Source of the DNA: a virus | Taxonomy: Duplodnaviria; Heunggongvirae; Uroviricota; Caudoviricetes | Length of the DNA: 19,981 nt | Direction: 5' to 3' (one strand) | IMG/VR virus record: IMGVR_UViG_2671180422_000005 | Part shown: positions 1 through 19,981 of the stretch, piece by piece | How positions within the stretch are numbered: the stretch's first letter is position 1 | Layout: each line of letters begins with the position of its first letter | The notes under the pieces: model-generated | What the model saw: only the letters and a program-made list of their open reading frames with translations | Told to the model about the DNA's origin: nothing | Databases searched by the model: none | Made by a program: the position numbers and the translations under genes

Positions 1-1284
1 TTACAGACTTCTGGAAGGTTGCGCAGCTCTTACAACACGCGGTTGATCTTCCGCAGCGTCTTCCAGCGCACTTAAATCACGGTCTTTCACCTCTGGCATT
101 TTCAGCGCAGAGATTAAACCAATCACTGAATATGCCATGATCATAATGGCGATCGGATACCAGGATTCCGTCATGGTGCAGAAAATACCCGCCAGGATAG
201 GACCAAAACCGGAAGCGATAAGACCACCAATTTCTTTAGAAATAGCCATCCGGGTAAAGCGGTTTTTACAGCCGAACATTTCTGCCATGGTAATGTTTTC
301 CAGAGCAAATAATCCCAGCACCGCACAGTTATGAATCACAATCAGTGCAACCATAATGGTGCTCGGGGCATAGCTTTTATCTACAATGATAGAAAGCATT
401 GGCCATGCCAGCACAATCGCGGAGGTATTCATAATAATATACGGGATCCGGCGACCAATTTTATCGGATAACCAACCAAGGAACGGAATGGTCATAAAGC
501 CGAGAATCGAACTGATCATCAATGCATCTGTTGGAATTGCTTTGTTAAACAATAACGTCTGCACTAAATAGCCTGCAAGGAAAGTCTGAATTAACCCGGA
601 GTTACCCGCCTGACCAAAACGCAGCCCTGTTGCCAGCCAGAAGGATTTGCTCTGGAACATGCTACCAGCAGGTGCAGGTTTTGCTGTCGGTTGGTTACTG
701 TCGTTAACCTTCTCAAAGACCGGGCTTTCTTTCAGATTCATACGCAACCAGATAGCAAAGACCATCACGACAACACTCGCCAGGAACGGTATACGCCATC
801 CCCACGCCAGCAGTTCCTCTTTACTGAGAATGAAGAACATAAAGGCCCAGATTGCCGTTGCGCTCAAGGTTCCGCAGTTAGTTCCCATAGCCACAAATGA
901 GGAGATAATTCCGCGCTTACCTTTTGGCGCATATTCCGCCAGCATCGTACCGGCACCGGAAATTTCCGCACCTGCACCCAACCCCTGAATAATACGCAAC
1001 GTCACCAGCAAGATGGGTGCAAAAACACCAATCTGTGCATAGGTCGGTAACACACCAATTAAGGTGGTACAGATCCCCATCATGGTGATGGTAATAAAGA
1101 GCACTTTTTTACGCCCTATTCTGTCGCCCATTTTGCCGAAAATAAATGCTCCGACAATACGCGCCACATAACCTGCACCGTAGGTTCCCATTGCCAGAAT
1201 TAACGCCATTGCCGTTGATGATTCAGGAAAAAATATTTCATGAAACACTAACGCTGCGCCGAGCGAATATAACTGGAAATCCAT
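1..1284 (-). CDS. ydfJ: MFS transporter, metabolite:H+ symporter family (shikimate/ShiA-like), N-terminally truncated by prophage insertion
   Basis: 427-aa ORF with 12-TM MFS character; begins MDFQLYSLGAALVF, which corresponds to the end of TM1 in ShiA-like transporters, so about 25-30 N-terminal residues are missing; ATG at 1282-1284, TAA at 1-3. Confidence 0.85.
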   Translation of the reverse strand: MDFQLYSLGAALVFHEIFFPESSTAMALILAMGTYGAGYVARIVGAFIFGKMGDRIGRKKVLFITITMMGICTTLIGVLPTYAQIGVFAPILLVTLRIIQGLGAGAEISGAGTMLAEYAPKGKRGIISSFVAMGTNCGTLSATAIWAFMFFILSKEELLAWGWRIPFLASVVVMVFAIWLRMNLKESPVFEKVNDSNQPTAKPAPAGSMFQSKSFWLATGLRFGQAGNSGLIQTFLAGYLVQTLLFNKAIPTDALMISSILGFMTIPFLGWLSDKIGRRIPYIIMNTSAIVLAWPMLSIIVDKSYAPSTIMVALIVIHNCAVLGLFALENITMAEMFGCKNRFTRMAISKEIGGLIASGFGPILAGIFCTMTESWYPIAIMIMAYSVIGLISALKMPEVKDRDLSALEDAAEDQPRVVRAAQPSRSL

Positions 1285-2070
1285 AATTCACAGGTGTTTT
1301 TTCCCATCCTGTGGTTTCCTTGGCGTTTTCTAGGTTTTTTCAGATAGTTGCATTTTTTTAAAAAGCATCCTAAGTTCGATCTCAGTGTCTATCTGGGGCC
1401 TATTTCTGTCCCATATATGCCCCAAAAAAACTCCCCAACAGATAAGTAGTTTTTTCATGGATTTATGCGTAAAATCAAGAACGGCTGGAAATCATTCAAT
1501 ACTCACACTATCGAAAAATTTACCAGCCAATCGCAGCACGTTCTTGCATAAGGCGTGTCTGCGGTTTTTCAACTATTCAGATACATCACTCCCATCACAT
1601 TCATTCCTCCGCATCAAAGGCATATAGGCTATATCACCTTGATATTTTTCTTTTTCAGATAAAAACTGTTATCTATGTATACTTTTAAACCCAATCCGTG
1701 TAGAGTCTCTGCATAAGATAGTTTGCAGTTGCCGCTTCAGCTTGCGCCATAAACCGCCTGATTTTTGCTGCCACCTGTTAGCATTCCTGTATACCTGAAA
1801 CGACAATGTTTATCTACGAACTTTAAGAACACCCAAGATAAAAATTGTCAACTATATCATATATAACACATTACTAATTCGAGGCTATATGAACAGCATA
1901 CTGATAATCACATCTCTCCTTATCATATTCAGCATTTTTAGTCATGCCCTAATAAAATTAGGGATTGGCATATCCAATAACCCAGACAAAACCGATGTAT
2001 AAGTCAACATATCCTGAATCAGACATACAATATCGCAATGAAAATCAATAATATTTTAAGGAATATCTTC

Positions 2071-2304
2071 ATGAAATCAAAAGACACCCTAAAGTGGTTC
2101 CCTGCGCAGCTTCCTGAAGTAAGAATTATCCTAGGGGATGCTGTAGTGGAAGTAGCAAAACAGGGAAGACCTATCAATACCAGAACATTGCTTGATTACA
2201 TTGAAGGAAACATAAAGAAAAAATCATGGCTGGATAACAAAGAATTATTACAAACAGCGATATCAGTTCTTAAAGACAACCAAAATTTAAATGGTAAAAT
2301 GTAA
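2071..2304 (+). CDS. ydfK: YdfK/YnaE-family cold-shock-induced small protein (77 aa)
   Basis: ATG at 2071 preceded by AAGGAA 7 nt upstream; product MKSKDTLKWFPAQLPEVRIILGD... matches the YdfK/YnaE family as recalled; about 0.7 kb AT-rich non-coding leader upstream. Confidence 0.8.
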   Translation: MKSKDTLKWFPAQLPEVRIILGDAVVEVAKQGRPINTRTLLDYIEGNIKKKSWLDNKELLQTAISVLKDNQNLNGKM

Positions 2305-2620
2305 TATAATAAACTTACTTTTTTATCATTTTTCCACTTTAACAACATTTTGCTCCACTTTTCCACGACCAAACAACTTGAAATCTGGTTAAAATAACAC
2401 GCAACACTATTCTTCTTCCTTGAGTCCGCCCGGAACTCGAAAAACAAACCGAGTTAAAGCCATTTTTCACAAAATCGATTTTGGGTCTCACCAAAATTAC
2501 GGGGTTGCATACGCATTCGTTTATTTTCGAACGTGTACATACAAATATGCACAAAAATAATCATAATTATTTTCTGAGATGCATTATGATATGAACACCA
2601 ATTTCGTATAGAGTCTCACT

Positions 2621-3211
2621 ATGTCTCAAATTTTTGCTTACTGTCGGATATCAACGCTGGATCAGACCACCGAAAATCAACGCCGGGAAATCGAAAGTGC
2701 AGGTTTTAAAATCAAACCTCAGCAAATAATCGAAGAACACATTAGCGGCTCAGCAGCAACCAGTGAGCGTCCTGGTTTTAACCGGTTGCTTGCTCGCCTG
2801 AAATGTGGTGATCAATTGATTGTGACAAAACTGGATCGCCTTGGTTGTAATGCAATGGATATCAGGAAAACAGTGGAACAACTGACCGAAACAGGTATCA
2901 GAGTGCATTGCTTAGCATTGGGGGGCATTGACCTGACCAGTCCAACAGGAAAAATGATGATGCAAGTAATTTCAGCAGTCGCTGAATTTGAACGAGACCT
3001 TTTACTTGAACGCACTCATTCCGGGATAGTAAGAGCCCGCGGCGCAGGGAAACGTTTTGGTCGACCACCTGTGTTAAATGAAGAACAGAAACAGGCGGTA
3101 TTCGAACGAATTAAGTCAGGTGTAAGTATAAGTGCCATTGCCCGGGAATTCAAAACCTCGCGGCAAACCATTTTAAGAGCCAAAGCAAAACTTCAGACAC
3201 CTGACATATAA
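2621..3211 (+). CDS. pinQ: Serine recombinase, DNA invertase of the Pin/Gin/Hin/Cin family
   Basis: 196 aa; N-terminal catalytic motif YCRISTLDQ (active-site Ser10), C-terminal HTH ([18 protein letters not shown]); sequence as recalled for PinQ/PinR. Confidence 0.9.
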
Positions 3212-3308
3212 AAAATAATCTCGGTGTGAGATGCTTTACGTCTTCCAAGCCCCCTTCCTTGCCGTAAATGGAAAGATACATCTAATTATAGAATTTATAT
3301 GTTTTACC

Positions 3309-3444
3309 CTACGGCAGTGCTGGCCATTCAATATCCTGTGCAGTTGACGTATCAACACGGTTCAGCAATACCCGATACTTTTTCCATGCTTCCAGCAACG
3401 AGATTTCTTCCTCCGTTGCAATTTCCAGATCTGCAGCATCCTGA
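3309..3444 (-). pseudogene. 3' remnant (about 45 codons) of a tail fiber assembly gene tfa, fused to gene A
   Basis: Minus-strand frame reads ...[43 protein letters not shown]-stop, the conserved C-terminus of lambdoid Tfa proteins; no upstream Tfa sequence remains. Confidence 0.55.
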
Positions 3445-5337
3445 ATCTGCCAGTGTTTTCTTGTTGGTTGCTGCACCATCCTCTTCCTGCAGGCTCGCCA
3501 GCAGTGCACTGAGATCCAGCTGCCAGCGGGAAATACTGATGCGCAGCGCCGCCAGCGCATAAACGAAGCAGTCGAGTGCCTCATTGCGTCGCTTTTTGCT
3601 GTCCCACAGTATTTTTTTCCTGCCATCCACCCATTTTTCGACCTGCTCTTCAGCAGTCAGCTGCTGCGCTTCGGTCAGATCAAAAATATCCGGGTTATTC
3701 GGGAAGTGAACGGCACCGGGAAGCGGTTCATCCCCTTCCGGCGTCAGTGTGAAGCGGTTATAAATCTGCTCTTTCGCGGTATCCGTACCGATTTCGGTAA
3801 GGTAAACCCCGTTTTTGTTTCGCTTACGTGGCATGCTGGCCACCGGCTTTCCGTAGACGGATGCCCCTTTAATGGGGATCACCCGGAACAGCCCATGTTT
3901 TTTCGAGCGTTCATACACAATGGTCGGGTCAATCCCGCCAGTATCCCAGCAGATACGGGATACCGACATTTCTGCACCATTCCGGCGGGTATAGGTTTTA
4001 TTGATGGCCTCATCCACACGCAGCAGCGTCTGTTCATCGTCGTGGCGACCCATAATAATCTGCCGGTCAATCAGCCAGCTTTCCTCACCCGGCCCCCATC
4101 CCCATACGCGCATTTCGTAGCGGTCCAGCTGGGAGTCGATACCGGCGGTCAGGTAAGCCACACGGTCAGGAACGGGCGCTGAATAATGCTCTTTCCGCTC
4201 CGCCATCACCTCAGCATCCGGACGTTCGCCGATTTTCGCTTCCCATGTCTCACCGAGCGTGGTGTTTACGAAGGTTTTACGTTTTCCCGTATCCCCTTTC
4301 GTTTTCATCCAGTCTTTGACAATCTGCACCCAGGTGGTGAACGGGCTGTACGCCGTCCAGATGTGAAAGGTCACGCTGTCCGGCGGCTCAATCTCTTCAC
4401 CGGATGACGAAAACCAGAGAATGCCATCACGGGTCCAGATCCCGGTCTTTTCGCAGATATAACGGGCATCAGTGAAGTCCAGCTCCTGCTGGCGGATGAC
4501 GCAGGCATTATGCTCGCAGAGATAAAACACGCTGGAGGGGTCATCCGGCGTCCATTTGAGGCCAAACGGCGTCTCTTTGTCGCCAAATTTAAGATACTGC
4601 TCCTCCCCGCAGTGCGGGCAGGCAACATGAAAACGCATAAAATGCAGGGATTCACTGGCTGCACGCTCAATCTGGCAGGTGCCTCTCACTTTGGGCGTGG
4701 AGCCACGGATGGACTTTGGCCAGACCGAGCCTTCAATACGTTTGTCGCCAAGGAACGTCGGAGAGCCTTCCTGTTCAATATCCTCATCAAAGGCAGCAAG
4801 TTCATCATAACCCGCCACATCCACCGACTTTTCACGGTAGTTTTTTGCCGCTTTACCGCCCAGGCACCAGAAGCCACGACCATTGGAAAAACGCTTCATA
4901 GTGAGCGTGTTATCCCGGTGCTTTTTGCCATACCACGGAGCCAGCGCCAGCAGCGACGGAATATCGCGGATGGTCGGCTCAACGTGGGTTTTCATAAAGT
5001 TCTCGGCATCACCATCCGTCGGCAACCAGATAAGGGTGTTGCGCTGCTTATGCTCTATAAAGTAGGCATAAACACCCAGCAGCATTTTGGAATAACCGAC
5101 ACGGGCAGACTTCACCACATTCACCTCACGGATGTAGTCGCTGCCCATCGCATTCATGATGGCCCGCTGAAAGGGCAGTGTTTCCCAGCGCCCTTCCTGG
5201 TATGCGGATTCTTTCGGGAGATAGTAATTAGCATCCGCCCATTCAACGGCGGTCTGTGGCTCCGGCCTGAACAGTGAGCGAAGCCCGGCGCGGACAAAAT
5301 GCCGCAGCCTGTTAACCTGACTGTTCGATATATTCAC
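3352..5337 (-). CDS. A: Terminase large subunit gpA-like, 661 aa, with the last about 10 lambda residues replaced by 30 unrelated residues
   Basis: Collinear with lambda gpA from [19 protein letters not shown] through ...[11 protein letters not shown]; diverges after coordinate 3445 into ...[30 protein letters not shown], which is tfa-derived DNA read in another frame. Confidence 0.9.
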
Positions 5338-5857
5338 TCAGCAACCCCGGTATCAGTTCATCCAGCGCGGCTGCTTTGTTCATGGCTTTGATGATATCCC
5401 GTTTCAGGAAATCAACATGTCGGTTTTCCAGTTCCGGAAAACGCCGCTGCACCGACAGGGGGATCCCGTCGAGAATACTGGCAATTTCACCTGCGATCCG
5501 CGACAGCACGAAAGTACAGAATGCGGTTTCCACCACTTCAGCGGAGTCTCTGGCATTTTTCAGCTCCTGTGCGTCGGCCTGCGCACGCGTAAGTCGATGG
5601 CGTTCGTACTCAATAGTCCCTGGCTGGAGATCTGTCTCGCTGGCCTGCCGCAGTTCTTCAACTTCCCGGCGCAGCTTTTCGTTCTCAATTTCAGCATCCC
5701 TTTCGGCATACCATCTTATAACGGCGGCAGAGTCATAAAGCACCTCATTACCCTTGCCACCGCCTCGCAGAACGGGCATTCCCTGTTCCTGCCAGTTCTG
5801 AATGGTACGGATACTCGCACCGAAAATGTCAGCCAGCTGCTTTTTGTTGACTTCCAT
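5312..5857 (-). CDS. nu1: Terminase small subunit Nu1 (181 aa)
   Basis: MEVNKKQLADIFGASIRTIQNWQEQGMPV... matches lambda Nu1 as recalled; 3' end overlaps the A start as in lambda; ATG at 5855-5857. Confidence 0.9.
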   Translation of the reverse strand: MEVNKKQLADIFGASIRTIQNWQEQGMPVLRGGGKGNEVLYDSAAVIRWYAERDAEIENEKLRREVEELRQASETDLQPGTIEYERHRLTRAQADAQELKNARDSAEVVETAFCTFVLSRIAGEIASILDGIPLSVQRRFPELENRHVDFLKRDIIKAMNKAAALDELIPGLLSEYIEQSG

Positions 5858-6034
5858 TGTTCATTCCACGGCCAAAAACAGAGAAAGGAAACGACAGAGG
5901 CCCAAAAGCTCGTTTTCAGCACCTGTCGTTTCCTTTCTTTTCAGGGGGTATTTTAAATAAAAACATTAAGTTACGACGAAGAAGAACGGAAATGCCTTAA
6001 ACCGGAAAATTTTCATAAATAGCGAAAACCCGCG
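5858..6034 (-). promoter_or_regulatory. cosB-like terminase binding region between cosN and the nu1 start
   Basis: Reverse complement reads CGCGGGTTTTCGCTATTTATGAAAATTTTCCGGTTTAAGGC...GAAAGGAAACGACAGGTGCTGAAA..., near-identical to the lambda left-end cosB region (R3-I1-R2-R1) as recalled. Confidence 0.7.
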
Positions 6035-6046
6035 AGGTCGCCGCCC
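6035..6046 (-). other. cosN, the 12-nt lambda cohesive-end sequence
   Basis: Plus strand AGGTCGCCGCCC is the reverse complement of GGGCGGCGACCT; flanked by CGTAACCTGTCGG, reverse complement of the lambda right end ...CCGACAGGTTACG. Confidence 0.85.
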
Positions 6047-6245
6047 CGTAACCTGTCGGATCGCCGGAAAGGACCCGCAAAATGATAATAATTATCATCT
6101 GCATGTCACAACGTGCATCTACGCCATCAAACCACGTCAAATAATCAATTATGACGCAGGTATCATATTAATTGATCTGCATCAACTTAACGTAAAAACA
6201 ACTTCAGACAATACAAATCAGCGACACTGAATACGGGGCAACCTC

Positions 6246-6479
6246 ATGTCAACGAAGAACAGAACCCGCAGAACAACAACCCGCAACATCCGCTTTCCTA
6301 ACCAAATGATTGAACAAATTAACATCGCTCTTGAGCAAAAAGGGTCCGGGAATTTCTCAGCCTGGGTCATTGAAGCCTGCCGCCGGAGACTGTGCTCAGA
6401 AAAAAGAGTTTCTTCTGAAGCAAACAAAGAAAAGAGTGACATTACTGAATTGCTCAGAAAACAGGTCAGACCAGATTGA
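6246..6479 (+). CDS. ynfO: Small ribbon-helix-helix (Arc/CopG-like) protein with basic N-terminal tail, YnfO/YlcI (DUF3950)-like
   Basis: 77 aa; RHH signature NIRFPNQMIEQINIALEQKGSGNFSAWVIEACRRRL (beta strand, helix, Gly turn, helix); ATG at 6246. Confidence 0.7.
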   Translation: MSTKNRTRRTTTRNIRFPNQMIEQINIALEQKGSGNFSAWVIEACRRRLCSEKRVSSEANKEKSDITELLRKQVRPD

Positions 6480-6536
6480 AGCAATTTAGATAATCGTGCA
6501 GACTACGCCCCCTCATATCACATGGAAGGTTTATCT

Positions 6537-6947
6537 ATGGATCAGGTAGTCATTTTTAAACAAATATTTGATAAAGTTCGAAACGATTTAAACTATCAAT
6601 GGTTTTATTCTGAGCTAAAACGTCACAATGTCTCACATTACATTTACTATTTAGCCACAGAGAATGTTCATATTGTATTAAAAAATGATAATACAGTGTT
6701 ATTAAAGGGCCTAAAAAACATTGTGTCTGTCAAATTTTCAAAGGATAGGCATCTTATAGAAACGACCTCTAATAAGCTGAAATCCAGAGAGATCACATTT
6801 CAGGAATACAGAAGAAACCTTGCTAAAGCAGGAGTTTTTCGGTGGGTTACAAATATCCACGAACAAAAAAGATATTACTATACCTTTGATAATTCATTAC
6901 TATTTACTGAAAGCATCCAGAAAACTACACAGATCTTACCACGCTAA
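6537..6947 (+). CDS. ydfO: DUF1398-family protein (YdfO/YbcV-like), 136 aa
   Basis: ORF 6522-6947; second ATG at 6537 has GGAAGG 8 nt upstream; 42 nt downstream of the RHH gene on the same strand. Confidence 0.75.
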
Positions 6948-7051
6948 ACCATAACGTCCGGCTTCTCTCACTCCTGAGCCGGACTGCATTGGTTTAATAA
7001 AAACCATCAACAATTGTGATTTAGATATTCGGAACCATTCAAATATAACAA

Positions 7052-7072
7052 AACCCCGTAAAAACGAGGTTT
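7052..7072 (-). terminator. Intrinsic terminator downstream of gnsB
   Basis: Minus-strand RNA AACCUCGU-UUUU-ACGGGGUU (8-bp stem with one G-U pair) followed by UUGUUAUAUUU. Confidence 0.5.
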
Positions 7073-7098
7073 ATGGATAAATTTTATTATTGAATACA

Positions 7099-7275
7099 TC
7101 AGATTAAATTAATCTTGACATCATAGCTTTCAAGACCCGTCATTTTTTCCCGTGCGGTAAACTGAATACTGGTAACTTCTTTCCCGGTCTTTTTCTTAAG
7201 TTCAATAATTTTTTTTGTTATATATTCAGAAATATCTGCTTCTGCTTTTGTTTTTAAGTTTTCAATATTCATCAT
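7099..7275 (-). CDS. gnsB: GnsA/GnsB-family small protein (58 aa)
   Basis: Below the ORF-track cutoff; hand translation MMNIENLKTKAEADISEYITKKIIELKKKTGKEVTSIQFTAREKMTGLESYDVKINLI; AAAAGAGGAA Shine-Dalgarno immediately upstream of the ATG at 7273-7275. Confidence 0.75.
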   Translation of the reverse strand: MMNIENLKTKAEADISEYITKKIIELKKKTGKEVTSIQFTAREKMTGLESYDVKINLI

Positions 7276-7443
7276 TTCCTCTTTTAGTCTGTTATGACTT
7301 TCCAGTTACACAGTAAGTCGATTATATGGTGCAAACGTGTAAAAGATAAGATGAAACATCGCAATAATCAACATACGATAGTCTAAATTTTACACAAACA
7401 GACAAAGAGAATTTTCCTGAATTATCAATGCAATAGCATCAAA

Positions 7444-7674
7444 TCAACTCAAGAGCCTTATTGCTGCTTCCAGAATTTCTTCTGAAGTAACATGTCGATC
7501 CGCGGCTACATAAATGACTTTATGATCTCCGGTCAGAGATGGAAACCCTGCGGCCATTACAGTAAGGTGTGTTTTTTCGCCATTTGGATATTCACGCATG
7601 ATGGTGTTAACTCCAGTCATCGCTGGCACTACCACTGCTGGTTCAGAGTTAAAAAAAACTATGATTTTTTTCAT
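7444..7674 (-). CDS. Hypothetical 76-aa protein between cspI and gnsB
   Basis: ORF-track frame 7444-7716 opens with TTG; the first ATG gives MKKIIVFFNSEPAVVVPAMTGVNTIMREYPNGEKTHL...; weak Shine-Dalgarno; sits where K-12 Qin has ynfN and the paralogous chromosomal locus has ymcE. Confidence 0.45.
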   Translation of the reverse strand: MKKIIVFFNSEPAVVVPAMTGVNTIMREYPNGEKTHLTVMAAGFPSLTGDHKVIYVAADRHVTSEEILEAAIRLLS

Positions 7675-7710
7675 GATGTTACCGTAGTATGTGAGTATCC
7701 ATCGAATAGA

Positions 7711-7738
7711 CACCAAGCAAAAAAGCTCCCGAAGGAGC
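7711..7738 (-). terminator. Candidate intrinsic terminator downstream of cspI
   Basis: Minus-strand GCUCC-UUCG-GGAGC hairpin followed by UUUUUUGCUUGG. Confidence 0.45.
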
Positions 7739-7945
7739 CTTCATTTTCACTTTTTTAAATCCAACGACAGACGGCTGGCATTTAAGTATTGTGAAATATT
7801 ATCAAATGTAATCATCATTGATTTACAAAAGATACATTTTGCCCCGAAAGGATTCATGTCAGAAACATCAAAAGATGATGTTCTATACTGGGAACCATGA
7901 CAACACGGGCATCTAAAGTGAATATGGTTTGTAATATTGTCTACC

Positions 7946-8158
7946 TCAAAGCGCCACTACATGAACAGCGGCAGGACCTTTAGGTCCGTTCTCAATACCA
8001 AATTCAACTTCCTGATTCTCAGTTAATGTTTTGAAATCGTTGCTCTGAATTGCTGAGAAATGGACAAACACATCTTTGCTGCCATCTTTCGGCGTGATGA
8101 AACCAAAACCTTTTTCAGGGTTAAACCATTTCACTAAACCAGTCATTTTGTTAGACAT
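7946..8158 (-). CDS. cspI: Cold shock protein CspI (CspA family, 70 aa)
   Basis: [53 protein letters not shown]... with RNP1/RNP2 motifs; long leader upstream typical of csp genes. Confidence 0.95.
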
Positions 8159-8520
8159 AATTATTACCTTTTGAAGAAATTAGCCCTTGGGCAGAATGGT
8201 CCGAAAAAAAATATCAGAGAGAAAAACCAACAAGGAAATCTCAAGAGGTACAAATAATAAAATTATAACAATGACTGCTTCAGATAAATTTGTAACAAAC
8301 CAGAACACCATTAACGCATGATTAACCACCCATAGCAAGGATTACTTTTGTAAAGAAAAACACAGCAATGAAAGAATAGCTTTATTTATTAATAAAACGT
8401 GTCATTCTGATTAAGACCTTTTATCTTACCCTTAAGATTTCAGGAATTTTGGCTCATGGAAGAGTCCTTTTTATTTAAATTTTACATTCCGCGATGTAAA
8501 TGTTCCGATTTAATATTACC

Positions 8521-9544
<1,024 letters not shown>

Positions 9545-9548
<4 letters not shown>

Positions 9549-9856
9549 AGATATTTATGATGAGGACGCTCGTGCTTATTGGCAGGATTTTCAATCTTAA
9601 AGGAGTACTGATGCTGCAGATAAGACTCAACTTTTTCTGACAATTTTTCTGCTACTTCCAGGAAGACTTGCCGGACGCTCCTTCTGGCTGCTGCCTCATA
9701 AAACTCCAGCGCAGCTCCTTCAACACGGTCCATGGCGACATCCAGGTCAAAAATTTCACCGTCAAAGCGTTCTTTGTCCTGTAAGGCTACAGTTACCGTA
9801 ACTTTATTCTCAAAATTACGGACTCCTTTCACAACCAGTTCATAGTCTTGAGTCAT
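9545..9856 (-). CDS. ydfR: DUF1327-family protein encoded between holin and endolysin
   Basis: 103-aa ORF MTQDYELVVKGVRNFENKVTV...; tightly packed between essQ stop (9861) and the endolysin start. Confidence 0.8.
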
Positions 9857-9860
9857 TGGA

Positions 9861-10076
9861 TTACTCTCCTCTCGCAGCCTTACGCCTGTCTTCTTTAATC
9901 TTGAAATAAAGATTTGTCAGATACGTCAGCAGGCCAAAAACCAGGCTACCCAGCACACCGATTGCAGCCCACTGTGACGGAGTTACTTTATCGAGTAACT
10001 GCAATGCCCAGAAACCAGCATTACCCGCCGATGTGCCATAGGCAACACCTGTTGTTAACTTATCCATTGATTTCAT
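9861..10076 (-). CDS. essQ: Holin with dual-start motif (71 aa from first Met)
   Basis: [28 protein letters not shown]... with two in-frame Met codons (10074-10076 and 10065-10067) separated by Lys-Ser; GGGGTGAGGA Shine-Dalgarno; charged C-terminal tail. Confidence 0.9.
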
Positions 10077-10295
10077 ATCCTCACCCCGATGTACACGGAT
10101 GGTGCAATATGTTTGAAAAGATCGGAGTCTACGGGGTAGTTTTGACAGCACACGTTGTTCTCAACGGCGCTAAAAAAACATACACATTAAAAATGTGGGT
10201 AATTATTTTGAAAGAAAGTCATATATAAAATAATAATACGAGAAATGTTTTCATATTTAGTGTACTGTATACGGCCATTTATACAGGAAAAGCCT

Positions 10296-10466
10296 ATGTC
10301 AGAACGTAAAAACTCAAAATCACGCCGTAATTATCTCGTTAAATGTTCCTGCCCAAACTGCACCCAAGAGTCAGAACACAGTTTTTCAAGAGTACAAAAA
10401 GGTGCCCTTTTGATCTGCCCTCATTGCAACAAAGTATTCCAGACAAATCTTAAAGCTGTAGCCTGA
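10296..10466 (+). CDS. ynfU: Small zinc-ribbon protein (56 aa), YnfU-like
   Basis: MSERKNSKSRRNYLVKCSCPNCTQESEHSFSRVQKGALLICPHCNKVFQTNLKAVA; two CxxC pairs; AGGAAA 5 nt upstream of the ATG; opposite strand to the surrounding late genes. Confidence 0.65.
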   Translation: MSERKNSKSRRNYLVKCSCPNCTQESEHSFSRVQKGALLICPHCNKVFQTNLKAVA

Positions 10467-10520
10467 TTGATTTTATTAGTAACAAGTATTTTTTATATTT
10501 TAATAATATATTTAAAGCAG

Positions 10521-10548
10521 ATAATAAAAAACCCGCCTGAGCGGGTTT
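10521..10548 (-). terminator. Intrinsic terminator between cspB and the lysis cassette (bidirectional hairpin)
   Basis: Plus strand AAAAAACCCGC-CTGA-GCGGGTTT; on the minus strand the stem is followed by UUUUUUAUUAU. Confidence 0.6.
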
Positions 10549-10829
10549 GAGATTGTGGTGCTTTTTGTGGGAGTCATCCACTTACGCACTTTGTTTTGCC
10601 ATGCCAGCAGTTAGCTTCTGCTGTAAAACTATTCATGCAGCAAACCTGCACTTCACCACAATGGTTAGCATACTTTTCCTGATTAAGATTTTGCCAAATA
10701 TGCTAGCCATTGTTTCATGTATTGGACCTCCTTACTTTTTATTAAAGAGATCCAATATTCACTACTCTGTCCGTATCTCTACTCAGGCATCAGCCTTCTT
10801 CGTTATCGTATACAGACGAGCGATGAATT

Positions 10830-11045
10830 TTAATCAGTAATGATGACATTTGCTGCTGCAGGACCTTTAGCACCACTCTCTATAGAGAAGGTAACCTTTT
10901 GACCTTCAAATAAGGTTCGATAATTATCATTCTGAATCGCAGAAAAATGCACAAACACATCTTTACTACCATCAACAGGAGAAATAAAGCCGAAACCTTT
11001 ATCAGCGTTAAACCATTTTACTAAACCAGTCATTTTATTTGACAT
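10830..11045 (-). CDS. cspB: Cold shock protein CspB (CspA family, 71 aa)
   Basis: [53 protein letters not shown]...; AAGGAA Shine-Dalgarno. Confidence 0.95.
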
Positions 11046-11345
11046 TCTACATTCCTTAACTTGAGCCTTTCGGCATAAATGGTTTGCATAACAGAAACGA
11101 CTTCGTACTTAATTGGAGAGACTCAAAGAAGGAATAAGTGAATAACACCTGAAATGAGAACTGCTTTAGTAAACTACTTCGTATATCGTCTGTTCTTCAA
11201 ACCGACGCAATCATTAACGCATAGTTGAACATATGAAGCAATGTTTATTTTAGACATCCAGCCATCTTCAACCCCATCAAAAAACTATAGCTTTCTTCAG
11301 GAACGTGTGTATAGTGCGCCAAGTTATCAGTATTAAGGAATTTTT

Positions 11346-11558
11346 TTGTCCCGTAAAATGACAGGAATTGTCAAAACCTTTGACGGCAAAAGCGGCAAGG
11401 GTCTTATCACCCCATCCGATGGTCGTATCGATGTCCAGCTTCATGTTTCAGCGCTCAATCTCCGCGATGCAGAAGAAATTACCACCGGATTACGCGTGGA
11501 ATTTTGCCGGATAAATGGTCTGCGTGGCCCTTCAGCTGCCAATGTTTACCTTTCATGA
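11346..11558 (+). CDS. cspF: CspA-family paralog CspF (70 aa), divergent from cspB
   Basis: [45 protein letters not shown]...; the frame opens with TTG at 11346. Confidence 0.85.
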
Positions 11559-11612
11559 GCTATATTAAAGCTTTAATTTCAGGCCCCATCGGATCACACA
11601 TGGAGAGTTTTT

Positions 11613-11702
11613 ATGAATAACCCCGTCTGTCTTGATGACTGGTTGATTGGCTTTAAAAGCTTATGCTGTACTTTGGCCGTAATAGCTCTGCTAATAATAT
11701 AA
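11613..11702 (+). CDS. Candidate 29-aa hydrophobic peptide ORF (unannotated)
   Basis: GGAGAG 5 nt upstream of ATG at 11613; hand translation [29 protein letters not shown] then TAA; not in the ORF track because of its length. Confidence 0.25.
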
Positions 11703-11844
11703 TAAGCAGACTCATTGTGTTTAGGGACATTGTACTGGAAGAAAACATTTTAAACATCAGGCAAATAACCAAGTCACCAGCTAAATAATAAGTTAACAGA
11801 CATGAGTCCCGGGATGAGATTCAACATTACCATTGCCCCATTTA

Positions 11845-11872
11845 AAGCACAAAACCCGCTCATCAGCGGGTT
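11845..11872 (-). terminator. tR'-like intrinsic terminator downstream of the Q gene
   Basis: Hairpin AACCCGCT-CATC-AGCGGGTT at 11853-11872; on the minus strand followed by UUUUGUGCUUUAAA. Confidence 0.55.
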
Positions 11873-11919
11873 TTCTACTTTTTCTTAACGTCGGGTATAC
11901 AAAGCCCATCGTTGAAAAA

Positions 11920-11948
11920 ATTTTATCCATATTTTTTGAAAAATGCAA
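11920..11948 (-). promoter_or_regulatory. Candidate PR'-like late promoter
   Basis: Minus strand reads TTGCAT, 17-nt spacer, TAAAAT (plus-strand complement at 11943-11948 and 11920-11925), about 40 nt upstream of the tR'-like hairpin. Confidence 0.4.
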
Positions 11949-11979
11949 ACATCATGTCGCCATCTTCAGCAAAAATCAT

Positions 11980-12732
11980 TTATCTCGTCACCTTCCTCAA
12001 TTGCGCTTCCGCGTATGCTTCTTCCTGCCAGCACTTTGTTACCAGTTTACCAATGACGTCCGCATACCCCTTATACCACTGATAATCGGTCAGGTCTGGT
12101 ACCAGCTTCTGGACATGACGTCGTGCCAGCGTGGTCGGTAAACGACTAAACCGGTTTCCATTACAACGCCCACAAATCTTATATACCGGTACGCCATGAA
12201 ACCGGGTTCTTTTTTCATCCAGAACAATCCCTTTACCCTTACACCCTCTGCACGCTGTGCTGGCTTCGCCCTTACCATGGCAATGCTGACATAGTTCCTT
12301 CACCCATTCTTCCTTGATTACAGATTCCCCGCGTCTGTAGTGTTTCACCACTTCGCGCAATACATTATAAAATCCCGTACCTGAACAATGCTCACAGCGA
12401 GCCTTACTTGCCGCAGACCTGGAGTAATCAGCAAAGGCAAAACTCACGAGGTAAGGAATAATCTGTAACCGGATTTCTTCACTCAATTTGTTCAATGTCG
12501 GGTTATCCAGTGCCATCGCGTAATTTAGCAGGCCTTCAATCGCAAACTGAGGGTCCTGAACACCAACTTTTGCCAGAAATAAGGCCAACCCAAGTGGTGC
12601 TTTCGACTGCACCATCCCCTGCGCTGCCATTACATCCGTAATTGTTAAACAACCGGTGCCTGTCGCTGGAGCGTCATCGCTCAATTTTGGAGATTTTGGG
12701 GAGTAATATTTTGGTAAGGCTTCAAGGTTCAT
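11980..12732 (-). CDS. quuQ: Late-gene antiterminator Q (250 aa)
   Basis: ATG at 12730-12732 (MNLEALPKYYSPKSPKL...); four CxxCxGxG repeats (CEHCSGTG, CQHCHGKG, CRGCKGKG, CGRCNGNR); sits directly upstream of the PR'/tR'-like module and lysis genes. Confidence 0.9.
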   Translation of the reverse strand: MNLEALPKYYSPKSPKLSDDAPATGTGCLTITDVMAAQGMVQSKAPLGLALFLAKVGVQDPQFAIEGLLNYAMALDNPTLNKLSEEIRLQIIPYLVSFAFADYSRSAASKARCEHCSGTGFYNVLREVVKHYRRGESVIKEEWVKELCQHCHGKGEASTACRGCKGKGIVLDEKRTRFHGVPVYKICGRCNGNRFSRLPTTLARRHVQKLVPDLTDYQWYKGYADVIGKLVTKCWQEEAYAEAQLRKVTR

Positions 12733-12745
12733 GCTCGTTCTCCAC

Positions 12746-13486
12746 TTACGCCAGTACGCCAATTGTCAGCGCGCGATCGATAAAACGAAATATCAGCTCC
12801 AGTTGGGAGCCATACTTATCTTCAAATGCCACTGTATCCGTATGCAGCTCGTTGTGATGCTTTCTGCACAAAGGCAACACAAAGAGATCATGTGCTTTTG
12901 TTCCCATTCCGCCCTGCCCGTGACCAATCAGATGATGCGGATCGTCGGCTGGCATACCGCAGCAAGCACACGGCTGTGTCTTAACCCAACGTGTGTATTT
13001 CTCCTTAACCCAGCGGCGACGTTTAGGCAGCTTCATGAAAGATTCCGGAGACTCTGGATCAACGGTGATGCTTACCACCGTCTTTTCCTGTGGTGATTTT
13101 TGTTGCTGGTGGGCGTAAGGCAACGGTGCAAGATTTTTTGTGCGTTGTTTCAATATGCTGGTGGCGGTCTGCTCTCCCGGTACGATGTCGCTTTCGCGGT
13201 ACACCGAGCAGATTTTTTCCGCTGGTAATCCCAGCGAACGACGCGATACAGCCTCAGGTAGTGCATCCACCACCTGATTGCAGACCGCCCACCAGGATAA
13301 TTCAGCCAAAGATAATTCCCGCTCCTGCGTACCGCTTATTGCGTGACGGATGACGTCAATCACCCATGCTGTCAGATTTTGTTGAGCAAGCAGCTCCAGT
13401 GATTCCGATGTCTGGTCACGCAGTTGGTTGTCGCAGTGCCAGCACAACACCATTGCGCCGGTATTCATCATAAACTTTGGGATCAT
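12746..13486 (-). CDS. ydfU: DUF968-family protein with HNH-like Cys/His motif
   Basis: 246-aa ORF; C-terminal CACCG...DPHHLIGHG...LPLCRKHHNELH; ATG at 13486 has GGGGAG upstream but lies 71 nt inside dicC; shorter than the K-12 YdfU length I recall. Confidence 0.75.
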   Translation of the reverse strand: MIPKFMMNTGAMVLCWHCDNQLRDQTSESLELLAQQNLTAWVIDVIRHAISGTQERELSLAELSWWAVCNQVVDALPEAVSRRSLGLPAEKICSVYRESDIVPGEQTATSILKQRTKNLAPLPYAHQQQKSPQEKTVVSITVDPESPESFMKLPKRRRWVKEKYTRWVKTQPCACCGMPADDPHHLIGHGQGGMGTKAHDLFVLPLCRKHHNELHTDTVAFEDKYGSQLELIFRFIDRALTIGVLA

Positions 13487-13643
13487 ACTGAAGCTCCCCG
13501 CCAGATGCCTCCTGTAGACGCATCGCGCGACCTTCGGGAACTAAATCCCCTTTCCAGCTATAAAGCGAAGCCAAACGAATACCTGCTGCTTGTGCAAGTT
13601 TTGTTTTTGAACCGAAATACAAAAGAGCGTCAGTTTTAAGCAT
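13416..13643 (-). CDS. dicC: Cro-like HTH regulator DicC (75 aa)
   Basis: MLKTDALLYFGSKTKLAQAAGIRLASLYSWKGDLVPEG... (HTH); divergent from dicA across an 83-bp operator region. Confidence 0.85.
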   Translation of the reverse strand: MLKTDALLYFGSKTKLAQAAGIRLASLYSWKGDLVPEGRAMRLQEASGGELQYDPKVYDEYRRNGVVLALRQPTA

Positions 13644-13657
13644 TTAAAACACCTTTA

Positions 13658-13677
13658 TTGTTAGTCATAACTAACAA
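13658..13677. promoter_or_regulatory. Operator-like perfect palindrome in the dicC-dicA intergenic region
   Basis: TTGTTAGT-CATA-ACTAACAA (8-bp arms); a second dyad TTAGC-ATTA-GCTAA at 13711-13724 overlaps the dicA ribosome-binding region. Confidence 0.5.
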
Positions 13678-13726
13678 GATAGATGTTAACAAAAACATAG
13701 TCAATACGATTTAGCATTAGCTAACT

Positions 13727-14134
13727 ATGGAAACAAAAAATTTAACTATCGGCGAACGCATCAGGTATCGTCGGAAAAACCTCAAACACACCCAAAGGTC
13801 TCTTGCTAAAGCCCTGAAAATCTCCCATGTGTCTGTATCACAATGGGAACGGGGTGATAGTGAACCTACAGGGAAGAACCTTTTTGCCCTCAGCAAAGTA
13901 TTGCAATGCTCACCAACATGGATTCTATTTGGCGATGAAGACAAGCAACCAACACCACCTGTTGAGAAGCCAGTTGCCTTATCCCCCAAAGAACTAGAGC
14001 TCCTTGAGCTGTTTAATGCACTGCCAGAATCAGAACAGGATACCCAGCTCGCCGAAATGCGAGCTCGAGTAAAAAACTTCAATAAACTCTTTGAAGAATT
14101 ACTAAAAGCCCGTCAGCGGACAAATAAAAGATAA
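13727..14134 (+). CDS. dicA: Repressor DicA (HTH, cI/C2-like; 135 aa)
   Basis: METKNLTIGERIRYRRKNLKHTQRSLAKALKISHVSVSQWERGDSEP... matches DicA as recalled. Confidence 0.95.
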   Translation: METKNLTIGERIRYRRKNLKHTQRSLAKALKISHVSVSQWERGDSEPTGKNLFALSKVLQCSPTWILFGDEDKQPTPPVEKPVALSPKELELLELFNALPESEQDTQLAEMRARVKNFNKLFEELLKARQRTNKR

Positions 14135-14194
14135 CATCATCAATGAGTTATCTTTTACCACATCAATTATGTTAGCTATAGCATACAAAATCAC

Positions 14195-14223
14195 TTGACC
14201 GATATGTTAGTCATGGCTAATCT
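14195..14223 (+). promoter_or_regulatory. Candidate dicB-operon promoter (PL analogue) with embedded operator
   Basis: TTGACC (14195-14200), 17-nt spacer, TAATCT (14218-14223); the spacer contains ATGTTAGTCAT, repeating the TGTTAGTCAT core of the dicA-dicC palindrome. Confidence 0.45.
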
Positions 14224-14300
14224 TGTTTGCATCAACACACCGCACGGTGTTCTCAGCAAACAGTTCCGCTACCCCAGCGTTAAGGGGAAATGAGGTCAGC

Positions 14301-14456
14301 ATGGATACTATCGATCTTGGCAACAACGAATCTCTGGTGTACGGCGTGTTTCCAAACCAGGACGGCACGTTCACCGCAATGACGTATACCAAAAGCAAAA
14401 CGTTTAAAACCGAAAATGGTGCCCGTCGCTGGCTGGAAAGAAACTCAGGTGAGTGA
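14301..14456 (+). CDS. ydfA: YdfA (DUF1391) small protein, 51 aa
   Basis: ATG at 14301, MDTIDLGNNESLVYGVFPNQDGTFTAMTYTKSKTFKTENGARRWLERNSGE; first gene after the candidate promoter. Confidence 0.8.
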   Translation: MDTIDLGNNESLVYGVFPNQDGTFTAMTYTKSKTFKTENGARRWLERNSGE

Positions 14457-14457
14457 T

Positions 14458-14586
14458 ATGGATTTCGACACAATCATGGAAAAGGCTTACGAAGAATACT
14501 TCGAAGGCCTTGCCGAAGGCGAAGAAGCTCTCAGCTTCAGTGAGTTTAAACAGGCGCTTTCCAGTTCGGCAAAATCTAACGGCTGA
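14458..14586 (+). CDS. ydfB: YdfB small protein, 42 aa
   Basis: ATG at 14458, one nt after the ydfA stop; hand translation MDFDTIMEKAYEEYFEGLAEGEEALSFSEFKQALSSSAKSNG; a different frame from the ORF-track entry 14453-14662. Confidence 0.7.
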   Translation: MDFDTIMEKAYEEYFEGLAEGEEALSFSEFKQALSSSAKSNG

Positions 14587-14615
14587 TAAGCGAAACAGCA
14601 CCGCGAGGAATCAGT

Positions 14616-14834
14616 ATGCAGAAACGAGAACCCGTCATCATCGCGCCAGACTATACCGATGATGAACTTTATGAGTGGATGCGCCAGAAAATTAATGCAG
14701 CGCAGGATCTGAAATGGGCTAATGAAGCCAGGGCTAAGCAGGCTGAAAATCTGTCCGCTCTGGAGCAGGATATCACCAATCTGGAAAAAGCAGCGGCATT
14801 AAGCATTGCCAGAATGATTACATACCCGCGTTAG
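14616..14834 (+). CDS. ydfC: YdfC, 72 aa
   Basis: MQKREPVIIAPDYTDDELYEWMRQKINAAQDLKWANEARAKQAENLSALEQDITNLEK... Confidence 0.85.
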   Translation: MQKREPVIIAPDYTDDELYEWMRQKINAAQDLKWANEARAKQAENLSALEQDITNLEKAAALSIARMITYPR

Positions 14835-15174
14835 TAGCTAATCAACAAAGCTAAGGTTAGTAATTAAGGAGTTCTCCACGGGTGAGGTGGAGTGCGTGCG
14901 CCGGACACGGGTGCGCATCCGGAACTGACAGTTTACTGAAAGGATATTTCCCTGAAAAGTCAGACCATAACGCGAAAGCGCACGGCGAGGTAGCTGGTTC
15001 ATAGATAGCCTGTCGTTAAATTTTCGTCGACCGTGCGCTTCCGGTTGTGGCAACCCGCGAAATGGCGCGGCGGTAAGTATGGCGGGGTTATTCCTTCCCC
15101 GTTGAGGACACCGGGTTGTCAGGTTGACCATACGCTTAAGTGACAACCCCGCTGCAACGCCCTCTGTTATCAAT

Positions 15175-15232
15175 TTTCTGGTGACGTTTGGCGGTATCAG
15201 TTTTACTCCGTGACTGCTCTGCCGCCCTTTTT
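15175..15232 (+). ncRNA. dicF: DicF small RNA (Hfq-dependent inhibitor of ftsZ translation), processed from the dicB-operon transcript
   Basis: TTTCTGGTGACGTTTGGCGGTATCAGTTTTACTCCGTGACTGCTCTGCCGCCCTTTTT matches the DicF sequence as recalled; ends in a GGCGG/CCGCC stem plus U5 terminator; mature 5' end is uncertain by a few nt. Confidence 0.8.
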
Positions 15233-15401
15233 AAAGTGAATTTTGTGATGTGGTGAATGCGGCTGAGCGCACGCGGAACAGTTAAAACCAAAAACAGTGT
15301 TATGGGTGGATTCTCTGTATCCGGCGTTAATTGTTAACTAGTTAACGTCACCTGGAGGCACCAGGCACTGCATCACAAAATTCATTGTTGAGGACGCGAT
15401 A

Positions 15402-15590
15402 ATGAAAACGTTATTACCAAACGTTAATACGTCTGAAGGTTGTTTTGAAATTGGTGTCACTATCAGTAACCCAGTATTTACTGAAGATGCCATTAACAAG
15501 AGAAAACAAGAACGGGAGCTATTAAATAAAATATGCATTGTTTCAATGCTGGCTCGTTTACGTCTGATGCCAAAAGGATGTGCACAATGA
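15402..15590 (+). CDS. dicB: Cell-division inhibitor DicB (kil-type), 62 aa
   Basis: MKTLLPNVNTSEGCFEIGVTISNPVFTEDAINKRKQERELLNKICIVSMLARLRLMPKGCAQ; GAGGA Shine-Dalgarno. Confidence 0.95.
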   Translation: MKTLLPNVNTSEGCFEIGVTISNPVFTEDAINKRKQERELLNKICIVSMLARLRLMPKGCAQ

Positions 15591-15778
15591 ATTCAGCATT
15601 TGTGCTTGTTCTGACAGTTTTTCTTGTTTCCGGAGAGCCAGTTGATATTGCAGTCAGTGTTCACAGGACAATGCAGGAGTGTATGACTGCAGCAACCGAA
15701 CAGAAAATTCCCGGTAACTGTTACCCGGTCGATAAAGTTATTCACCAGGATAATATCGAAATCCCGGCAGGTCTTTAA
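15587..15778 (+). CDS. ydfD: YdfD small membrane protein, 63 aa
   Basis: ATG overlaps the dicB stop (ATGA); MNSAFVLVLTVFLVSGEPVDIAVSVHRTMQECM... with N-terminal TM segment. Confidence 0.9.
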   Translation: MNSAFVLVLTVFLVSGEPVDIAVSVHRTMQECMTAATEQKIPGNCYPVDKVIHQDNIEIPAGL

Positions 15779-15870
15779 AACAGTTCCGTAATAAATATCC
15801 GGTTTCATTCTTATATGCCAGCAATGGCAGGGATTTGTTCATCCTTAAATCTGTCATGAGGTTAAAACAA

Positions 15871-18342
15871 ATGAGTAAAGTCTTTATTTGCGCCGCTATT
15901 TCTGACGAACTGGCAACAAGGGAAGAAGGCGCTGTGGCTGTAGCCACAGCCATTGAAGCTGGCGACGAACGCCGTGCTCGAGCAAAATTTCACTGGCAAT
16001 TCCTGGAACATTATCCGGCTGCTCAGGACTGCGCTTATAAATTTATTGTCTGCGAGGATAAACCTGGCATACCCCGCCCTGCCCTCGATTCATGGGATGC
16101 TGAATATATGCAGGAAAACCGCTGGGATGAGGAGTCTGCTTCTTTTGTCCCGGTTGAGACTGAATCCGATCCGATGAACGTCACTTTTGACAAGCTGGCC
16201 CCTGAAGTACAGAACGCTGTCATGGTTAAGTTCGACACATGTGAAAACATCACCGTTGATATGGTTATTAGCGCACAGGAATTGTTGCAGGAAGACATGG
16301 CAACATTCGACGGACATATCGTTGAAGCGTTGATGAAAATGCCAGAAGTTAACGCCATGTATCCGGAGCTTAAGTTGCACGCCATTGGGTGGGTTAAGCA
16401 TAAATGTATTCCTGGTGCTAAATGGCCCGAAATTCAGGCAGAGATGCGCATCTGGAAAAAACGTCGCGAAGGTGAACGCAAGGAAACCGGAAAATACACG
16501 TCTGTTGTTGATCTCGCCCGCGCCAGAGCCAATCAACAGTACACTGAAAATTCAACAGGAAAAATCAGCCCGGTCATTGCTGCCATTCATCGCGAATACA
16601 AGCAGACATGGAAAACACTGGATGACGAACTGGCCTACGCTCTCTGGCCTAGTGATGTGGATGCCGGAAACATTGACGGCAGCATCCATCGCTGGGCAAA
16701 AAAAGAAGTTATCGACAACGACCGCGAAGACTGGAAGCGTATCTCGGCATCAATGCGCAAACAGCCTGATGCCCTTCGCTACGACCGCCAAACTATTTTT
16801 GGCCTTGTCCGTGAGCGTCCGATCGACATTCACAAAGATCCCGTAGCACTGAACAAATATATCTGCGAATACCTGACGACAAAGGGCGTGTTTGAGAATG
16901 AAGAAACAGACCTGGGCACTGTTGATGTTCTCCAGTCATCAGAAACACAAACTGATGCAGTGGAAACTGAGGTATCTGATATCCCAAAAAATGAAACCGC
17001 GCCGGAAGCTGAACCATCTGTAGAGCGTGAGGGGCCGTTCTATTTCCTCTTCGCAGATAAGGACGGAGAAAAATACGGTCGCGCAAACAAACTCTCTGGT
17101 CTGGATAAGGCACTGGCTGCTGGCGCCACTGAAATCACAAAAGAAGAATATTTTGCCCGAAAAAATGGCACATACACGGGCTTACCGCAAAATGTAGATA
17201 CCGCTGAAGATTCAGAACAACCAGAGCCGATAAAAGTTACCGCTGACGAAGTAAACAAAATTATGCAGGCAGCCAATATCAGCCAGCCTGACGCCGATAA
17301 GTTGCTTGCTGCATCACGTGGTGAATTTGTTGAAGGGATTAGTGACCCGAATGATCCGAAATGGGTTAAGGGGCTCCAGACCCGCGATTCTGTGAACCAG
17401 AACCAGCATGAATCGGAACGGAACTACCAAAAAGCGGAACAAAACAGTCCAAATGCGTTACAAAACGAGCCAGAAACGAAACAGCCTGAACCAGTAGCGC
17501 AACAGGAAGTGGAAAAAGTCTGCACCGCCTGCGGTCAGACCGGCGGCGGCAACTGCCCTGATTGTGGCGCGGTGATGGGCGACGCAACATACCAAGAAAC
17601 ATTCGATGAAGAGTATCAGGTTGAAGTTCAGGAAGATGATCCGGAGGAAATGGAAGGCGCTGAACATCCACACAAGGAGAACACTGGCGGCAATCAGCAT
17701 CACAATAGCGATAATGAAACTGGCGAGACGGCAGATCACCCAATTAAGGTGAACGGTCATCACGAAATCACATCCACCAGCAGGACGTGTGACCATCTAA
17801 TGATCGACCTTGAAACCATGGGAAAAAATCCTGATGCCCCGATCATCTCAATAGGTGCAATATTTTTCGATCCGCAAACCGGAGATATGGGACCGGAATT
17901 TAGTAAGACTATCGATCTGGAAACTGCTGGCGGAGTCATTGATCGGGACACCATTAAATGGTGGCTTAAGCAATCACGCGAAGCGCAATCTGCCATTATG
18001 ACCGATGAAATCCCGTTAGATGATGCACTGTTACAATTGCGAGAATTTATCGACGAAAACTCCGGTGAATTTTTTGTTCAGGTTTGGGGAAATGGAGCCA
18101 ACTTCGACAACACGATTTTGCGCCGTTCATACGAACGGCAGGGGATCCCCTGCCCGTGGCGTTACTACAACGATCGCGATGTACGCACAATCGTTGAGCT
18201 GGGGAAAGCCATAGACTTCGATGCCAGAACGGCTATTCCATTCGAAGGTGAGCGCCATAATGCACTTGATGACGCCCGTTACCAGGCAAAATACGTTTCA
18301 GTTATCTGGCAAAAACTGATCCCGAGTCAGGCTGATTCTTAA
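15871..18342 (+). CDS. ydfE: Large RecE-like (YdfE-family) protein with central CxxC...CxxC zinc ribbon and C-terminal DEDDh (DnaQ-like) 3'-5' exonuclease domain, 823 aa
   Basis: ATG at 15871 with GAGG upstream; exonuclease motifs MIDLETMG (Exo I), NGANFDNTIL (Exo II), HNALDDARYQAKY (Exo III); zinc ribbon CTACGQTGGGNCPDCG; acidic low-complexity linker; N-terminus matches YdfE as recalled. Confidence 0.8.
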   Translation: MSKVFICAAISDELATREEGAVAVATAIEAGDERRARAKFHWQFLEHYPAAQDCAYKFIVCEDKPGIPRPALDSWDAEYMQENRWDEESASFVPVETESDPMNVTFDKLAPEVQNAVMVKFDTCENITVDMVISAQELLQEDMATFDGHIVEALMKMPEVNAMYPELKLHAIGWVKHKCIPGAKWPEIQAEMRIWKKRREGERKETGKYTSVVDLARARANQQYTENSTGKISPVIAAIHREYKQTWKTLDDELAYALWPSDVDAGNIDGSIHRWAKKEVIDNDREDWKRISASMRKQPDALRYDRQTIFGLVRERPIDIHKDPVALNKYICEYLTTKGVFENEETDLGTVDVLQSSETQTDAVETEVSDIPKNETAPEAEPSVEREGPFYFLFADKDGEKYGRANKLSGLDKALAAGATEITKEEYFARKNGTYTGLPQNVDTAEDSEQPEPIKVTADEVNKIMQAANISQPDADKLLAASRGEFVEGISDPNDPKWVKGLQTRDSVNQNQHESERNYQKAEQNSPNALQNEPETKQPEPVAQQEVEKVCTACGQTGGGNCPDCGAVMGDATYQETFDEEYQVEVQEDDPEEMEGAEHPHKENTGGNQHHNSDNETGETADHPIKVNGHHEITSTSRTCDHLMIDLETMGKNPDAPIISIGAIFFDPQTGDMGPEFSKTIDLETAGGVIDRDTIKWWLKQSREAQSAIMTDEIPLDDALLQLREFIDENSGEFFVQVWGNGANFDNTILRRSYERQGIPCPWRYYNDRDVRTIVELGKAIDFDARTAIPFEGERHNALDDARYQAKYVSVIWQKLIPSQADS

Positions 18343-18414
18343 TGTTCAACTGTCGCCGGTTGTGACTGGTATTCTGCAACCGGCGCTCGTCTGATGTAAG
18401 AGATAAAGAAATCG

Positions 18415-18666
18415 ATGAGCGAAGTAATCATGATTGTCTCTCCCGGCAAATGGGTATCCGAAGAGCAGTTAATTGCGCTGAAAGGAATAAAAAAAGGTAC
18501 GTTAAAAAAGGCCCGGGAAAAATCGTTTATGGAAGGAAGGGAATATAAGCATGTCGCTCATGACGGTATGCCATGGGATAACAGTCCATGCTTTTACAAC
18601 CTGGAAGAAATTGATCGCTGGATTGAGCGCCAGGCATCAGCGAGACCAAGACGTCATCTTACTTGA
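18415..18666 (+). CDS. Excisionase-like protein
   Basis: 83-aa ORF immediately upstream of int on the same strand; start could be ATG 18415 or 18430. Confidence 0.65.
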   Translation: MSEVIMIVSPGKWVSEEQLIALKGIKKGTLKKAREKSFMEGREYKHVAHDGMPWDNSPCFYNLEEIDRWIERQASARPRRHLT

Positions 18667-18700
18667 CTAAAAGCCACACTAACTAATGAGAGAAGTTGAA

Positions 18701-19981
18701 ATGAAATATCCGACAGGCGTGGAAAACCATGGAGGGAAATTACGTATCTGGTTTGTTTATAAAGACGTAAGAGTCAGGGAAAATCTGGGGGTTCCTGACA
18801 CAGCAAAAAACAGGCGCGTTGCAGGTGAACTACGCTCCTCTGTTTGTTACGCAATAAAAACTGGTGTTTTCGACTATGCAAAACAGTTTCCCTCCTCACG
18901 CAATCTGGAAAAATTTGGTGAGGCCCGACAAGATTTAACCATAAAAGAACTGGCTGAAAAATTTCTGGCACTGAAAGAAACTGAAGTCGCCAAAACATCA
19001 CTCAACACATACCGTGCCGTCATCAAAAATATCCTGAGCATAATCGGTGAAAAAAATCTTGCCTCATCGATTAATAAAGAAAAATTACTGGAGGTTCGTA
19101 AAGAGTTACTGACTGGATACCAGATCCCCAAAAGTAACTATATTGTTACACAACCAGGGAGATCGGCTGTAACTGTAAATAATTACATGACAAATCTTAA
19201 CGCCGTGTTCCAGTTTGGTGTTGATAACGGTTACCTGGCAGATAATCCGTTTAAGGGGATCTCGCCATTAAAGGAATCAAGAACCATTCCGGATCCTCTT
19301 TCGCGGGAAGAATTTATCCGTCTTATCGATGCGTGCAGAAATCAGCAAGCAAAAAATTTATGGTGTGTTTCTGTTTATACTGGAGTTCGCCCTGGTGAGC
19401 TGTGTGCACTTGGATGGGAGGACATAGATCTGAAAAATGGAACAATGATGATCAGGAGAAATTTAGCAAAAGACCGTTTCACGGTACCAAAAACACAGGC
19501 GGGAACCAATCGGGTCATTCATCTTATTAAGCCAGCAATCGACGCTCTCCGGAGTCAGATGACATTAACGAGACTGAGCAAAGAGCATATCATTGATGTT
19601 CACCTCAGAGAGTATGGCAGAACAGAAAAACAAAAATGCACCTTTGTTTTTCAACCTGAAGTGTCAGCGAGAGTAAAAAATTATGGTGACCATTTTACCG
19701 TTGACTCAATAAGGCAGATGTGGGACGCAGCGATAAAACGTGCCGGACTCCGCCATCGAAAATCATATCAGTCGAGACATACTTATGCCTGCTGGTCGCT
19801 GACAGCTGGTGCTAACCCGGCATTTATAGCAAACCAGATGGGCCATGCAGATGCGCAAATGGTATTTCAGGTATACGGAAAATGGATGTCTGAAAACAAT
19901 AATGCACAGGTAGCTTTGTTAAATACACAGTTAAGCGAGTTTGCCCCAACCATGCCCCATAACGAAGCAATGAAAAATTAA
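18701..19981 (+). CDS. intQ: Tyrosine recombinase, phage integrase (426 aa from ATG 18701), apparently full length
   Basis: N-terminal MKYPTGVENHGGKLRIWF, the type recalled for Rac IntR; box I TGVRPGELCALGWEDIDL, box II SRHTYACWSLTAGANPAFIANQMGHADAQMVFQVYGKW with the presumed catalytic Tyr; stop TAA at 19979-19981. Confidence 0.9.
   Translation: MKYPTGVENHGGKLRIWFVYKDVRVRENLGVPDTAKNRRVAGELRSSVCYAIKTGVFDYAKQFPSSRNLEKFGEARQDLTIKELAEKFLALKETEVAKTSLNTYRAVIKNILSIIGEKNLASSINKEKLLEVRKELLTGYQIPKSNYIVTQPGRSAVTVNNYMTNLNAVFQFGVDNGYLADNPFKGISPLKESRTIPDPLSREEFIRLIDACRNQQAKNLWCVSVYTGVRPGELCALGWEDIDLKNGTMMIRRNLAKDRFTVPKTQAGTNRVIHLIKPAIDALRSQMTLTRLSKEHIIDVHLREYGRTEKQKCTFVFQPEVSARVKNYGDHFTVDSIRQMWDAAIKRAGLRHRKSYQSRHTYACWSLTAGANPAFIANQMGHADAQMVFQVYGKWMSENNNAQVALLNTQLSEFAPTMPHNEAMKN

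Follow-up and report, generated by a model that had tools for sequence, protein, structure and literature searches.

The stretch of DNA analysed here, referred to as the window, is the complete 19,981-nt virus record IMGVR_UViG_2671180422_000005, which is assigned to Caudoviricetes. It is a copy of Qin, the cryptic lambdoid prophage of E. coli, and is collinear with the annotated Qin loci of many strains. The sequence belongs between ydfJ' and rspB, contains the expected gene set (pinQ, nohA, cspI/B/F, dicA/B/C/DicF, exo, xis and int), and matches Qin collinearly at 100% and 99.9% identity. It opens at position 1 with the stop codon of ydfJ', which is truncated, and closes at position 19981 with the integrase stop codon; the record has apparently been cut on gene boundaries. 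Rfam matches to the DicF sRNA and to two cspA-type thermoregulator leaders located upstream of cspI and cspB (15176-15227, 7919-8304 and 10814-11206) are part of the normal content of Qin.

The feature of interest is a junction between the gene for the terminase large subunit, A, and the 3' end of the tail fiber assembly gene tfaQ, and the features surrounding it are listed in Table 1. The serine recombinase gene pinQ (window 2621-3211; L023 5410-6000) is convergent with the tfaQ remnant, and all Qin variants examined have an intact copy of it, as does the live phage mEp460_ev081. The spacer that follows is 100% identical to that of K-12 and of the phages Kati, mEp460_ev081 and PhiR34_1. The remnant DNA is likewise 100% identical to tfaQ and to the tfa genes of live phages, and its 45 amino acids align with positions 86-130 of the 131 positions of Pfam Caudo_TAP (E = 8.6e-21). 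However, a complete Caudo_TAP open reading frame is not present, as the frame upstream of 3445 enters out-of-frame A sequence, and this piece of tfa is a fragment rather than a gene.

Table 1. Positions of the features around the A/tfaQ junction in the window.
Feature	Position	Strand	Description
pinQ, serine recombinase (invertase family)	2621..3211	+	Intact 196-aa ORF; Pfam Resolvase and HTH_7; 100% to K-12 pinQ
pinQ-tfaQ intergenic spacer	3212..3308	.	Unchanged relative to Qin and mEp460-type phages
tfaQ 3' remnant	3309..3445	-	137 nt, comprising the last 44 codons, 2 nt and the stop; own start codon absent
Deletion junction	3444..3445	.	2-nt overlap AA common to both parents; three-way alignments with the parents
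30 new C-terminal codons of chimeric gpA	3355..3444	-	tfaQ DNA in the wrong frame; TGA stop at 3352-3354
Chimeric terminase large subunit gene A	3352..5337	-	661 aa, gpA residues 1-631 plus 30 new
nohA, Nu1 terminase small subunit	5312..5857	-	Intact, 181 aa; Pfam Phage_Nu1, E = 2e-101
cos region	5858..6246	-	Alignment to circularised lambda cos
Cohesive-end 12-nt sequence	6035-6046	-	GGGCGGCGACCT

The two sides of the junction have clearly separable parentage. BLAST comparisons assign window 1-3445 to the pinQ-tfaQ end of Qin, with 100% identity to WP2-S18 and 99.94% to K-12, and window 3444-6046, comprising gene A, Nu1 (nohA) and cos, to lambda 2604-1, with 98.2% identity. The nohA product differs from lambda Nu1 at three amino acids, and the cosB and cosQ sides of the cohesive end are nearly identical to those of lambda. 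The chimeric protein stays in register with lambda gpA, a protein of 641 residues, through D631; over this length 4 residues are substituted and 26 codons differ synonymously. The junction base on the A side is nucleotide 1894 of the gene, the first base of codon 632. From this point the fusion continues into tfaQ DNA in a frame offset by 1 from that of the remnant, and the two frames stop at 3352 and 3309, respectively. The 59-mer that spans the junction is CCGTTGCAATTTCCAGATCTGCAGCATCCTGAATCTGCCAGTGTTTTCTTGTTGGTTGC. Uptake of A from lambda by recombination was considered and set aside: lambda identity is 98.2%, as compared with 99.99% to the Qin prophage of strain MLI105 and 99.7% to that of strain RM14721, and the A segment is therefore native Qin DNA.

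These comparisons confirm, to the base, what an initial annotation, made from the letters of the window, had observed. It had described A as lambda-like up to ...NKKTLAD at 3445 and as switching abruptly thereafter, and both the BLAST split and a base-by-base view place the change at exactly this base. The 30 novel C-terminal residues that it had counted are those found by translation against lambda gpA. Its reading of the adjoining DNA as a Tfa C-terminus in another frame agrees with the Caudo_TAP match, and the chance similarity that it had named as an alternative is answered by the 100% nucleotide identity to tfaQ. The microhomology that it had suggested looking for near 3440-3450 amounts to the dinucleotide AA, shared by the parents at 3444-3445.

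The fusion leaves the two Pfam domains of the terminase intact. The ATPase domain of gpA (PF05876, GpA_ATPase) is recognized at residues 47-285 (E = 2.3e-50) and the cos-cleaving endonuclease domain (PF20454, GpA_nuclease) at residues 322-600 (E = 1.8e-74). The prohead- and portal-binding tail is missing, in that residues 632-641 (YARALSGEDE) have been replaced by 30 unrelated residues; the loss thus concerns the last 10 residues of gpA and not a large C-terminal region. According to PMC4856287, which credits the data to Sippy & Feiss (1992) and Yeo & Feiss (1995), the terminase of the lambda mutant Aam42, whose gpA lacks the last 5 residues, still nicks cos and assembles Complex I, but its binding to the portal and to proheads is lost. 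Aam42 resembles the present allele in that the loss is limited to the extreme C-terminus of gpA and spares the ATPase and nuclease domains; it differs in being a nonsense mutation that removes 5 residues, whereas the window contains a natural prophage deletion in which 10 residues are exchanged for 30 unrelated ones. Because the loss of as few as 5 residues has this effect, the 661-aa gpA should be able to bind and cut cos but not to dock on proheads, if the late operon is ever expressed, as the initial annotation had also anticipated. The head genes are gone and the prophage encodes no proheads of its own, so that such a docking defect would matter only when a helper phage supplies them.

The A/tfaQ fusion is a rare natural allele and no artefact. 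No record among 5,426 complete E. coli genomes covers 80% or more of a 701-bp junction probe, neither the junction nor a homologue of the 661-aa protein occurs in 50,697 phage records, and an exact scan of the GTDB species representatives for the junction returned nothing; the full-length homologues in intact phages that would have spoken against the initial annotation are accordingly missing from the phage records and the complete E. coli genomes. This absence from every complete genome is what might be expected if two lambdoid fragments had been wrongly joined during assembly or scaffolding. However, the exact 661-aa protein is encoded, always with the same neighbours, by at least 12 contigs assembled from samples independent of one another; they stem from two NCBI draft assemblies (one with a 300-kb contig), a metagenome scaffold of ENA and a number of Logan run assemblies, one carrier strain being GCA_043677115.1, and the longer contigs are 99.7-100% identical to the window and collinear with it over up to 15 kb. 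Since an identical junction and chimeric protein have been assembled from different sources in the same context, a joining error can be given practically no credence. The sequence cluster that contains the 661-aa protein has 14,868 members with a typical length of 641 aa.

What has been lost from the window is apparent from strain RM14721, in which the same locus (our locus L016) is occupied by a full-length Qin. In this prophage gpA has 641 aa, and all of the lambda head and tail genes lie between A and stf, in the order nohA, A, W, B, C, D, E, FI, FII, Z, U, V, G, T, H, M, L, K, I, J, lom, stf, tfaQ, pinQ. The window equals the RM14721 Qin minus 20,581 bp (L016 3503-24081), from W through most of tfaQ, and the same interval amounts to 19,807 bp in lambda coordinates, in agreement with the loss of about 20 kb estimated initially. 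The genes removed are the W to J block, lom and stf, together with 77% of tfaQ. Because the RM14721 Qin holds the whole head and tail block between A and tfaQ, the proposal that this entire region was removed is right. RM14721 and the live phage mEp460_ev081 agree with the window in gene order and are nearly identical to it in sequence (99.7-99.9%), with the layout exo-xis-int / ydfK-pin-tfa-stf-lom-J and a gpA of 641 aa; they differ from it in keeping the 20.6 kb of morphogenetic genes.

The window allele is one of a number of Qin deletions, which are summarized in Table 2. Like the window, the other alleles join a breakpoint in Nu1 or A to one in tfa, stf, lom or J, and those of EC556 and 5735 also fuse A directly to tfaQ. 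Each nevertheless has its own endpoints, and their overlaps mostly contain TA as opposed to the AA of the window, which retains more of A than any other allele except that of MLI105. The K-12 Qin occupies the same locus (ydfJ'...int), has the same pinQ/tfaQ 3' end (99.94%), the same cos/nohA side and the same lysis and csp genes, and has also lost the head and tail block. It differs in that A is wholly lost and tfaQ is kept along with part of stfQ, whereas the window keeps A 1-631 and 137 nt of tfaQ; neither of these two alleles can be derived from the other. The deleted core common to all Qin alleles examined is L016 9551-21937, which begins within J and takes in most of C. On the cos side, the endpoint falls in A or Nu1 in 10 of 11 alleles, rather than in W, B or C, and this clustering hints at selection or a regional preference. 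The 601-aa A-Stf reading frame (L006 3884-5689, L017 and L018, for 2015-01-466, XJ6.2 and ABW_A32) is annotated in RefSeq as an intact terminase large subunit.

Table 2. Junctions of other Qin deletion alleles and the sequence shared by the joined parents.
Strain	Junction	Overlap
K-12	Nu1 end / stf	TA
WP2-S18	A519 / stf	TA
2015-01-466, XJ6.2, ABW_A32	In-frame A-Stf fusion, 601 aa	8 bp, CGTATCCC
MLI105	A636 / lom'	A (1 nt)
P15-25	A494 / stf	TA
N61	A494 / inverted C'-B-W-A' / stf	TA at both joints
EC556	A / tfaQ	ATA
5735	A / tfaQ	AATA
B-1109	stf / J' / Nu1'	ATA and TG
19SZHZ713Rt	Nu1' / J'	GCAG

The junction is very probably a scar of Qin decay at the ydfJ locus, produced by illegitimate, homology-independent recombination that fused A to the last 137 nt of tfaQ. 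The parents share at most 2 nt at the breakpoints, and recombination at this AA overlap would have joined nucleotide 1894 of A to the end of tfaQ. The best-supported mechanism, which we infer from the parental sequences, would be RecA-independent illegitimate recombination at minimal microhomology, and the simplest route would be one deletion. The scar itself would then be a neutral or mildly selected step in the decay of the prophage, not a functional module.

Whether the head and tail genes left in one event, as the initial annotation had assumed, is less certain than the fact that they are gone, and a single event cannot be demonstrated, because an A636/lom' intermediate such as that of MLI105 could have been the precursor. 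In this alternative, a deletion of about 16.7 kb would first have fused A codon 636 to lom', and a nested deletion of 3,838 bp would then have taken lom', stf and the greater part of tfaQ, together with the final 15 nt of what was left of A. The Qin of MLI105 matches window 1-3445 at 100% identity and window 3444-13463 at 99.99%, and it retains A codons 632-636, which are gone from the window. The junctions of K-12, WP2 and the 466 type can likewise be derived from an MLI105-like parent, their stf remnants being 100% identical, and the total number of events over these alleles then equals the count for independent deletions. However, a single one of the 5,426 complete genomes has the MLI105 junction, and MLI105 has itself lost dicC-dicA-ydfABC-DicF, which the window keeps, so that it is not the direct ancestor; moreover, a full-length Qin exists and makes the one-step route equally available. 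The nested route is accordingly a possible but tentative reading. An MLI105-type junction as the common ancestral allele is neither confirmed nor excluded, and a single deletion is slightly preferred, since the full-length parent exists and one event suffices for this lineage.

The proximity of pinQ, 230 bp from the junction, raises the question of an enzymatic origin, since serine recombinases, too, produce overlaps of 2 nt. The crossover site of the Hin/Gin/Cin/Pin recombinases is a 26-bp imperfect palindrome, TTMTCNNAAACC-NN-GGTTTNNGAKAA, around a 2-bp crossover. Neither breakpoint has a pix-like site: the two parents match the Hin/Gin/Cin/Pin consensus at 6 of 20 and 3 of 20 positions, as compared with a random median of about 5. 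Deletion by Pin was therefore rejected for the A/tfaQ junction, as both a scan for AAACC-NN-GGTTT-like sequences and scoring against the 26-bp consensus show no resemblance, and the lack of such a site points to illegitimate recombination. No invertible segment was found in Qin and no good Hin-family crossover site either, the best pix-like candidate in Qin 2600-26500 matching 15 of 20 positions.

The remaining Qin junctions are less easily dismissed as random. Independent junctions were mapped on the RM14721 locus (L016 itself and loci L001, L003-L006, L014, L015, L019, L020 and L022), and four of them (466, 5735, N61 Q/rem and B-1109 J/Nu1) were read by eye, because nearby SNPs defeat automated overlap calling. 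Of the 16 junctions with an overlap of at least 2 nt, 12 contain TA, as opposed to 4% for random position pairs; seven are exactly TA and the others are TAG, ATA, ATA, AATA and CGTATCCC. In nearly every TA event, one partner reads (C/G)GATA or TATC(C/G). Furthermore, certain sites recur: the TA at A codon 494 (lambda 2193-2194; L016 24492-24493) was used at both joints of the N61 inversion and in the P15-25 deletion, the stf site at L016 4851 in WP2-S18 and B-1109, and the tfaQ site at L016 3810 in EC556 and 5735. Such re-use of breakpoints with different partners is unexpected under random illegitimate recombination. The 58-bp difference between EC556 and 5735 could reflect secondary slippage between AATA repeats. 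In N61 (L004 4641-7196), A(494-641)-W-B-C'(1-110) lies in inverted orientation within Qin with TA at both joints, and the exchange at the gene A site neither lost nor gained a base; this structure looks like a conservative exchange combined with a 17-kb deletion.

The TA/GATA signature suggests that the Qin deletions are not all products of random slippage or end-joining. One could imagine that the deletions and inversions stem from a strand-exchanging activity that works at a 2-nt TA next to GATA or TATC and re-uses sites with different partners, and this proposal is rather unlikely as it stands, though worth stating. If true, the behaviour would be formally like that of a low-specificity serine recombinase or a transposase, and the AA junction of the window, with its A-side parent TAATCT, would have arisen by the same process at an off-consensus site. 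Topoisomerase I cleaves at a motif with C at -4 and the cut at T|A (PMC9352719). This rule is not convincing as the cause of the TA bias, as only about 13 of the 20 parental sites fit it by manual count. A search of the literature on TA-biased prophage deletions and on Qin structure found nothing relevant.

For the window itself, a sequence-preferring enzyme with a 2-nt stagger, either PinQ acting on pseudo-sites or another, is a distinctly unlikely author of the deletion. Such an origin would account for an overlap of exactly 2 nt, would place the event beside the TA junctions with their re-used breakpoints and the N61 inversion, in which no base was lost or gained, and would fit the A-side parent, TAATCT, which is close to the recurrent TATC(C/G). 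However, the window junction is AA and not a clear member of the TA class, the consensus comparisons above speak against a Pin-type site in either parent or elsewhere in Qin, topoisomerase I fits too few of the sites, and no known E. coli enzyme of such specificity was identified. Illegitimate recombination at the AA dinucleotide is thus retained as the preferred reading for this junction.

Taken alone, the junction represents routine prophage decay, one new allele of a long-known cryptic prophage. It is at the same time the natural equivalent of a classical mutant of the lambda terminase, in which cos, Nu1 and a predicted docking-defective gpA have been left in the chromosome. The wider set has further uses: at least 11 junction types in near-identical Qin backgrounds, all with the same head-tail core lost and with a known full-length parent, constitute a natural deletion series from which the rate and mechanism of prophage dismantling could be studied. 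In addition, the TA/GATA bias and the re-use of breakpoints would merit a dedicated study, if they hold up.

Finally, the window has a second lineage-specific deletion at 13459-13463, where a truncated ydfU is joined to the dicC side with an overlap of exactly TA; the right-hand parent reads CGATA. Relative to an RM14721-type Qin, 9.8 kb is gone, including rem, hokD, relBE, ydfV, flxA, ydfW, IS remnants, replication genes and ydaT. This ydfU/dicC junction is present in none of the complete Qin genomes examined, and the draft genomes with the A/tfaQ junction have it as well.

Follow-up and report, generated by a model that had tools for sequence, protein, structure and literature searches.

A lambda-like cos site and terminase remnant, probably left by a recent deletion, in a Qin-family cryptic prophage of Escherichia coli

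Why would a prophage stripped of its structural genes keep a cos site together with the terminase genes that act on it? The question is raised by a 19,981-nt stretch of DNA, the IMG/VR virus record IMGVR_UViG_2671180422_000005 (Caudoviricetes), which we analysed whole and refer to as the window; positions are those of the window unless stated otherwise. A first-pass annotation, made from the sequence alone, proposed that the element keeps a functional cos-cutting module, and could be packaged in trans by a lambda-type helper phage or break the chromosome at cos. We put a probability of roughly 80% on a plainer reading, namely that the window is occupied by a lambdoid cryptic prophage of the Qin family in ydfJ, recently truncated and decaying, in which cos, nu1 and A were left by the chance position of a deletion endpoint. 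The cos and terminase remnant is a commonplace relic of a lambda-like virus, in a prophage family that is well known, rather than a novel mobile or DNA-cutting system. Our statements on the function of this allele are all drawn by analogy with lambda.

A Qin-family prophage and its two deletions

The element lies between ydfJ and int, at the locus that runs from ydfJ to rspB. By blastn, the window resolved into three blocks (1-3445, 3780-13463 and 13459-19981) of the ydfJ-rspB prophage of WP2-S18-ESBL-08, at 99.97-100% identity. Genes annotated in that prophage include ydfK, pinQ, tfaQ, nohA, ynfO, ydfO, gnsB, cspI, rzpQ, rrrQ, essD, cspB, ydfT, ydfU, dicC, dicA, dicB and int, and the equivalent site of K-12 is annotated as 'cryptic prophage Qin'. 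Membership of the Qin family is indicated by insertion in ydfJ next to rspB and by blocks collinear with both the annotated locus and K-12; the gene order compared was pinQ ... nohA, ynfO, ydfO, gnsB, cspI, rzpQ, rrrQ, essQ, cspB, ydfT, ydfU ... dicC, dicA, dicF, dicB ... int, with DicF matched by Rfam. K-12 Qin shares the chromosomal site (ydfJ to rspB) and the gene order, and its cos-nu1 region is 99.1% identical, but there nohA is fused to stfQ, A is missing, and int and ydfE are pseudogenes. The window allele, unlike K-12 Qin, retains A residues 1-631, int, xis and an exonuclease (int and xis being open and full length), and it lacks stfQ, most of tfaQ, relBE, hokD, rem and flxA. The deposited phage PhiR42_1 (recorded host E. 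coli ECOR13) is 100% identical to the window across 4475 to 6500, cos and nu1 included; we found no paper on PhiR42_1 or the PV3405xx phage series, including how PhiR42_1 was obtained. Both PhiR42_1 and a prophage of E. coli W carry a full morphogenetic gene set, whereas the window allele carries none.

The first deletion runs from codon 632 of A to the end of tfaQ, with 2 bp of microhomology, and its junction lies at 3444/3445. What is left of tfaQ, a tail-fibre assembly gene, is a 137-bp 3' remnant (3309-3445, minus strand), recognised by blastn against the loci of relatives and by a C-terminal match to Caudo_TAP. At the same locus, E. coli W encodes a 641-aa A followed by W, portal, protease, decoration, capsid, FI and tail genes, and the homology of the window to E. 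coli W ends 32 nt before the end of that strain's A. Read against these relatives, one deletion removed all head and tail genes. The absence of structural genes noted in the first-pass annotation was confirmed, the 137 bp of tfaQ alone being left. Head and tail families were likewise absent from the RefSeq annotation of the collinear locus, the Pfam annotation of identical contigs and a PHROGs scan, bar a dubious label on ydfO. We rejected ydfO as a 'head protein' (its PHROGs match), since the label comes from lambda orf p78 and the Pfam family is DUF1398; the gene is also encoded on the other strand, in the interval that separates cos from the lysis genes.

Several comparisons suggest that this deletion is young. 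Over A residues 1-631 the protein is identical to those of E. coli W and PhiR42_1, with 4 synonymous differences in 3,057 nt, and there were 0 differences from WP2-S18 over 2,721 nt. Deletion endpoints also differ between strains: in K-12 nohA is joined to stfQ with no A, in WP2-S18 A is cut after 1,557 nt, and in MIN11 the endpoint truncates nohA itself. To say that the element 'keeps' a functional module implies selected retention, and these observations argue instead for a recent deletion whose endpoint fell by chance near the end of A, other strains having other endpoints. An illegitimate deletion endpoint would have spared cos, nu1 and 98% of A, with too little time since then for mutations to accumulate. 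Nothing we saw suggests that cos, nu1 or A are needed by the element or by the cell; cos and nu1 do persist in many Qin and DLP12 copies that decayed independently, for which weak selection, rather than chance, could account. An assembly artefact or an engineered junction was considered and rejected, as the exact fusion protein and 15.3 kb of identical context recur in independent NCBI, ENA and Logan assemblies.

The second deletion, of 10.4 kb, removed the replication region and toxin-antitoxin genes and left a dicC'::'ydfU junction at 13459-13463 (no strand assigned; blastn against the WP2-S18-ESBL-08 locus), which is also present in strain MIN11. The iterons of the WP2-S18-ESBL-08 locus (its positions 26926-27056) and the adjacent replication genes fall inside the stretch deleted from the window, and by this alignment the replication origin and initiator region is lost from the element. 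With morphogenetic genes and replication module both absent, the element is not a complete lambdoid prophage.

The cos site and the terminase genes

The order of the cos and terminase module is that of lambda (cosQ, cosN, I2, R3, I1, R2, R1, nu1, A, with A overlapping nu1 by 26 nt), and alignment to NC_001416 on the minus strand bore out the description of cosN and the adjoining terminase-binding region as almost base-for-base lambda. The packaging-termination subsite cosQ (GGGTCCT; 6070-6076, minus strand) corresponds to lambda 48473-48479 and is identical; the changes that flank it, at lambda 48471 and 48486, are common to deposited phages, and no indel separates cosQ from cosN, so that the lambda spacing is kept. 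From lambda bp 48487 through bp 53, which takes in cosN and the I2 spacer, the window is identical to lambda. This covers the nicking site cosN (~22 bp; 6030-6051, minus strand), with its 12-nt cohesive-end segment GGGCGGCGACCT at 6035-6046, and I2 (lambda bp 18-50; 5997-6029, minus strand), which joins cosN to cosB and whose role as a spacer has been described (PMC4856287). The absence of indels in I2 means that the distance from cosN to R3 is preserved. A 35-nt lambda sequence spanning cosN had a single exact match in the window, at 6022-6056, and 0 matches in 200 shuffles.

Within cosB (5882-5994) the differences from lambda comprise one change in R3, G54A, and five in the spacers, whereas cosQ, cosN and I2 are identical. 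Of the three R sites, R3 and R1 are direct and R2 is inverted; the pattern CGTTTCCNTTCT, allowing up to 1 mismatch, matched at 5882, 5927 (plus strand) and 5983, against 0.41 matches expected. The R2 core (CGTTTCCTTTCT; 5927-5938, plus strand) and the R1 core (the same sequence; 5882-5893, minus strand) are exact matches, R2 being identical to lambda. The R3 core (CATTTCCGTTCT; 5983-5994, minus strand), a predicted Nu1 binding site, carries one change, G54A at window position 5993, inside the conserved CGTTTCC core. The substituted base is shared with PhiR42_1, with K-12 Qin and with the prophage of E. coli W, which is complete; in phages 2H10 and PhiR70_1 it is the adjacent base that varies. 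We found no mutational data for the G54A position; that both PhiR42_1 and the complete W prophage carry the change suggests that it is tolerated. The interval between R3 and R2 (5939-5982, minus strand), within which the IHF site I1 lies, has two changes, A73G and T102C, both common to several deposited phages. Between R2 and R1 the spacer has two substitutions and has lost 1 bp relative to NC_001416; the shorter length is found in 7/7 other deposited phages aligned. The window thus has the cosN 12-mer, the cosQ heptamer and a three-R cosB at an unchanged cosN-R3 distance, as a lambda-type cos should. Because the site is 100% identical to the cos of PhiR42_1 and the cosN-R3 spacing is unchanged, it looks like a competent terminase substrate, probably usable by terminases of lambda or Qin-type Nu1 specificity.

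The frames of nu1 and A are uninterrupted on the minus strand, as the first-pass annotation had it. The small-subunit gene nu1 (nohA; 5312-5857, minus strand) encodes a full-length protein of 181 aa by Pfam and alignment, with both the winged-helix DNA-binding domain at its N-terminus and the end that binds gpA at its C-terminus. It is identical to Nu1 of PhiR42_1 and matches lambda Nu1 at 178/181 residues, with three conservative changes (K48R, A75T, L132I); the Pfam family Phage_Nu1 (PF07471) was matched over its full profile (1-164/164, E 2e-101, 336.7 bits against a cut-off of 30), and the PHROGs family is phrog_57. The large subunit is one open frame of 661 aa, here A* (3352-5337, minus strand), of which residues 1-631 (3445-5337) are native; the tfaQ remnant, read out of frame (offset of 1 from tfaQ), supplies residues 632-661. 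The native part is identical to lambda A at 627/631 residues (4 substitutions) and holds a GpA_ATPase domain at 47-285 (172 bits) and a GpA_nuclease domain at 322-600 (251 bits), with the motifs KSARVGYS and GYDE in the translation. The native C-terminal 10 residues, YARALSGEDE, are gone, replaced by 30 unrelated, cysteine-rich residues, and A* thus lacks the last part of the C-terminal tail by which gpA binds the prohead (portal), a tail that packaging requires. To call A near-intact is accurate for residues 1-631 and both domains, but the missing tip is functionally important.

The closest tested analogue is Aam42, a gpA without its last 5 residues, which fails to dock to proheads but still nicks cos and forms Complex I (PMC4856287). 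Both proteins combine intact ATPase and nuclease domains with loss of the tip that binds the portal; A*, however, loses 10 residues rather than 5 and gains 30 foreign ones, a tail that could alter its folding or stability beyond what Aam42 predicts. Because both domains are whole, Nu1 and A* should, by this analogy, assemble an enzyme able to nick cos. Such an enzyme would bind cosB and nick cosN with no prohead docking, much as Aam42 does.

Expression, self-cutting and packaging in trans

A presumed late operon lies upstream of the module (upstream part 8521-12732, minus strand), as judged from the annotation of a 100% identical stretch of WP2-S18-ESBL-08. It contains, all on the minus strand, the Q-type antiterminator ydfT (11980-12732; Q-like in PHROGs), the holin gene essD (9861-10076), the lysozyme gene rrrQ (9015-9548; endolysin in PHROGs) and the spanin gene rzpQ (8521-9018; spanin in PHROGs), together with ydfR and interspersed cold-shock genes. 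We infer that transcription would read through cos into nu1-A. A promoter and terminator scan of 3000-14300 gave 17 promoter-like sites, no better than the 18.9 expected from shuffled sequence.

This arrangement raises the possibility that Q turns on the late operon and that Nu1 and A* then cut the chromosome at cos, the resulting double-strand break, specific to that site, serving a biological role such as suicide or the initiation of recombination. The order Q, lysis, cos, nu1, A is unbroken on one strand, the second deletion places Q ~0.9 kb from the dicC promoter region, and a Chi in the correct orientation lies 3 kb from the end that would be exposed; A* also keeps its Nu1-binding N-terminus along with the nuclease and ATPase domains, and an Aam42-type terminase has the nicking and Complex I activities noted above. 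Cleavage of cos by lambda terminase in vivo, however, needs assembled proheads and gpFI (PMC4856287), and both parts of that stated requirement are missing here. Expression would in any case lyse the cell, since holin, lysozyme and spanin share the transcript, and the promoter-like sites at chance level offer no help. Nor does A show a sign of selection, being absent or truncated in sister alleles. Overproduced lambda terminase reportedly (Murialdo, in 1988) kills recombination-deficient E. coli; if so, abundant terminase can cut chromosomal cos without proheads. On balance the element is unlikely to cut its own cos efficiently, and we consider a break with a biological role improbable. The first-pass claim of a functional cos-cutting module is partly supported: by sequence the cos looks competent and the terminase domains are whole, but the element encodes neither proheads nor gpFI.

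A terminase that nicks without docking might alternatively act as a decoy, with A* sequestering the cos or the Nu1 of superinfecting lambdoid phages and so interfering with their growth. A* is intact except for the portal-binding tip, and a helper of matching Q specificity might activate it in trans. Aam42, however, is recessive: co-infection with A+ phage increased the yield of the mutant some 2000-fold, with 21.5 A+ phage still produced per cell (PMC4856287). Replicating phage genomes would moreover outnumber the one chromosomal copy, and the allele is rare (8 contigs), which together make anti-phage interference extremely unlikely.

Alternatively, cos may have been kept so that a lambda-type helper packages and spreads the element, as with cosmids or cos-type phage-inducible chromosomal islands. 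In favour are an intact cos, the same as in a deposited phage, and the open, full-length int and xis, which make excision conceivable. With the element ends taken from the limits of the K-12 'cryptic prophage Qin' feature, its length of ~18.7 kb (39% of lambda) is approximate, and no convincing pair of att core repeats emerged from an exact 12-mer search and a repeat search for the element ends. A trimer would come to 116% of lambda length, and a dimer (37.5 kb, 77%) would lie near the lower packaging limit of lambda, which Feiss and colleagues reportedly placed at about 75-78%. With origin and initiator gone, however, no concatemers would form and no second cos would lie at a packageable distance; the cosN 12-mer had no second copy in the window or, in identical contigs, in the next 10 kb downstream as packaging would proceed. 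Cosmid packaging relies on concatemers from replication (PMC4856287), and terminases of the cos type require a further cos for packaging to be completed, uncut protruding DNA blocking the joining of tails (PMC6687093). Cosmids and cos-type islands are like the element in carrying cos on DNA without capsid genes, but they replicate to packageable multi-cos concatemers, whereas the Qin element lacks an origin, has a single cos and is probably of the wrong length; the replication of its own that marks a cos-type island is missing. Its Q, lysis and terminase genes point to phage ancestry rather than island architecture, and sister alleles have lost A or part of nu1. The repressor DicA is short (135 aa) and presumably without a RecA-cleavable domain, which also counts against a helper-dependent satellite. 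Given a single cos, the removal of the origin and a length so far below that of lambda, packaging by a helper is unlikely and the proposal that the element is packageable in trans is unsupported; by itself, with no proheads, gpFI, origin or second cos, the element could not be packaged as a unit. We accordingly see a very slight chance that cos is kept for helper-borne spread.

Distribution and recombination with lambdoid phages

The 799-bp cos-nu1 segment was present at a coverage of at least 80% in 3,914 of 5,426 complete E. coli genomes (72%), and A in 3,262 of the same 5,426. The A::tfaQ' junction was found in 0/5,426 complete genomes, the exact A* protein occurring on 8 contigs; a contig of GCA_043677115.1 is 100% identical to window positions 1-15337. 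Some Logan contigs have ends at 6035 and 6042, inside cosN. We discounted these as physical cos ends, breaks of the assembly graph at sequence common to other lambdoid prophages being more likely because other assemblies read straight through cosN.

A chance leftover of a recent deletion may still matter to other phages, and the cos-nu1 segment probably supplies DNA with which lambdoid phages can recombine, by analogy with the cos-nohD region of DLP12 (De Paepe et al. 2014, PMC3945230). DLP12 is likewise a defective lambdoid prophage with cos, a Nu1 homologue and lysis genes; its recombinants with infecting lambda have their junctions concentrated at cos, and lambda can use its nu1, R and Rz (PMC3945230). 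DLP12 and Qin are distinct prophages at separate loci, and the DLP12 experiments concern neither Qin cos nor the window allele. The terminase of a related lambdoid phage growing in the cell could cut the chromosomal cos. A cut would probably stimulate recombination between phage and prophage near cos, in which the phage may gain cos, nu1 and lysis alleles, and probably also to abortive one-ended packaging from nu1 towards pinQ and ydfJ, with no second cos found in the 10 kb downstream to terminate it.

A stronger version holds that, while a lambda or Qin-type phage grows, the chromosomal cos is an entry point from which the terminase of that helper packages the neighbouring chromosome in situ from one end (nu1, A, pinQ, ydfJ, dcp and onward), or the site of a programmed break that aborts the infection. 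If true, the former would be the cos-phage counterpart of lateral transduction, and either would give a 'dead' cos a role at the level of the population; we regard both as highly improbable.

On the preferred reading, a recent deletion that happened to spare cos, nu1 and most of A, the significance of the locus beyond bookkeeping is little. It is very common for an E. coli chromosome to carry a cos site with a working nu1 allele; such sites are a known source of recombination DNA for infecting phages (PMC3945230), and extra cut sites are to be expected wherever lambda terminase or lambdoid phages are used in natural isolates. The locus is a clearly dated example of lambdoid prophage decay by single large deletions, running from terminase to tail-fibre genes, in which 'intact' prophage modules can simply be young.

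Gene content of the prophage

Three blocks of the window are 99.97-100% identical to the ydfJ-rspB prophage of strain WP2-S18-ESBL-08, and the annotation of K-12 places the cryptic prophage Qin at the same location; the object is of a known kind, a Qin cryptic prophage allele. The window runs from the 3' end of truncated ydfJ to the integrase stop codon, so essentially the whole element lies inside it. The minus strand carries, in order, dicC', 'ydfU, the Q-type antiterminator ydfT, cspB, holin, ydfR, lysozyme, spanin, cspI, gnsB, cos, nu1, A* (a truncated terminase large subunit A fused to tfaQ read-through) and a tfaQ remnant, while pinQ, ydfK, ynfO, ydfO, dicA, DicF, dicB, an exonuclease, xis and int occupy the plus strand. 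The first-pass annotation was correct that structural genes are lacking: apart from 137 bp of tfaQ, no head or tail genes are left in the window. The sole PHROGs 'head protein' match (phrog_413), to ydfO (6537-6947, plus strand, just upstream of cos and on the opposite strand to it), looks unfounded, the label being inherited from lambda orf p78 and the Pfam family being DUF1398.

The Pin-type DNA invertase gene pinQ (2621-3211, plus strand) is intact, and its invertible tail-fibre segment is gone save for the tfaQ remnant; the pin-side endpoint fell within stf or tfa in every Qin deletion allele examined. This small element also has four cold-shock-family genes (ydfK, cspI, cspB and cspF), two cspA-type thermoregulator leaders for cspI/cspB identified by Rfam within the late region (7919-8304 and 10814-11206, both minus strand), and an Rfam-identified DicF small RNA (15176-15227, plus strand). 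The exonuclease (824 aa, 15871-18342), excisionase (18415-18666) and integrase (18701-19981) genes are open and full length, whereas ydfE and intQ are pseudogenes in K-12 Qin, making excision of the element conceivable.

The cos site and terminase genes

A 35-nt lambda sequence spanning cosN had a single exact match in the window (6022-6056) and 0 matches in 200 shuffles. Aligned with lambda NC_001416 joined end to end, window positions 5300-6700 (reverse complement) showed no difference between lambda bp 48487 and bp 53, a stretch that takes in cosN and the I2 spacer. The nicking site cosN (6030-6051, the 12-nt cohesive end being 6035-6046), I2 (5997-6029) and cosQ (GGGTCCT, 6070-6076; lambda 48473-48479) lie on the minus strand, as do nu1 and A, and are identical to lambda, bearing out the lambda-like cos site proposed within 5312-6110. 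Among the Nu1 binding sites of cosB, the R2 core (5927-5938, inverted) and R1 core (5882-5893, minus strand) are exact, and R3 (5983-5994, minus strand) has one change, G54A; the rest of cosB differs by A73G, T102C, G134A, T145G and an R2-R1 spacer 1 bp shorter.

Differences of the kind that might abolish terminase binding were absent from cosN, and the G54A and spacer changes in cosB also occur in deposited phages. In an alignment of lambda, K-12 Qin, the E. coli W prophage and seven deposited phages, G54A was common to PhiR42_1, K-12 Qin and E. coli W, the adjacent base varied in phages 2H10 and PhiR70_1, and the shorter spacer was found in all sequences but the lambda reference. Across cos, nu1 and the 5' part of A (4475-6500) the window matches Escherichia phage PhiR42_1 (PV340562) at 100% identity; this record is a complete genome of 48.7 kb that carries the full head-gene complement and names E. 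coli ECOR13 as host. The cosN-to-R3 distance, important for correct nicking (PMC4856287), is as in lambda. Given these shared features, the cos site looks competent by comparison with deposited phages. Two caveats attach to this view: literature searches found no paper on how PhiR42_1 was isolated, nor mutational data for cosB base 54.

The small-subunit gene nu1 (nohA; 5312-5857, minus strand) is intact as claimed, encoding 181 aa with a full-length Pfam Phage_Nu1 match and three changes from lambda (K48R, A75T, L132I). A* begins at 5337, giving the 26-nt overlap with nu1 also seen in lambda, and its frame is open to 3352 (minus strand, 661 aa). The description of A as near-intact holds for residues 1-631, which match E. 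coli W and PhiR42_1 exactly as protein (four synonymous base differences only) and retain complete ATPase and nuclease domains, but not for the C-terminal tip, part of the prohead-binding domain, where native YARALSGEDE is swapped for 30 unrelated residues read out-of-frame from tfaQ. At the same locus, E. coli W encodes an A of 641 aa, with genes for W, portal, protease, decoration, capsid, FI and tail downstream of it. Homology to this locus ends at 3444, 32 nt short of the A end, and homology to the tfaQ 3' end begins at 3445 (2-bp overlap at the junction); all morphogenetic genes were thus lost through one illegitimate deletion.

The lambda gpA mutant Aam42, without the last 5 residues only, keeps cos nicking and Complex I, loses portal docking and yields ~7e-3 per cell versus ~11 for wild type; the mutation is recessive (PMC4856287). 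With its domains complete and its tip lost, as in Aam42, A* is predicted to cut and not to package. Recessiveness of Aam42 disfavours a role for A* as a decoy terminase.

Cleavage and packaging

Nu1 and A* probably form an enzyme able to cut cos. Such an enzyme is plausible, but the proposed self-cutting is not supported: cos cleavage in vivo by lambda terminase requires assembled proheads and gpFI (PMC4856287), and the element has neither. Gene order alone suggests late-operon read-through into nu1-A, a promoter scan around the late operon performed no better than chance, and a late transcript with nu1-A would equally yield holin, lysozyme and spanin. In 1988 Murialdo reportedly found terminase overproduction to be lethal to recombination-deficient E. 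coli, so cos cutting at high terminase levels is possible. After a cos cut, the nu1 side would be shielded by Complex I and the cosQ side exposed to nucleases (PMC4856287). Four Chi octamers lie within the element, at 9123 and 17774 (CCACCAGC on the plus strand) and at 13105 and 13157 (GCTGGTGG on the plus strand); that at 9123 is 3 kb from cos and oriented to stop RecBCD entering on the cosQ side.

A second deletion (junction 13459-13463) fuses Cro-like dicC (dicC', 13416-13643) to ydfU ('ydfU, 12746-13486), with the loss of ~10.4 kb; WP2-S18 has, in this stretch, rem, hokD, relBE, flxA and a replication region with four 23-bp iterons. The complete genome MIN11 has the same junction, its terminase region having decayed otherwise. 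The deletion places the dicC promoter region ~0.9 kb upstream of the Q antiterminator.

Packaging in trans by a lambda-type helper, as first suggested, is unlikely. The element measures ~18.7 kb by K-12 prophage limits; relative to lambda length, a monomer is 39%, a dimer 77% and a trimer 116%, and the lower packaging limit is ~75-78%. Concatemers would not form since the replication region was lost with the second deletion, and cosmid packaging depends on replication-generated concatemers (PMC4856287). Terminal cutting by cos-type terminases needs a second cos, and uncut protruding DNA blocks tail attachment (PMC6687093); the window has only one cos, and on identical contigs the 10 kb that follow in the packaging direction contain no other.

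Population spread and likely role

The cos-nu1-A module shows zero sequence decay relative to complete relatives; a young rather than a retained module is favoured. Among the strains compared, the ydfJ prophage locus has at least four other states: complete (E. coli W), A reduced to its first 1,557 nt and fused to a tail-fibre gene (WP2-S18), a nohA::stfQ fusion with A absent (K-12) and nohA itself truncated (MIN11). The A::tfaQ' junction occurred in 0 of 5,426 complete E. coli genomes. It is a real natural allele, since 8 contigs from NCBI, ENA and Logan assemblies carry the exact 661-aa protein with the same surroundings, and one contig of GCA_043677115.1 matches window positions 1-15337 at 100% identity. 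The lambda-type cos-nu1 segment is commonplace in E. coli (3,914 of the 5,426 genomes at ≥80% coverage, median two places per genome), and A is present in 3,262. Two independent short-read assemblies, represented by the Logan contigs L011 and L012, break inside the cohesive-end segment of cosN (6035 and 6042), and three others continue across; a graph break at sequence common to other lambdoid prophages is the likely cause, physical cos ends in those samples a possible one.

The first observation is confirmed and its interpretation partly supported, with a cos site and nicking enzyme plausible and mobilisation and self-cutting not supported. Alone, the element would be inactive. A related lambdoid phage growing in the same cell would supply terminase, proheads and gpFI, whereupon the chromosomal cos could be cut, and abortive one-ended packaging would proceed towards pinQ and ydfJ. 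In the analogous cos region of DLP12, lambda recombinants cluster beside cos, and prophage nu1, R and Rz work in lambda (PMC3945230); similar recombination and allele donation would be expected here. The best-supported consequence is that the element may act as an allele source and recombination hotspot for lambdoid phages.

Follow-up and report, generated by a model that had tools for sequence, protein, structure and literature searches.

The cspI-ynfQ-ynfR-ynfN-gnsB cassette of a Qin-like Escherichia coli prophage and its relation to the chromosomal cspG locus

A cold-shock gene set in the late region

The closest described counterpart of the locus considered here is the Qin prophage of Escherichia coli K-12, which carries cspI, ynfQ, ynfR, ynfN and gnsB (b1552, b4724, b4749, b1551, b1550). 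A chromosomal locus with paralogous members carries cspG, ymcF, ymcE and gnsA in that order on one strand. Two kinds of genetic unit also bear comparison: the morons downstream of the lysis genes of lambdoid phages, which are late-region accessory genes with their own regulatory signals and terminators and a likely benefit to the lysogen, and type II toxin-antitoxin modules, such as relBE of K-12 Qin, which consist of two small genes on the same strand of a mobile element.

The window, the whole stretch of 19,981 nucleotides that was analysed, comes from a virus of the Caudoviricetes (IMG/VR record IMGVR_UViG_2671180422_000005). Judged by annotation and sequence identity, positions 7099-8158 hold a previously annotated cold-shock cassette, cspI-ynfQ-ynfR-ynfN-gnsB, from a Qin-like prophage of E. 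coli. This segment, whose exact bounds are the stop codon of gnsB and the start codon of cspI, is 99.8-100% identical to K-12-type Qin and shares its gene set, order and strand; many E. coli Qin-type prophages match the cassette DNA at 100% identity. Both the genes and their arrangement are already known: each gene has an annotation in E. coli K-12, and RefSeq annotation shows the paralogous orders. The features are as follows.

7919-8304, minus strand: cspA-type thermoregulator (Rfam RF01766), the long cspI 5′ leader, running into the coding region
7946-8158, minus strand: cspI, cold-shock protein of 70 aa (Pfam CSD, 1.6e-31; RefSeq cspI)
7747-7935, minus strand: ynfQ, YmcF-like protein of 62 aa with CxxC...CxxC motifs (RefSeq; Pfam PF23641)
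7719-7741, minus strand: intrinsic-terminator hairpin, AAGGCUCC-UUCG-GGAGCUUU and a U-tract, just past the ynfQ stop (core 7739-7725)
7679-7744, minus strand: ynfR, small ORF of 21 aa (RefSeq annotation)
7444-7674, minus strand: ynfN, conserved small protein of 76 aa (PGAP 'protein YnfN'), weak Shine-Dalgarno ACGG
7273-7443, minus strand: ynfN-gnsB spacer of 171 nt, with a perfect TATAAT (7326-7321), a weak -35 and an AAGAGG Shine-Dalgarno
7099-7272, minus strand: gnsB, GnsA/GnsB family protein of 57 aa (Pfam PF08178, 3.3e-35)
7041-7072, minus strand: intrinsic terminator past gnsB from a terminator scan, with a 9-bp stem, AAACCTCGT/ACGGGGTTT, then a T-rich tail

A sequence-only reading of this DNA had described a triad of cspI, a 76-aa ORF and gnsB on one strand. 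These three ORFs are present at the coordinates listed and in the order described, but RefSeq annotates five genes in the unit, all on the minus strand, with ynfQ and ynfR between cspI and the 76-aa ORF. The placement of the set in the path of late transcription was correct: the cassette lies on the late-gene (minus) strand, flanked by the Rz gene (8521-9018) and nohA/terminase (3352-5857), and the isolated phage PhiR42_1 has the same cassette between Rz and Nu1/A. The prophage in the window differs from K-12 Qin on its packaging side, which is fuller and retains an intact large terminase gene, and in having no rem-hokD-relBE-flxA segment.

The two genes at the head of the cassette are readily assigned. 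The leader match at 7919-8304 scores 112.8 bits (E 4e-29), the gathering score being 78, and the four related loci tested (L004, L010, L013 and L014) have a cspA-type leader ahead of their csp gene as well. CspI belongs to the cold-shock domain family (PF00313, 1.6e-31), is 79% identical to CspG and is recognised by the NCBIfam CspG/CspA models at 1e-40 and 1.8e-37, each slightly under its curated cut-off; the gene has a dN/dS of 0.04 against L004. Read directly from the codons, ynfQ starts with ATT 10 nt past the cspI stop, behind a GAGG Shine-Dalgarno. Its 62-aa length, paired CxxC motifs and place directly behind a csp gene identify the product as YmcF-like, with 66% identity to YmcF over the full length, an ATT start in both paralogues and a dN/dS of 0.12; the PF23641 match falls on the C-terminal 36-aa ORF.

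With its position between lysis and packaging genes, and with its own cspA-type leader and terminators, the cassette fits the description of a lambdoid late-region moron. Its cargo is not a virulence or exclusion factor, as in other such morons, but a cold-shock set: a Csp, small proteins and a lipid regulator. We think it probable that the cassette is a cold-shock 'moron' of a Qin-type lambdoid prophage, in which cspI and ynfQ are followed by a leaky terminator within ynfR, then by ynfN, a spacer and gnsB.

ynfN, ymcE and the chromosomal cspG locus

The cassette had also been likened to a mirror of the chromosomal cspG locus. This holds for the csp gene, the YmcF-like gene, the hairpin and the gns gene, which are paralogous, but fails for the middle genes, which are not homologous; as far as the sequences go, the two loci are paralogous at their ends only and the chromosomal copy is without ynfN. 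DNA homology breaks off past the hairpin common to both and picks up again ~20 nt ahead of the start of gns, and in place of ynfN the cspG locus has a 195-nt spacer under the ymcE ORF. A homologous hairpin lies past ymcF in the chromosome and in locus L206, and ynfR and ymcE both cross its 3′ arm in the same frame, reading G-A-F. A protein match between YnfR and YmcE was sought by BLASTP and none was obtained, so that their relation, seen by DNA alignment and codon reading, is positional only. The loci differ in distribution as well: of 5426 complete E. coli genomes, 5414 carry ymcE-gnsA, a core locus, and 2140 carry ynfN, which is accessory.

The expected likeness of the 76-aa product to YmcE did not materialise. 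BLASTP gave no alignment with E ≤ 100, a YnfN HMM built from 52 sequences and run against YmcE and the six frames of the chromosomal spacer scored 0.8 bits on YmcE, no better than on the other frames, and YnfN did not match Pfam PF15939 (YmcE_antitoxin), which YmcE itself matches at 1.6e-56. We rejected remote homology between the two, the BLASTP, HMM and Pfam results all being noise and the short FFN and LT matches in a MAFFT alignment not being significant; the 76-aa length that they have in common is a coincidence. Descent of ymcE from a decayed ynfN was discarded too, for no intermediate was found, and a spacer homologous to ymcE DNA, not to ynfN, is present in L206, where the ORF is not intact. 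ymcE is restricted to Escherichia/Shigella, and its dN/dS of 0.92, a value of neutral evolution from 19 substitutions only, compares with 0.02-0.11 for its neighbours. It looks non-coding and behaves like a leader, and would consist of the hairpin that it has in common with ynfR together with the gnsA leader.

The 76-aa product does align with YnfN, since it is YnfN itself (RefSeq/PGAP model WP_000720962.1), and records of 100% identity carry a ynfN annotation in this position. ynfN is a genuine gene by the measure of its substitutions, because dN/dS is 0.10 (with a second value of 0.18). The protein is conserved at full length in 62 species, with homologues of 75-78 aa; the 51-aa YnfN of the MG1655 annotation corresponds to the C-terminal part of the 76-aa protein and is apparently truncated. 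A confident AF2 model (pLDDT 87.5) is of a small beta/alpha protein, with five strands and a C-terminal helix. We found no relatives of YnfN by fold or family except PHROG 3425 (4.9e-53), a family of unknown function, to which it belongs, and a search of 1.84 billion representative proteins with the YnfN HMM gave only 46 matches at E ≤ 0.001, with no annotated superfamily evident. A literature search found no paper on a function for YnfN.

Of the 62 species loci, which are enterobacterial, 56 have a same-strand csp gene upstream of ynfN, the commonest neighbour; 19 have a gns gene downstream, and 43 are without one. The arrangements include csp-ymcF-ynfN-gns, csp-ymcF-ynfN, csp-ynfN, ynfN-gns and ynfN alone, to which scans centred on gns added ynfN-STnc100-gns and gns alone. 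Units in which a csp gene, with or without a YmcF-like gene, precedes a same-strand YnfN homologue of 44-65% identity are found in Enterobacter, Klebsiella, Leclercia, Scandinavium, Kluyvera and others and in phage PHB10. They resemble the cassette in the cspA-type leader of those tested and differ from it in lacking gns and ynfR, and often the YmcF-like gene; a divergent cspH/cspF-like gene is often upstream, and several lie in chromosomal islands rather than prophage late regions. In distant loci that have a YmcF-like gene and are without gns, ynfN mostly follows the YmcF-like gene by 35-98 nt; one locus has 153 nt, and only there is a terminator detectable between the units. YnfN, a conserved small protein, stands on its own and is usually partnered by the csp/ymcF unit. 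Its steady association with cold-shock csp genes, together with its being a real conserved protein, makes it worth including in a screen for cold-adaptation phenotypes.

These surveys bear on another account of the cassette, according to which unrelated small morons were gathered by recombination in a permissive slot between lysis and packaging genes and have no common regulation or function, the likeness to the cspG locus reflecting common descent of two modules. The modules do shuffle among the 62 species loci and in the gns-centred scans, genes for YnfU-like zinc ribbons turn up there repeatedly, in that very slot, and the terminases beside the cassette vary between hosts. A haphazard assembly is nevertheless hard to square with a csp-(ymcF)-ynfN unit that 56 of 62 species keep, its gaps mostly short and without a detected terminator, with the co-regulation of YnfR and of the cspI/ynfQ/ynfN trio described below, or with the fact that the characterised members are all cold-related (the CspI leader, YnfR induction, and Gns with unsaturated fatty acids). 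We consider this account unlikely.

gnsB and the toxin-antitoxin label

The ORF assigned to gnsB is real, although the 58 aa first given for it become 57, the extra ATG being too near the ribosome-binding site. Aligned with GnsA, the product shows 67% identity; the GnsAB profile is matched at 3.3e-35 and the solved GnsA structures (PDB 4XO1/4XO2) at about 1e-19 to 1e-20, which places it in the family, and dN/dS is 0.07. A preprint credits gnsA and gnsB with raising unsaturated fatty acids and their overexpression with suppressing fabA6 and a secG null, in both cases after Sugai 2001 (bioRxiv 10.1101/2024.03.27.586906).

Several observations suggest that gns is a module separate from ynfN. In essentially all E. 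coli GnsB-type loci ynfN is upstream of gns on the same strand, and so it is in 48 of 76 divergent prophage contigs; the other 28 have gns without ynfN, and the gns-proximal upstream region is retained in both of the two gns-only contigs examined. An AT-rich block ~85-95 nt ahead of the gns start aligned in 10 of 10 sequences compared, and the AGAGG ahead of gns is invariant in ten, including loci without ynfN. On this evidence the 171-nt spacer may supply gnsB with a promoter and leader of its own; a consensus promoter scan returned 2 sites where chance predicts 7, none of them ahead of ynfN or gnsB. Elsewhere the distance between ynfN and gns is 100-500 nt, and in prophages of Leclercia, Enterobacter and Silvania the two are split by the gene of an STnc100 sRNA, which has a terminator of its own. 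Since gns in prophages has ynfN upstream in the larger share of cases, some functional tie between the two may exist. Locus L196, a candidate case of gns without ynfN, was discarded as a probable chimeric metagenome contig that ends ~40 nt past gns; its upstream genes are unrelated ones, which we take to be Bacteroidetes-like.

That gnsA and ymcE have been proposed as a toxin-antitoxin pair, as the sequence-only reading stated, is accurate: Pfam names PF08178 'GnsAB_toxin' and PF15939 'YmcE_antitoxin', and ymcE-gnsA is named among E. coli type II systems (PMC8484670). Its extension to the prophage would make GnsB a toxin and YnfN its neutraliser, as claimed for YmcE, with orphan YnfN tolerated elsewhere. 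Pfam and RefSeq do call the Gns family 'addiction module toxin', the same-strand order of ynfN and gns is common, the 43 of 62 species loci with ynfN and no gns would suit orphan antitoxins, and overexpression of gnsA and gnsB raised persister counts and lowered ATP (bioRxiv 10.1101/310961). Against this, the idea finds little support because the middle gene, ynfN, is unrelated to ymcE, and ymcE itself looks non-coding, is confined to one genus and is broken in L206. Type II modules are tight bicistrons, whereas here the two genes neither overlap nor are closely coupled, and elsewhere an sRNA gene and a terminator can separate them. Nor do they co-occur strictly: besides the 28 gns-only prophage contigs, ~3,270 complete E. 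coli genomes (~60%) have gnsA without any ynfN. Nothing in the YnfN model resembles the known folds of antitoxins or of DNA-binding proteins, such as the HTH, RHH or AbrB fold that is joined to a toxin-binding tail in type II antitoxins, and PADLOC, which covers defence systems, gave no match for YnfN, GnsB, YnfQ or YdfO. Finally, the putative toxin is tolerated alone: plasmid-borne gnsA or gnsB by itself even rescues cold-sensitive growth, in the case of pCAgnsB at 25-30 C (bioRxiv 10.1101/2024.03.27.586906), and gnsB alone was borne likewise in the persister study (bioRxiv 10.1101/310961). We therefore consider it highly unlikely that ynfN-gnsB is a toxin-antitoxin pair with YnfN as the antitoxin of GnsB. 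The outcome is corrective, in that there is only thin ground for labelling GnsA/GnsB and YmcE as 'addiction module toxin/antitoxin'.

Expression of the cassette and the hairpin ahead of ynfN

The middle ORF had been said to start right after a cspI terminator and to have a weak ribosome-binding site, so that its expression might depend on Q-mediated antitermination. The weak site (ACGG) is borne out and the hairpin is there, but it follows ynfQ rather than cspI and sits inside ynfR, which starts 2 nt past the ynfQ stop, crosses the terminator hairpin and ends 4 nt ahead of the ynfN ATG. Published data bear on the consequence. In K-12, cold shock strongly raises YnfR-SPA (PMC6001520), and because the ynfR ORF spans the hairpin, the terminator is read through there. 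AZT induces cspI 6.5-fold, ynfQ 5.9-fold and ynfN 5.8-fold, with matching LexA and SspA dependence (PMC11228462). Our literature search found no report on cold induction of ynfN or gnsB themselves.

In the cold-shock moron that we favour, cold would switch on the unit through the cspA-type thermosensing 5′ leader of cspI, which is demonstrable in the DNA, and would do so independently of phage Q, because cspI carries this leader itself. ynfQ would be translated from its ATT codon immediately behind cspI. The UUCG hairpin past ynfQ probably acts as a leaky terminator, an attenuator, which would end part of the transcripts, those that read through encoding ynfR and then ynfN. Read-through is backed by the published data cited above and we infer its manner: it may be favoured by antitermination of the Csp type or by ribosomes at work on ynfR. 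Translation of ynfN is probably coupled to that of ynfR, because its weak ribosome-binding site stands 4 nt past the ynfR stop. Behind its 171-nt spacer, gnsB probably has a promoter of its own too, and GnsB, which by published accounts raises unsaturated fatty acids, would suit low temperature. In an induced phage, the gene order suggests that Q-modified polymerase must traverse the cassette as well.

Could Q be the sole route? ynfN and gnsB would then be silent in the lysogen behind the ynfQ terminator and be made only by Q-modified polymerase in lytic growth. Late transcription must indeed cross the cassette, because it lies on the late strand between Rz and nohA/terminase, and a strong hairpin with a U-tract precedes ynfN, whose Shine-Dalgarno is weak. 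Yet in K-12, whose Qin is cryptic, cold induces YnfR, which is encoded across the terminator (PMC6001520), ynfN mRNA rises in parallel with that of cspI (PMC11228462), gnsB is among the genes up-regulated in growing cultures of UTI89, and csp-ymcF-ynfN loci occur in the chromosome, outside prophages, with no Q at all. These observations, together with the leader of cspI itself, contradict the proposed Q-dependence of the middle ORF, and expression by Q alone seems to us extremely improbable.

A more specific proposal, which we put forward tentatively and would not call probable, is that the UUCG terminator within ynfR is a cold- and translation-dependent attenuator that gates YnfN and possibly GnsB. 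In the cold, antitermination of the CspI type, ribosomes translating ynfR, or both would open the hairpin and let polymerase go on, and ribosomes that end ynfR would re-initiate at the poorly initiating ynfN 4 nt downstream. As a corollary, 'YmcE_antitoxin' would be no protein family; if the proposal is true, the name would denote the same attenuator and the conserved gnsA leader read as an ORF. The ynfR ORF is conserved in Escherichia only, and a conserved leader ORF over the terminator was looked for and not found outside that genus. The hairpin itself is kept across the Escherichia/Citrobacter cassettes, and the minus strand of 7660-7760 folds at -24.1 kcal/mol with z = -3.8. The ynfR hairpin is a putative small attenuator that can be put to the test.

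Gene content of the cassette

The interval at 7099-8158, all of whose relevant ORFs lie on the minus strand, is the already known Qin cassette, and the sequence-only reading of it made a real observation. Positions 6950-8350 match many E. coli chromosomes at 100% identity and are present in 2152 of 5426 complete genomes. The best-supported description is of an accessory cold-shock cassette whose internal terminator is leaky, and of YnfN as a conserved, functionally uncharacterised protein with a link to csp genes. Our additions are modestly new and corrective: ymcE is probably not a gene but a leader, YnfN is a 76-aa protein associated with csp genes, and the hairpin within ynfR is a candidate attenuator. 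A triad of cspI, a 76-aa ORF and gnsB had been proposed. These three are present on the minus strand, but the RefSeq annotation of an identical record, taken with that of MG1655, gives five genes, including two that had been missed (ynfQ and ynfR).

Features of the cassette (window positions)
7946-8158, minus strand: cspI (RefSeq)
7747-7935, minus strand: ynfQ, 62 aa, YmcF-like, ATT start (RefSeq)
7679-7744, minus strand: ynfR, 21 aa (RefSeq)
7444-7674, minus strand: ynfN, 76 aa (PGAP)
7099-7272, minus strand: gnsB, 57 aa (RefSeq)
7072-7051, minus strand: terminator past gnsB (terminator scan)

K-12 Qin and the window are 99.8-99.9% identical over their aligned parts. Unlike K-12 Qin, the window carries an intact 661-aa large terminase ORF (3352-5337) in place of stfQ/tfaQ (differing stretch 3446-5328) and lacks the rem-hokD-relBE-ydfV-flxA segment, with ydfU joining the dicC region directly (about 13459-13463). 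An ATT start is annotated in both ynfQ (7933-7935, minus strand) and its chromosomal paralogue ymcF (3185-3187 in L002, the K-12 cspG locus), about 10 nt past the csp stop, and the GAGG Shine-Dalgarno sequence of ynfQ/ymcF overlaps the csp gene end. This non-canonical start is conserved in both cold-shock paralogues and may have a regulatory role.

Comparison with the chromosomal cspG locus

The MG1655 order is cspH (opposite strand), then cspG, ymcF, ymcE and gnsA. Identity is 79% between CspI and CspG, 66% between YnfQ and YmcF, and 67% between GnsB and GnsA. DNA homology between Qin and the chromosome spans the csp leader, the csp gene, the YmcF-like gene and the terminator hairpin; after the hairpin the loci diverge, over about 430 nt in Qin versus about 190 nt on the chromosome, and come back into alignment some 20 nt ahead of the gns start. 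The proposed mirroring of this locus therefore holds for the flanks and terminator but not for the middle gene. The 76-aa product is YnfN itself, as annotated by RefSeq/PGAP in the identical record, and BLAST, profile and Pfam comparisons gave no similarity to YmcE: the two proteins do not align even at E ≤ 100, YmcE scores 0.8 bits against a 52-sequence YnfN profile, not above other reading frames of the same DNA, and YnfN has no match to PF15939 (YmcE_antitoxin), which YmcE matches at 1.6e-56. Read codon by codon, ynfR and ymcE both traverse the homologous hairpin, with a common frame in the 3′ arm and the U-tract (GGA GCY TTT TTK, read as G-A-F). From the DNA alignment and this shared frame, the positional counterpart of ymcE is ynfR plus the gnsA leader, not ynfN, and the common length of 76 aa is a coincidence.

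The annotated ymcE (L002 3348-3578; Pfam 'YmcE_antitoxin') is restricted to Escherichia and Shigella and includes the terminator hairpin of ymcF. When E. coli is compared with E. albertii (locus L246, 1501-1737), its dN/dS, based on 19 substitutions, is 0.92, or 0.90 for the part free of gene overlap, and the same species pair gives 0.09 for cspG, 0.11 for ymcF and 0.02 for gnsA. Because its dS is unusually low (only 0.08-0.10, versus 0.33-0.58 for neighbouring genes), ymcE looks constrained at the nucleotide level, not the protein level. On another enterobacterium's chromosome (L206), csp-ymcF-gns lies between artP-like and amiD-like genes, and the spacer (2707-3000) is homologous to ymcE DNA with no intact ORF. 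The neutral-like dN/dS, low dS, one-lineage range and broken ORF make YmcE, the 'antitoxin' half of the chromosomal pair, doubtful as a protein; judged from sequence, the annotated ymcE ORF is probably no gene but a conserved leader of gnsA.

YnfN and its association with csp and gns genes

Homologues of YnfN, 75-78 aa long, occur in 62 species-level Enterobacteriaceae genomes, and their invariant N-terminal residues (M1, K3 and V6-F7-F8-N9) support the 76-aa start. MG1655 YnfN (NC_000913.3, b1551; 7455-7610 in its Qin locus, L003) is annotated as 51 aa, the C-terminal two-thirds of the 76-aa protein. A confident AlphaFold2 model (pLDDT 87.5) has five strands and a C-terminal helix, and its first three strands are in the segment that the 51-aa annotation omits. 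Given these strands and the invariant N-terminus, the conserved protein is 76 aa and the MG1655 record appears to be N-terminally truncated. The dN/dS of ynfN is 0.10 when the window is compared with a Citrobacter-type cassette and 0.18 when it is compared with an E. coli variant, values similar to those of neighbouring genes. At E ≤ 0.001, YnfN matches only 46 cluster representatives in a set of 1.84 billion proteins; it is assigned to PHROG 3425, a family of unknown function, and PADLOC gave no match for it. Phages Tritos, 2H10, mEp460_ev081, HannyBb and PHB10 encode YnfN as well.

Neighbours of ynfN in 62 YnfN-centred species loci (tblastn)
csp-ymcF-ynfN-gns: 14 loci (Escherichia, Shigella, Citrobacter)
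csp-ymcF-ynfN, without gns: 19 loci
csp-ynfN: 23 loci, often with a divergent cspH/cspF-like gene upstream
ynfN-gns, without csp: 5 loci
ynfN alone: 1 locus

A csp gene thus precedes ynfN in 56 of the 62 loci, and gns lies downstream in 19. In distant loci with a YmcF-like gene and no gns, the gap to ynfN is mostly 35-98 nt and in one locus 153 nt, the only such gap in which the terminator scan found a terminator. The cspA-type leader is kept by the csp genes of 4/4 related loci tested. Upstream of the same csp gene, two related loci carry a second, divergent YnfN paralogue of 35-55% identity (L010 3037-3279; L013 725-952), so that a csp gene can have YnfN-like genes to either side of it. Small zinc-ribbon proteins resembling YnfU (PF23499) are repeatedly found beside csp/ynfN/gns cassettes in many prophages and islands, and their genes are a further member of the same shuffling small-gene set.

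YnfU-like genes
L004 2431-2604 and 5051-5215
L039 1777-1947
L072 1896-2093
L251 about 2600-2765
Window about 10296-10466, plus strand (coordinate mapping from K-12 Qin)

Among complete E. coli genomes, ymcE-gnsA is present in 5414/5426 and ynfN in 2140/5426; about 3,270 therefore have a Gns protein without YnfN. In E. coli GnsB-type loci, a highly redundant sample, ynfN is nearly always present, and of 76 viral contigs with enough upstream sequence in a divergent-Gns scan, 48 carry an upstream ynfN and the other 28 do not. Two gns loci that have lost ynfN (L251 and L284) keep about 130 nt upstream of gns, including an AT-rich block and an AGAGG ribosome-binding site. Aligning ten gns upstream sequences, two of them without ynfN, places the block about 85-95 nt before the start, with AGAGG invariant (window 7273-7400, minus strand); together they are a candidate gns promoter or leader. 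That loci without ynfN keep this gns-proximal region suggests that gns is a self-contained module. A metagenome contig with a GnsB gene and apparently no ynfN (L196 1-3213) is probably a chimeric assembly and was left out of the counts; its upstream genes look Bacteroidetes-like, including an RsmD-like methyltransferase, and it ends 40 nt past gns. In Leclercia, Enterobacter and Silvania prophages the ynfN-gns interval (430-500 nt) holds the sRNA gene STnc100 (RF02076) and its own terminator. STnc100 was located at L237 2617-2812, L241 2608-2810, L072 3286-3488 and L010 1661-1835, in L010 upstream of the csp gene, with 0 matches in the window.

Regulation, phage context and the toxin-antitoxin proposal

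An Rfam cspA thermoregulator match at 7919-8304 (minus strand; 112.8 bits versus a gathering score of 78) indicates that cspI has its own cold-responsive leader. Directly past the ynfQ stop lies a hairpin with a UUCG loop and, after it, a U-tract (7741-7719), and the surrounding 101-nt region has a folding energy of -24.1 kcal/mol (z = -3.8). The ynfR frame starts 2 nt past the ynfQ stop, crosses the hairpin and ends 4 nt short of the ATG of ynfN, whose Shine-Dalgarno sequence, ACGG, is weak, as had been noted. CspA-family proteins are transcription antiterminators, and antitermination of this type would be a plausible cold-specific way past the hairpin. Chromosomally tagged YnfR is strongly induced by cold shock (VanOrsdel et al., PMC6001520), and since the mRNA encoding it must include the hairpin, we infer that read-through occurs in K-12, where Qin is cryptic. 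Co-transcription of cspI, ynfQ and ynfN fits their similar induction by AZT (6.5-, 5.9- and 5.8-fold) and their like dependence on LexA and SspA (PMC11228462). In the ynfN-gnsB spacer the TATAAT at 7326-7321 is perfect and its -35 is weak; since the consensus scan did not call this site, a separate gnsB promoter there is a candidate only.

The cassette has Rz (8521-9018) on one side and nohA with the large terminase (3352-5857) on the other, all on one strand, with ydfO and ynfO in between on the opposite strand, and an identical cassette lies between Rz and Nu1/A in the isolated temperate phage PhiR42_1. Q-modified late transcription must therefore cross it. The suggested late-operon read-through path is correct as geography; the suggested dependence of the middle ORF on Q is contradicted by K-12 expression data, which show that Q is not required.

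The idea of a toxin-antitoxin-like module was not upheld: YnfN lacks similarity to YmcE, an outcome that the proposal itself had named as refuting it, and neither structure nor co-occurrence was that of such modules. Our literature search found no test of ynfN together with gnsB. An ASKA clone of gnsA or gnsB alone rescues the cold-sensitive growth of relA fadR cells (bioRxiv 10.1101/2024.03.27.586906); that paper cites Sugai 2001 for a rise in unsaturated fatty acids and for suppressing both fabA6(Ts) and a cold-sensitive secG null; and UTI89 with pBAD-gnsB is viable, with more persisters and less ATP (bioRxiv 10.1101/310961). Given this rescue and viability, the Gns data do not fit a classical lethal toxin, and mild growth effects are possible.

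A second, stronger cspA-thermoregulator match (10814-11206, minus strand; 158.8 bits) marks cspB, and cold-shock genes are unusually many in this prophage (cspB, cspF, ynfS, ydfK, cspI, ynfQ and ynfR).

Follow-up and report, generated by a model that had tools for sequence, protein, structure and literature searches.

The short hydrophobic ORF between cspF and Q in the window, by which we mean the whole analysed stretch of 19,981 nucleotides from an IMG/VR virus record, is ynfS, an already known small-protein gene of E. coli Qin-type lambdoid prophages. Its translation at the native locus has been shown, by detection of a tagged protein and by initiation peaks obtained with three antibiotics. 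We hold with moderate confidence that ynfS is the distal cistron of a cspF–ynfS moron expressed in the lysogen, and that it encodes a weakly constrained peptide of marginal membrane competence. Because the gene already has a name and catalogue entries and its translation has been demonstrated, following up this ORF as such adds little.

Identity and translation of ynfS

The annotation of E. coli K-12 (NC_000913.3) names exactly this ORF ynfS (b4750, YP_009518791.1) and places it within the cryptic prophage Qin, the DNA of MG1655 being 100% identical to positions 11300–12000 of the window. Pfam family PF23697 (YnfS, 29 positions) matches the peptide over positions 1–29 of 29 with 80.9 bits (cut-off 27, E = 4.7e-23), so that the sequence falls within the family above the gathering threshold, and its location in a Qin-type prophage, 3' of cspF and convergent with the gene for the Q antiterminator, is that of the family. 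The UniProt name in the cluster look-up is Protein YnfS (YNFS_ECOLI), and in other genomes PGAP labels the product 'hypothetical protein' (WP_120795389.1), including in strain MIN11, the best-matching complete genome for the compared part of the window only (12900–14100). The earlier note had called the ORF unannotated, which is wrong in view of its presence in NC_000913.3, PGAP, UniProt and Pfam. The position, strand and length given there agree with the sequence, as does the GGAGAG motif 5 nt upstream, and the placement between cspF and Q is supported by the annotation and by the Pfam CSD and Antiterm matches of the neighbouring genes (Table 1).

K-12 YnfS has the same sequence, length and position between cspF and ydfT, and nothing differs at the locus itself. 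Elsewhere in the prophage the window is distinct from K-12 and lacks ~3.7 kb of MG1655 Qin (1643972–1647666), with a junction at 13459–13463. The deletion comprises the 5' part of ydfU, rem, hokD, relE, relB, ydfV, flxA, ydfW, ydfX and part of dicC, and the truncated ydfU now adjoins a Cro/CI-like gene; the hok and relBE toxin systems of the prophage are therefore absent from the window. Only one of 5426 complete genomes, that of the O89m:H9 strain MIN11, has this junction in common with the window. A second segment, 3446–5328 in the pinQ/tail-fibre area, remained unmatched in a megablast comparison with MG1655 Qin, though both sides match, and may contain alternative tail-fibre or invertible-segment sequence.

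Judged by sequence composition, an ORF of this kind is unusual, though not strikingly so. The window contains one ATG-initiated ORF of 20–50 aa that is led by a Shine–Dalgarno (SD) motif and has a GRAVY of at least 1.2, compared with 0.15 ± 0.39 in first-order Markov random sequences of the same composition, a difference that is suggestive and not decisive.

Direct evidence for translation comes from published work. Table 1 of VanOrsdel 2018 lists ynfS, flanked by cspF and ydfT, at coordinates 1642122–1642211 with 29 aa and an identical peptide; the gene was a previously unidentified positive in tetracycline-arrested ribosome profiling, and YnfS carrying a chromosomally encoded SPA tag, placed at its hydrophobic C-terminus, was detected by immunoblot (PMC6001520). 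With retapamulin and Onc112, strong ribosome peaks were obtained at the ynfS start codon, and the level of tagged YnfS was similar to that of most new small proteins but lower than that of YnaM (Weaver 2019, bioRxiv 10.1101/511675). Profiling with these two antibiotics and expression of a tagged product, both proposed in the earlier note as checks, were thus already in print with positive outcomes. On this evidence we rejected the possibilities that the ORF is an artefact or an RNA element. Another hydrophobic small protein of Qin, the 37-aa product of ynfT at 1889–2002 (+) of the window (MG1655 1632890–1633003), is identical to Rac YnaM; Table 1 of PMC6001520, a paper whose gene names differ from those in RefSeq, gives the gene its older name, ynfQ.

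Our literature search on ynfS found no functional study, and a 2024 survey (the y-ome paper) counts the gene among the uncharacterised genes of Qin (PMC11551758). A ynfS transcript was seen on tiling arrays, in a fluoride-down-regulated cluster (PMC10100675). As to the upstream gene, cspF mRNA is elevated in long-term stationary phase, where deletion of cspF causes no competitive defect (PMC7406224), and AZT induces several csp genes, cspF among them (PMC11228462).

The proposed cspF–ynfS unit and the late transcript

Table 1. Features of the cspF–ynfS–Q region in window coordinates
Feature	Position	Strand	Evidence and remarks
cspF, cold-shock-domain gene	11346–11558	+	Annotation; Pfam CSD, 77.8 bits; proposed first cistron
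Shine–Dalgarno-like GGAGAG	11602–11607	+	5 nt before the ynfS ATG; read from the sequence
ynfS (b4750) CDS	11613–11702	+	ATG start, 29 aa, TAA stop; ORF list, NC_000913.3 annotation, Pfam
G+C-rich hairpin AAAACCCGCTCATCAGCGGGTTTT with T-runs on both strands	11851–11884		Proposed bidirectional terminator; scan and folds
Promoter-like TTTGCA-18-TAAAAT	11920–11949	−	9/12 consensus matches; candidate pR' just downstream of Q
ydfT/quuQ, Q-type antiterminator gene	11980–12732	−	Convergent with ynfS; Pfam PF03589 Antiterm, 181 bits

The distance from the cspF stop codon to the ynfS start codon is 54 nt, and a consensus scan of this spacer found no promoter-like or terminator-like site. The first plus-strand terminator 3' of cspF in the terminator scan is the hairpin in Table 1, whose 10-bp stem at 11851–11874 is followed by CTACTTTTTC. 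Read on the minus strand, the hairpin has the tail TTTTGTGCTTT, and its stem is present in the folds of both strands. It is located ~45 nt downstream of the minus-strand promoter-like site (11949–11920). Each of the seven aligned variants keeps the hairpin and the promoter region, even phage Tritos, where ynfS is missing, and the hairpin is the least diverse intergenic segment (π = 0.013); the GGAGAG motif is invariant in all six that retain ynfS.

In the lambdoid layout, Q is followed by pR', a short leader and then tR'. The minus-strand promoter-like site is a candidate for the late promoter pR', and the hairpin would probably end the cspF–ynfS transcript on the plus strand and double as tR' of the late leader on the minus strand, an assignment of co-transcription, terminator and promoter that we read from motifs. 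As the consensus scan identified no cspF promoter, the autonomy of cspF–ynfS transcription is likewise something that we infer. Gene order on the minus strand runs from Q to cspB, essQ, ydfR, rrrQ and rzpQ, with the lysis genes and cspB lying beyond cspF; late transcription thus runs opposite to ynfS, which is antisense to it, as had been predicted from the sequence.

Taken together, the unit would be a short moron inserted between Q/pR'/tR' and the lysis genes and oriented opposite to late transcription, an orientation owing to which cspF–ynfS would be expressed in the lysogen independently of the late programme. The moron assignment is based on the gene order, on the unit's own putative terminator and on phage Tritos, which has no ynfS and retains Q, terminator and lysis genes, indicating that a unit at this place is dispensable for the phage. 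The locus would also be a neat case of one bidirectional terminator serving both a convergent moron and a phage late leader.

The antisense arrangement makes control of ynfS by the late transcript geometrically possible, and on induction Q-dependent late transcription across the gene could shut it off. A stronger version, in which YnfS has a genuine function as a membrane peptide specific to lysogeny and Q read-through switches cspF–ynfS off by antisense transcription upon induction, is in our estimation quite unlikely. Candidate roles for such a peptide would be those such as modulating a host envelope protein, superinfection exclusion or holin tuning. If true, the antisense shut-off would constitute a built-in lysogeny/lysis toggle for a moron.

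It is also conceivable, with a very slight chance of being correct, that the conserved element is an RNA or DNA feature of the opposite-strand late leader and that the ORF is incidental to it. Conservation at the nucleotide level without an excess of synonymous changes would fit such a feature, as would the location of the ynfS region, which on the minus strand comes directly after the tR'-like hairpin. However, the minus-strand fold is not unusually stable (z = −1.06), Rfam gave no match over 11559–11720, the Tritos deletion removes the whole segment yet leaves the terminator and promoter region in place, and translation of the plus-strand ORF has been shown directly (PMC6001520, bioRxiv 10.1101/511675).

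Two further observations concern RNA families in the region. The short leader at 11849–11915 (−), between the pR'-like promoter and the hairpin, has a weak, sub-threshold Rfam match, which may be due to chance, to isrK, a Salmonella prophage-encoded RNA (16.6 bits, E = 0.44, gathering threshold 50). The cspA thermoregulator 5' UTR family matches at full length at 10814–11206 (−) and 7919–8304 (−), belonging to cspB and cspI (158.8 and 112.8 bits), while the match at cspF is partial and sub-threshold (16.5 bits), which fits a cspF gene without a long cold-sensing leader.

Distribution, null alleles and constraint

Of 5426 complete E. coli genomes, 1412 (~26%) carry the ynfS region, mostly at an identity of at least 99% and in 116 cases at 90–95%, and so do phages PhiR42_1, PhiR63_1, HannyBb and 2H10. 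Among 80 IMG/VR loci chosen by CspF similarity alone, the region was found in every one and the frame was intact in 78. Natural null alleles do occur in IMG/VR: one locus (L222) has lost the start codon by an ATG>ATA change, and another (L165) carries a premature stop after codon 14. In phage Tritos (L007 2700–2934; window equivalent 11548–11806), a clean deletion that starts inside cspF and ends at ~11806, ~45 nt before the hairpin, has removed the 3' end of cspF together with the entire ynfS gene. Tritos retains the hairpin and promoter region as well as Q and the lysis genes, and the cspF–ynfS pair is therefore dispensable for the phage. Phage HannyBb has ~1.6 kb of extra DNA (L008 3186–4790) between the ynfS-side terminator region and a divergent Q gene; neither long ORFs nor tRNAs were found in this insert, and many tiny hypothetical genes are annotated there in the record.

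Searches for more distant relatives were carried out at several levels. With tblastn against phage records, near-identical copies of ynfS and one chance hit were obtained. A degenerate DDWLIGFK pattern retrieved E. coli prophages from IMG/VR and, among GTDB representatives (one genome per species, 185,579 species), E. coli and Shigella plus ~10 unrelated matches, our chance estimate being ~6. Phage records, IMG/VR and GTDB representatives thus yielded no ynfS relative outside Escherichia/Shigella. A ynfS-like ORF is absent 3' of the K-12 cspF paralogue cspH, where similarity ends at the csp stop codon, and also 3' of a Salmonella cspH/F-like gene. ynfS is strictly linked to cspF, which it follows at the constant distance of 54 nt, and restricted to Escherichia/Shigella prophages.

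Polymorphism was compared among 40 distinct haplotypes of the region 11250–12000. Nucleotide diversity π amounts to 0.022 in ynfS and 0.018 in cspF, compared with 0.047 in the spacer between them and 0.085 in the downstream flank; the low value of ynfS relative to both flanks could reflect some constraint or a recombination block shared with cspF. The kinds of substitution in the two genes differ markedly. In ynfS, eight segregating sites are nonsynonymous and one is synonymous, giving a pN/pS of ~2.2 that rests on nine sites in few and related haplotypes, whereas in cspF 11 nonsynonymous and 19 synonymous sites give a pN/pS of 0.20 (Fisher p = 0.008 for the contrast). Most of the compared loci were retrieved by a pattern that fixes codons 8–15 at the amino-acid level; the sample of 80 loci selected by CspF presents the same substitution picture. 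The major haplotypes are separated by N3K, A22T, V23L and I29M, of which the tail changes A22T, V23L and I29M are conservative and still hydrophobic. As read from these sequences, ynfS appears to be a young, lineage-restricted gene that evolves without purifying selection at the amino-acid level. Any function of YnfS is probably weak, accessory or conditional for this reason.

These data bear most directly on the main rival explanation, that ynfS is a translated but functionally neutral 'proto-gene' whose SD motif and ATG arose by chance in the cspF 3' region. On this explanation any effect would be exerted in cis, e.g. by ribosome occupancy altering the stability of the cspF 3' UTR or the access of Rho. 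The substitution ratio in ynfS, set against that in the adjoining cspF, points to neutrality, as do the start-loss and premature-stop alleles, the lack of homologues in our searches beyond Escherichia/Shigella and the viability of Tritos as an isolated phage. Start peaks that are strong yet accompanied by a comparatively low protein level point in the same direction, and a hydrophobic, SD-led short ORF is expected by chance in about one of every seven 20-kb windows. Neutrality does not readily account for the intact frame in 78 of the 80 CspF-selected loci, for a diversity that is 2–4 times below that of the flanks, for the conservative nature of the tail replacements between the major haplotypes or for the invariant SD motif. 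Because the sample is shallow and clonal, neutrality and a recent origin under selection are not separable in it; overall, we regard a neutral ORF as unlikely, with an appreciable minority chance.

Predicted membrane competence and comparison with known small proteins

The distal cistron of the proposed moron encodes a peptide with a polar, acidic head (residues 1–9, MNNPVCLDD) and a hydrophobic segment that extends from residue 10 or 11 to the C-terminus at residue 29 (GRAVY 1.47), in line with the shape described in the earlier note. The best 19-residue segment, residues 11–29, has a summed ΔG of ~−1.0 kcal/mol on the Hessa 2005 scale, and the same calculation gives −1.0 for CydX, −1.9 for MgtS and −2.0 to +2.4 for type I toxins, figures that are indicative only. 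The segment includes K15 and S16 and must extend to the very C-terminus. Judged by these values, the last 19–20 residues would be just hydrophobic enough to enter the inner membrane as one helix; such an insertion is plausible although marginal, and would be post-translational.

A small hydrophobic peptide encoded in a prophage invites comparison with type I toxins, whose shape the earlier note had recognised in YnfS. On such a view YnfS would be a membrane-damaging peptide, and an sRNA of its own or the late transcript would restrain it as the antisense RNA. In size, polar head and hydrophobic tail, YnfS resembles TisB, ShoB and ZorO, and the group formed by HokD of K-12 Qin, TisB, ShoB, Ibs, Ldr, ZorO and DinQ shares with it a length below 50 aa, a hydrophobic helix and a location in prophages or islands. 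The peptide is small, hydrophobic and predicted to target the membrane. MG1655 Qin also has the type I toxin gene hokD ~3 kb away, which is deleted in the window, and in one tiling-array study ynfS belongs to the NaF-down-regulated cluster 5 together with ldrB and ldrC (PMC10100675). Finally, a weak promoter-like site at 11723–11694 (−) would drive an RNA antisense to ynfS.

Several defining features of type I systems, by contrast, were not found. With regard to the antitoxin, neither a cis-antisense nor an adjacent sRNA was found: Rfam over ynfS gave no match at the gathering threshold or at E ≤ 10, and the MG1655 annotation contains no sRNA at or beside the gene. The site at 11723–11694 (−), a sigma-70-like match (TAAACA-16-TATATT, 9/12) located just past the ynfS stop codon and pointing into the ORF, was not counted as evidence for an antisense RNA, because the number of promoter-like sites in the region is within chance (6 versus 3.8 ± 1.8) and the second major haplotype differs from the first in both hexamers. 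In ordinary growth conditions, known type I toxins are not translated. ynfS is strongly initiated, and its tagged product accumulates in ordinary LB cultures without harm (PMC6001520, bioRxiv 10.1101/511675). The gene has neither its own promoter-like site nor a long structured leader, its SD motif is not in a significantly stable structure (fold z = −1.75), and neither paralogues nor repeats of it were found. YnfS matched no toxin family in Pfam, NCBIfam or PADLOC, a PHROGs search returned only a meaningless match at E = 0.12, and the literature mentioning ynfS yielded no report of toxicity upon overexpression. In addition, the C-terminus of YnfS is purely hydrophobic, whereas several type I toxins end in charged or aromatic residues. 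The type I toxin explanation therefore fails on antitoxin RNA, translational silencing and promoter; we consider it very improbable, and of the proposed toxin shape what holds is the small hydrophobic peptide.

YnfS may be a small membrane regulator. Like AcrZ, MgrB, MgtS, CydX and KdpF, it is of similar size with a single predicted helix, is tolerated by the cell and has a short cistron next to a larger one. The regulators named here occur in several genera with conserved sequence and have known partners, the neighbouring gene usually encoding the partner. Unlike them, YnfS is confined to Escherichia/Shigella, its segregating sites (8:1) show no constraint at the amino-acid level, and its neighbour CspF is soluble and nucleic-acid-binding; the cross-genus conservation and purifying selection typical of small membrane regulators are thus lacking in ynfS. 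Most characterised small membrane proteins act by binding a larger membrane protein. For YnfS, which would be tolerated and harmless at its native expression level, any role in trans would most likely be of this kind, rather than permeabilisation of the membrane or the formation of pores.

Closer in setting are the other small proteins of Qin, YnfQ/YmcF, YnfR (beside cspI), YnfT/YnaM and YnfU, which emerged from the same screens and the same prophage as short ORFs flanking csp-family genes, although they have no sequence similarity to YnfS. YnfQ and YmcF are encoded downstream of the cold-inducible cspI and cspG, whereas the cspF paralogue cspH has no ynfS-like ORF. YnfR is induced by cold shock (PMC6001520).

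The strict linkage to cspF, the restriction to Escherichia/Shigella prophages and the contrast in substitutions with cspF suggest that ynfS is a young, weakly constrained translated ORF and not a conserved regulator or toxin. The same three properties are useful when small proteins are to be picked for functional work.

Follow-up and report, generated by a model that had tools for sequence, protein, structure and literature searches.

The window, the whole 19,981-nucleotide stretch analysed here, carries two genes of a Qin-type prophage, dicC and ydfU, whose reading frames overlap on the same strand, raising the question of how such an arrangement arose. An earlier note, made from the sequence alone, had set the start of ydfU 71 nt inside dicC, had taken the overlap for a probable recombination scar lacking the relBE/hokD/rem segment of E. 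coli K-12, and had proposed that either this strain carries a deletion or K-12 an insertion. We compared the window with K-12 Qin (reference 1635000-1655000; K-12 locus coordinates below count within that stretch), with the Qin-type phage PhiR42_1 from ECOR13, whose genome was deposited as complete (PV340562.1), and with a census set of 5,426 complete E. coli genomes. The feature is almost certainly the scar of one or more illegitimate-recombination deletions in a Qin-type cryptic prophage, inherited by a small E. coli lineage.

Mapping of the junction

Alignment by blastn matched window 5329..13463 to K-12 locus 840..8973 (99.83% identity over 8,135 bp) and window 13459..16637 to K-12 locus 12667..15845 (99.84% over 3,179 bp), leaving K-12 locus positions 8974..12666 unmatched by the window. 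When the alignments were extended base by base, identity on the ydfU side extended up to 13463 and that on the dicC side down to 13462, so that the runs have exactly two bases (TA) in common and none are added, in agreement with a three-way alignment. The recombination scar suspected earlier is thus supported and placed at one junction, 13462/13463 (Table 1). The DNA missing at this point amounts to 3,698 bp relative to K-12 (record 1643973..1647670) and to 8,499 bp relative to PhiR42_1.

The K-12 annotation gives the gene order ydfU, rem, hokD, relE, relB, ydfV, flxA, ydfW (intK), ydfX, dicC, as the earlier note had given it. In these terms the window has lost ydfU codons 1-111, the genes rem, hokD, relE, relB, ydfV, flxA, ydfW and ydfX, and the 14 codons at the end of dicC. 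The absence of the relBE/hokD/rem segment was borne out by blastn against K-12 1635000-1655000, which found no DNA of rem, hokD, relE, relB, ydfV, flxA, ydfW or ydfX anywhere in the window. The distance from dicC to ydfU is 3.3 kb in K-12 and 8.2 kb in PhiR42_1, and the overlap, which would have spoken against a scar had K-12 shared it, does not occur in K-12.

Neither direct nor inverted repeats of at least 10 nt pair the K-12 endpoints (~8973 and ~12671), and no IS or att remnant was detected there. Since the two sides share only TA, and repeats, IS and att sequences are lacking at the endpoints, the junction is attributed to illegitimate, microhomology-level recombination. The loss could have occurred as one ~8.5-kb event in a PhiR42_1-like ancestor, as one 3.7-kb event in a K-12-like ancestor or in several steps. 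The sequence comparison mildly favours a PhiR42_1-like ancestor, because the phage matches the flanks of the window more closely than K-12 does and has the same terminase fragment.

Table 1. Features of the window around the dicC-ydfU junction
Feature	Position	Strand	Basis
ydfT (quuQ), antitermination protein Q homologue, intact	11980..12732	-	ORF, ATG at 12732
Chimeric 246-aa ORF	12746..13486	-	ORF list
ydfU remnant, codons 112-349 and stop of the 349-codon gene	12746..13463	-	blastn, base-by-base comparison
dicC' (chimeric Cro-like regulator, 75 aa)	13416..13643	-	Translations
Deletion junction, 2-bp microhomology TA	13462..13463	none	Identity runs and three-way alignment
dicC coding DNA read out of frame, front of the 246-aa ORF	13464..13499	-	Sequence, K-12 comparison
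Promoter-like site TTGACT, 17 nt, TATCTT, between dicA and dicC	13676..13704	-	Consensus scan only
dicA, CI-like repressor, intact, divergent from dicC'	13727..14134	+	ORF; collinear with K-12 dicA; named dicA in MIN11

Origin of the overlap and state of ydfU

The 246-aa and 75-aa ORFs, both on the minus strand, share 13416..13486. This 71-nt overlap exists because the DicC frame runs, after the deletion, out of frame into ydfU DNA: 23 nt are dicC DNA and 48 nt are ydfU DNA that now encodes a new DicC tail. The overlap is not conserved across related genomes and is present in the deletion lineage only. Its length, and the positions of a GGGGAG motif (13499..13494) and of an ATG 7 nt downstream of it (13486..13484), had been described correctly; the interpretation of 13486 as the ydfU start does not hold, the true start having been deleted together with 111 conserved codons. 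Nor do the first 23 ydfU codons lie inside the 3' end of dicC, as had been thought: only eight codons derive from dicC DNA, and 48 of the 71 nt belong to ydfU. Both GGGGAG and ATG are made of dicC codons (…GGC GGG GAG CTT CAG TAT GAT…), and, as read from the K-12 sequence, the same ATG in K-12 dicC opens only a short out-of-frame ORF of ~17 codons. The ATG at 13486 is therefore an out-of-frame dicC ATG that is fortuitously in frame with the ydfU remnant.

K-12 YdfU has 349 aa, of which the window retains residues 112-349, the remnant being 99.8% identical to K-12 locus 8256..8973. Downstream of it, after a gap of 13 nt, lies ydfT, which is collinear with K-12 ydfT (locus 7490..8242) and whose counterpart in E. 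coli MIN11, a carrier of the same junction, is annotated as an antitermination protein; from ydfT through the ydfU remnant the window is 100% identical to PhiR42_1. Comparison with 91 full-length homologues, a check proposed by the earlier note for the N-terminus of its ydfU frame, showed that the true N-terminal 111 residues are missing and that eight unrelated residues (MIPKFMMN, encoded by dicC DNA out of frame) stand in their place. Residues 73-111 of the lost part are nearly invariant among these homologues (77-90% identity) and include the conserved C93, H101, H102 and H108, the cut falling between H108 and C118. The 246-aa ORF thus departs from the architecture of full-length E. coli YdfU (~349 aa with a conserved N-terminal region). 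Given the loss of this nearly invariant Cys/His block, we regard what remains of ydfU as most likely a pseudogene. At the same coordinates in MIN11, PGAP reports a pseudogene, 'DUF968 domain-containing protein, incomplete, missing N-terminus', and the 246-aa ORF is called neither by PGAP in that genome nor by the gene caller of the contig collection. A search of NCBIfam returned no model for the ydfU remnant and none for Rem.

The C-terminal part of the 246-aa ORF contains the motif CACCG...DPHHLIGH...LCRKHHNELH. Its residues 57-243 match the Pfam DUF968 profile (PF06147) over positions 1-171 of 171 with 257 bits (cut-off 27.8), and there is a marginal match to HNHc_6 (27.4 bits, cut-off 26.6), in support of the HNH-nuclease-like Cys/His motif recognized in the earlier note. 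Among the 91 homologues C276, C279, H287, H288, C310 and H318 are invariant and H314 is nearly so, and all of them are present in the window ORF. This HNH-like motif of YdfU/DUF968 has already been published: DUF968 forms group 7 of the His-Me finger superfamily, in which YdfU is named (PMC5714182), and a second study describes it as the fusion of an Orf-like domain with a zinc-finger HNH (PMC4118853). Both studies offer predictions only, and the five papers returned by a full-text search on DUF968 included no biochemical study of YdfU. The YdfU sequence found no close relative when compared with all PDB chains, the only match being a chance one (E = 0.19).

Residues 93-125 of K-12 YdfU, encoded at K-12 locus 8931..9029 (-), retain their 3' half in the window at about 13421..13463. 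In this N-terminal block the spacings of C93-x7-H101H102…C118-x2-C121-x-N123-x-L match those of the C-terminal C279-x7-HH…C310-x2-H-x-N-x-L, a likeness that hints at another His-Me-like finger, unannotated and lying beyond the Pfam DUF968 model. A profile-profile comparison of the N- and C-terminal regions aligned nine columns (E = 0.072, probability 0.8%), and a second HNH motif is thus not established. An AlphaFold2 model of a full-length YdfU homologue built with 91 sequences (mean pLDDT 52.9, pTM 0.34) contains a β-hairpin and a helix at residues 105-127, where the confidence is below 50.

Judging from its sequence, a truncated YdfU protein starting at 13486 could be made, because a plausible Shine-Dalgarno sequence and ATG precede a complete Pfam DUF968 domain that is 100% identical to the phage. 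It may then be asked whether the overlap is functional and selected, with the 246-aa ORF translated from the internal GGGGAG/ATG as an active, N-terminally shortened HNH protein. The Shine-Dalgarno-like GGGGAG at 7 nt from the ATG, the full DUF968 domain with its Cys/His motif and the persistence of an intact ORF on 40 public contigs would agree with this proposal; however, an in-frame fusion is expected by chance once in three, the same GGGGAG/ATG exists in K-12 dicC where it opens only a short ORF, the nearly invariant N-terminal block is gone and two gene callers pass over the ORF. Moreover, because the carriers differ by few SNPs per 10 kb, the intactness of the ORF says nothing on selection. 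We therefore consider a selected, functional overlap unlikely and retain the pseudogene interpretation.

The chimeric DicC

The deletion has also altered the product of dicC. DicC has 76 aa in K-12 and 75 aa in the window (DicC'), with residues 1-62 identical and the native 14-residue tail KTKRAGRLNNENHS replaced by 13 residues, RNGVVLALRQPTA, encoded by ydfU DNA out of frame (13416..13458 including the stop). Residues 3-59 of DicC' match P22_Cro (PF14549) with 44.1 bits (cut-off 30.2), the same as K-12 DicC. Since this domain is intact, DicC' probably still binds DNA. With the NCBIfam DicC model NF007282, DicC' matches positions 1-62 of 75 and scores 127.4 bits, below the cut-off of 130, which explains the generic name given to it by PGAP in MIN11, 'Cro/CI family transcriptional regulator'.

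Probable consequences for the Qin switch

In K-12, Rem is an antirepressor that relieves DicA repression of dicBF, with a 165-fold induction, and a dicC-dependent induction by urea and heat has also been described (PMC10448788); dicC forms an operon with ydfX and intK that is repressed by DicA (PMC11430063). The Qin prophage of the window has likely lost Rem, the only known DicA antirepressor, along with the RelBE and HokD toxin modules; flxA and ydfV are gone from the dicC-ydfU interval as well. As rem is deleted, the Rem route to DicB/DicF is lost, and this prophage should be unable to induce the dicBF cell-division inhibitors through Rem. The Rem-independent, DicC-dependent routes, spontaneous and by urea or heat, may remain.

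Among the K-12 sequences deleted, downstream of hokD, is a strong hairpin resembling a terminator. It reads AACCCGCTTCGGCGGGTT with a T run after it, is situated between hokD and rem at K-12 locus 10051..10034 (-) and is presumably the end of the relBE-hokD transcript. In the window the candidate dicC promoter region now precedes ydfT by 1.0 kb, a distance that contains no more than weak terminator-like sites, and would read dicC', the ydfU remnant and ydfT. It could be argued from the lost hairpin, this short distance and the weakness of the intervening sites that the deletion rewires the Qin genetic switch, the dicC promoter, dicC', the truncated HNH ORF and ydfT (Q) becoming a compact DicA-controlled unit; the removal by the deletion of Rem, of the hairpin downstream of hokD and of the convergent flxA/ydfV genes would contribute to it. 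Such rewiring appears decidedly unlikely to us. If it did exist, a spontaneous lapse of DicA, in ~1% of cells, would co-induce the Q antiterminator and a shortened nuclease and, via Q, the holin and lysozyme genes, which in K-12 are insulated from the switch.

Direction, distribution and authenticity of the deletion

The census genomes allowed the earlier alternative between a deletion in the strain and an insertion in K-12 to be settled. Among the 5,426 genomes, ydfU is uninterrupted across the breakpoint in 4,393 and dicC-ydfX is uninterrupted in 837, and 1,073 genomes cover at least 80% of the 3.7-kb segment of K-12 type. The junction itself occurs in a single genome, that of MIN11 (O89m:H9). 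Because it truncates two genes that are intact in many genomes, and is so rare, the counts indicate a deletion in the lineage of the window and not an insertion in K-12. For the window to be ancestral, K-12 would have had to gain rem-hokD-relBE-ydfV-flxA-intK between dicC and ydfU. relBE is indeed said to have integrated beside hokD (PMC6379469) and the K-12 segment does contain an integrase fragment, but the inserted DNA would then have to include the very 111 codons that encode the conserved YdfU N-terminus, together with the native end of DicC. In addition, intact ends of both genes are found in thousands of genomes and in a complete phage, the endpoints bear no target-site duplication or att-like repeat, and full-length ydfU and dicC exist in genomes and phages without a K-12-specific insertion signature. 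An insertion in K-12 is thus highly improbable and, in our opinion, effectively refuted.

A mosaic boundary, produced by module exchange between two lambdoid prophages, was considered as another possible origin of the junction. Lambdoid prophages are mosaic, and E. coli TB06052 displays a different ydfU truncation next to a different immunity region. In the window, however, both flanks belong to one and the same Qin/PhiR42_1 sequence (identity to K-12 Qin and the phage ~99.8-99.96%), and the crossover has neither foreign DNA nor a shared homology block, so that this origin is very improbable too. The truncation in TB06052, at 5557..6132 of its locus, is an independent event: identity with the window stops at about 13227, and a different immunity region with another Cro/CI gene and a repressor follows. 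PGAP labels the fused remnant a partial Cro/CI regulator.

There is practically no chance that an error of assembly or sequencing, such as a collapsed or chimeric contig, produced the junction. Nothing specific speaks for it beyond the repeat-rich nature of prophage regions (DUF968 has a median of two places per genome), and it is contradicted by the identical junction in MIN11, a closed genome, as well as in GCA_012671805.1 and GCA_036619475.1, unrelated NCBI assemblies that are structurally different elsewhere. As independent assemblies have the same junction, it is a specific structural difference and not a chance pattern. The exact 75-aa DicC' was found on 106 public contigs (NCBI, ENA, Logan), and the exact 246-aa ORF on 40; from the recurrence of the exact chimeric DicC we conclude that the deletion is inherited. 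An exact 34-mer spanning the junction had no match in the metagenome contig collection.

The structural differences between carriers further suggest that the junction is older than their other changes. MIN11 and GCA_012671805.1 have a further deletion of 2,122 bp in ydfE-int, corresponding to window 16990..19111 and fusing ydfE to the integrase; neither the window nor GCA_036619475.1 has this deletion. MIN11 also lacks the DNA of window 3446..4104 and 4220..5462, and the sequence of the window is not that of MIN11 itself. By these comparisons, decay went on stepwise within the junction lineage.

Comparison with known Qin elements and significance

The window occupies the same chromosomal site as K-12 Qin (b1543-b1579 region). 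On the left, window 1..3445 matches K-12 ydfJ-ynfT-ydfK-pinQ, and rspB follows the integrase in MIN11 and in GCA_012671805.1, which places the integration at ydfJ/rspB. Gene order is the same from nohA to ydfU and from dicC to ydfE, with 99.8% identity, and both elements have dicA, dicC, dicF, dicB, ydfT, the csp genes and the lysis genes. Apart from the 3,698 bp that run from the 5' part of ydfU into the 3' end of dicC, which K-12 Qin has and the window lacks, the two differ at their extremities. Where the window has an intact ydfE exonuclease gene, an excisionase and an integrase, K-12 Qin has an IS2 remnant: a 706-bp IS2E remnant lies between the K-12 ydfE and intQ pseudogenes and faces 2,184 bp at window 16638..18821, a stretch that is 100% identical in many E. 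coli genomes. This extra DNA restores the YdfE exonuclease ORF (15835..18342, +), which has 835 aa from its first start codon (823 aa for the match in GCA_036619475.1), and is followed by an excisionase and by an integrase ORF, 18686..19981+, running past the end of the window. At the other extremity, the window has a terminase fragment where K-12 Qin has the tail-fibre genes tfaQ/stfQ. The stretch concerned, window 3446..5328 (1,883 bp), is annotated in other genomes as a terminase large-subunit fragment and nohA, and is collinear with PhiR42_1 from 3600; its presence in place of tfaQ/stfQ therefore indicates that the left end of Qin decayed differently in K-12 and in the strain of the window.

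PhiR42_1 is closer still. Between the terminase gene and the ydfU breakpoint (9,864 bp) it shows four mismatches to the window, and over the 506 bp that lead from the dicC breakpoint into cI/dicA it shows one. Its order is cI(dicA)-cro(dicC)-cII-O-LygF-methyltransferase-transposases-flxA-ydfV-relB-relE-hokD-rem-ydfU-Q, and the window lacks the whole 8,499-bp interval from the cII-like gene through the 5' part of ydfU. Judged by the alignment with this phage, K-12 Qin is not the undeleted state for the dicC-ydfU interval, having undergone a different, smaller deletion of its own: 4.8 kb (PhiR42_1 13251..18049) are missing at a scar in ydfW-ydfX (K-12 locus 12358/12359), with loss of the transposases, the methyltransferase, LygF, replication protein O and most of the cII/YdaT-like gene. 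The short ydfX and ydfW ORFs of K-12 probably have their explanation in this deletion.

As to its protein products, the ydfU remnant keeps the whole domain of DUF968 (His-Me finger group 7, with YdfU and YbcO) and its CxxC...HH...CxxHHN..H motif, but, compared with full-length E. coli YdfU, it lacks residues 1-111 including the C93/H101/H102/H108 block. The locus is a worked example of how a prophage deletion creates misleading ORFs, here a 71-nt gene overlap and a false start behind a good ribosome-binding site, and is useful for annotation. It also reveals an E. coli lineage in nature in which Qin has no rem, relBE or hokD and DicC has exchanged its tail; work on the DicA/DicC/Rem switch or on chromosomal RelBE could use the carrier strains as natural controls.

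Qin varies widely in size among strains, from 11 to 97 kb (PMC6379469), and the event described here is ordinary decay of a cryptic prophage by deletion, which can already be seen in public annotation. It resembles other cases of microhomology-mediated deletional decay of defective prophages in that the junction is clean and has a 2-bp microhomology, two genes are truncated, chimeric ORFs have arisen fortuitously and the distribution is restricted to a lineage; nothing in it is unusual for this class, of which it is one more instance.

Follow-up and report, generated by a model that had tools for sequence, protein, structure and literature searches.

A long RNA helix in the dicF–dicB spacer of the Qin prophage closes an STnc100-related domain and is probably an RNase III processing site

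The spacer between dicF and dicB contains a long inverted repeat, and we found that its two arms are the two strands of one real RNA helix, which we call helix P1. In the structural model presented here, helix P1 is the closing helix of a folded domain of ~150 nt having four further helices and a pseudoknot. We assign this domain to a divergent branch, embedded in an operon, of the STnc100/PasD family of prophage sRNAs. We consider it probable that helix P1 is an RNase III processing helix, closing this STnc100-related domain and severing DicF from the dicB message. The helix forms solely in those transcripts that read through the dicF terminator.

Results

The locus

The window, that is, the whole stretch of 19,981 nt that was analysed, represents the immunity-left operon of the E. 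coli Qin prophage (dicA–ydfABC–dicF–dicB region). A 1-kb query matched strain 88-3493 with 100% identity and K-12-like strains with 99.8%, and matches were present in 4739 of the 5426 complete genomes of E. coli. Adding 1,634,207 to a window position gives the NC_000913.3 coordinate, and the K-12 annotation of dicF (1649382–1649434) falls exactly on 15175–15227. The Rfam DicF model (RF00039) scored 76.7 bits at 15176–15227, above its gathering threshold of 48, and the dicB product matches PHROG 1251. All the coordinates given in the original prediction were found to be correct on checking the sequence. The features of the locus are as follows.

13727–14134: dicA
ending at 14834: ydfA/B/C
14835–15174: untranslated leader of 340 nt, 3′ of ydfC and 5′ of dicF
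15175–15227, + strand: dicF (53-nt sRNA), followed by the terminator U-tract at 15228–15232
174 nt in length: dicF–dicB spacer
15402–15590, + strand: dicB coding sequence, present in the ORF list and in the annotation; ATG at 15402, Shine-Dalgarno (SD) sequence GAGGA at 15390–15394

The next gene after dicB is ydfD.

The inverted repeat forms a 21-bp RNA helix

The original prediction had drawn attention to two complementary arms within the spacer, GTGAATTTTGTGATG (15236–15250) and CATCACAAAATTCAT (15371–15385). These arms pair through 14 Watson-Crick pairs and a terminal G15236:U15385. A repeat search lengthened the inverted repeat to 15237–15255 and 15366–15384, the arms continuing inward by U:G, G:U, G-C, U-A and G-C up to 15255/15366. 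As RNA, helix P1 thus comprises 21 contiguous pairs (15235–15255 with 15366–15386), all of which have pair probabilities of 0.85–1.0 in the ensemble fold of 15100–15470. We compared the repeat with 300 dinucleotide shuffles of 14835–15401. The longest Watson-Crick inverted repeat was 14 against a maximum of 11 in the shuffles, and the longest repeat allowing G:U was 21 against a maximum of 19, so that none of the 300 shuffles reached the observed length with or without G:U. The long inverted repeat that had been claimed is therefore real, its arms being complementary and forming an RNA helix longer than that in any shuffle. In the RNA folding of 15170–15410, which had been put forward as a check, the MFE and centroid structures each contained the long stem (z = −4.35), and the 3′ arm does end 16 nt before the dicB ATG. 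The 21 pairs of helix P1 also have the length of an E. coli RNase III substrate (~20–22 bp of near-uninterrupted dsRNA); a double-strand requirement of ~22 bp has been described for this enzyme (PMC6212723).

Helix P1 encloses a multi-helix domain

The 110 nt enclosed by the arms had been treated as filler. Instead, we observed that they make up a conserved domain of several helices, which belongs to the STnc100 class; its parts are listed below.

15235–15255, + strand: P1 5′ strand, containing the 5′ arm; putative RNase III cut at 15246|15247
15259–15274, + strand: P2 hairpin, GCGGC-UGAGC-GC(A)CGC, present in the MFE fold
15275–15277 with 15320–15322, + strand: P3c, a short helix enclosing the pseudoknot 5′ strand and a hypervariable insert
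15279–15285, + strand: pseudoknot 5′ strand, CAGUUAA
15286–15319, + strand: hypervariable insert, inside P3c
15323–15330 with 15342–15349, + strand: P4 hairpin, GGCGUUAA / UUAACGUC, with its loop at 15331–15341
15334–15340, + strand: pseudoknot 3′ strand, within the P4 loop
15351–15355 with 15361–15365, + strand: P5 hairpin, CCUGG-AGGCA-CCAGG, with no spacer to the P1 3′ strand
15366–15386, + strand: P1 3′ strand, containing the 3′ arm; putative partner cut at 15376|15377

The sequence of the P4 stem is wholly different in the STnc100 relatives, yet it always pairs. The P4 loop can pair with the segment directly after P2. The complementarity between the two extends over a mean of 6.0 contiguous nt, as compared to 4.58 ± 0.11 (maximum 4.89) when the loops were swapped among the sequences, and since it exceeds the swapped-loop control we assign these two segments to a pseudoknot, which is missing from the consensus structure line of STnc100 in Rfam. 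In place of the insert at 15286–15319, the relatives carry unrelated replacements of other lengths.

Three other identities of this region were considered and rejected. A 26-aa ORF (15257–15337) is not likely to be coding, because the insert is replaced in the relatives with length differences that are not multiples of 3. A tRNA-like element was discarded as ARAGORN gave no match in 14700–15500. An antisense RNA of the phage P1 c4 / IsrK type, to which the matches in phages P7 and D6 (see below) had pointed, was discarded because there was no Rfam C4 match and the match in P7 lies in the ban operon and not in immI.

Covariation supports the helices

We measured covariation at two levels, in the family as a whole and in the subfamily linked to dicF. 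Family-wide, pairs 1–6 of helix P1 were paired in 113–116 of the 116 distinct arm combinations, with the exchanges GC/GU/AU/UA at pair 4, UA/CG/UG/AU at pair 5 and GC/AU/GU/CG at pair 6. When P1, P2 and P5 were taken together in an alignment of 96 sequences, 86.4% were paired against 35–48% with the partners slid, and the covariation score was 0.276 against ≤0.119 for slid partners; 0.276 was reached by none of 500 shuffles. For P2, 99.6% of the cells were paired in these 96 representatives, and compensatory changes occurred at three well-populated pairs. In the window, P2 (GCGGC/GC(A)CGC) has pairs flipped relative to the family sequence CCCCC/GG(N)GGG, the family pattern being CCCCC-UNNGC-GG(N)GGG. 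One pair of P5 was free to vary, and it was U-A, G-C or A-U in 96 out of 96 sequences; the remaining P5 pairs were fixed by the search pattern.

The alignment of the dicF-linked subfamily consists of 54 distinct sequences, including those from Citrobacter, Klebsiella, Pseudescherichia, Scandinavium and phage P7. The subfamily model paired 98.6% of the cells, compared to 31–40% when the partners were slid (n = 54). Sixteen pairs changed on both sides; the shuffles gave 4.2 ± 1.5, and none of the 500 reached 16 (n = 54). Compensatory changes were found in 10 of the 21 pairs of helix P1 and were seen in four other genera; many of the subfamily sequences are close relatives, and the outer half of the helix is independently supported by about five lineages. 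In Citrobacter (L127) and Klebsiella (L194), a 17–19-bp extension of helix P1 is kept with an unrelated sequence. P4 showed compensatory changes at 3 pairs in this subfamily, and P3c showed changes from A-U to C-G. Hence, covariation supports all the helices in the subfamily, and P1, P2 and P5 family-wide. As G:U pairs exchange with G-C and A-U pairs in helix P1, its conservation is compatible only with an RNA of the + strand.

The domain is related to STnc100/PasD

In a relaxed Rfam scan, 15239–15379 matched STnc100 (RF02076) with 33.4 bits (E = 1.6e-5; model positions 21–154 of 206), which is lower than the gathering score of 47, and the match is accordingly absent from the gathering-threshold scan. 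An intermediate of the dicF-linked type (L138) scored 47.8 bits, just at this threshold, and relatives with a short helix P1 scored 65–138 bits and are bona fide STnc100. The outer helix of the STnc100 model coincides with the inner part of the stem that had been predicted, and the P1-closed domain, GGUGAAU, P2, P4, P5 and UCACCNGGAGGCACCNGGCACC are all in register in the window. A complete STnc100 is made up of this domain, a linker of ~20 nt and an intrinsic terminator. Neither the STnc100-type promoter at helix P1 nor the terminator ~20 nt after it was found in the window, and the terminator positions of the model (~167–206) were unmatched there. STnc100 and PasD are described as prophage-encoded and Hfq-associated (bioRxiv 10.64898/2026.05.13.724894), and from RIL-seq both are known to associate with Hfq and to pair with trans targets.

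By blastn of phage records, 15222–15386 was found at 79–86% identity in phages lacking dicB, namely Rac-SA53, Shigella Stx phage 75/02, POCJ13 and several vB_Eco phages, and 15249–15372 was matched in the P1-like phages D6 and P7. In Rac-type phages the element ends ~20 nt before kil, and in P7 it is flanked by tRNA-Thr and terB/tciA within the ban operon. The copy in the K-12 Rac prophage, at about 1418250–1418400, has a G-to-A change in P5. A search of species-representative genomes with the conserved motif TCACCNGGAGGCACNNGGCAC yielded 120 loci, mostly in Enterobacterales; a small number of chance matches of high G+C content were removed. The subfamily core occurs in up to 8 copies per E. 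coli genome, and most E. coli genomes carry members of the STnc100/PasD family. An Rfam-based annotation of EDL933 has 11 STnc100 and 4 DicF copies, which are not adjacent to each other.

Copies with a long helix P1 act as leaders

We divided the relatives by the length of helix P1, defining it as long where the duplex energy of the 32-nt flanks was ≤ −22 kcal/mol. An SD sequence and an ORF start were present within 70 nt in 52 of the 63 long-P1 copies but in only 5 of the 76 short-P1 copies, whereas a terminator was present within 90 nt in 2 of the long-P1 and 23 of the short-P1 copies. Many of the copies counted are closely related to each other, and the long-P1 copies represent about five independent lineages. 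The genes that follow the long-P1 copies encode three DicB types (PHROG 1251), Kil (PHROG 294), a Rha/Ant-like regulator (PHROG 995), TerB (PHROG 632) and, in two genera, an unknown family (PHROG 7311). Homology between these contexts stops just past the P1 3′ strand, which indicates that the domain is a portable leader module. The same module stands before kil, an antirepressor-like gene and terB/tciA, and so it appears to act as a portable processed leader. In the short-P1 genes, a −10-like hexamer ends 9–12 nt 5′ of GUGAAU in 42 out of 90, a placement from which the transcripts would start at helix P1. We concluded that the short-P1 relatives are stand-alone sRNA genes, and that the long-P1 copies are leaders before dicB, kil, the antirepressor-like gene and terB/tciA.

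Probable RNase III processing within helix P1

Two 3′ ends of DicF have been described. The 53-nt form ends at the terminator (PMC5069750, PMC9438474), and according to PMC5069750 and PMC9438474 the 3′ end of a 72-nt form was attributed to RNase III by Faubladier, Cam and Bouche (1990, J Mol Biol 212:461). From this published length, the 3′ end of the 72-nt form can be calculated as 15175 + 71 = 15246, which is in the middle of helix P1; as the lengths are those quoted in secondary sources, this position is accurate to a few nucleotides. It lies ~10 pairs from the top of the helix and 11 from its base, where an RNase III dimer spanning ~22 bp would cut. RNase III leaves a 2-nt 3′ overhang and in vivo prefers G-C between the cuts (PMC6212723). 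Starting from 15246|15247, the overhang rule would put the second cut at 15376|15377, and G15245-C15376 and U15246-A15375 would then be the pairs between these two putative cuts, in agreement with the G-C preference. In a review, the dicA-dicF-dicB intergenic regions are counted as substrates of RNase III. Table S1 of Gordon 2017 gives 26 reads for position 1649470 (window 15263), marked as known, in the rnc mutant, as compared to 0 in the wild type; the coverage at this position is low.

The original prediction had offered the stem as a possible processing site separating dicF from dicB. The computed RNase III end at ~15246, inside the 5′ arm, bears this out. As the RNase III end was already in the 1990 literature, the processing site is not a new hypothesis; that RNase III acts both 5′ and 3′ of DicF had been established before.

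Together, these observations suggest the following mechanism. In a transcript reading through the dicF terminator, RNase III would cut the lengthened helix P1 in its middle, at ~15246|15247 and ~15376|15377, the second of these being deduced from the overhang rule. This cleavage would part DicF from the dicB message and would leave the latter with an unstructured leader of ~25 nt carrying a 5′ monophosphate. The domain of ~130 nt would be excised with a residual helix P1 of 9 pairs, as in the stand-alone STnc100. Cleavage may either increase the synthesis of DicB, as in the case of the lambda N leader, or hasten the decay of its message.

The excised RNA might itself be a product of the operon. 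The invariant UCACCNGGAGGCACCNGGCACC, the location of P5 directly on helix P1 and the covarying pseudoknot suggest an RNA that binds a protein or the ribosome, beyond being an Hfq scaffold or a spacer. We put forward, tentatively, that the dicBF operon and the Rac-type kil operons may encode a second structured ncRNA besides DicF/KilS, that is, a pseudoknotted STnc100-class domain of ~130 nt (~15247–15376), which would be excised by RNase III, would bind a protein or the ribosome and would have its own function, either in cis on dicB/kil expression or in trans.

The leader upstream of dicF

The 340-nt leader had been regarded as GC-rich and devoid of any credible ORF. Its G+C content of 52.9% is indeed above the 44.6% of the window, but only modestly so. 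There is no long ORF on its + strand. A 111-aa ORF on the minus strand across the leader was discounted because the relatives show 1–3-nt indels in it. We found that the leader consists of at least two modules and is not one structure.

14966–15049, + strand: leader helix A, strands 14966–14988 with 15027–15049, ~22 bp in the predicted fold
15044–15166, + strand: conserved non-coding module between helix A and dicF

Both strands of helix A are conserved, and its apex is hypervariable in sequence and length (35–38 nt). Compensatory changes were found at 2 pairs (covariation term +0.21), there being little variation among the relatives. The 5′ end of the 190-nt DicF precursor is RNase III-dependent (PMC10448788). 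It is probable that helix A is the site of this cut, at ~15038–15043 in mid-helix; this position was placed from the 190-nt length, with which the '813/814' numbering of PMC10448788 was not reconciled. As helix A and helix P1 are both of RNase III length, DicF is bracketed by two such helices. The module 15044–15166 is ~89% identical in phage cdtI and Stx2c phages and 78–82% identical in phages P1 and P7. In the latter two it is located just 3′ of Pban, and in phage P1 it overlaps the annotated 'dicF-like region'. It gave no Rfam or tRNA match.

The 14-bp palindrome

The original prediction had also singled out a palindrome, GTTAACTAGTTAAC, inside the stem. It is a perfect 14-bp palindrome and lies at 15333–15346, as described, but it is not a feature in its own right. 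Its first half is in the P4 hairpin loop, which forms the pseudoknot, and its second half is the P4 3′ strand. Perfection of the palindrome requires A15340, where the K-12-like strain has G. With 122 occurrences of the A allele (110 genomes) and 8403 of the G allele (4257 genomes), the palindrome is the product of a rare G-to-A change present in ~1.4% of the copies. The pseudoknot pair C15279-G15340 is lost in 1 of the 54 subfamily rows, and this row is the window alone. Thus, the SNP that perfects the palindrome removes a conserved pair, and the pseudoknot of the window itself is weakened, with C15279 opposite A15340. The window has 4 perfect 14-bp palindromes where 1.2 are expected. Both the allele frequency and the covariation of the P4 stem argue against this sequence being a hairpin or a DNA site. 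We concluded that the palindrome is incidental and of no evident importance.

Discussion

Other readings of the spacer

Helix P1 could act without cleavage as a translational gate, hiding or blocking the dicB ribosome-binding site together with the last C residues of the terminator and the U-tract, so that little DicB would be translated from read-through transcripts; a gating role had also been raised in the original prediction. The base of the helix (15386) is 4 nt upstream of the dicB SD, residues G15390–G15393 of the SD are predicted to be paired at ~0.55, and a small hairpin (15398–15404 with 15409–15415, probability 0.66–0.88) covers the dicB AUG. In the kil-type leaders, the U-tract and AAA can also pair with UU(G)UAAAAA just 5′ of the SD. 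However, the predicted pairs of the SD are weak and its partner shifts with the length folded, being CCUU at 15226–15229 or CCUC at 15161–15164, and the sequences past the P1 3′ strand differ completely between contexts. The RNase III length of the helix and the reported RNase III end inside it argue for cleavage. We therefore regard gating as unlikely to be the role of the helix, although it is compatible with RNase III processing. A still less probable reading is that the domain is an sRNA gene of its own like STnc100, with TAAAGT (15232–15237) as the −10 element and a start at ~15245, so that the stem would partly be promoter DNA. The −10-like hexamer of the short-P1 relatives (42/90) is in keeping with it, the subfamily retains TAAAGT at −15 in 24 out of 33, and STnc100 copies are abundant RNAs in EHEC (PMC5331693). 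On the other hand, a promoter scan found no + strand promoter in 14100–15900, the dicF terminator occupies the −35 position, and there is no terminator after the domain, the ORF beginning 16 nt later. In PMC10448788, no additional promoter was found in the part of the operon examined there, upstream of dicF. Moreover, the pairs of helix P1 lying 5′ of the putative start (pairs 13–22, subfamily alignment) still covary, and these must therefore be transcribed.

We give equally little weight to a role of the untranslated stretch in transcription control, in which it would load Rho for termination or serve as a put/nut-like antitermination RNA and thereby silence the toxic dicB/kil genes. The region belongs to a PL-type early operon, and in Rac, where a copy of the domain is directly 5′ of kilR, this gene is silenced by NusG-dependent termination and is induced by repression of nusG (PMC10798246). 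Against this, a compact and heavily paired domain makes a poor Rho-binding site, and the Rfam scan showed no similarity to an antitermination RNA family; the RNase III length and the reported cut would also be left unexplained. Finally, the repeats could act as DNA, by binding a protein at the palindrome, by forming a cruciform or by serving in recombination, or they could be chance matches. The perfection of GTTAACTAGTTAAC and the mosaic junctions just past the 3′ arm would favour a DNA-level role, but the palindrome is one of four such in the window, carried by a minor allele, and the tolerance of helix P1 to G:U and its exchange with G-C and A-U fit only a single-stranded RNA of the + strand. 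Chance is at odds with the shuffles, none of which reached the observed repeat length. We have rejected both the DNA-level roles and chance. Processing by RNase III in helix P1 thus remains our preferred explanation.

Significance and comparison with known systems

DicB and Kil are toxic division inhibitors, and DicB also protects the host against some phages. The amounts of DicB and Kil made from a derepressed or read-through transcript depend on the events in the spacer. A cut by RNase III in the closing helix of a conserved portable domain would provide a structural basis for the 35-year-old result on the 3′ processing of DicF, and the dicBF and kil leaders become linked to the widespread STnc100/PasD family.

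Among the closest known systems are the RNase III sites of the dicB operon itself, which are at the same locus, the 3′ end of the 72-nt DicF being computed to the middle of the stem. In the literature searched, the partner of the helix 120 nt downstream is not described; Faubladier 1990 itself was outside that search and may show the stem. The same literature holds no account of the spacer as an STnc100-class domain, of the pseudoknot in this family, or of the long-P1 leader variant before kil, dicB, ant-like and terB genes. KilS of Rac (b4833; PMC8175672) is the homolog of DicF by position, with its end at the equivalent terminator U-tract, directly upstream of the Rac copy of the long-P1 domain and kilR. 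We considered whether KilS could be the domain itself and rejected this, as its coordinates put it at the position of DicF, upstream of the domain.

With STnc100/PasD, the window copy shares the P1-closed domain with the GGUGAAU junction, P2 with the UNNGC loop, P4, the invariant UCACCNGGAGGCACCNGGCACC, P5 stacked directly on helix P1, the position of the pseudoknot and the location in a prophage. It differs from them in three flipped pairs of P2, in having ~21 pairs in helix P1 where the stand-alone relatives have 6–10, and in being placed between a terminator and an ORF without a promoter or 3′ terminator of its own.

At the RNase III sites of the lambda N leader and of the T7 early mRNA, cleavage separates cistrons and can alter downstream translation. 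The dicF–dicB spacer resembles these sites in that its RNase III helix, too, belongs to a polycistronic early transcript of a phage and stands directly 5′ of a ribosome-binding site. The comparison with lambda N rests on this geometry, the base of the helix being 4 nt from the SD and the processed leader, as deduced here, being 25 nt long. There is no sequence relationship between them, and whereas the lambda and T7 sites are simple hairpins, the helix of the dicF–dicB spacer closes a large, conserved and pseudoknotted domain.

Counterparts in Rac and in P1/P7

The dicB operon has two non-coding modules, the leader module between leader helix A and dicF and the long-P1 domain (the folded RNA of the dicF-dicB spacer), and both were also found in the ban operon of phages P1 and P7. 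The leader module lies there directly downstream of Pban, and its match overlaps the annotated 'dicF-like region' of P1, while in P7 terB/tciA directly follows the STnc100-like domain. In K-12 Rac, the long-P1 domain comes immediately after KilS and before kilR; this copy has a G-to-A change in hairpin P5 (CCAGA). KilS ends at the equivalent of the DicF terminator U-tract.

L251 406-503 (NC_000913.3 1418405-1418502), minus strand: KilS sRNA of K-12 Rac, the positional homolog of DicF
L247 2501-2654: P1, ban operon
L121 1092-1189 and 2486-2631: P7, ban operon

Two phage records carry host labels that look doubtful. MT713136, labelled Aeromonas phage AP1, contains 242 bp (249911-250152) with 98% identity to the dicF-dicB spacer. 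The other, PP818812, bears the label Actinobacillus phage pPE4 and is a dicA-ydaT-kil-recE region of the Rac type.

Variable and conserved elements of the window

15286-15319: hypervariable insert of the long-P1 domain
14989-15026: hypervariable insert at the apex of leader helix A
15398-15415: start-codon hairpin GAUAAUG-AAAA-CGUUAUU, 7 bp, local, pairing probability 0.66-0.88
14838-15173, minus strand: 111-aa ORF with a TTG start, spanning the leader
10814-11206 and 7919-8304, minus strand: Rfam matches to the cspA thermoregulator, at 158.8 and 112.8 bits respectively

Both inserts are enclosed by otherwise conserved helices and are replaced in relatives by unrelated sequences of other lengths; several variants of the domain insert fold as separate hairpins. 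Apart from 15340, the only differences between the window and a K-12-like strain in 14000-16200 are at 14983 and 15901, and C14983 (T in K-12) falls in the 5' strand of helix A.

The start codon of dicB is inside the local hairpin, and the other types of dicB seen retain this hairpin. In some phage records, the stretch homologous to the minus-strand ORF is annotated with hypothetical proteins; relatives carry indels of 1-3 nt there, which argues against this ORF being a gene. The cspA thermoregulator matches are presumably the Qin cold-shock genes plus their 5' UTRs.

Relation to STnc100

A -10-like hexamer, TAAAGT (15232-15237), is retained 15 nt 5' of the P1-junction motif GUGAAU in 24 of the 33 contexts of the dicF-linked subfamily. 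No -35 element accompanies it, and it may be a promoter relic from a stand-alone ancestor. Phage tRNA genes adjoin several copies of the STnc100 family (L131, L210, L201, L211 and L238). Unlike the Rfam consensus structure of STnc100, which is drawn without it, the family loci (L126-L245) display a covarying pseudoknot in which the P4 loop pairs with the segment that follows P2.

Follow-up and report, generated by a model that had tools for sequence, protein, structure and literature searches.

The window analysed here, a stretch of 19,981 nucleotides taken from the Caudoviricetes record IMGVR_UViG_2671180422_000005, contains an uninterrupted copy of the Qin-prophage gene ydfE, which encodes a RecE-like protein of 823 aa ending in a DEDDh exonuclease domain. 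In the loci that we sampled, RecT accompanies the PD-(D/E)XK nuclease but not once the DEDDh nuclease, regardless of which N-terminal module precedes it. We propose, with middling confidence, that the protein is a modular DEDDh relative of RecE which removes 3' tails and serves a RecT-independent strategy working through the host RecBCD and RecA proteins.

The coding sequence of the exonuclease, an intact ydfE orthologue, extends over positions 15871..18342 including the stop codon (this and all other features described below lie on the plus strand), within an open reading frame that spans 15835-18342. The ATG at 15871 is also the start given by RefSeq for the gene in identical genomes, and a ribosome-binding site, GAGG, can be read from the sequence at 15858..15861, 9 bases ahead of it. 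Within the early-left (dicB) operon the gene occupies the final position ahead of xis and int. This operon also contains, further upstream, the small RNA DicF (15176..15227; Rfam RF00039, 76.7 bits) and, directly 5' of the exonuclease gene, dicB and ydfD (15402..15778), members of the DicA-repressed dicB operon, whose structure has been described (bioRxiv 10.1101/2024.09.21.614188). No sigma-70-like promoter was detected just 5' of the exonuclease gene. On the other side, 72 bases separate its stop codon from an excisionase gene (18415..18666; PF06806, DUF1233, E 1.6e-31), and the integrase gene, an orthologue of intQ that is intact in the window, comes next (18686..19981). In K-12, ydfE is a pseudogene that matches the window gene over aa 1-257 with 99% identity, up to an IS2E remnant.

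An earlier note on this DNA had described the 823-aa gene as intact, had stated that the K-12 ydfE is truncated by IS2 so that the window would hold the complete form, and had placed xis directly after it with no RecT/Bet-like gene adjacent. These statements were borne out: the reading frame is complete from the ATG to the stop codon at 18342, the homology with K-12 stops at the IS2E remnant, the next gene is that of the DUF1233 excisionase, and a tblastn search of the window found no relative of RecT, Bet, Erf, Rad52-type proteins or Sak4, and no relative of SSB either.

The nuclease domain could be assigned to a family. The domain search suggested by the same note matched PF16473 (Pfam Rv2179c-like) to aa 642-813 (17794..18309) with E 2.4e-67 and 226.5 bits, well above the cut-off of 27 and over profile positions 2-177 of 177; a match of known structure is PDB 8KEL, which is T4 DexA (E 1.5e-6). 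The domain is therefore classified among the DEDDh 3'-5' exonucleases of the Rv2179c-like/T4 DexA family. All three motifs that had been read in the C-terminal 190 residues (DxE, FDxxxL and HxALDD) are present: Exo I is D646-L-E648 (17806..17814), the Exo II aspartate is D746 (codon 18106..18108), within F745-D746-NTI-L750, and Exo III is H796-NALD-D801 (18256..18273). On alignment with T4 DexA none of the five catalytic residues is lost, D646, E648, D746, H796 and D801 corresponding to D7, E9, D119, H186 and D191 of the T4 enzyme. Strict patterns of all three motifs are matched by 148 of the 168 unique full-length relatives, and the motifs are invariant in stand-alone phage homologues, which begin at the position equivalent to aa 641 of the window protein.

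T4 DexA and its stand-alone E. coli homologue EcD are 3'-5' DNA exonucleases by experiment (PMC12153337), and membership of their family predicts the same activity for the window exonuclease. It should be noted that PF16473 is named for an exoribonuclease, Rv2179c, and that the substrate of the window protein could therefore be RNA. The domain was found in a varied set of 695 phage genomes, often with no recombination module around it.

Upstream of the nuclease, the relationship to RecE becomes evident. BLASTP showed aa 262-627 of the window protein to be homologous to residues 278-592 of Rac RecE (E 2e-61), and from this alignment the protein identity over aa 470-625 is estimated at ~85%. In the DNA alignment, a sharply bordered mosaic block with ~90% identity to Rac recE lies at 17293..17744. 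The conserved segment is encoded here, as is the zinc ribbon CTACGQTGGGNCPDC (C551-x2-C554-x7-C562-x2-C565; 17521..17565), a motif found in 165 of the 168 unique DEDDh-fused relatives and also in Rac RecE. An acidic linker (aa 576-640; 17596..17790; 18 acidic and 3 basic residues) then leads to the nuclease swap point, which is the 3' edge of the block of ~90% identity to recE. Because the homology to RecE ends where the PD-(D/E)XK nuclease of RecE starts, the nuclease module has been swapped on a common scaffold.

The zinc ribbon and the long acidic linker thus precede the nuclease as the earlier note had described, and its statement that the nuclease of Rac RecE is of the PD-(D/E)xK type proved correct, K-12 RecE having PF12684 at aa 615-850 and no DEDDh domain. 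Its view that the architecture is distinct from that of RecE also stands, since the two proteins have the central part alone in common and the window protein fails the cut-off of the exonuclease VIII equivalog NCBIfam NF007259 (281.6 bits as against 1269), to which the match is confined to aa 246-623, i.e. profile positions 271-600 of 877. Pfam returned no match of the window protein to PF12684 or to PF06630. This protein should not be called "exodeoxyribonuclease VIII" or "ds DNA exonuclease", both names being wrong.

The N-terminal module (aa 1-235; 15871..16575) is of the type found in Qin, and its profile bears no relationship to PF06630, the N-terminal domain of RecE (hhalign probability 0.5%). 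Homologues of aa 1-320 carry two more recent Pfam accessions, PF27430 and PF27432, and only 187 clusters (50% identity) among 1.84 billion representatives match aa 1-470. A homologue search with aa 1-320 was dominated by partial E. coli sequences and yielded no distant relatives, and a profile search of the PDB with the N-terminal alignment gave no match, Rad52, RecT and Erf structures included. The central domain (aa 236-350; 16576..16920) also occurs, according to the alignment, in Rac RecE and in further scaffold proteins of the RecE family; the BLASTP alignment to RecE takes in its aa 262-350, and the stretch of ~aa 237-345 is repeatedly the best-matching one in many distant relatives. When a narrower alignment of the central domain was used to scan the genome collection, only seven loci were retrieved, six from Escherichia/Shigella and one from a metagenome-assembled genome. 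The matches of the central-domain profile in the PDB were to designed proteins only, and were dismissed as compositional.

The central domain is followed by a first acidic linker (aa 351-395; 16921..17055; 11 acidic and 2 basic residues), which is probably disordered; AlphaFold2 pLDDT values are 25-29 at aa 341-380, which cover most of it. The AlphaFold2 model of aa 1-470, calculated from a shallow alignment (19 sequences, 63-89% identity), is poor (mean pLDDT 51, pTM 0.31), with aa 101-205 and 385-440 as its sole moderately confident parts, and a Foldseek search of the PDB with it found nothing at E <= 0.001.

The association of RecT with the nuclease type emerged from a comparison of loci. 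A RecT-family gene is located <=300 bp downstream in 60 of the 61 cases in which the scaffold carries a PD-(D/E)XK nuclease, whereas within 6 kb of the 229 DEDDh-bearing genes (from 230 IMG/VR loci) not one gene for RecT, Bet, Erf, a Rad52-type protein or Sak4 was found; relatives of Gam, Abc2, SSB and NinB were likewise not found at the loci of these 229 genes. N-terminal module and nuclease are combined in most of the possible ways: a RecE-type N-terminus is joined to a DEDDh nuclease in P0137, P0122 and phage vB_EcoS-640R1, and to a PDDEXK nuclease in Rac RecE (PF06630 and PF12684), while the Qin-type N-terminus is joined to a PDDEXK nuclease in P0128, L014 and L015.

The annealing proteins were sought by phmmer and BLASTP with seven known proteins as queries (three versions of RecT, Bet, Erf, a Rad52-type protein and Sak4), and therefore an annealing protein of an unknown family would escape the screen. 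A Pfam scan of 90 representative flanking ORFs is given as the 25 most frequent of 112 families, among which a rare annealing family could be absent. In addition, the 229 DEDDh loci collapse to 8 clusters at 90% identity and to 3 at 80%; they are thus close relatives, and their co-variation with RecT therefore represents few independent events. The missing RecT is not a result of cryptic-prophage decay, because the genomes of phages Tritos and mEp460_ev081 have the same order, dicB-ydfD-exonuclease-xis-int, with no annealing protein.

The exonuclease gene is already known, in that it is very common and annotated, and the class of module to which it belongs is present in the literature. At least 80% of its length was found in 3536 of 5426 complete E. 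coli genomes, with a median of 2 and a maximum of 10 copies in the carriers, which places it among the most widespread E. coli prophage genes. The protein is 100% identical to RefSeq WP_061362252.1, called "exonuclease", from several E. coli genomes, and PHROG 2082 was matched over its full length. Our literature search found no paper linking ydfE with an exonuclease. Purifying selection acts on the N-terminal module and on the exonuclease domain: dN/dS is 0.17-0.27 overall, 0.09-0.15 for aa 1-260 and 0.15-0.20 for the exonuclease domain, and rises to 0.56-0.66 in the first acidic linker (aa 351-395).

The most likely function would be the trimming of 3' DNA ends, as part of a phage strategy that makes use of host RecBCD and RecA. 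Following derepression of the prophage, or phage infection, the exonuclease protein would be made and would take 3' single-stranded tails off phage DNA or broken DNA ends, playing no part in single-strand annealing of the RecET type. The blunted ends would be good entry sites for RecBCD, which would then load RecA, and the RecE-like scaffold probably helps the nuclease to reach its substrate or a partner in the host. By trimming 3' tails, two DnaQ-like enzymes of the host, exonucleases I and X, favour the RecBCD pathway, and it is from these two enzymes that the blunt-end/RecBCD step is taken over, by analogy, into the putative phage pathway.

Trimming of 3' tails fits phages of this class, since they have no annealing protein, no RecBCD inhibitor and many Chi sites; the module class of Tritos is so described, with a nuclease but also without SSB, in PMC12315714 (Genome Res 2025). 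In mEpX2 the gene order is Rad52-type gene, SSB, stand-alone exonuclease, Abc2, and in phage epsilon34 a stand-alone relative of the exonuclease is likewise found inside a recombination module (PMC12315714). The same paper states that DnaQ-like 3'-5' exonucleases usually inhibit recombination, which counts against our main explanation.

It appears unlikely that the protein is instead a prophage-encoded defence nuclease directed against incoming phages with modified bases (the "HREX" idea, which comes from EcD). EcD cuts T4 DNA containing 5hmC and not unmodified DNA, and its expression from a plasmid protects cells from T4 (PMC12153337); the window exonuclease domain is of the same family as EcD and DexA. 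Defence would account for the presence of an intact gene in the decayed prophages of most E. coli, and its wide presence together with purifying selection would be in keeping with such a role. However, the dicB operon is repressed by DicA in lysogens, and the gene shows no sigma-70-like promoter of its own just upstream. The residues proposed to read 5hmC in DexA, W152 and D169, align with Y766 and A780, which is suggestive only, the alignment having 27% identity; in the same alignment, at this same low identity, the tetramer-forming D90 of DexA, the loss of which is said to give 5hmC selectivity, is kept as D718. PADLOC gave a weak generic match to a Cas-associated DEDDh protein (23.5 bits), and defence leaves the RecE-like scaffold of 640 residues and the position in the recombination slot unaccounted for. 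For an anti-restriction role, suggested in the earlier note, no supporting evidence of any kind was found.

We consider it quite unlikely that the protein serves the phage in the general degradation of nucleic acids or against host defences, with no part in recombination; it would then either convert host DNA into nucleotides, like T4 DexA, or remove RNA or DNA used by host immunity. Degradation of the host chromosome by temperate lambdoid phages is not known, which speaks against this reading. The family does include DexA, an enzyme that takes part in scavenging host DNA (PMC12153337), as well as the exoribonuclease Rv2179c; many of the 695 diverse phage genomes have the domain away from recombination modules, and sporadic DnaQ-type genes adjoin int or cI, according to PMC12315714. 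In the window protein, however, the nuclease sits on a RecE scaffold, precisely at the position of RecE's recombination nuclease, and its closest stand-alone relative, that of mEpX2, is flanked by the SSB and Abc2 genes.

A 3'-5' exonuclease would destroy the 3' tails that RecT-type proteins require, and this makes it very unlikely that RecET-like single-strand annealing has been retained, with the annealer supplied by another prophage (e.g. Rac) or by the N-terminal module itself. The scaffold in common with RecE, the strong conservation of an N-terminal module with no assigned function, and the multiple copies per carrier genome, which make partners in trans possible, could be read in favour of annealing. 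Yet RecT is found beside PD-(D/E)XK versions with the same type of N-terminus and beside no DEDDh version, and the search of the PDB with the N-terminal profile gave no structure of Rad52, RecT or Erf. Moreover, RecT reportedly binds the C-terminal nuclease region of RecE (Muyrers et al. 2000), and this region is absent from the window protein. Finally, a non-functional relic in a cryptic prophage, as the defective state of Qin and the pseudogenes in K-12 and in at least one PPompW copy might suggest, is disfavoured as most improbable, considering that phages Tritos and mEp460_ev081 carry an intact copy in their genomes, that dN/dS is low overall and lower still in both folded end domains, and that most full-length relatives (148 of 168) fit the strict three-motif patterns.

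The trimming of 3' tails for RecBCD is therefore the reading that we prefer. The locus may be regarded as a natural experiment: in a RecE-like protein, a nuclease of opposite polarity took the place of the original one, with loss of the annealing partner alongside. The class of lambdoid phages that it represents seems to lean on host RecBCD instead of a recombination system of its own. More speculatively, and with a low probability in our estimation, the RecE-family scaffold could be a general docking platform that accepts nucleases of either polarity, the one in place determining the recombination strategy of the phage and possibly contributing to host defence too. If so, a PD-(D/E)XK nuclease with RecT would mean self-sufficient annealing, and a DEDDh nuclease with no partner would mean dependence on host RecBCD and RecA; the DEDDh version might also act for the host against other phages, and this would account for why about two-thirds of E. 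coli genomes have kept it. Either way, the window protein would provide a route to studying the N-terminal two-thirds of RecE, a standard recombineering tool with which it has the scaffold in common.

Several known systems can be compared with the window protein. Like it, Rac RecE (exonuclease VIII of K-12) is a large, multi-domain protein encoded in an early-left operon near xis and int, and both have a homologous centre, a CxxC-x7-CxxC zinc ribbon, an acidic tail and a C-terminal nuclease. The nuclease is DEDDh (3'-5') in the window protein and PD-(D/E)XK (5'-3') in Rac RecE, and the latter has a PF06630 N-terminus and a RecT gene, neither of which is present at the window locus. The exonuclease gene of phage Tritos has 98.9% DNA identity to the window gene and is found in the same order, dicF-dicB-ydfD-exonuclease-xis-int, but in a complete phage genome, whereas the window copy belongs to a defective prophage (Qin). 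The window locus fits the Tritos type of module, namely an early-left nuclease without annealing protein or SSB (in the window) and without an anti-RecBCD gene (in related loci).

T4 DexA can be aligned with the window protein at all five catalytic residues with 27% identity, and the window protein has ~640 N-terminal residues more than DexA or EcD. The stand-alone lambdoid exonucleases mEpX2 gp32, mEp460 gp26 and PY54 gene 51 show 52-60% identity over the entire exonuclease domain; these are proteins of ~180-190 aa devoid of the scaffold, and that of mEpX2, unlike the window exonuclease, is accompanied by a Rad52-type annealing protein, SSB and Abc2. Exonuclease I (SbcB) and exonuclease X are host enzymes and lack a RecE-like scaffold, but they are DnaQ-like and act in the 3'-5' direction, as is predicted for the window domain.

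The gene at 15871-18342 (+) encodes an intact 823-aa protein, with GAGG 9 bases 5' of its ATG, and RefSeq places a gene of the same coordinates, with the product name "exonuclease", in identical E. coli genomes. The three DnaQ-type motifs that the earlier note had read from the sequence are all present (D646-L-E648, F745-D746, and H796 to D801), in an Rv2179c-like 3'-5' exonuclease domain matched by Pfam at aa 642-813 (E 2.4e-67). Their catalytic residues are kept and line up with those of T4 DexA (PDB 8KEL), the nearest solved structure, and the motifs are invariant among stand-alone phage homologues. The zinc ribbon and long acidic linker said to precede the domain were found as well: a CxxC-x7-CxxC motif (C551-C565; 17521-17565, +) is followed by a linker, aa 576-640, in which 18 residues are acidic and 3 basic. 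Of 168 DEDDh-fused relatives, 165 have the ribbon, as does Rac RecE, and it was not found in the other 20 long ORFs (at least 800 aa) of the sampled PDDEXK loci; the motif is therefore restricted to the E. coli Rac/Qin lineage, and not a general trait of the scaffold family (the scaffold is the RecE-family region N-terminal to the nuclease).

When the gene was compared with phage alleles 8-13% divergent in DNA, dN/dS was 0.09-0.10 in the N-terminal module, 0.15-0.20 in the exonuclease domain and 0.56-0.66 in the linker aa 351-395. The gene almost certainly encodes an active 3'-5' exonuclease that is produced from the early-left operon. Among its relatives, the PPompW_EH1846 copy (L010:6001-8468, a sampled locus) is frameshifted, and in two short variants (527 and 392 aa; P0001 and P0041) the N-terminal module is joined straight to the exonuclease domain, most of the middle being gone.

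The window is the Qin prophage. Its gene order is dicC, dicA, ydfA, ydfB, ydfC, DicF, dicB, ydfD, the exonuclease gene, xis and int, and the host gene rspB lies just past the window end, after int. As had been claimed, the excisionase gene comes straight after the exonuclease gene, 72 bases from its stop codon, with the integrase gene next. An 8-base inverted repeat (GCCGGTTG ... CAACCGGC, 18355-18362 and 18377-18384, 14-base loop) sits between exonuclease and excisionase genes, 12 bases 3' of the stop codon; having no T run, it is unlike an intrinsic terminator. The dicB promoter, repressed by DicA, serves dicB, ydfD, ydfE and intQ (bioRxiv 10.1101/2024.09.21.614188). No sigma-70-like promoter was found on the + strand just 5' of the exonuclease gene, and the presence of the small RNA DicF at 15176-15227 (+) (Rfam RF00039, 76.7 bits) confirms a dicB-type operon. 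The K-12 counterpart is the pseudogene ydfE, which matches aa 1-257 at 99% identity; the homology stops at the start of an IS2E remnant, which bears out the IS2 truncation named in the earlier note.

This Qin variant keeps its terminase (3352-5337 (-) and 5312-5857 (-)), composed of a 661-aa large subunit with gpA ATPase and nuclease domains and the small subunit Nu1; a Pin-type invertase (2621-3211) and an MFS transporter gene (1-1284, -) adjoin it. No tail genes lie between these genes and host DNA, and the prophage is therefore defective; its decay presumably differs from that of the K-12 copy. Two cspA-type thermoregulator leaders (RF01766; 7919-8304 (-) and 10814-11206 (-)) are those of the prophage cold-shock genes cspI and cspB. 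The window contains four Chi sites (GCTGGTGG), vs 0.48 expected by chance, three of them at 9123-9130 (-), 13105-13112 (+) and 13157-13164 (+).

The exonuclease gene is already annotated and has recently been classified. Among 5426 complete E. coli genomes, 3536 have at least 80% of it, and these carriers have a median of two copies. The exact protein is in NCBI, where its 90%-identity cluster (23,183 sequences) is named "exonuclease" or "3'-5' exoribonuclease domain-containing protein"; a PHROG 2082 match spans it end to end, and homologues of its N-terminal 320 residues are listed under two newer Pfam families, PF27430 and PF27432. Few examples of the Qin-type scaffold occur beyond Escherichia and Shigella, and 695 phage genomes contain the exonuclease domain alone. 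A classification of lambdoid recombination modules (PMC12315714, Genome Res 2025) includes DnaQ-like 3'-5' nucleases and makes phage Tritos the prototype of a class that is rich in Chi sites and has a nuclease, but lacks an annealing protein, an SSB and a RecBCD inhibitor. The gene studied here is 98.9% identical to its Tritos counterpart. What is added here is the mapping of the swap junction and the measurement of the co-variation between RecT and nuclease type.

The lack of an annealing-protein partner, pointed out in the earlier note, is shared by the same operon in phages Tritos and mEp460_ev081, and therefore does not derive from cryptic-prophage decay. Our IMG/VR sample comprised 230 related loci, with 229 DEDDh-bearing genes and 181 unique proteins. 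Within 6 kb of these 229 genes, no relatives of RecT (three divergent queries), Bet, Erf, Rad52-type proteins or Sak4 were found, nor of Gam, Abc2, SSB or NinB. Conversely, a RecT-family gene lies at most 300 bp downstream, on the same strand, in 60 of the 61 scaffold proteins with a PDDEXK (5'-3') nuclease in the sampled loci, and the sole exception has less than 1 kb of sequence available downstream. RecT therefore tracks the 5'-3' nuclease and not the scaffold, within the limit set by the close kinship of the DEDDh set (eight clusters at 90% identity). The RecT-family genes after Qin-type-N/PDDEXK proteins (L014:7841-8908 and L015:7876-9000) encode 355-374 aa, vs 269 aa for Rac RecT, and their starts overlap the nuclease-gene stop codon or sit a few bases from it. 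The observation of the earlier note and its reading are correct.

We favour the reading that the exonuclease would trim 3' single-stranded tails of phage or broken DNA ends, serving a strategy dependent on host RecBCD and RecA, and would have no part in RecET-type annealing. This is suggested by the operon position and the scaffold in common with RecE, by the strict loss of RecT alongside the DEDDh nuclease, by the fact that the phage class is Chi-rich and devoid of a RecBCD inhibitor, and by the stand-alone exonuclease relative of mEpX2, which is placed between SSB and Abc2 genes. In addition, host DnaQ-like exonucleases prepare DNA ends for RecBCD, an analogy consistent with tail trimming. 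The chief alternative is a role in defence, as reported for EcD, the E. coli DexA homologue (PMC12153337). However, the operon is under DicA repression in lysogens, the residues proposed for 5hmC recognition by DexA do not appear to be kept in a 27% identity alignment (W152 and D169 align with Y766 and A780, and D90 seems to persist as D718), and a defence role would leave the RecE-like scaffold without explanation. Even less probable are general nucleic-acid degradation, annealing through a partner in trans, and loss of function.

The architecture is indeed distinct from that of Rac RecE, as the note had proposed. In K-12 Rac RecE, Pfam recognizes PF06630 at the N-terminus and a PDDEXK-like domain at aa 615-850, whereas the 823-aa protein has neither, carries a DEDDh nuclease instead, and misses the NCBIfam exonuclease VIII cut-off (281.6 bits vs 1269). 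Nevertheless, its aa 262-627 align with Rac RecE 278-592 (E 2e-61), and 17293-17744 shares about 90% DNA identity with recE, with sharp borders on both sides. RecE homology stops at the start of the RecE nuclease fragment, and stand-alone DEDDh homologues start at the position of aa 641; the nuclease was therefore exchanged at a mosaic junction. The fourth Chi site (17774-17781, -) lies within the gene at this junction, past the RecE-like DNA block and ahead of the exonuclease domain. In the allele of phage Evi, set against the gene studied here, dS is 1.12 in the exonuclease domain (L009:7909-8478) vs about 0.2-0.5 elsewhere in the gene, which points to a second, independent nuclease-module exchange within the DEDDh type.

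The N-terminal modules of the Qin and RecE types are unrelated (hhalign, probability 0.5%), and the whole scaffold family has in common a central domain, aa 236-350, of about 100 residues. According to PMC11611040, no function has been assigned to the N-terminal part of RecE, and linear-linear recombination is enhanced with the full-length protein. Most combinations of N-terminal module and nuclease are found in nature: a Qin-type N-terminus with PDDEXK (the relative P0128, and loci L014 and L015) or with a C-terminus having no recognised domain (several relatives), and a RecE-type N-terminus with DEDDh (the relatives P0137 and P0122, and phage vB_EcoS-640R1) or with PDDEXK, as in Rac RecE itself.
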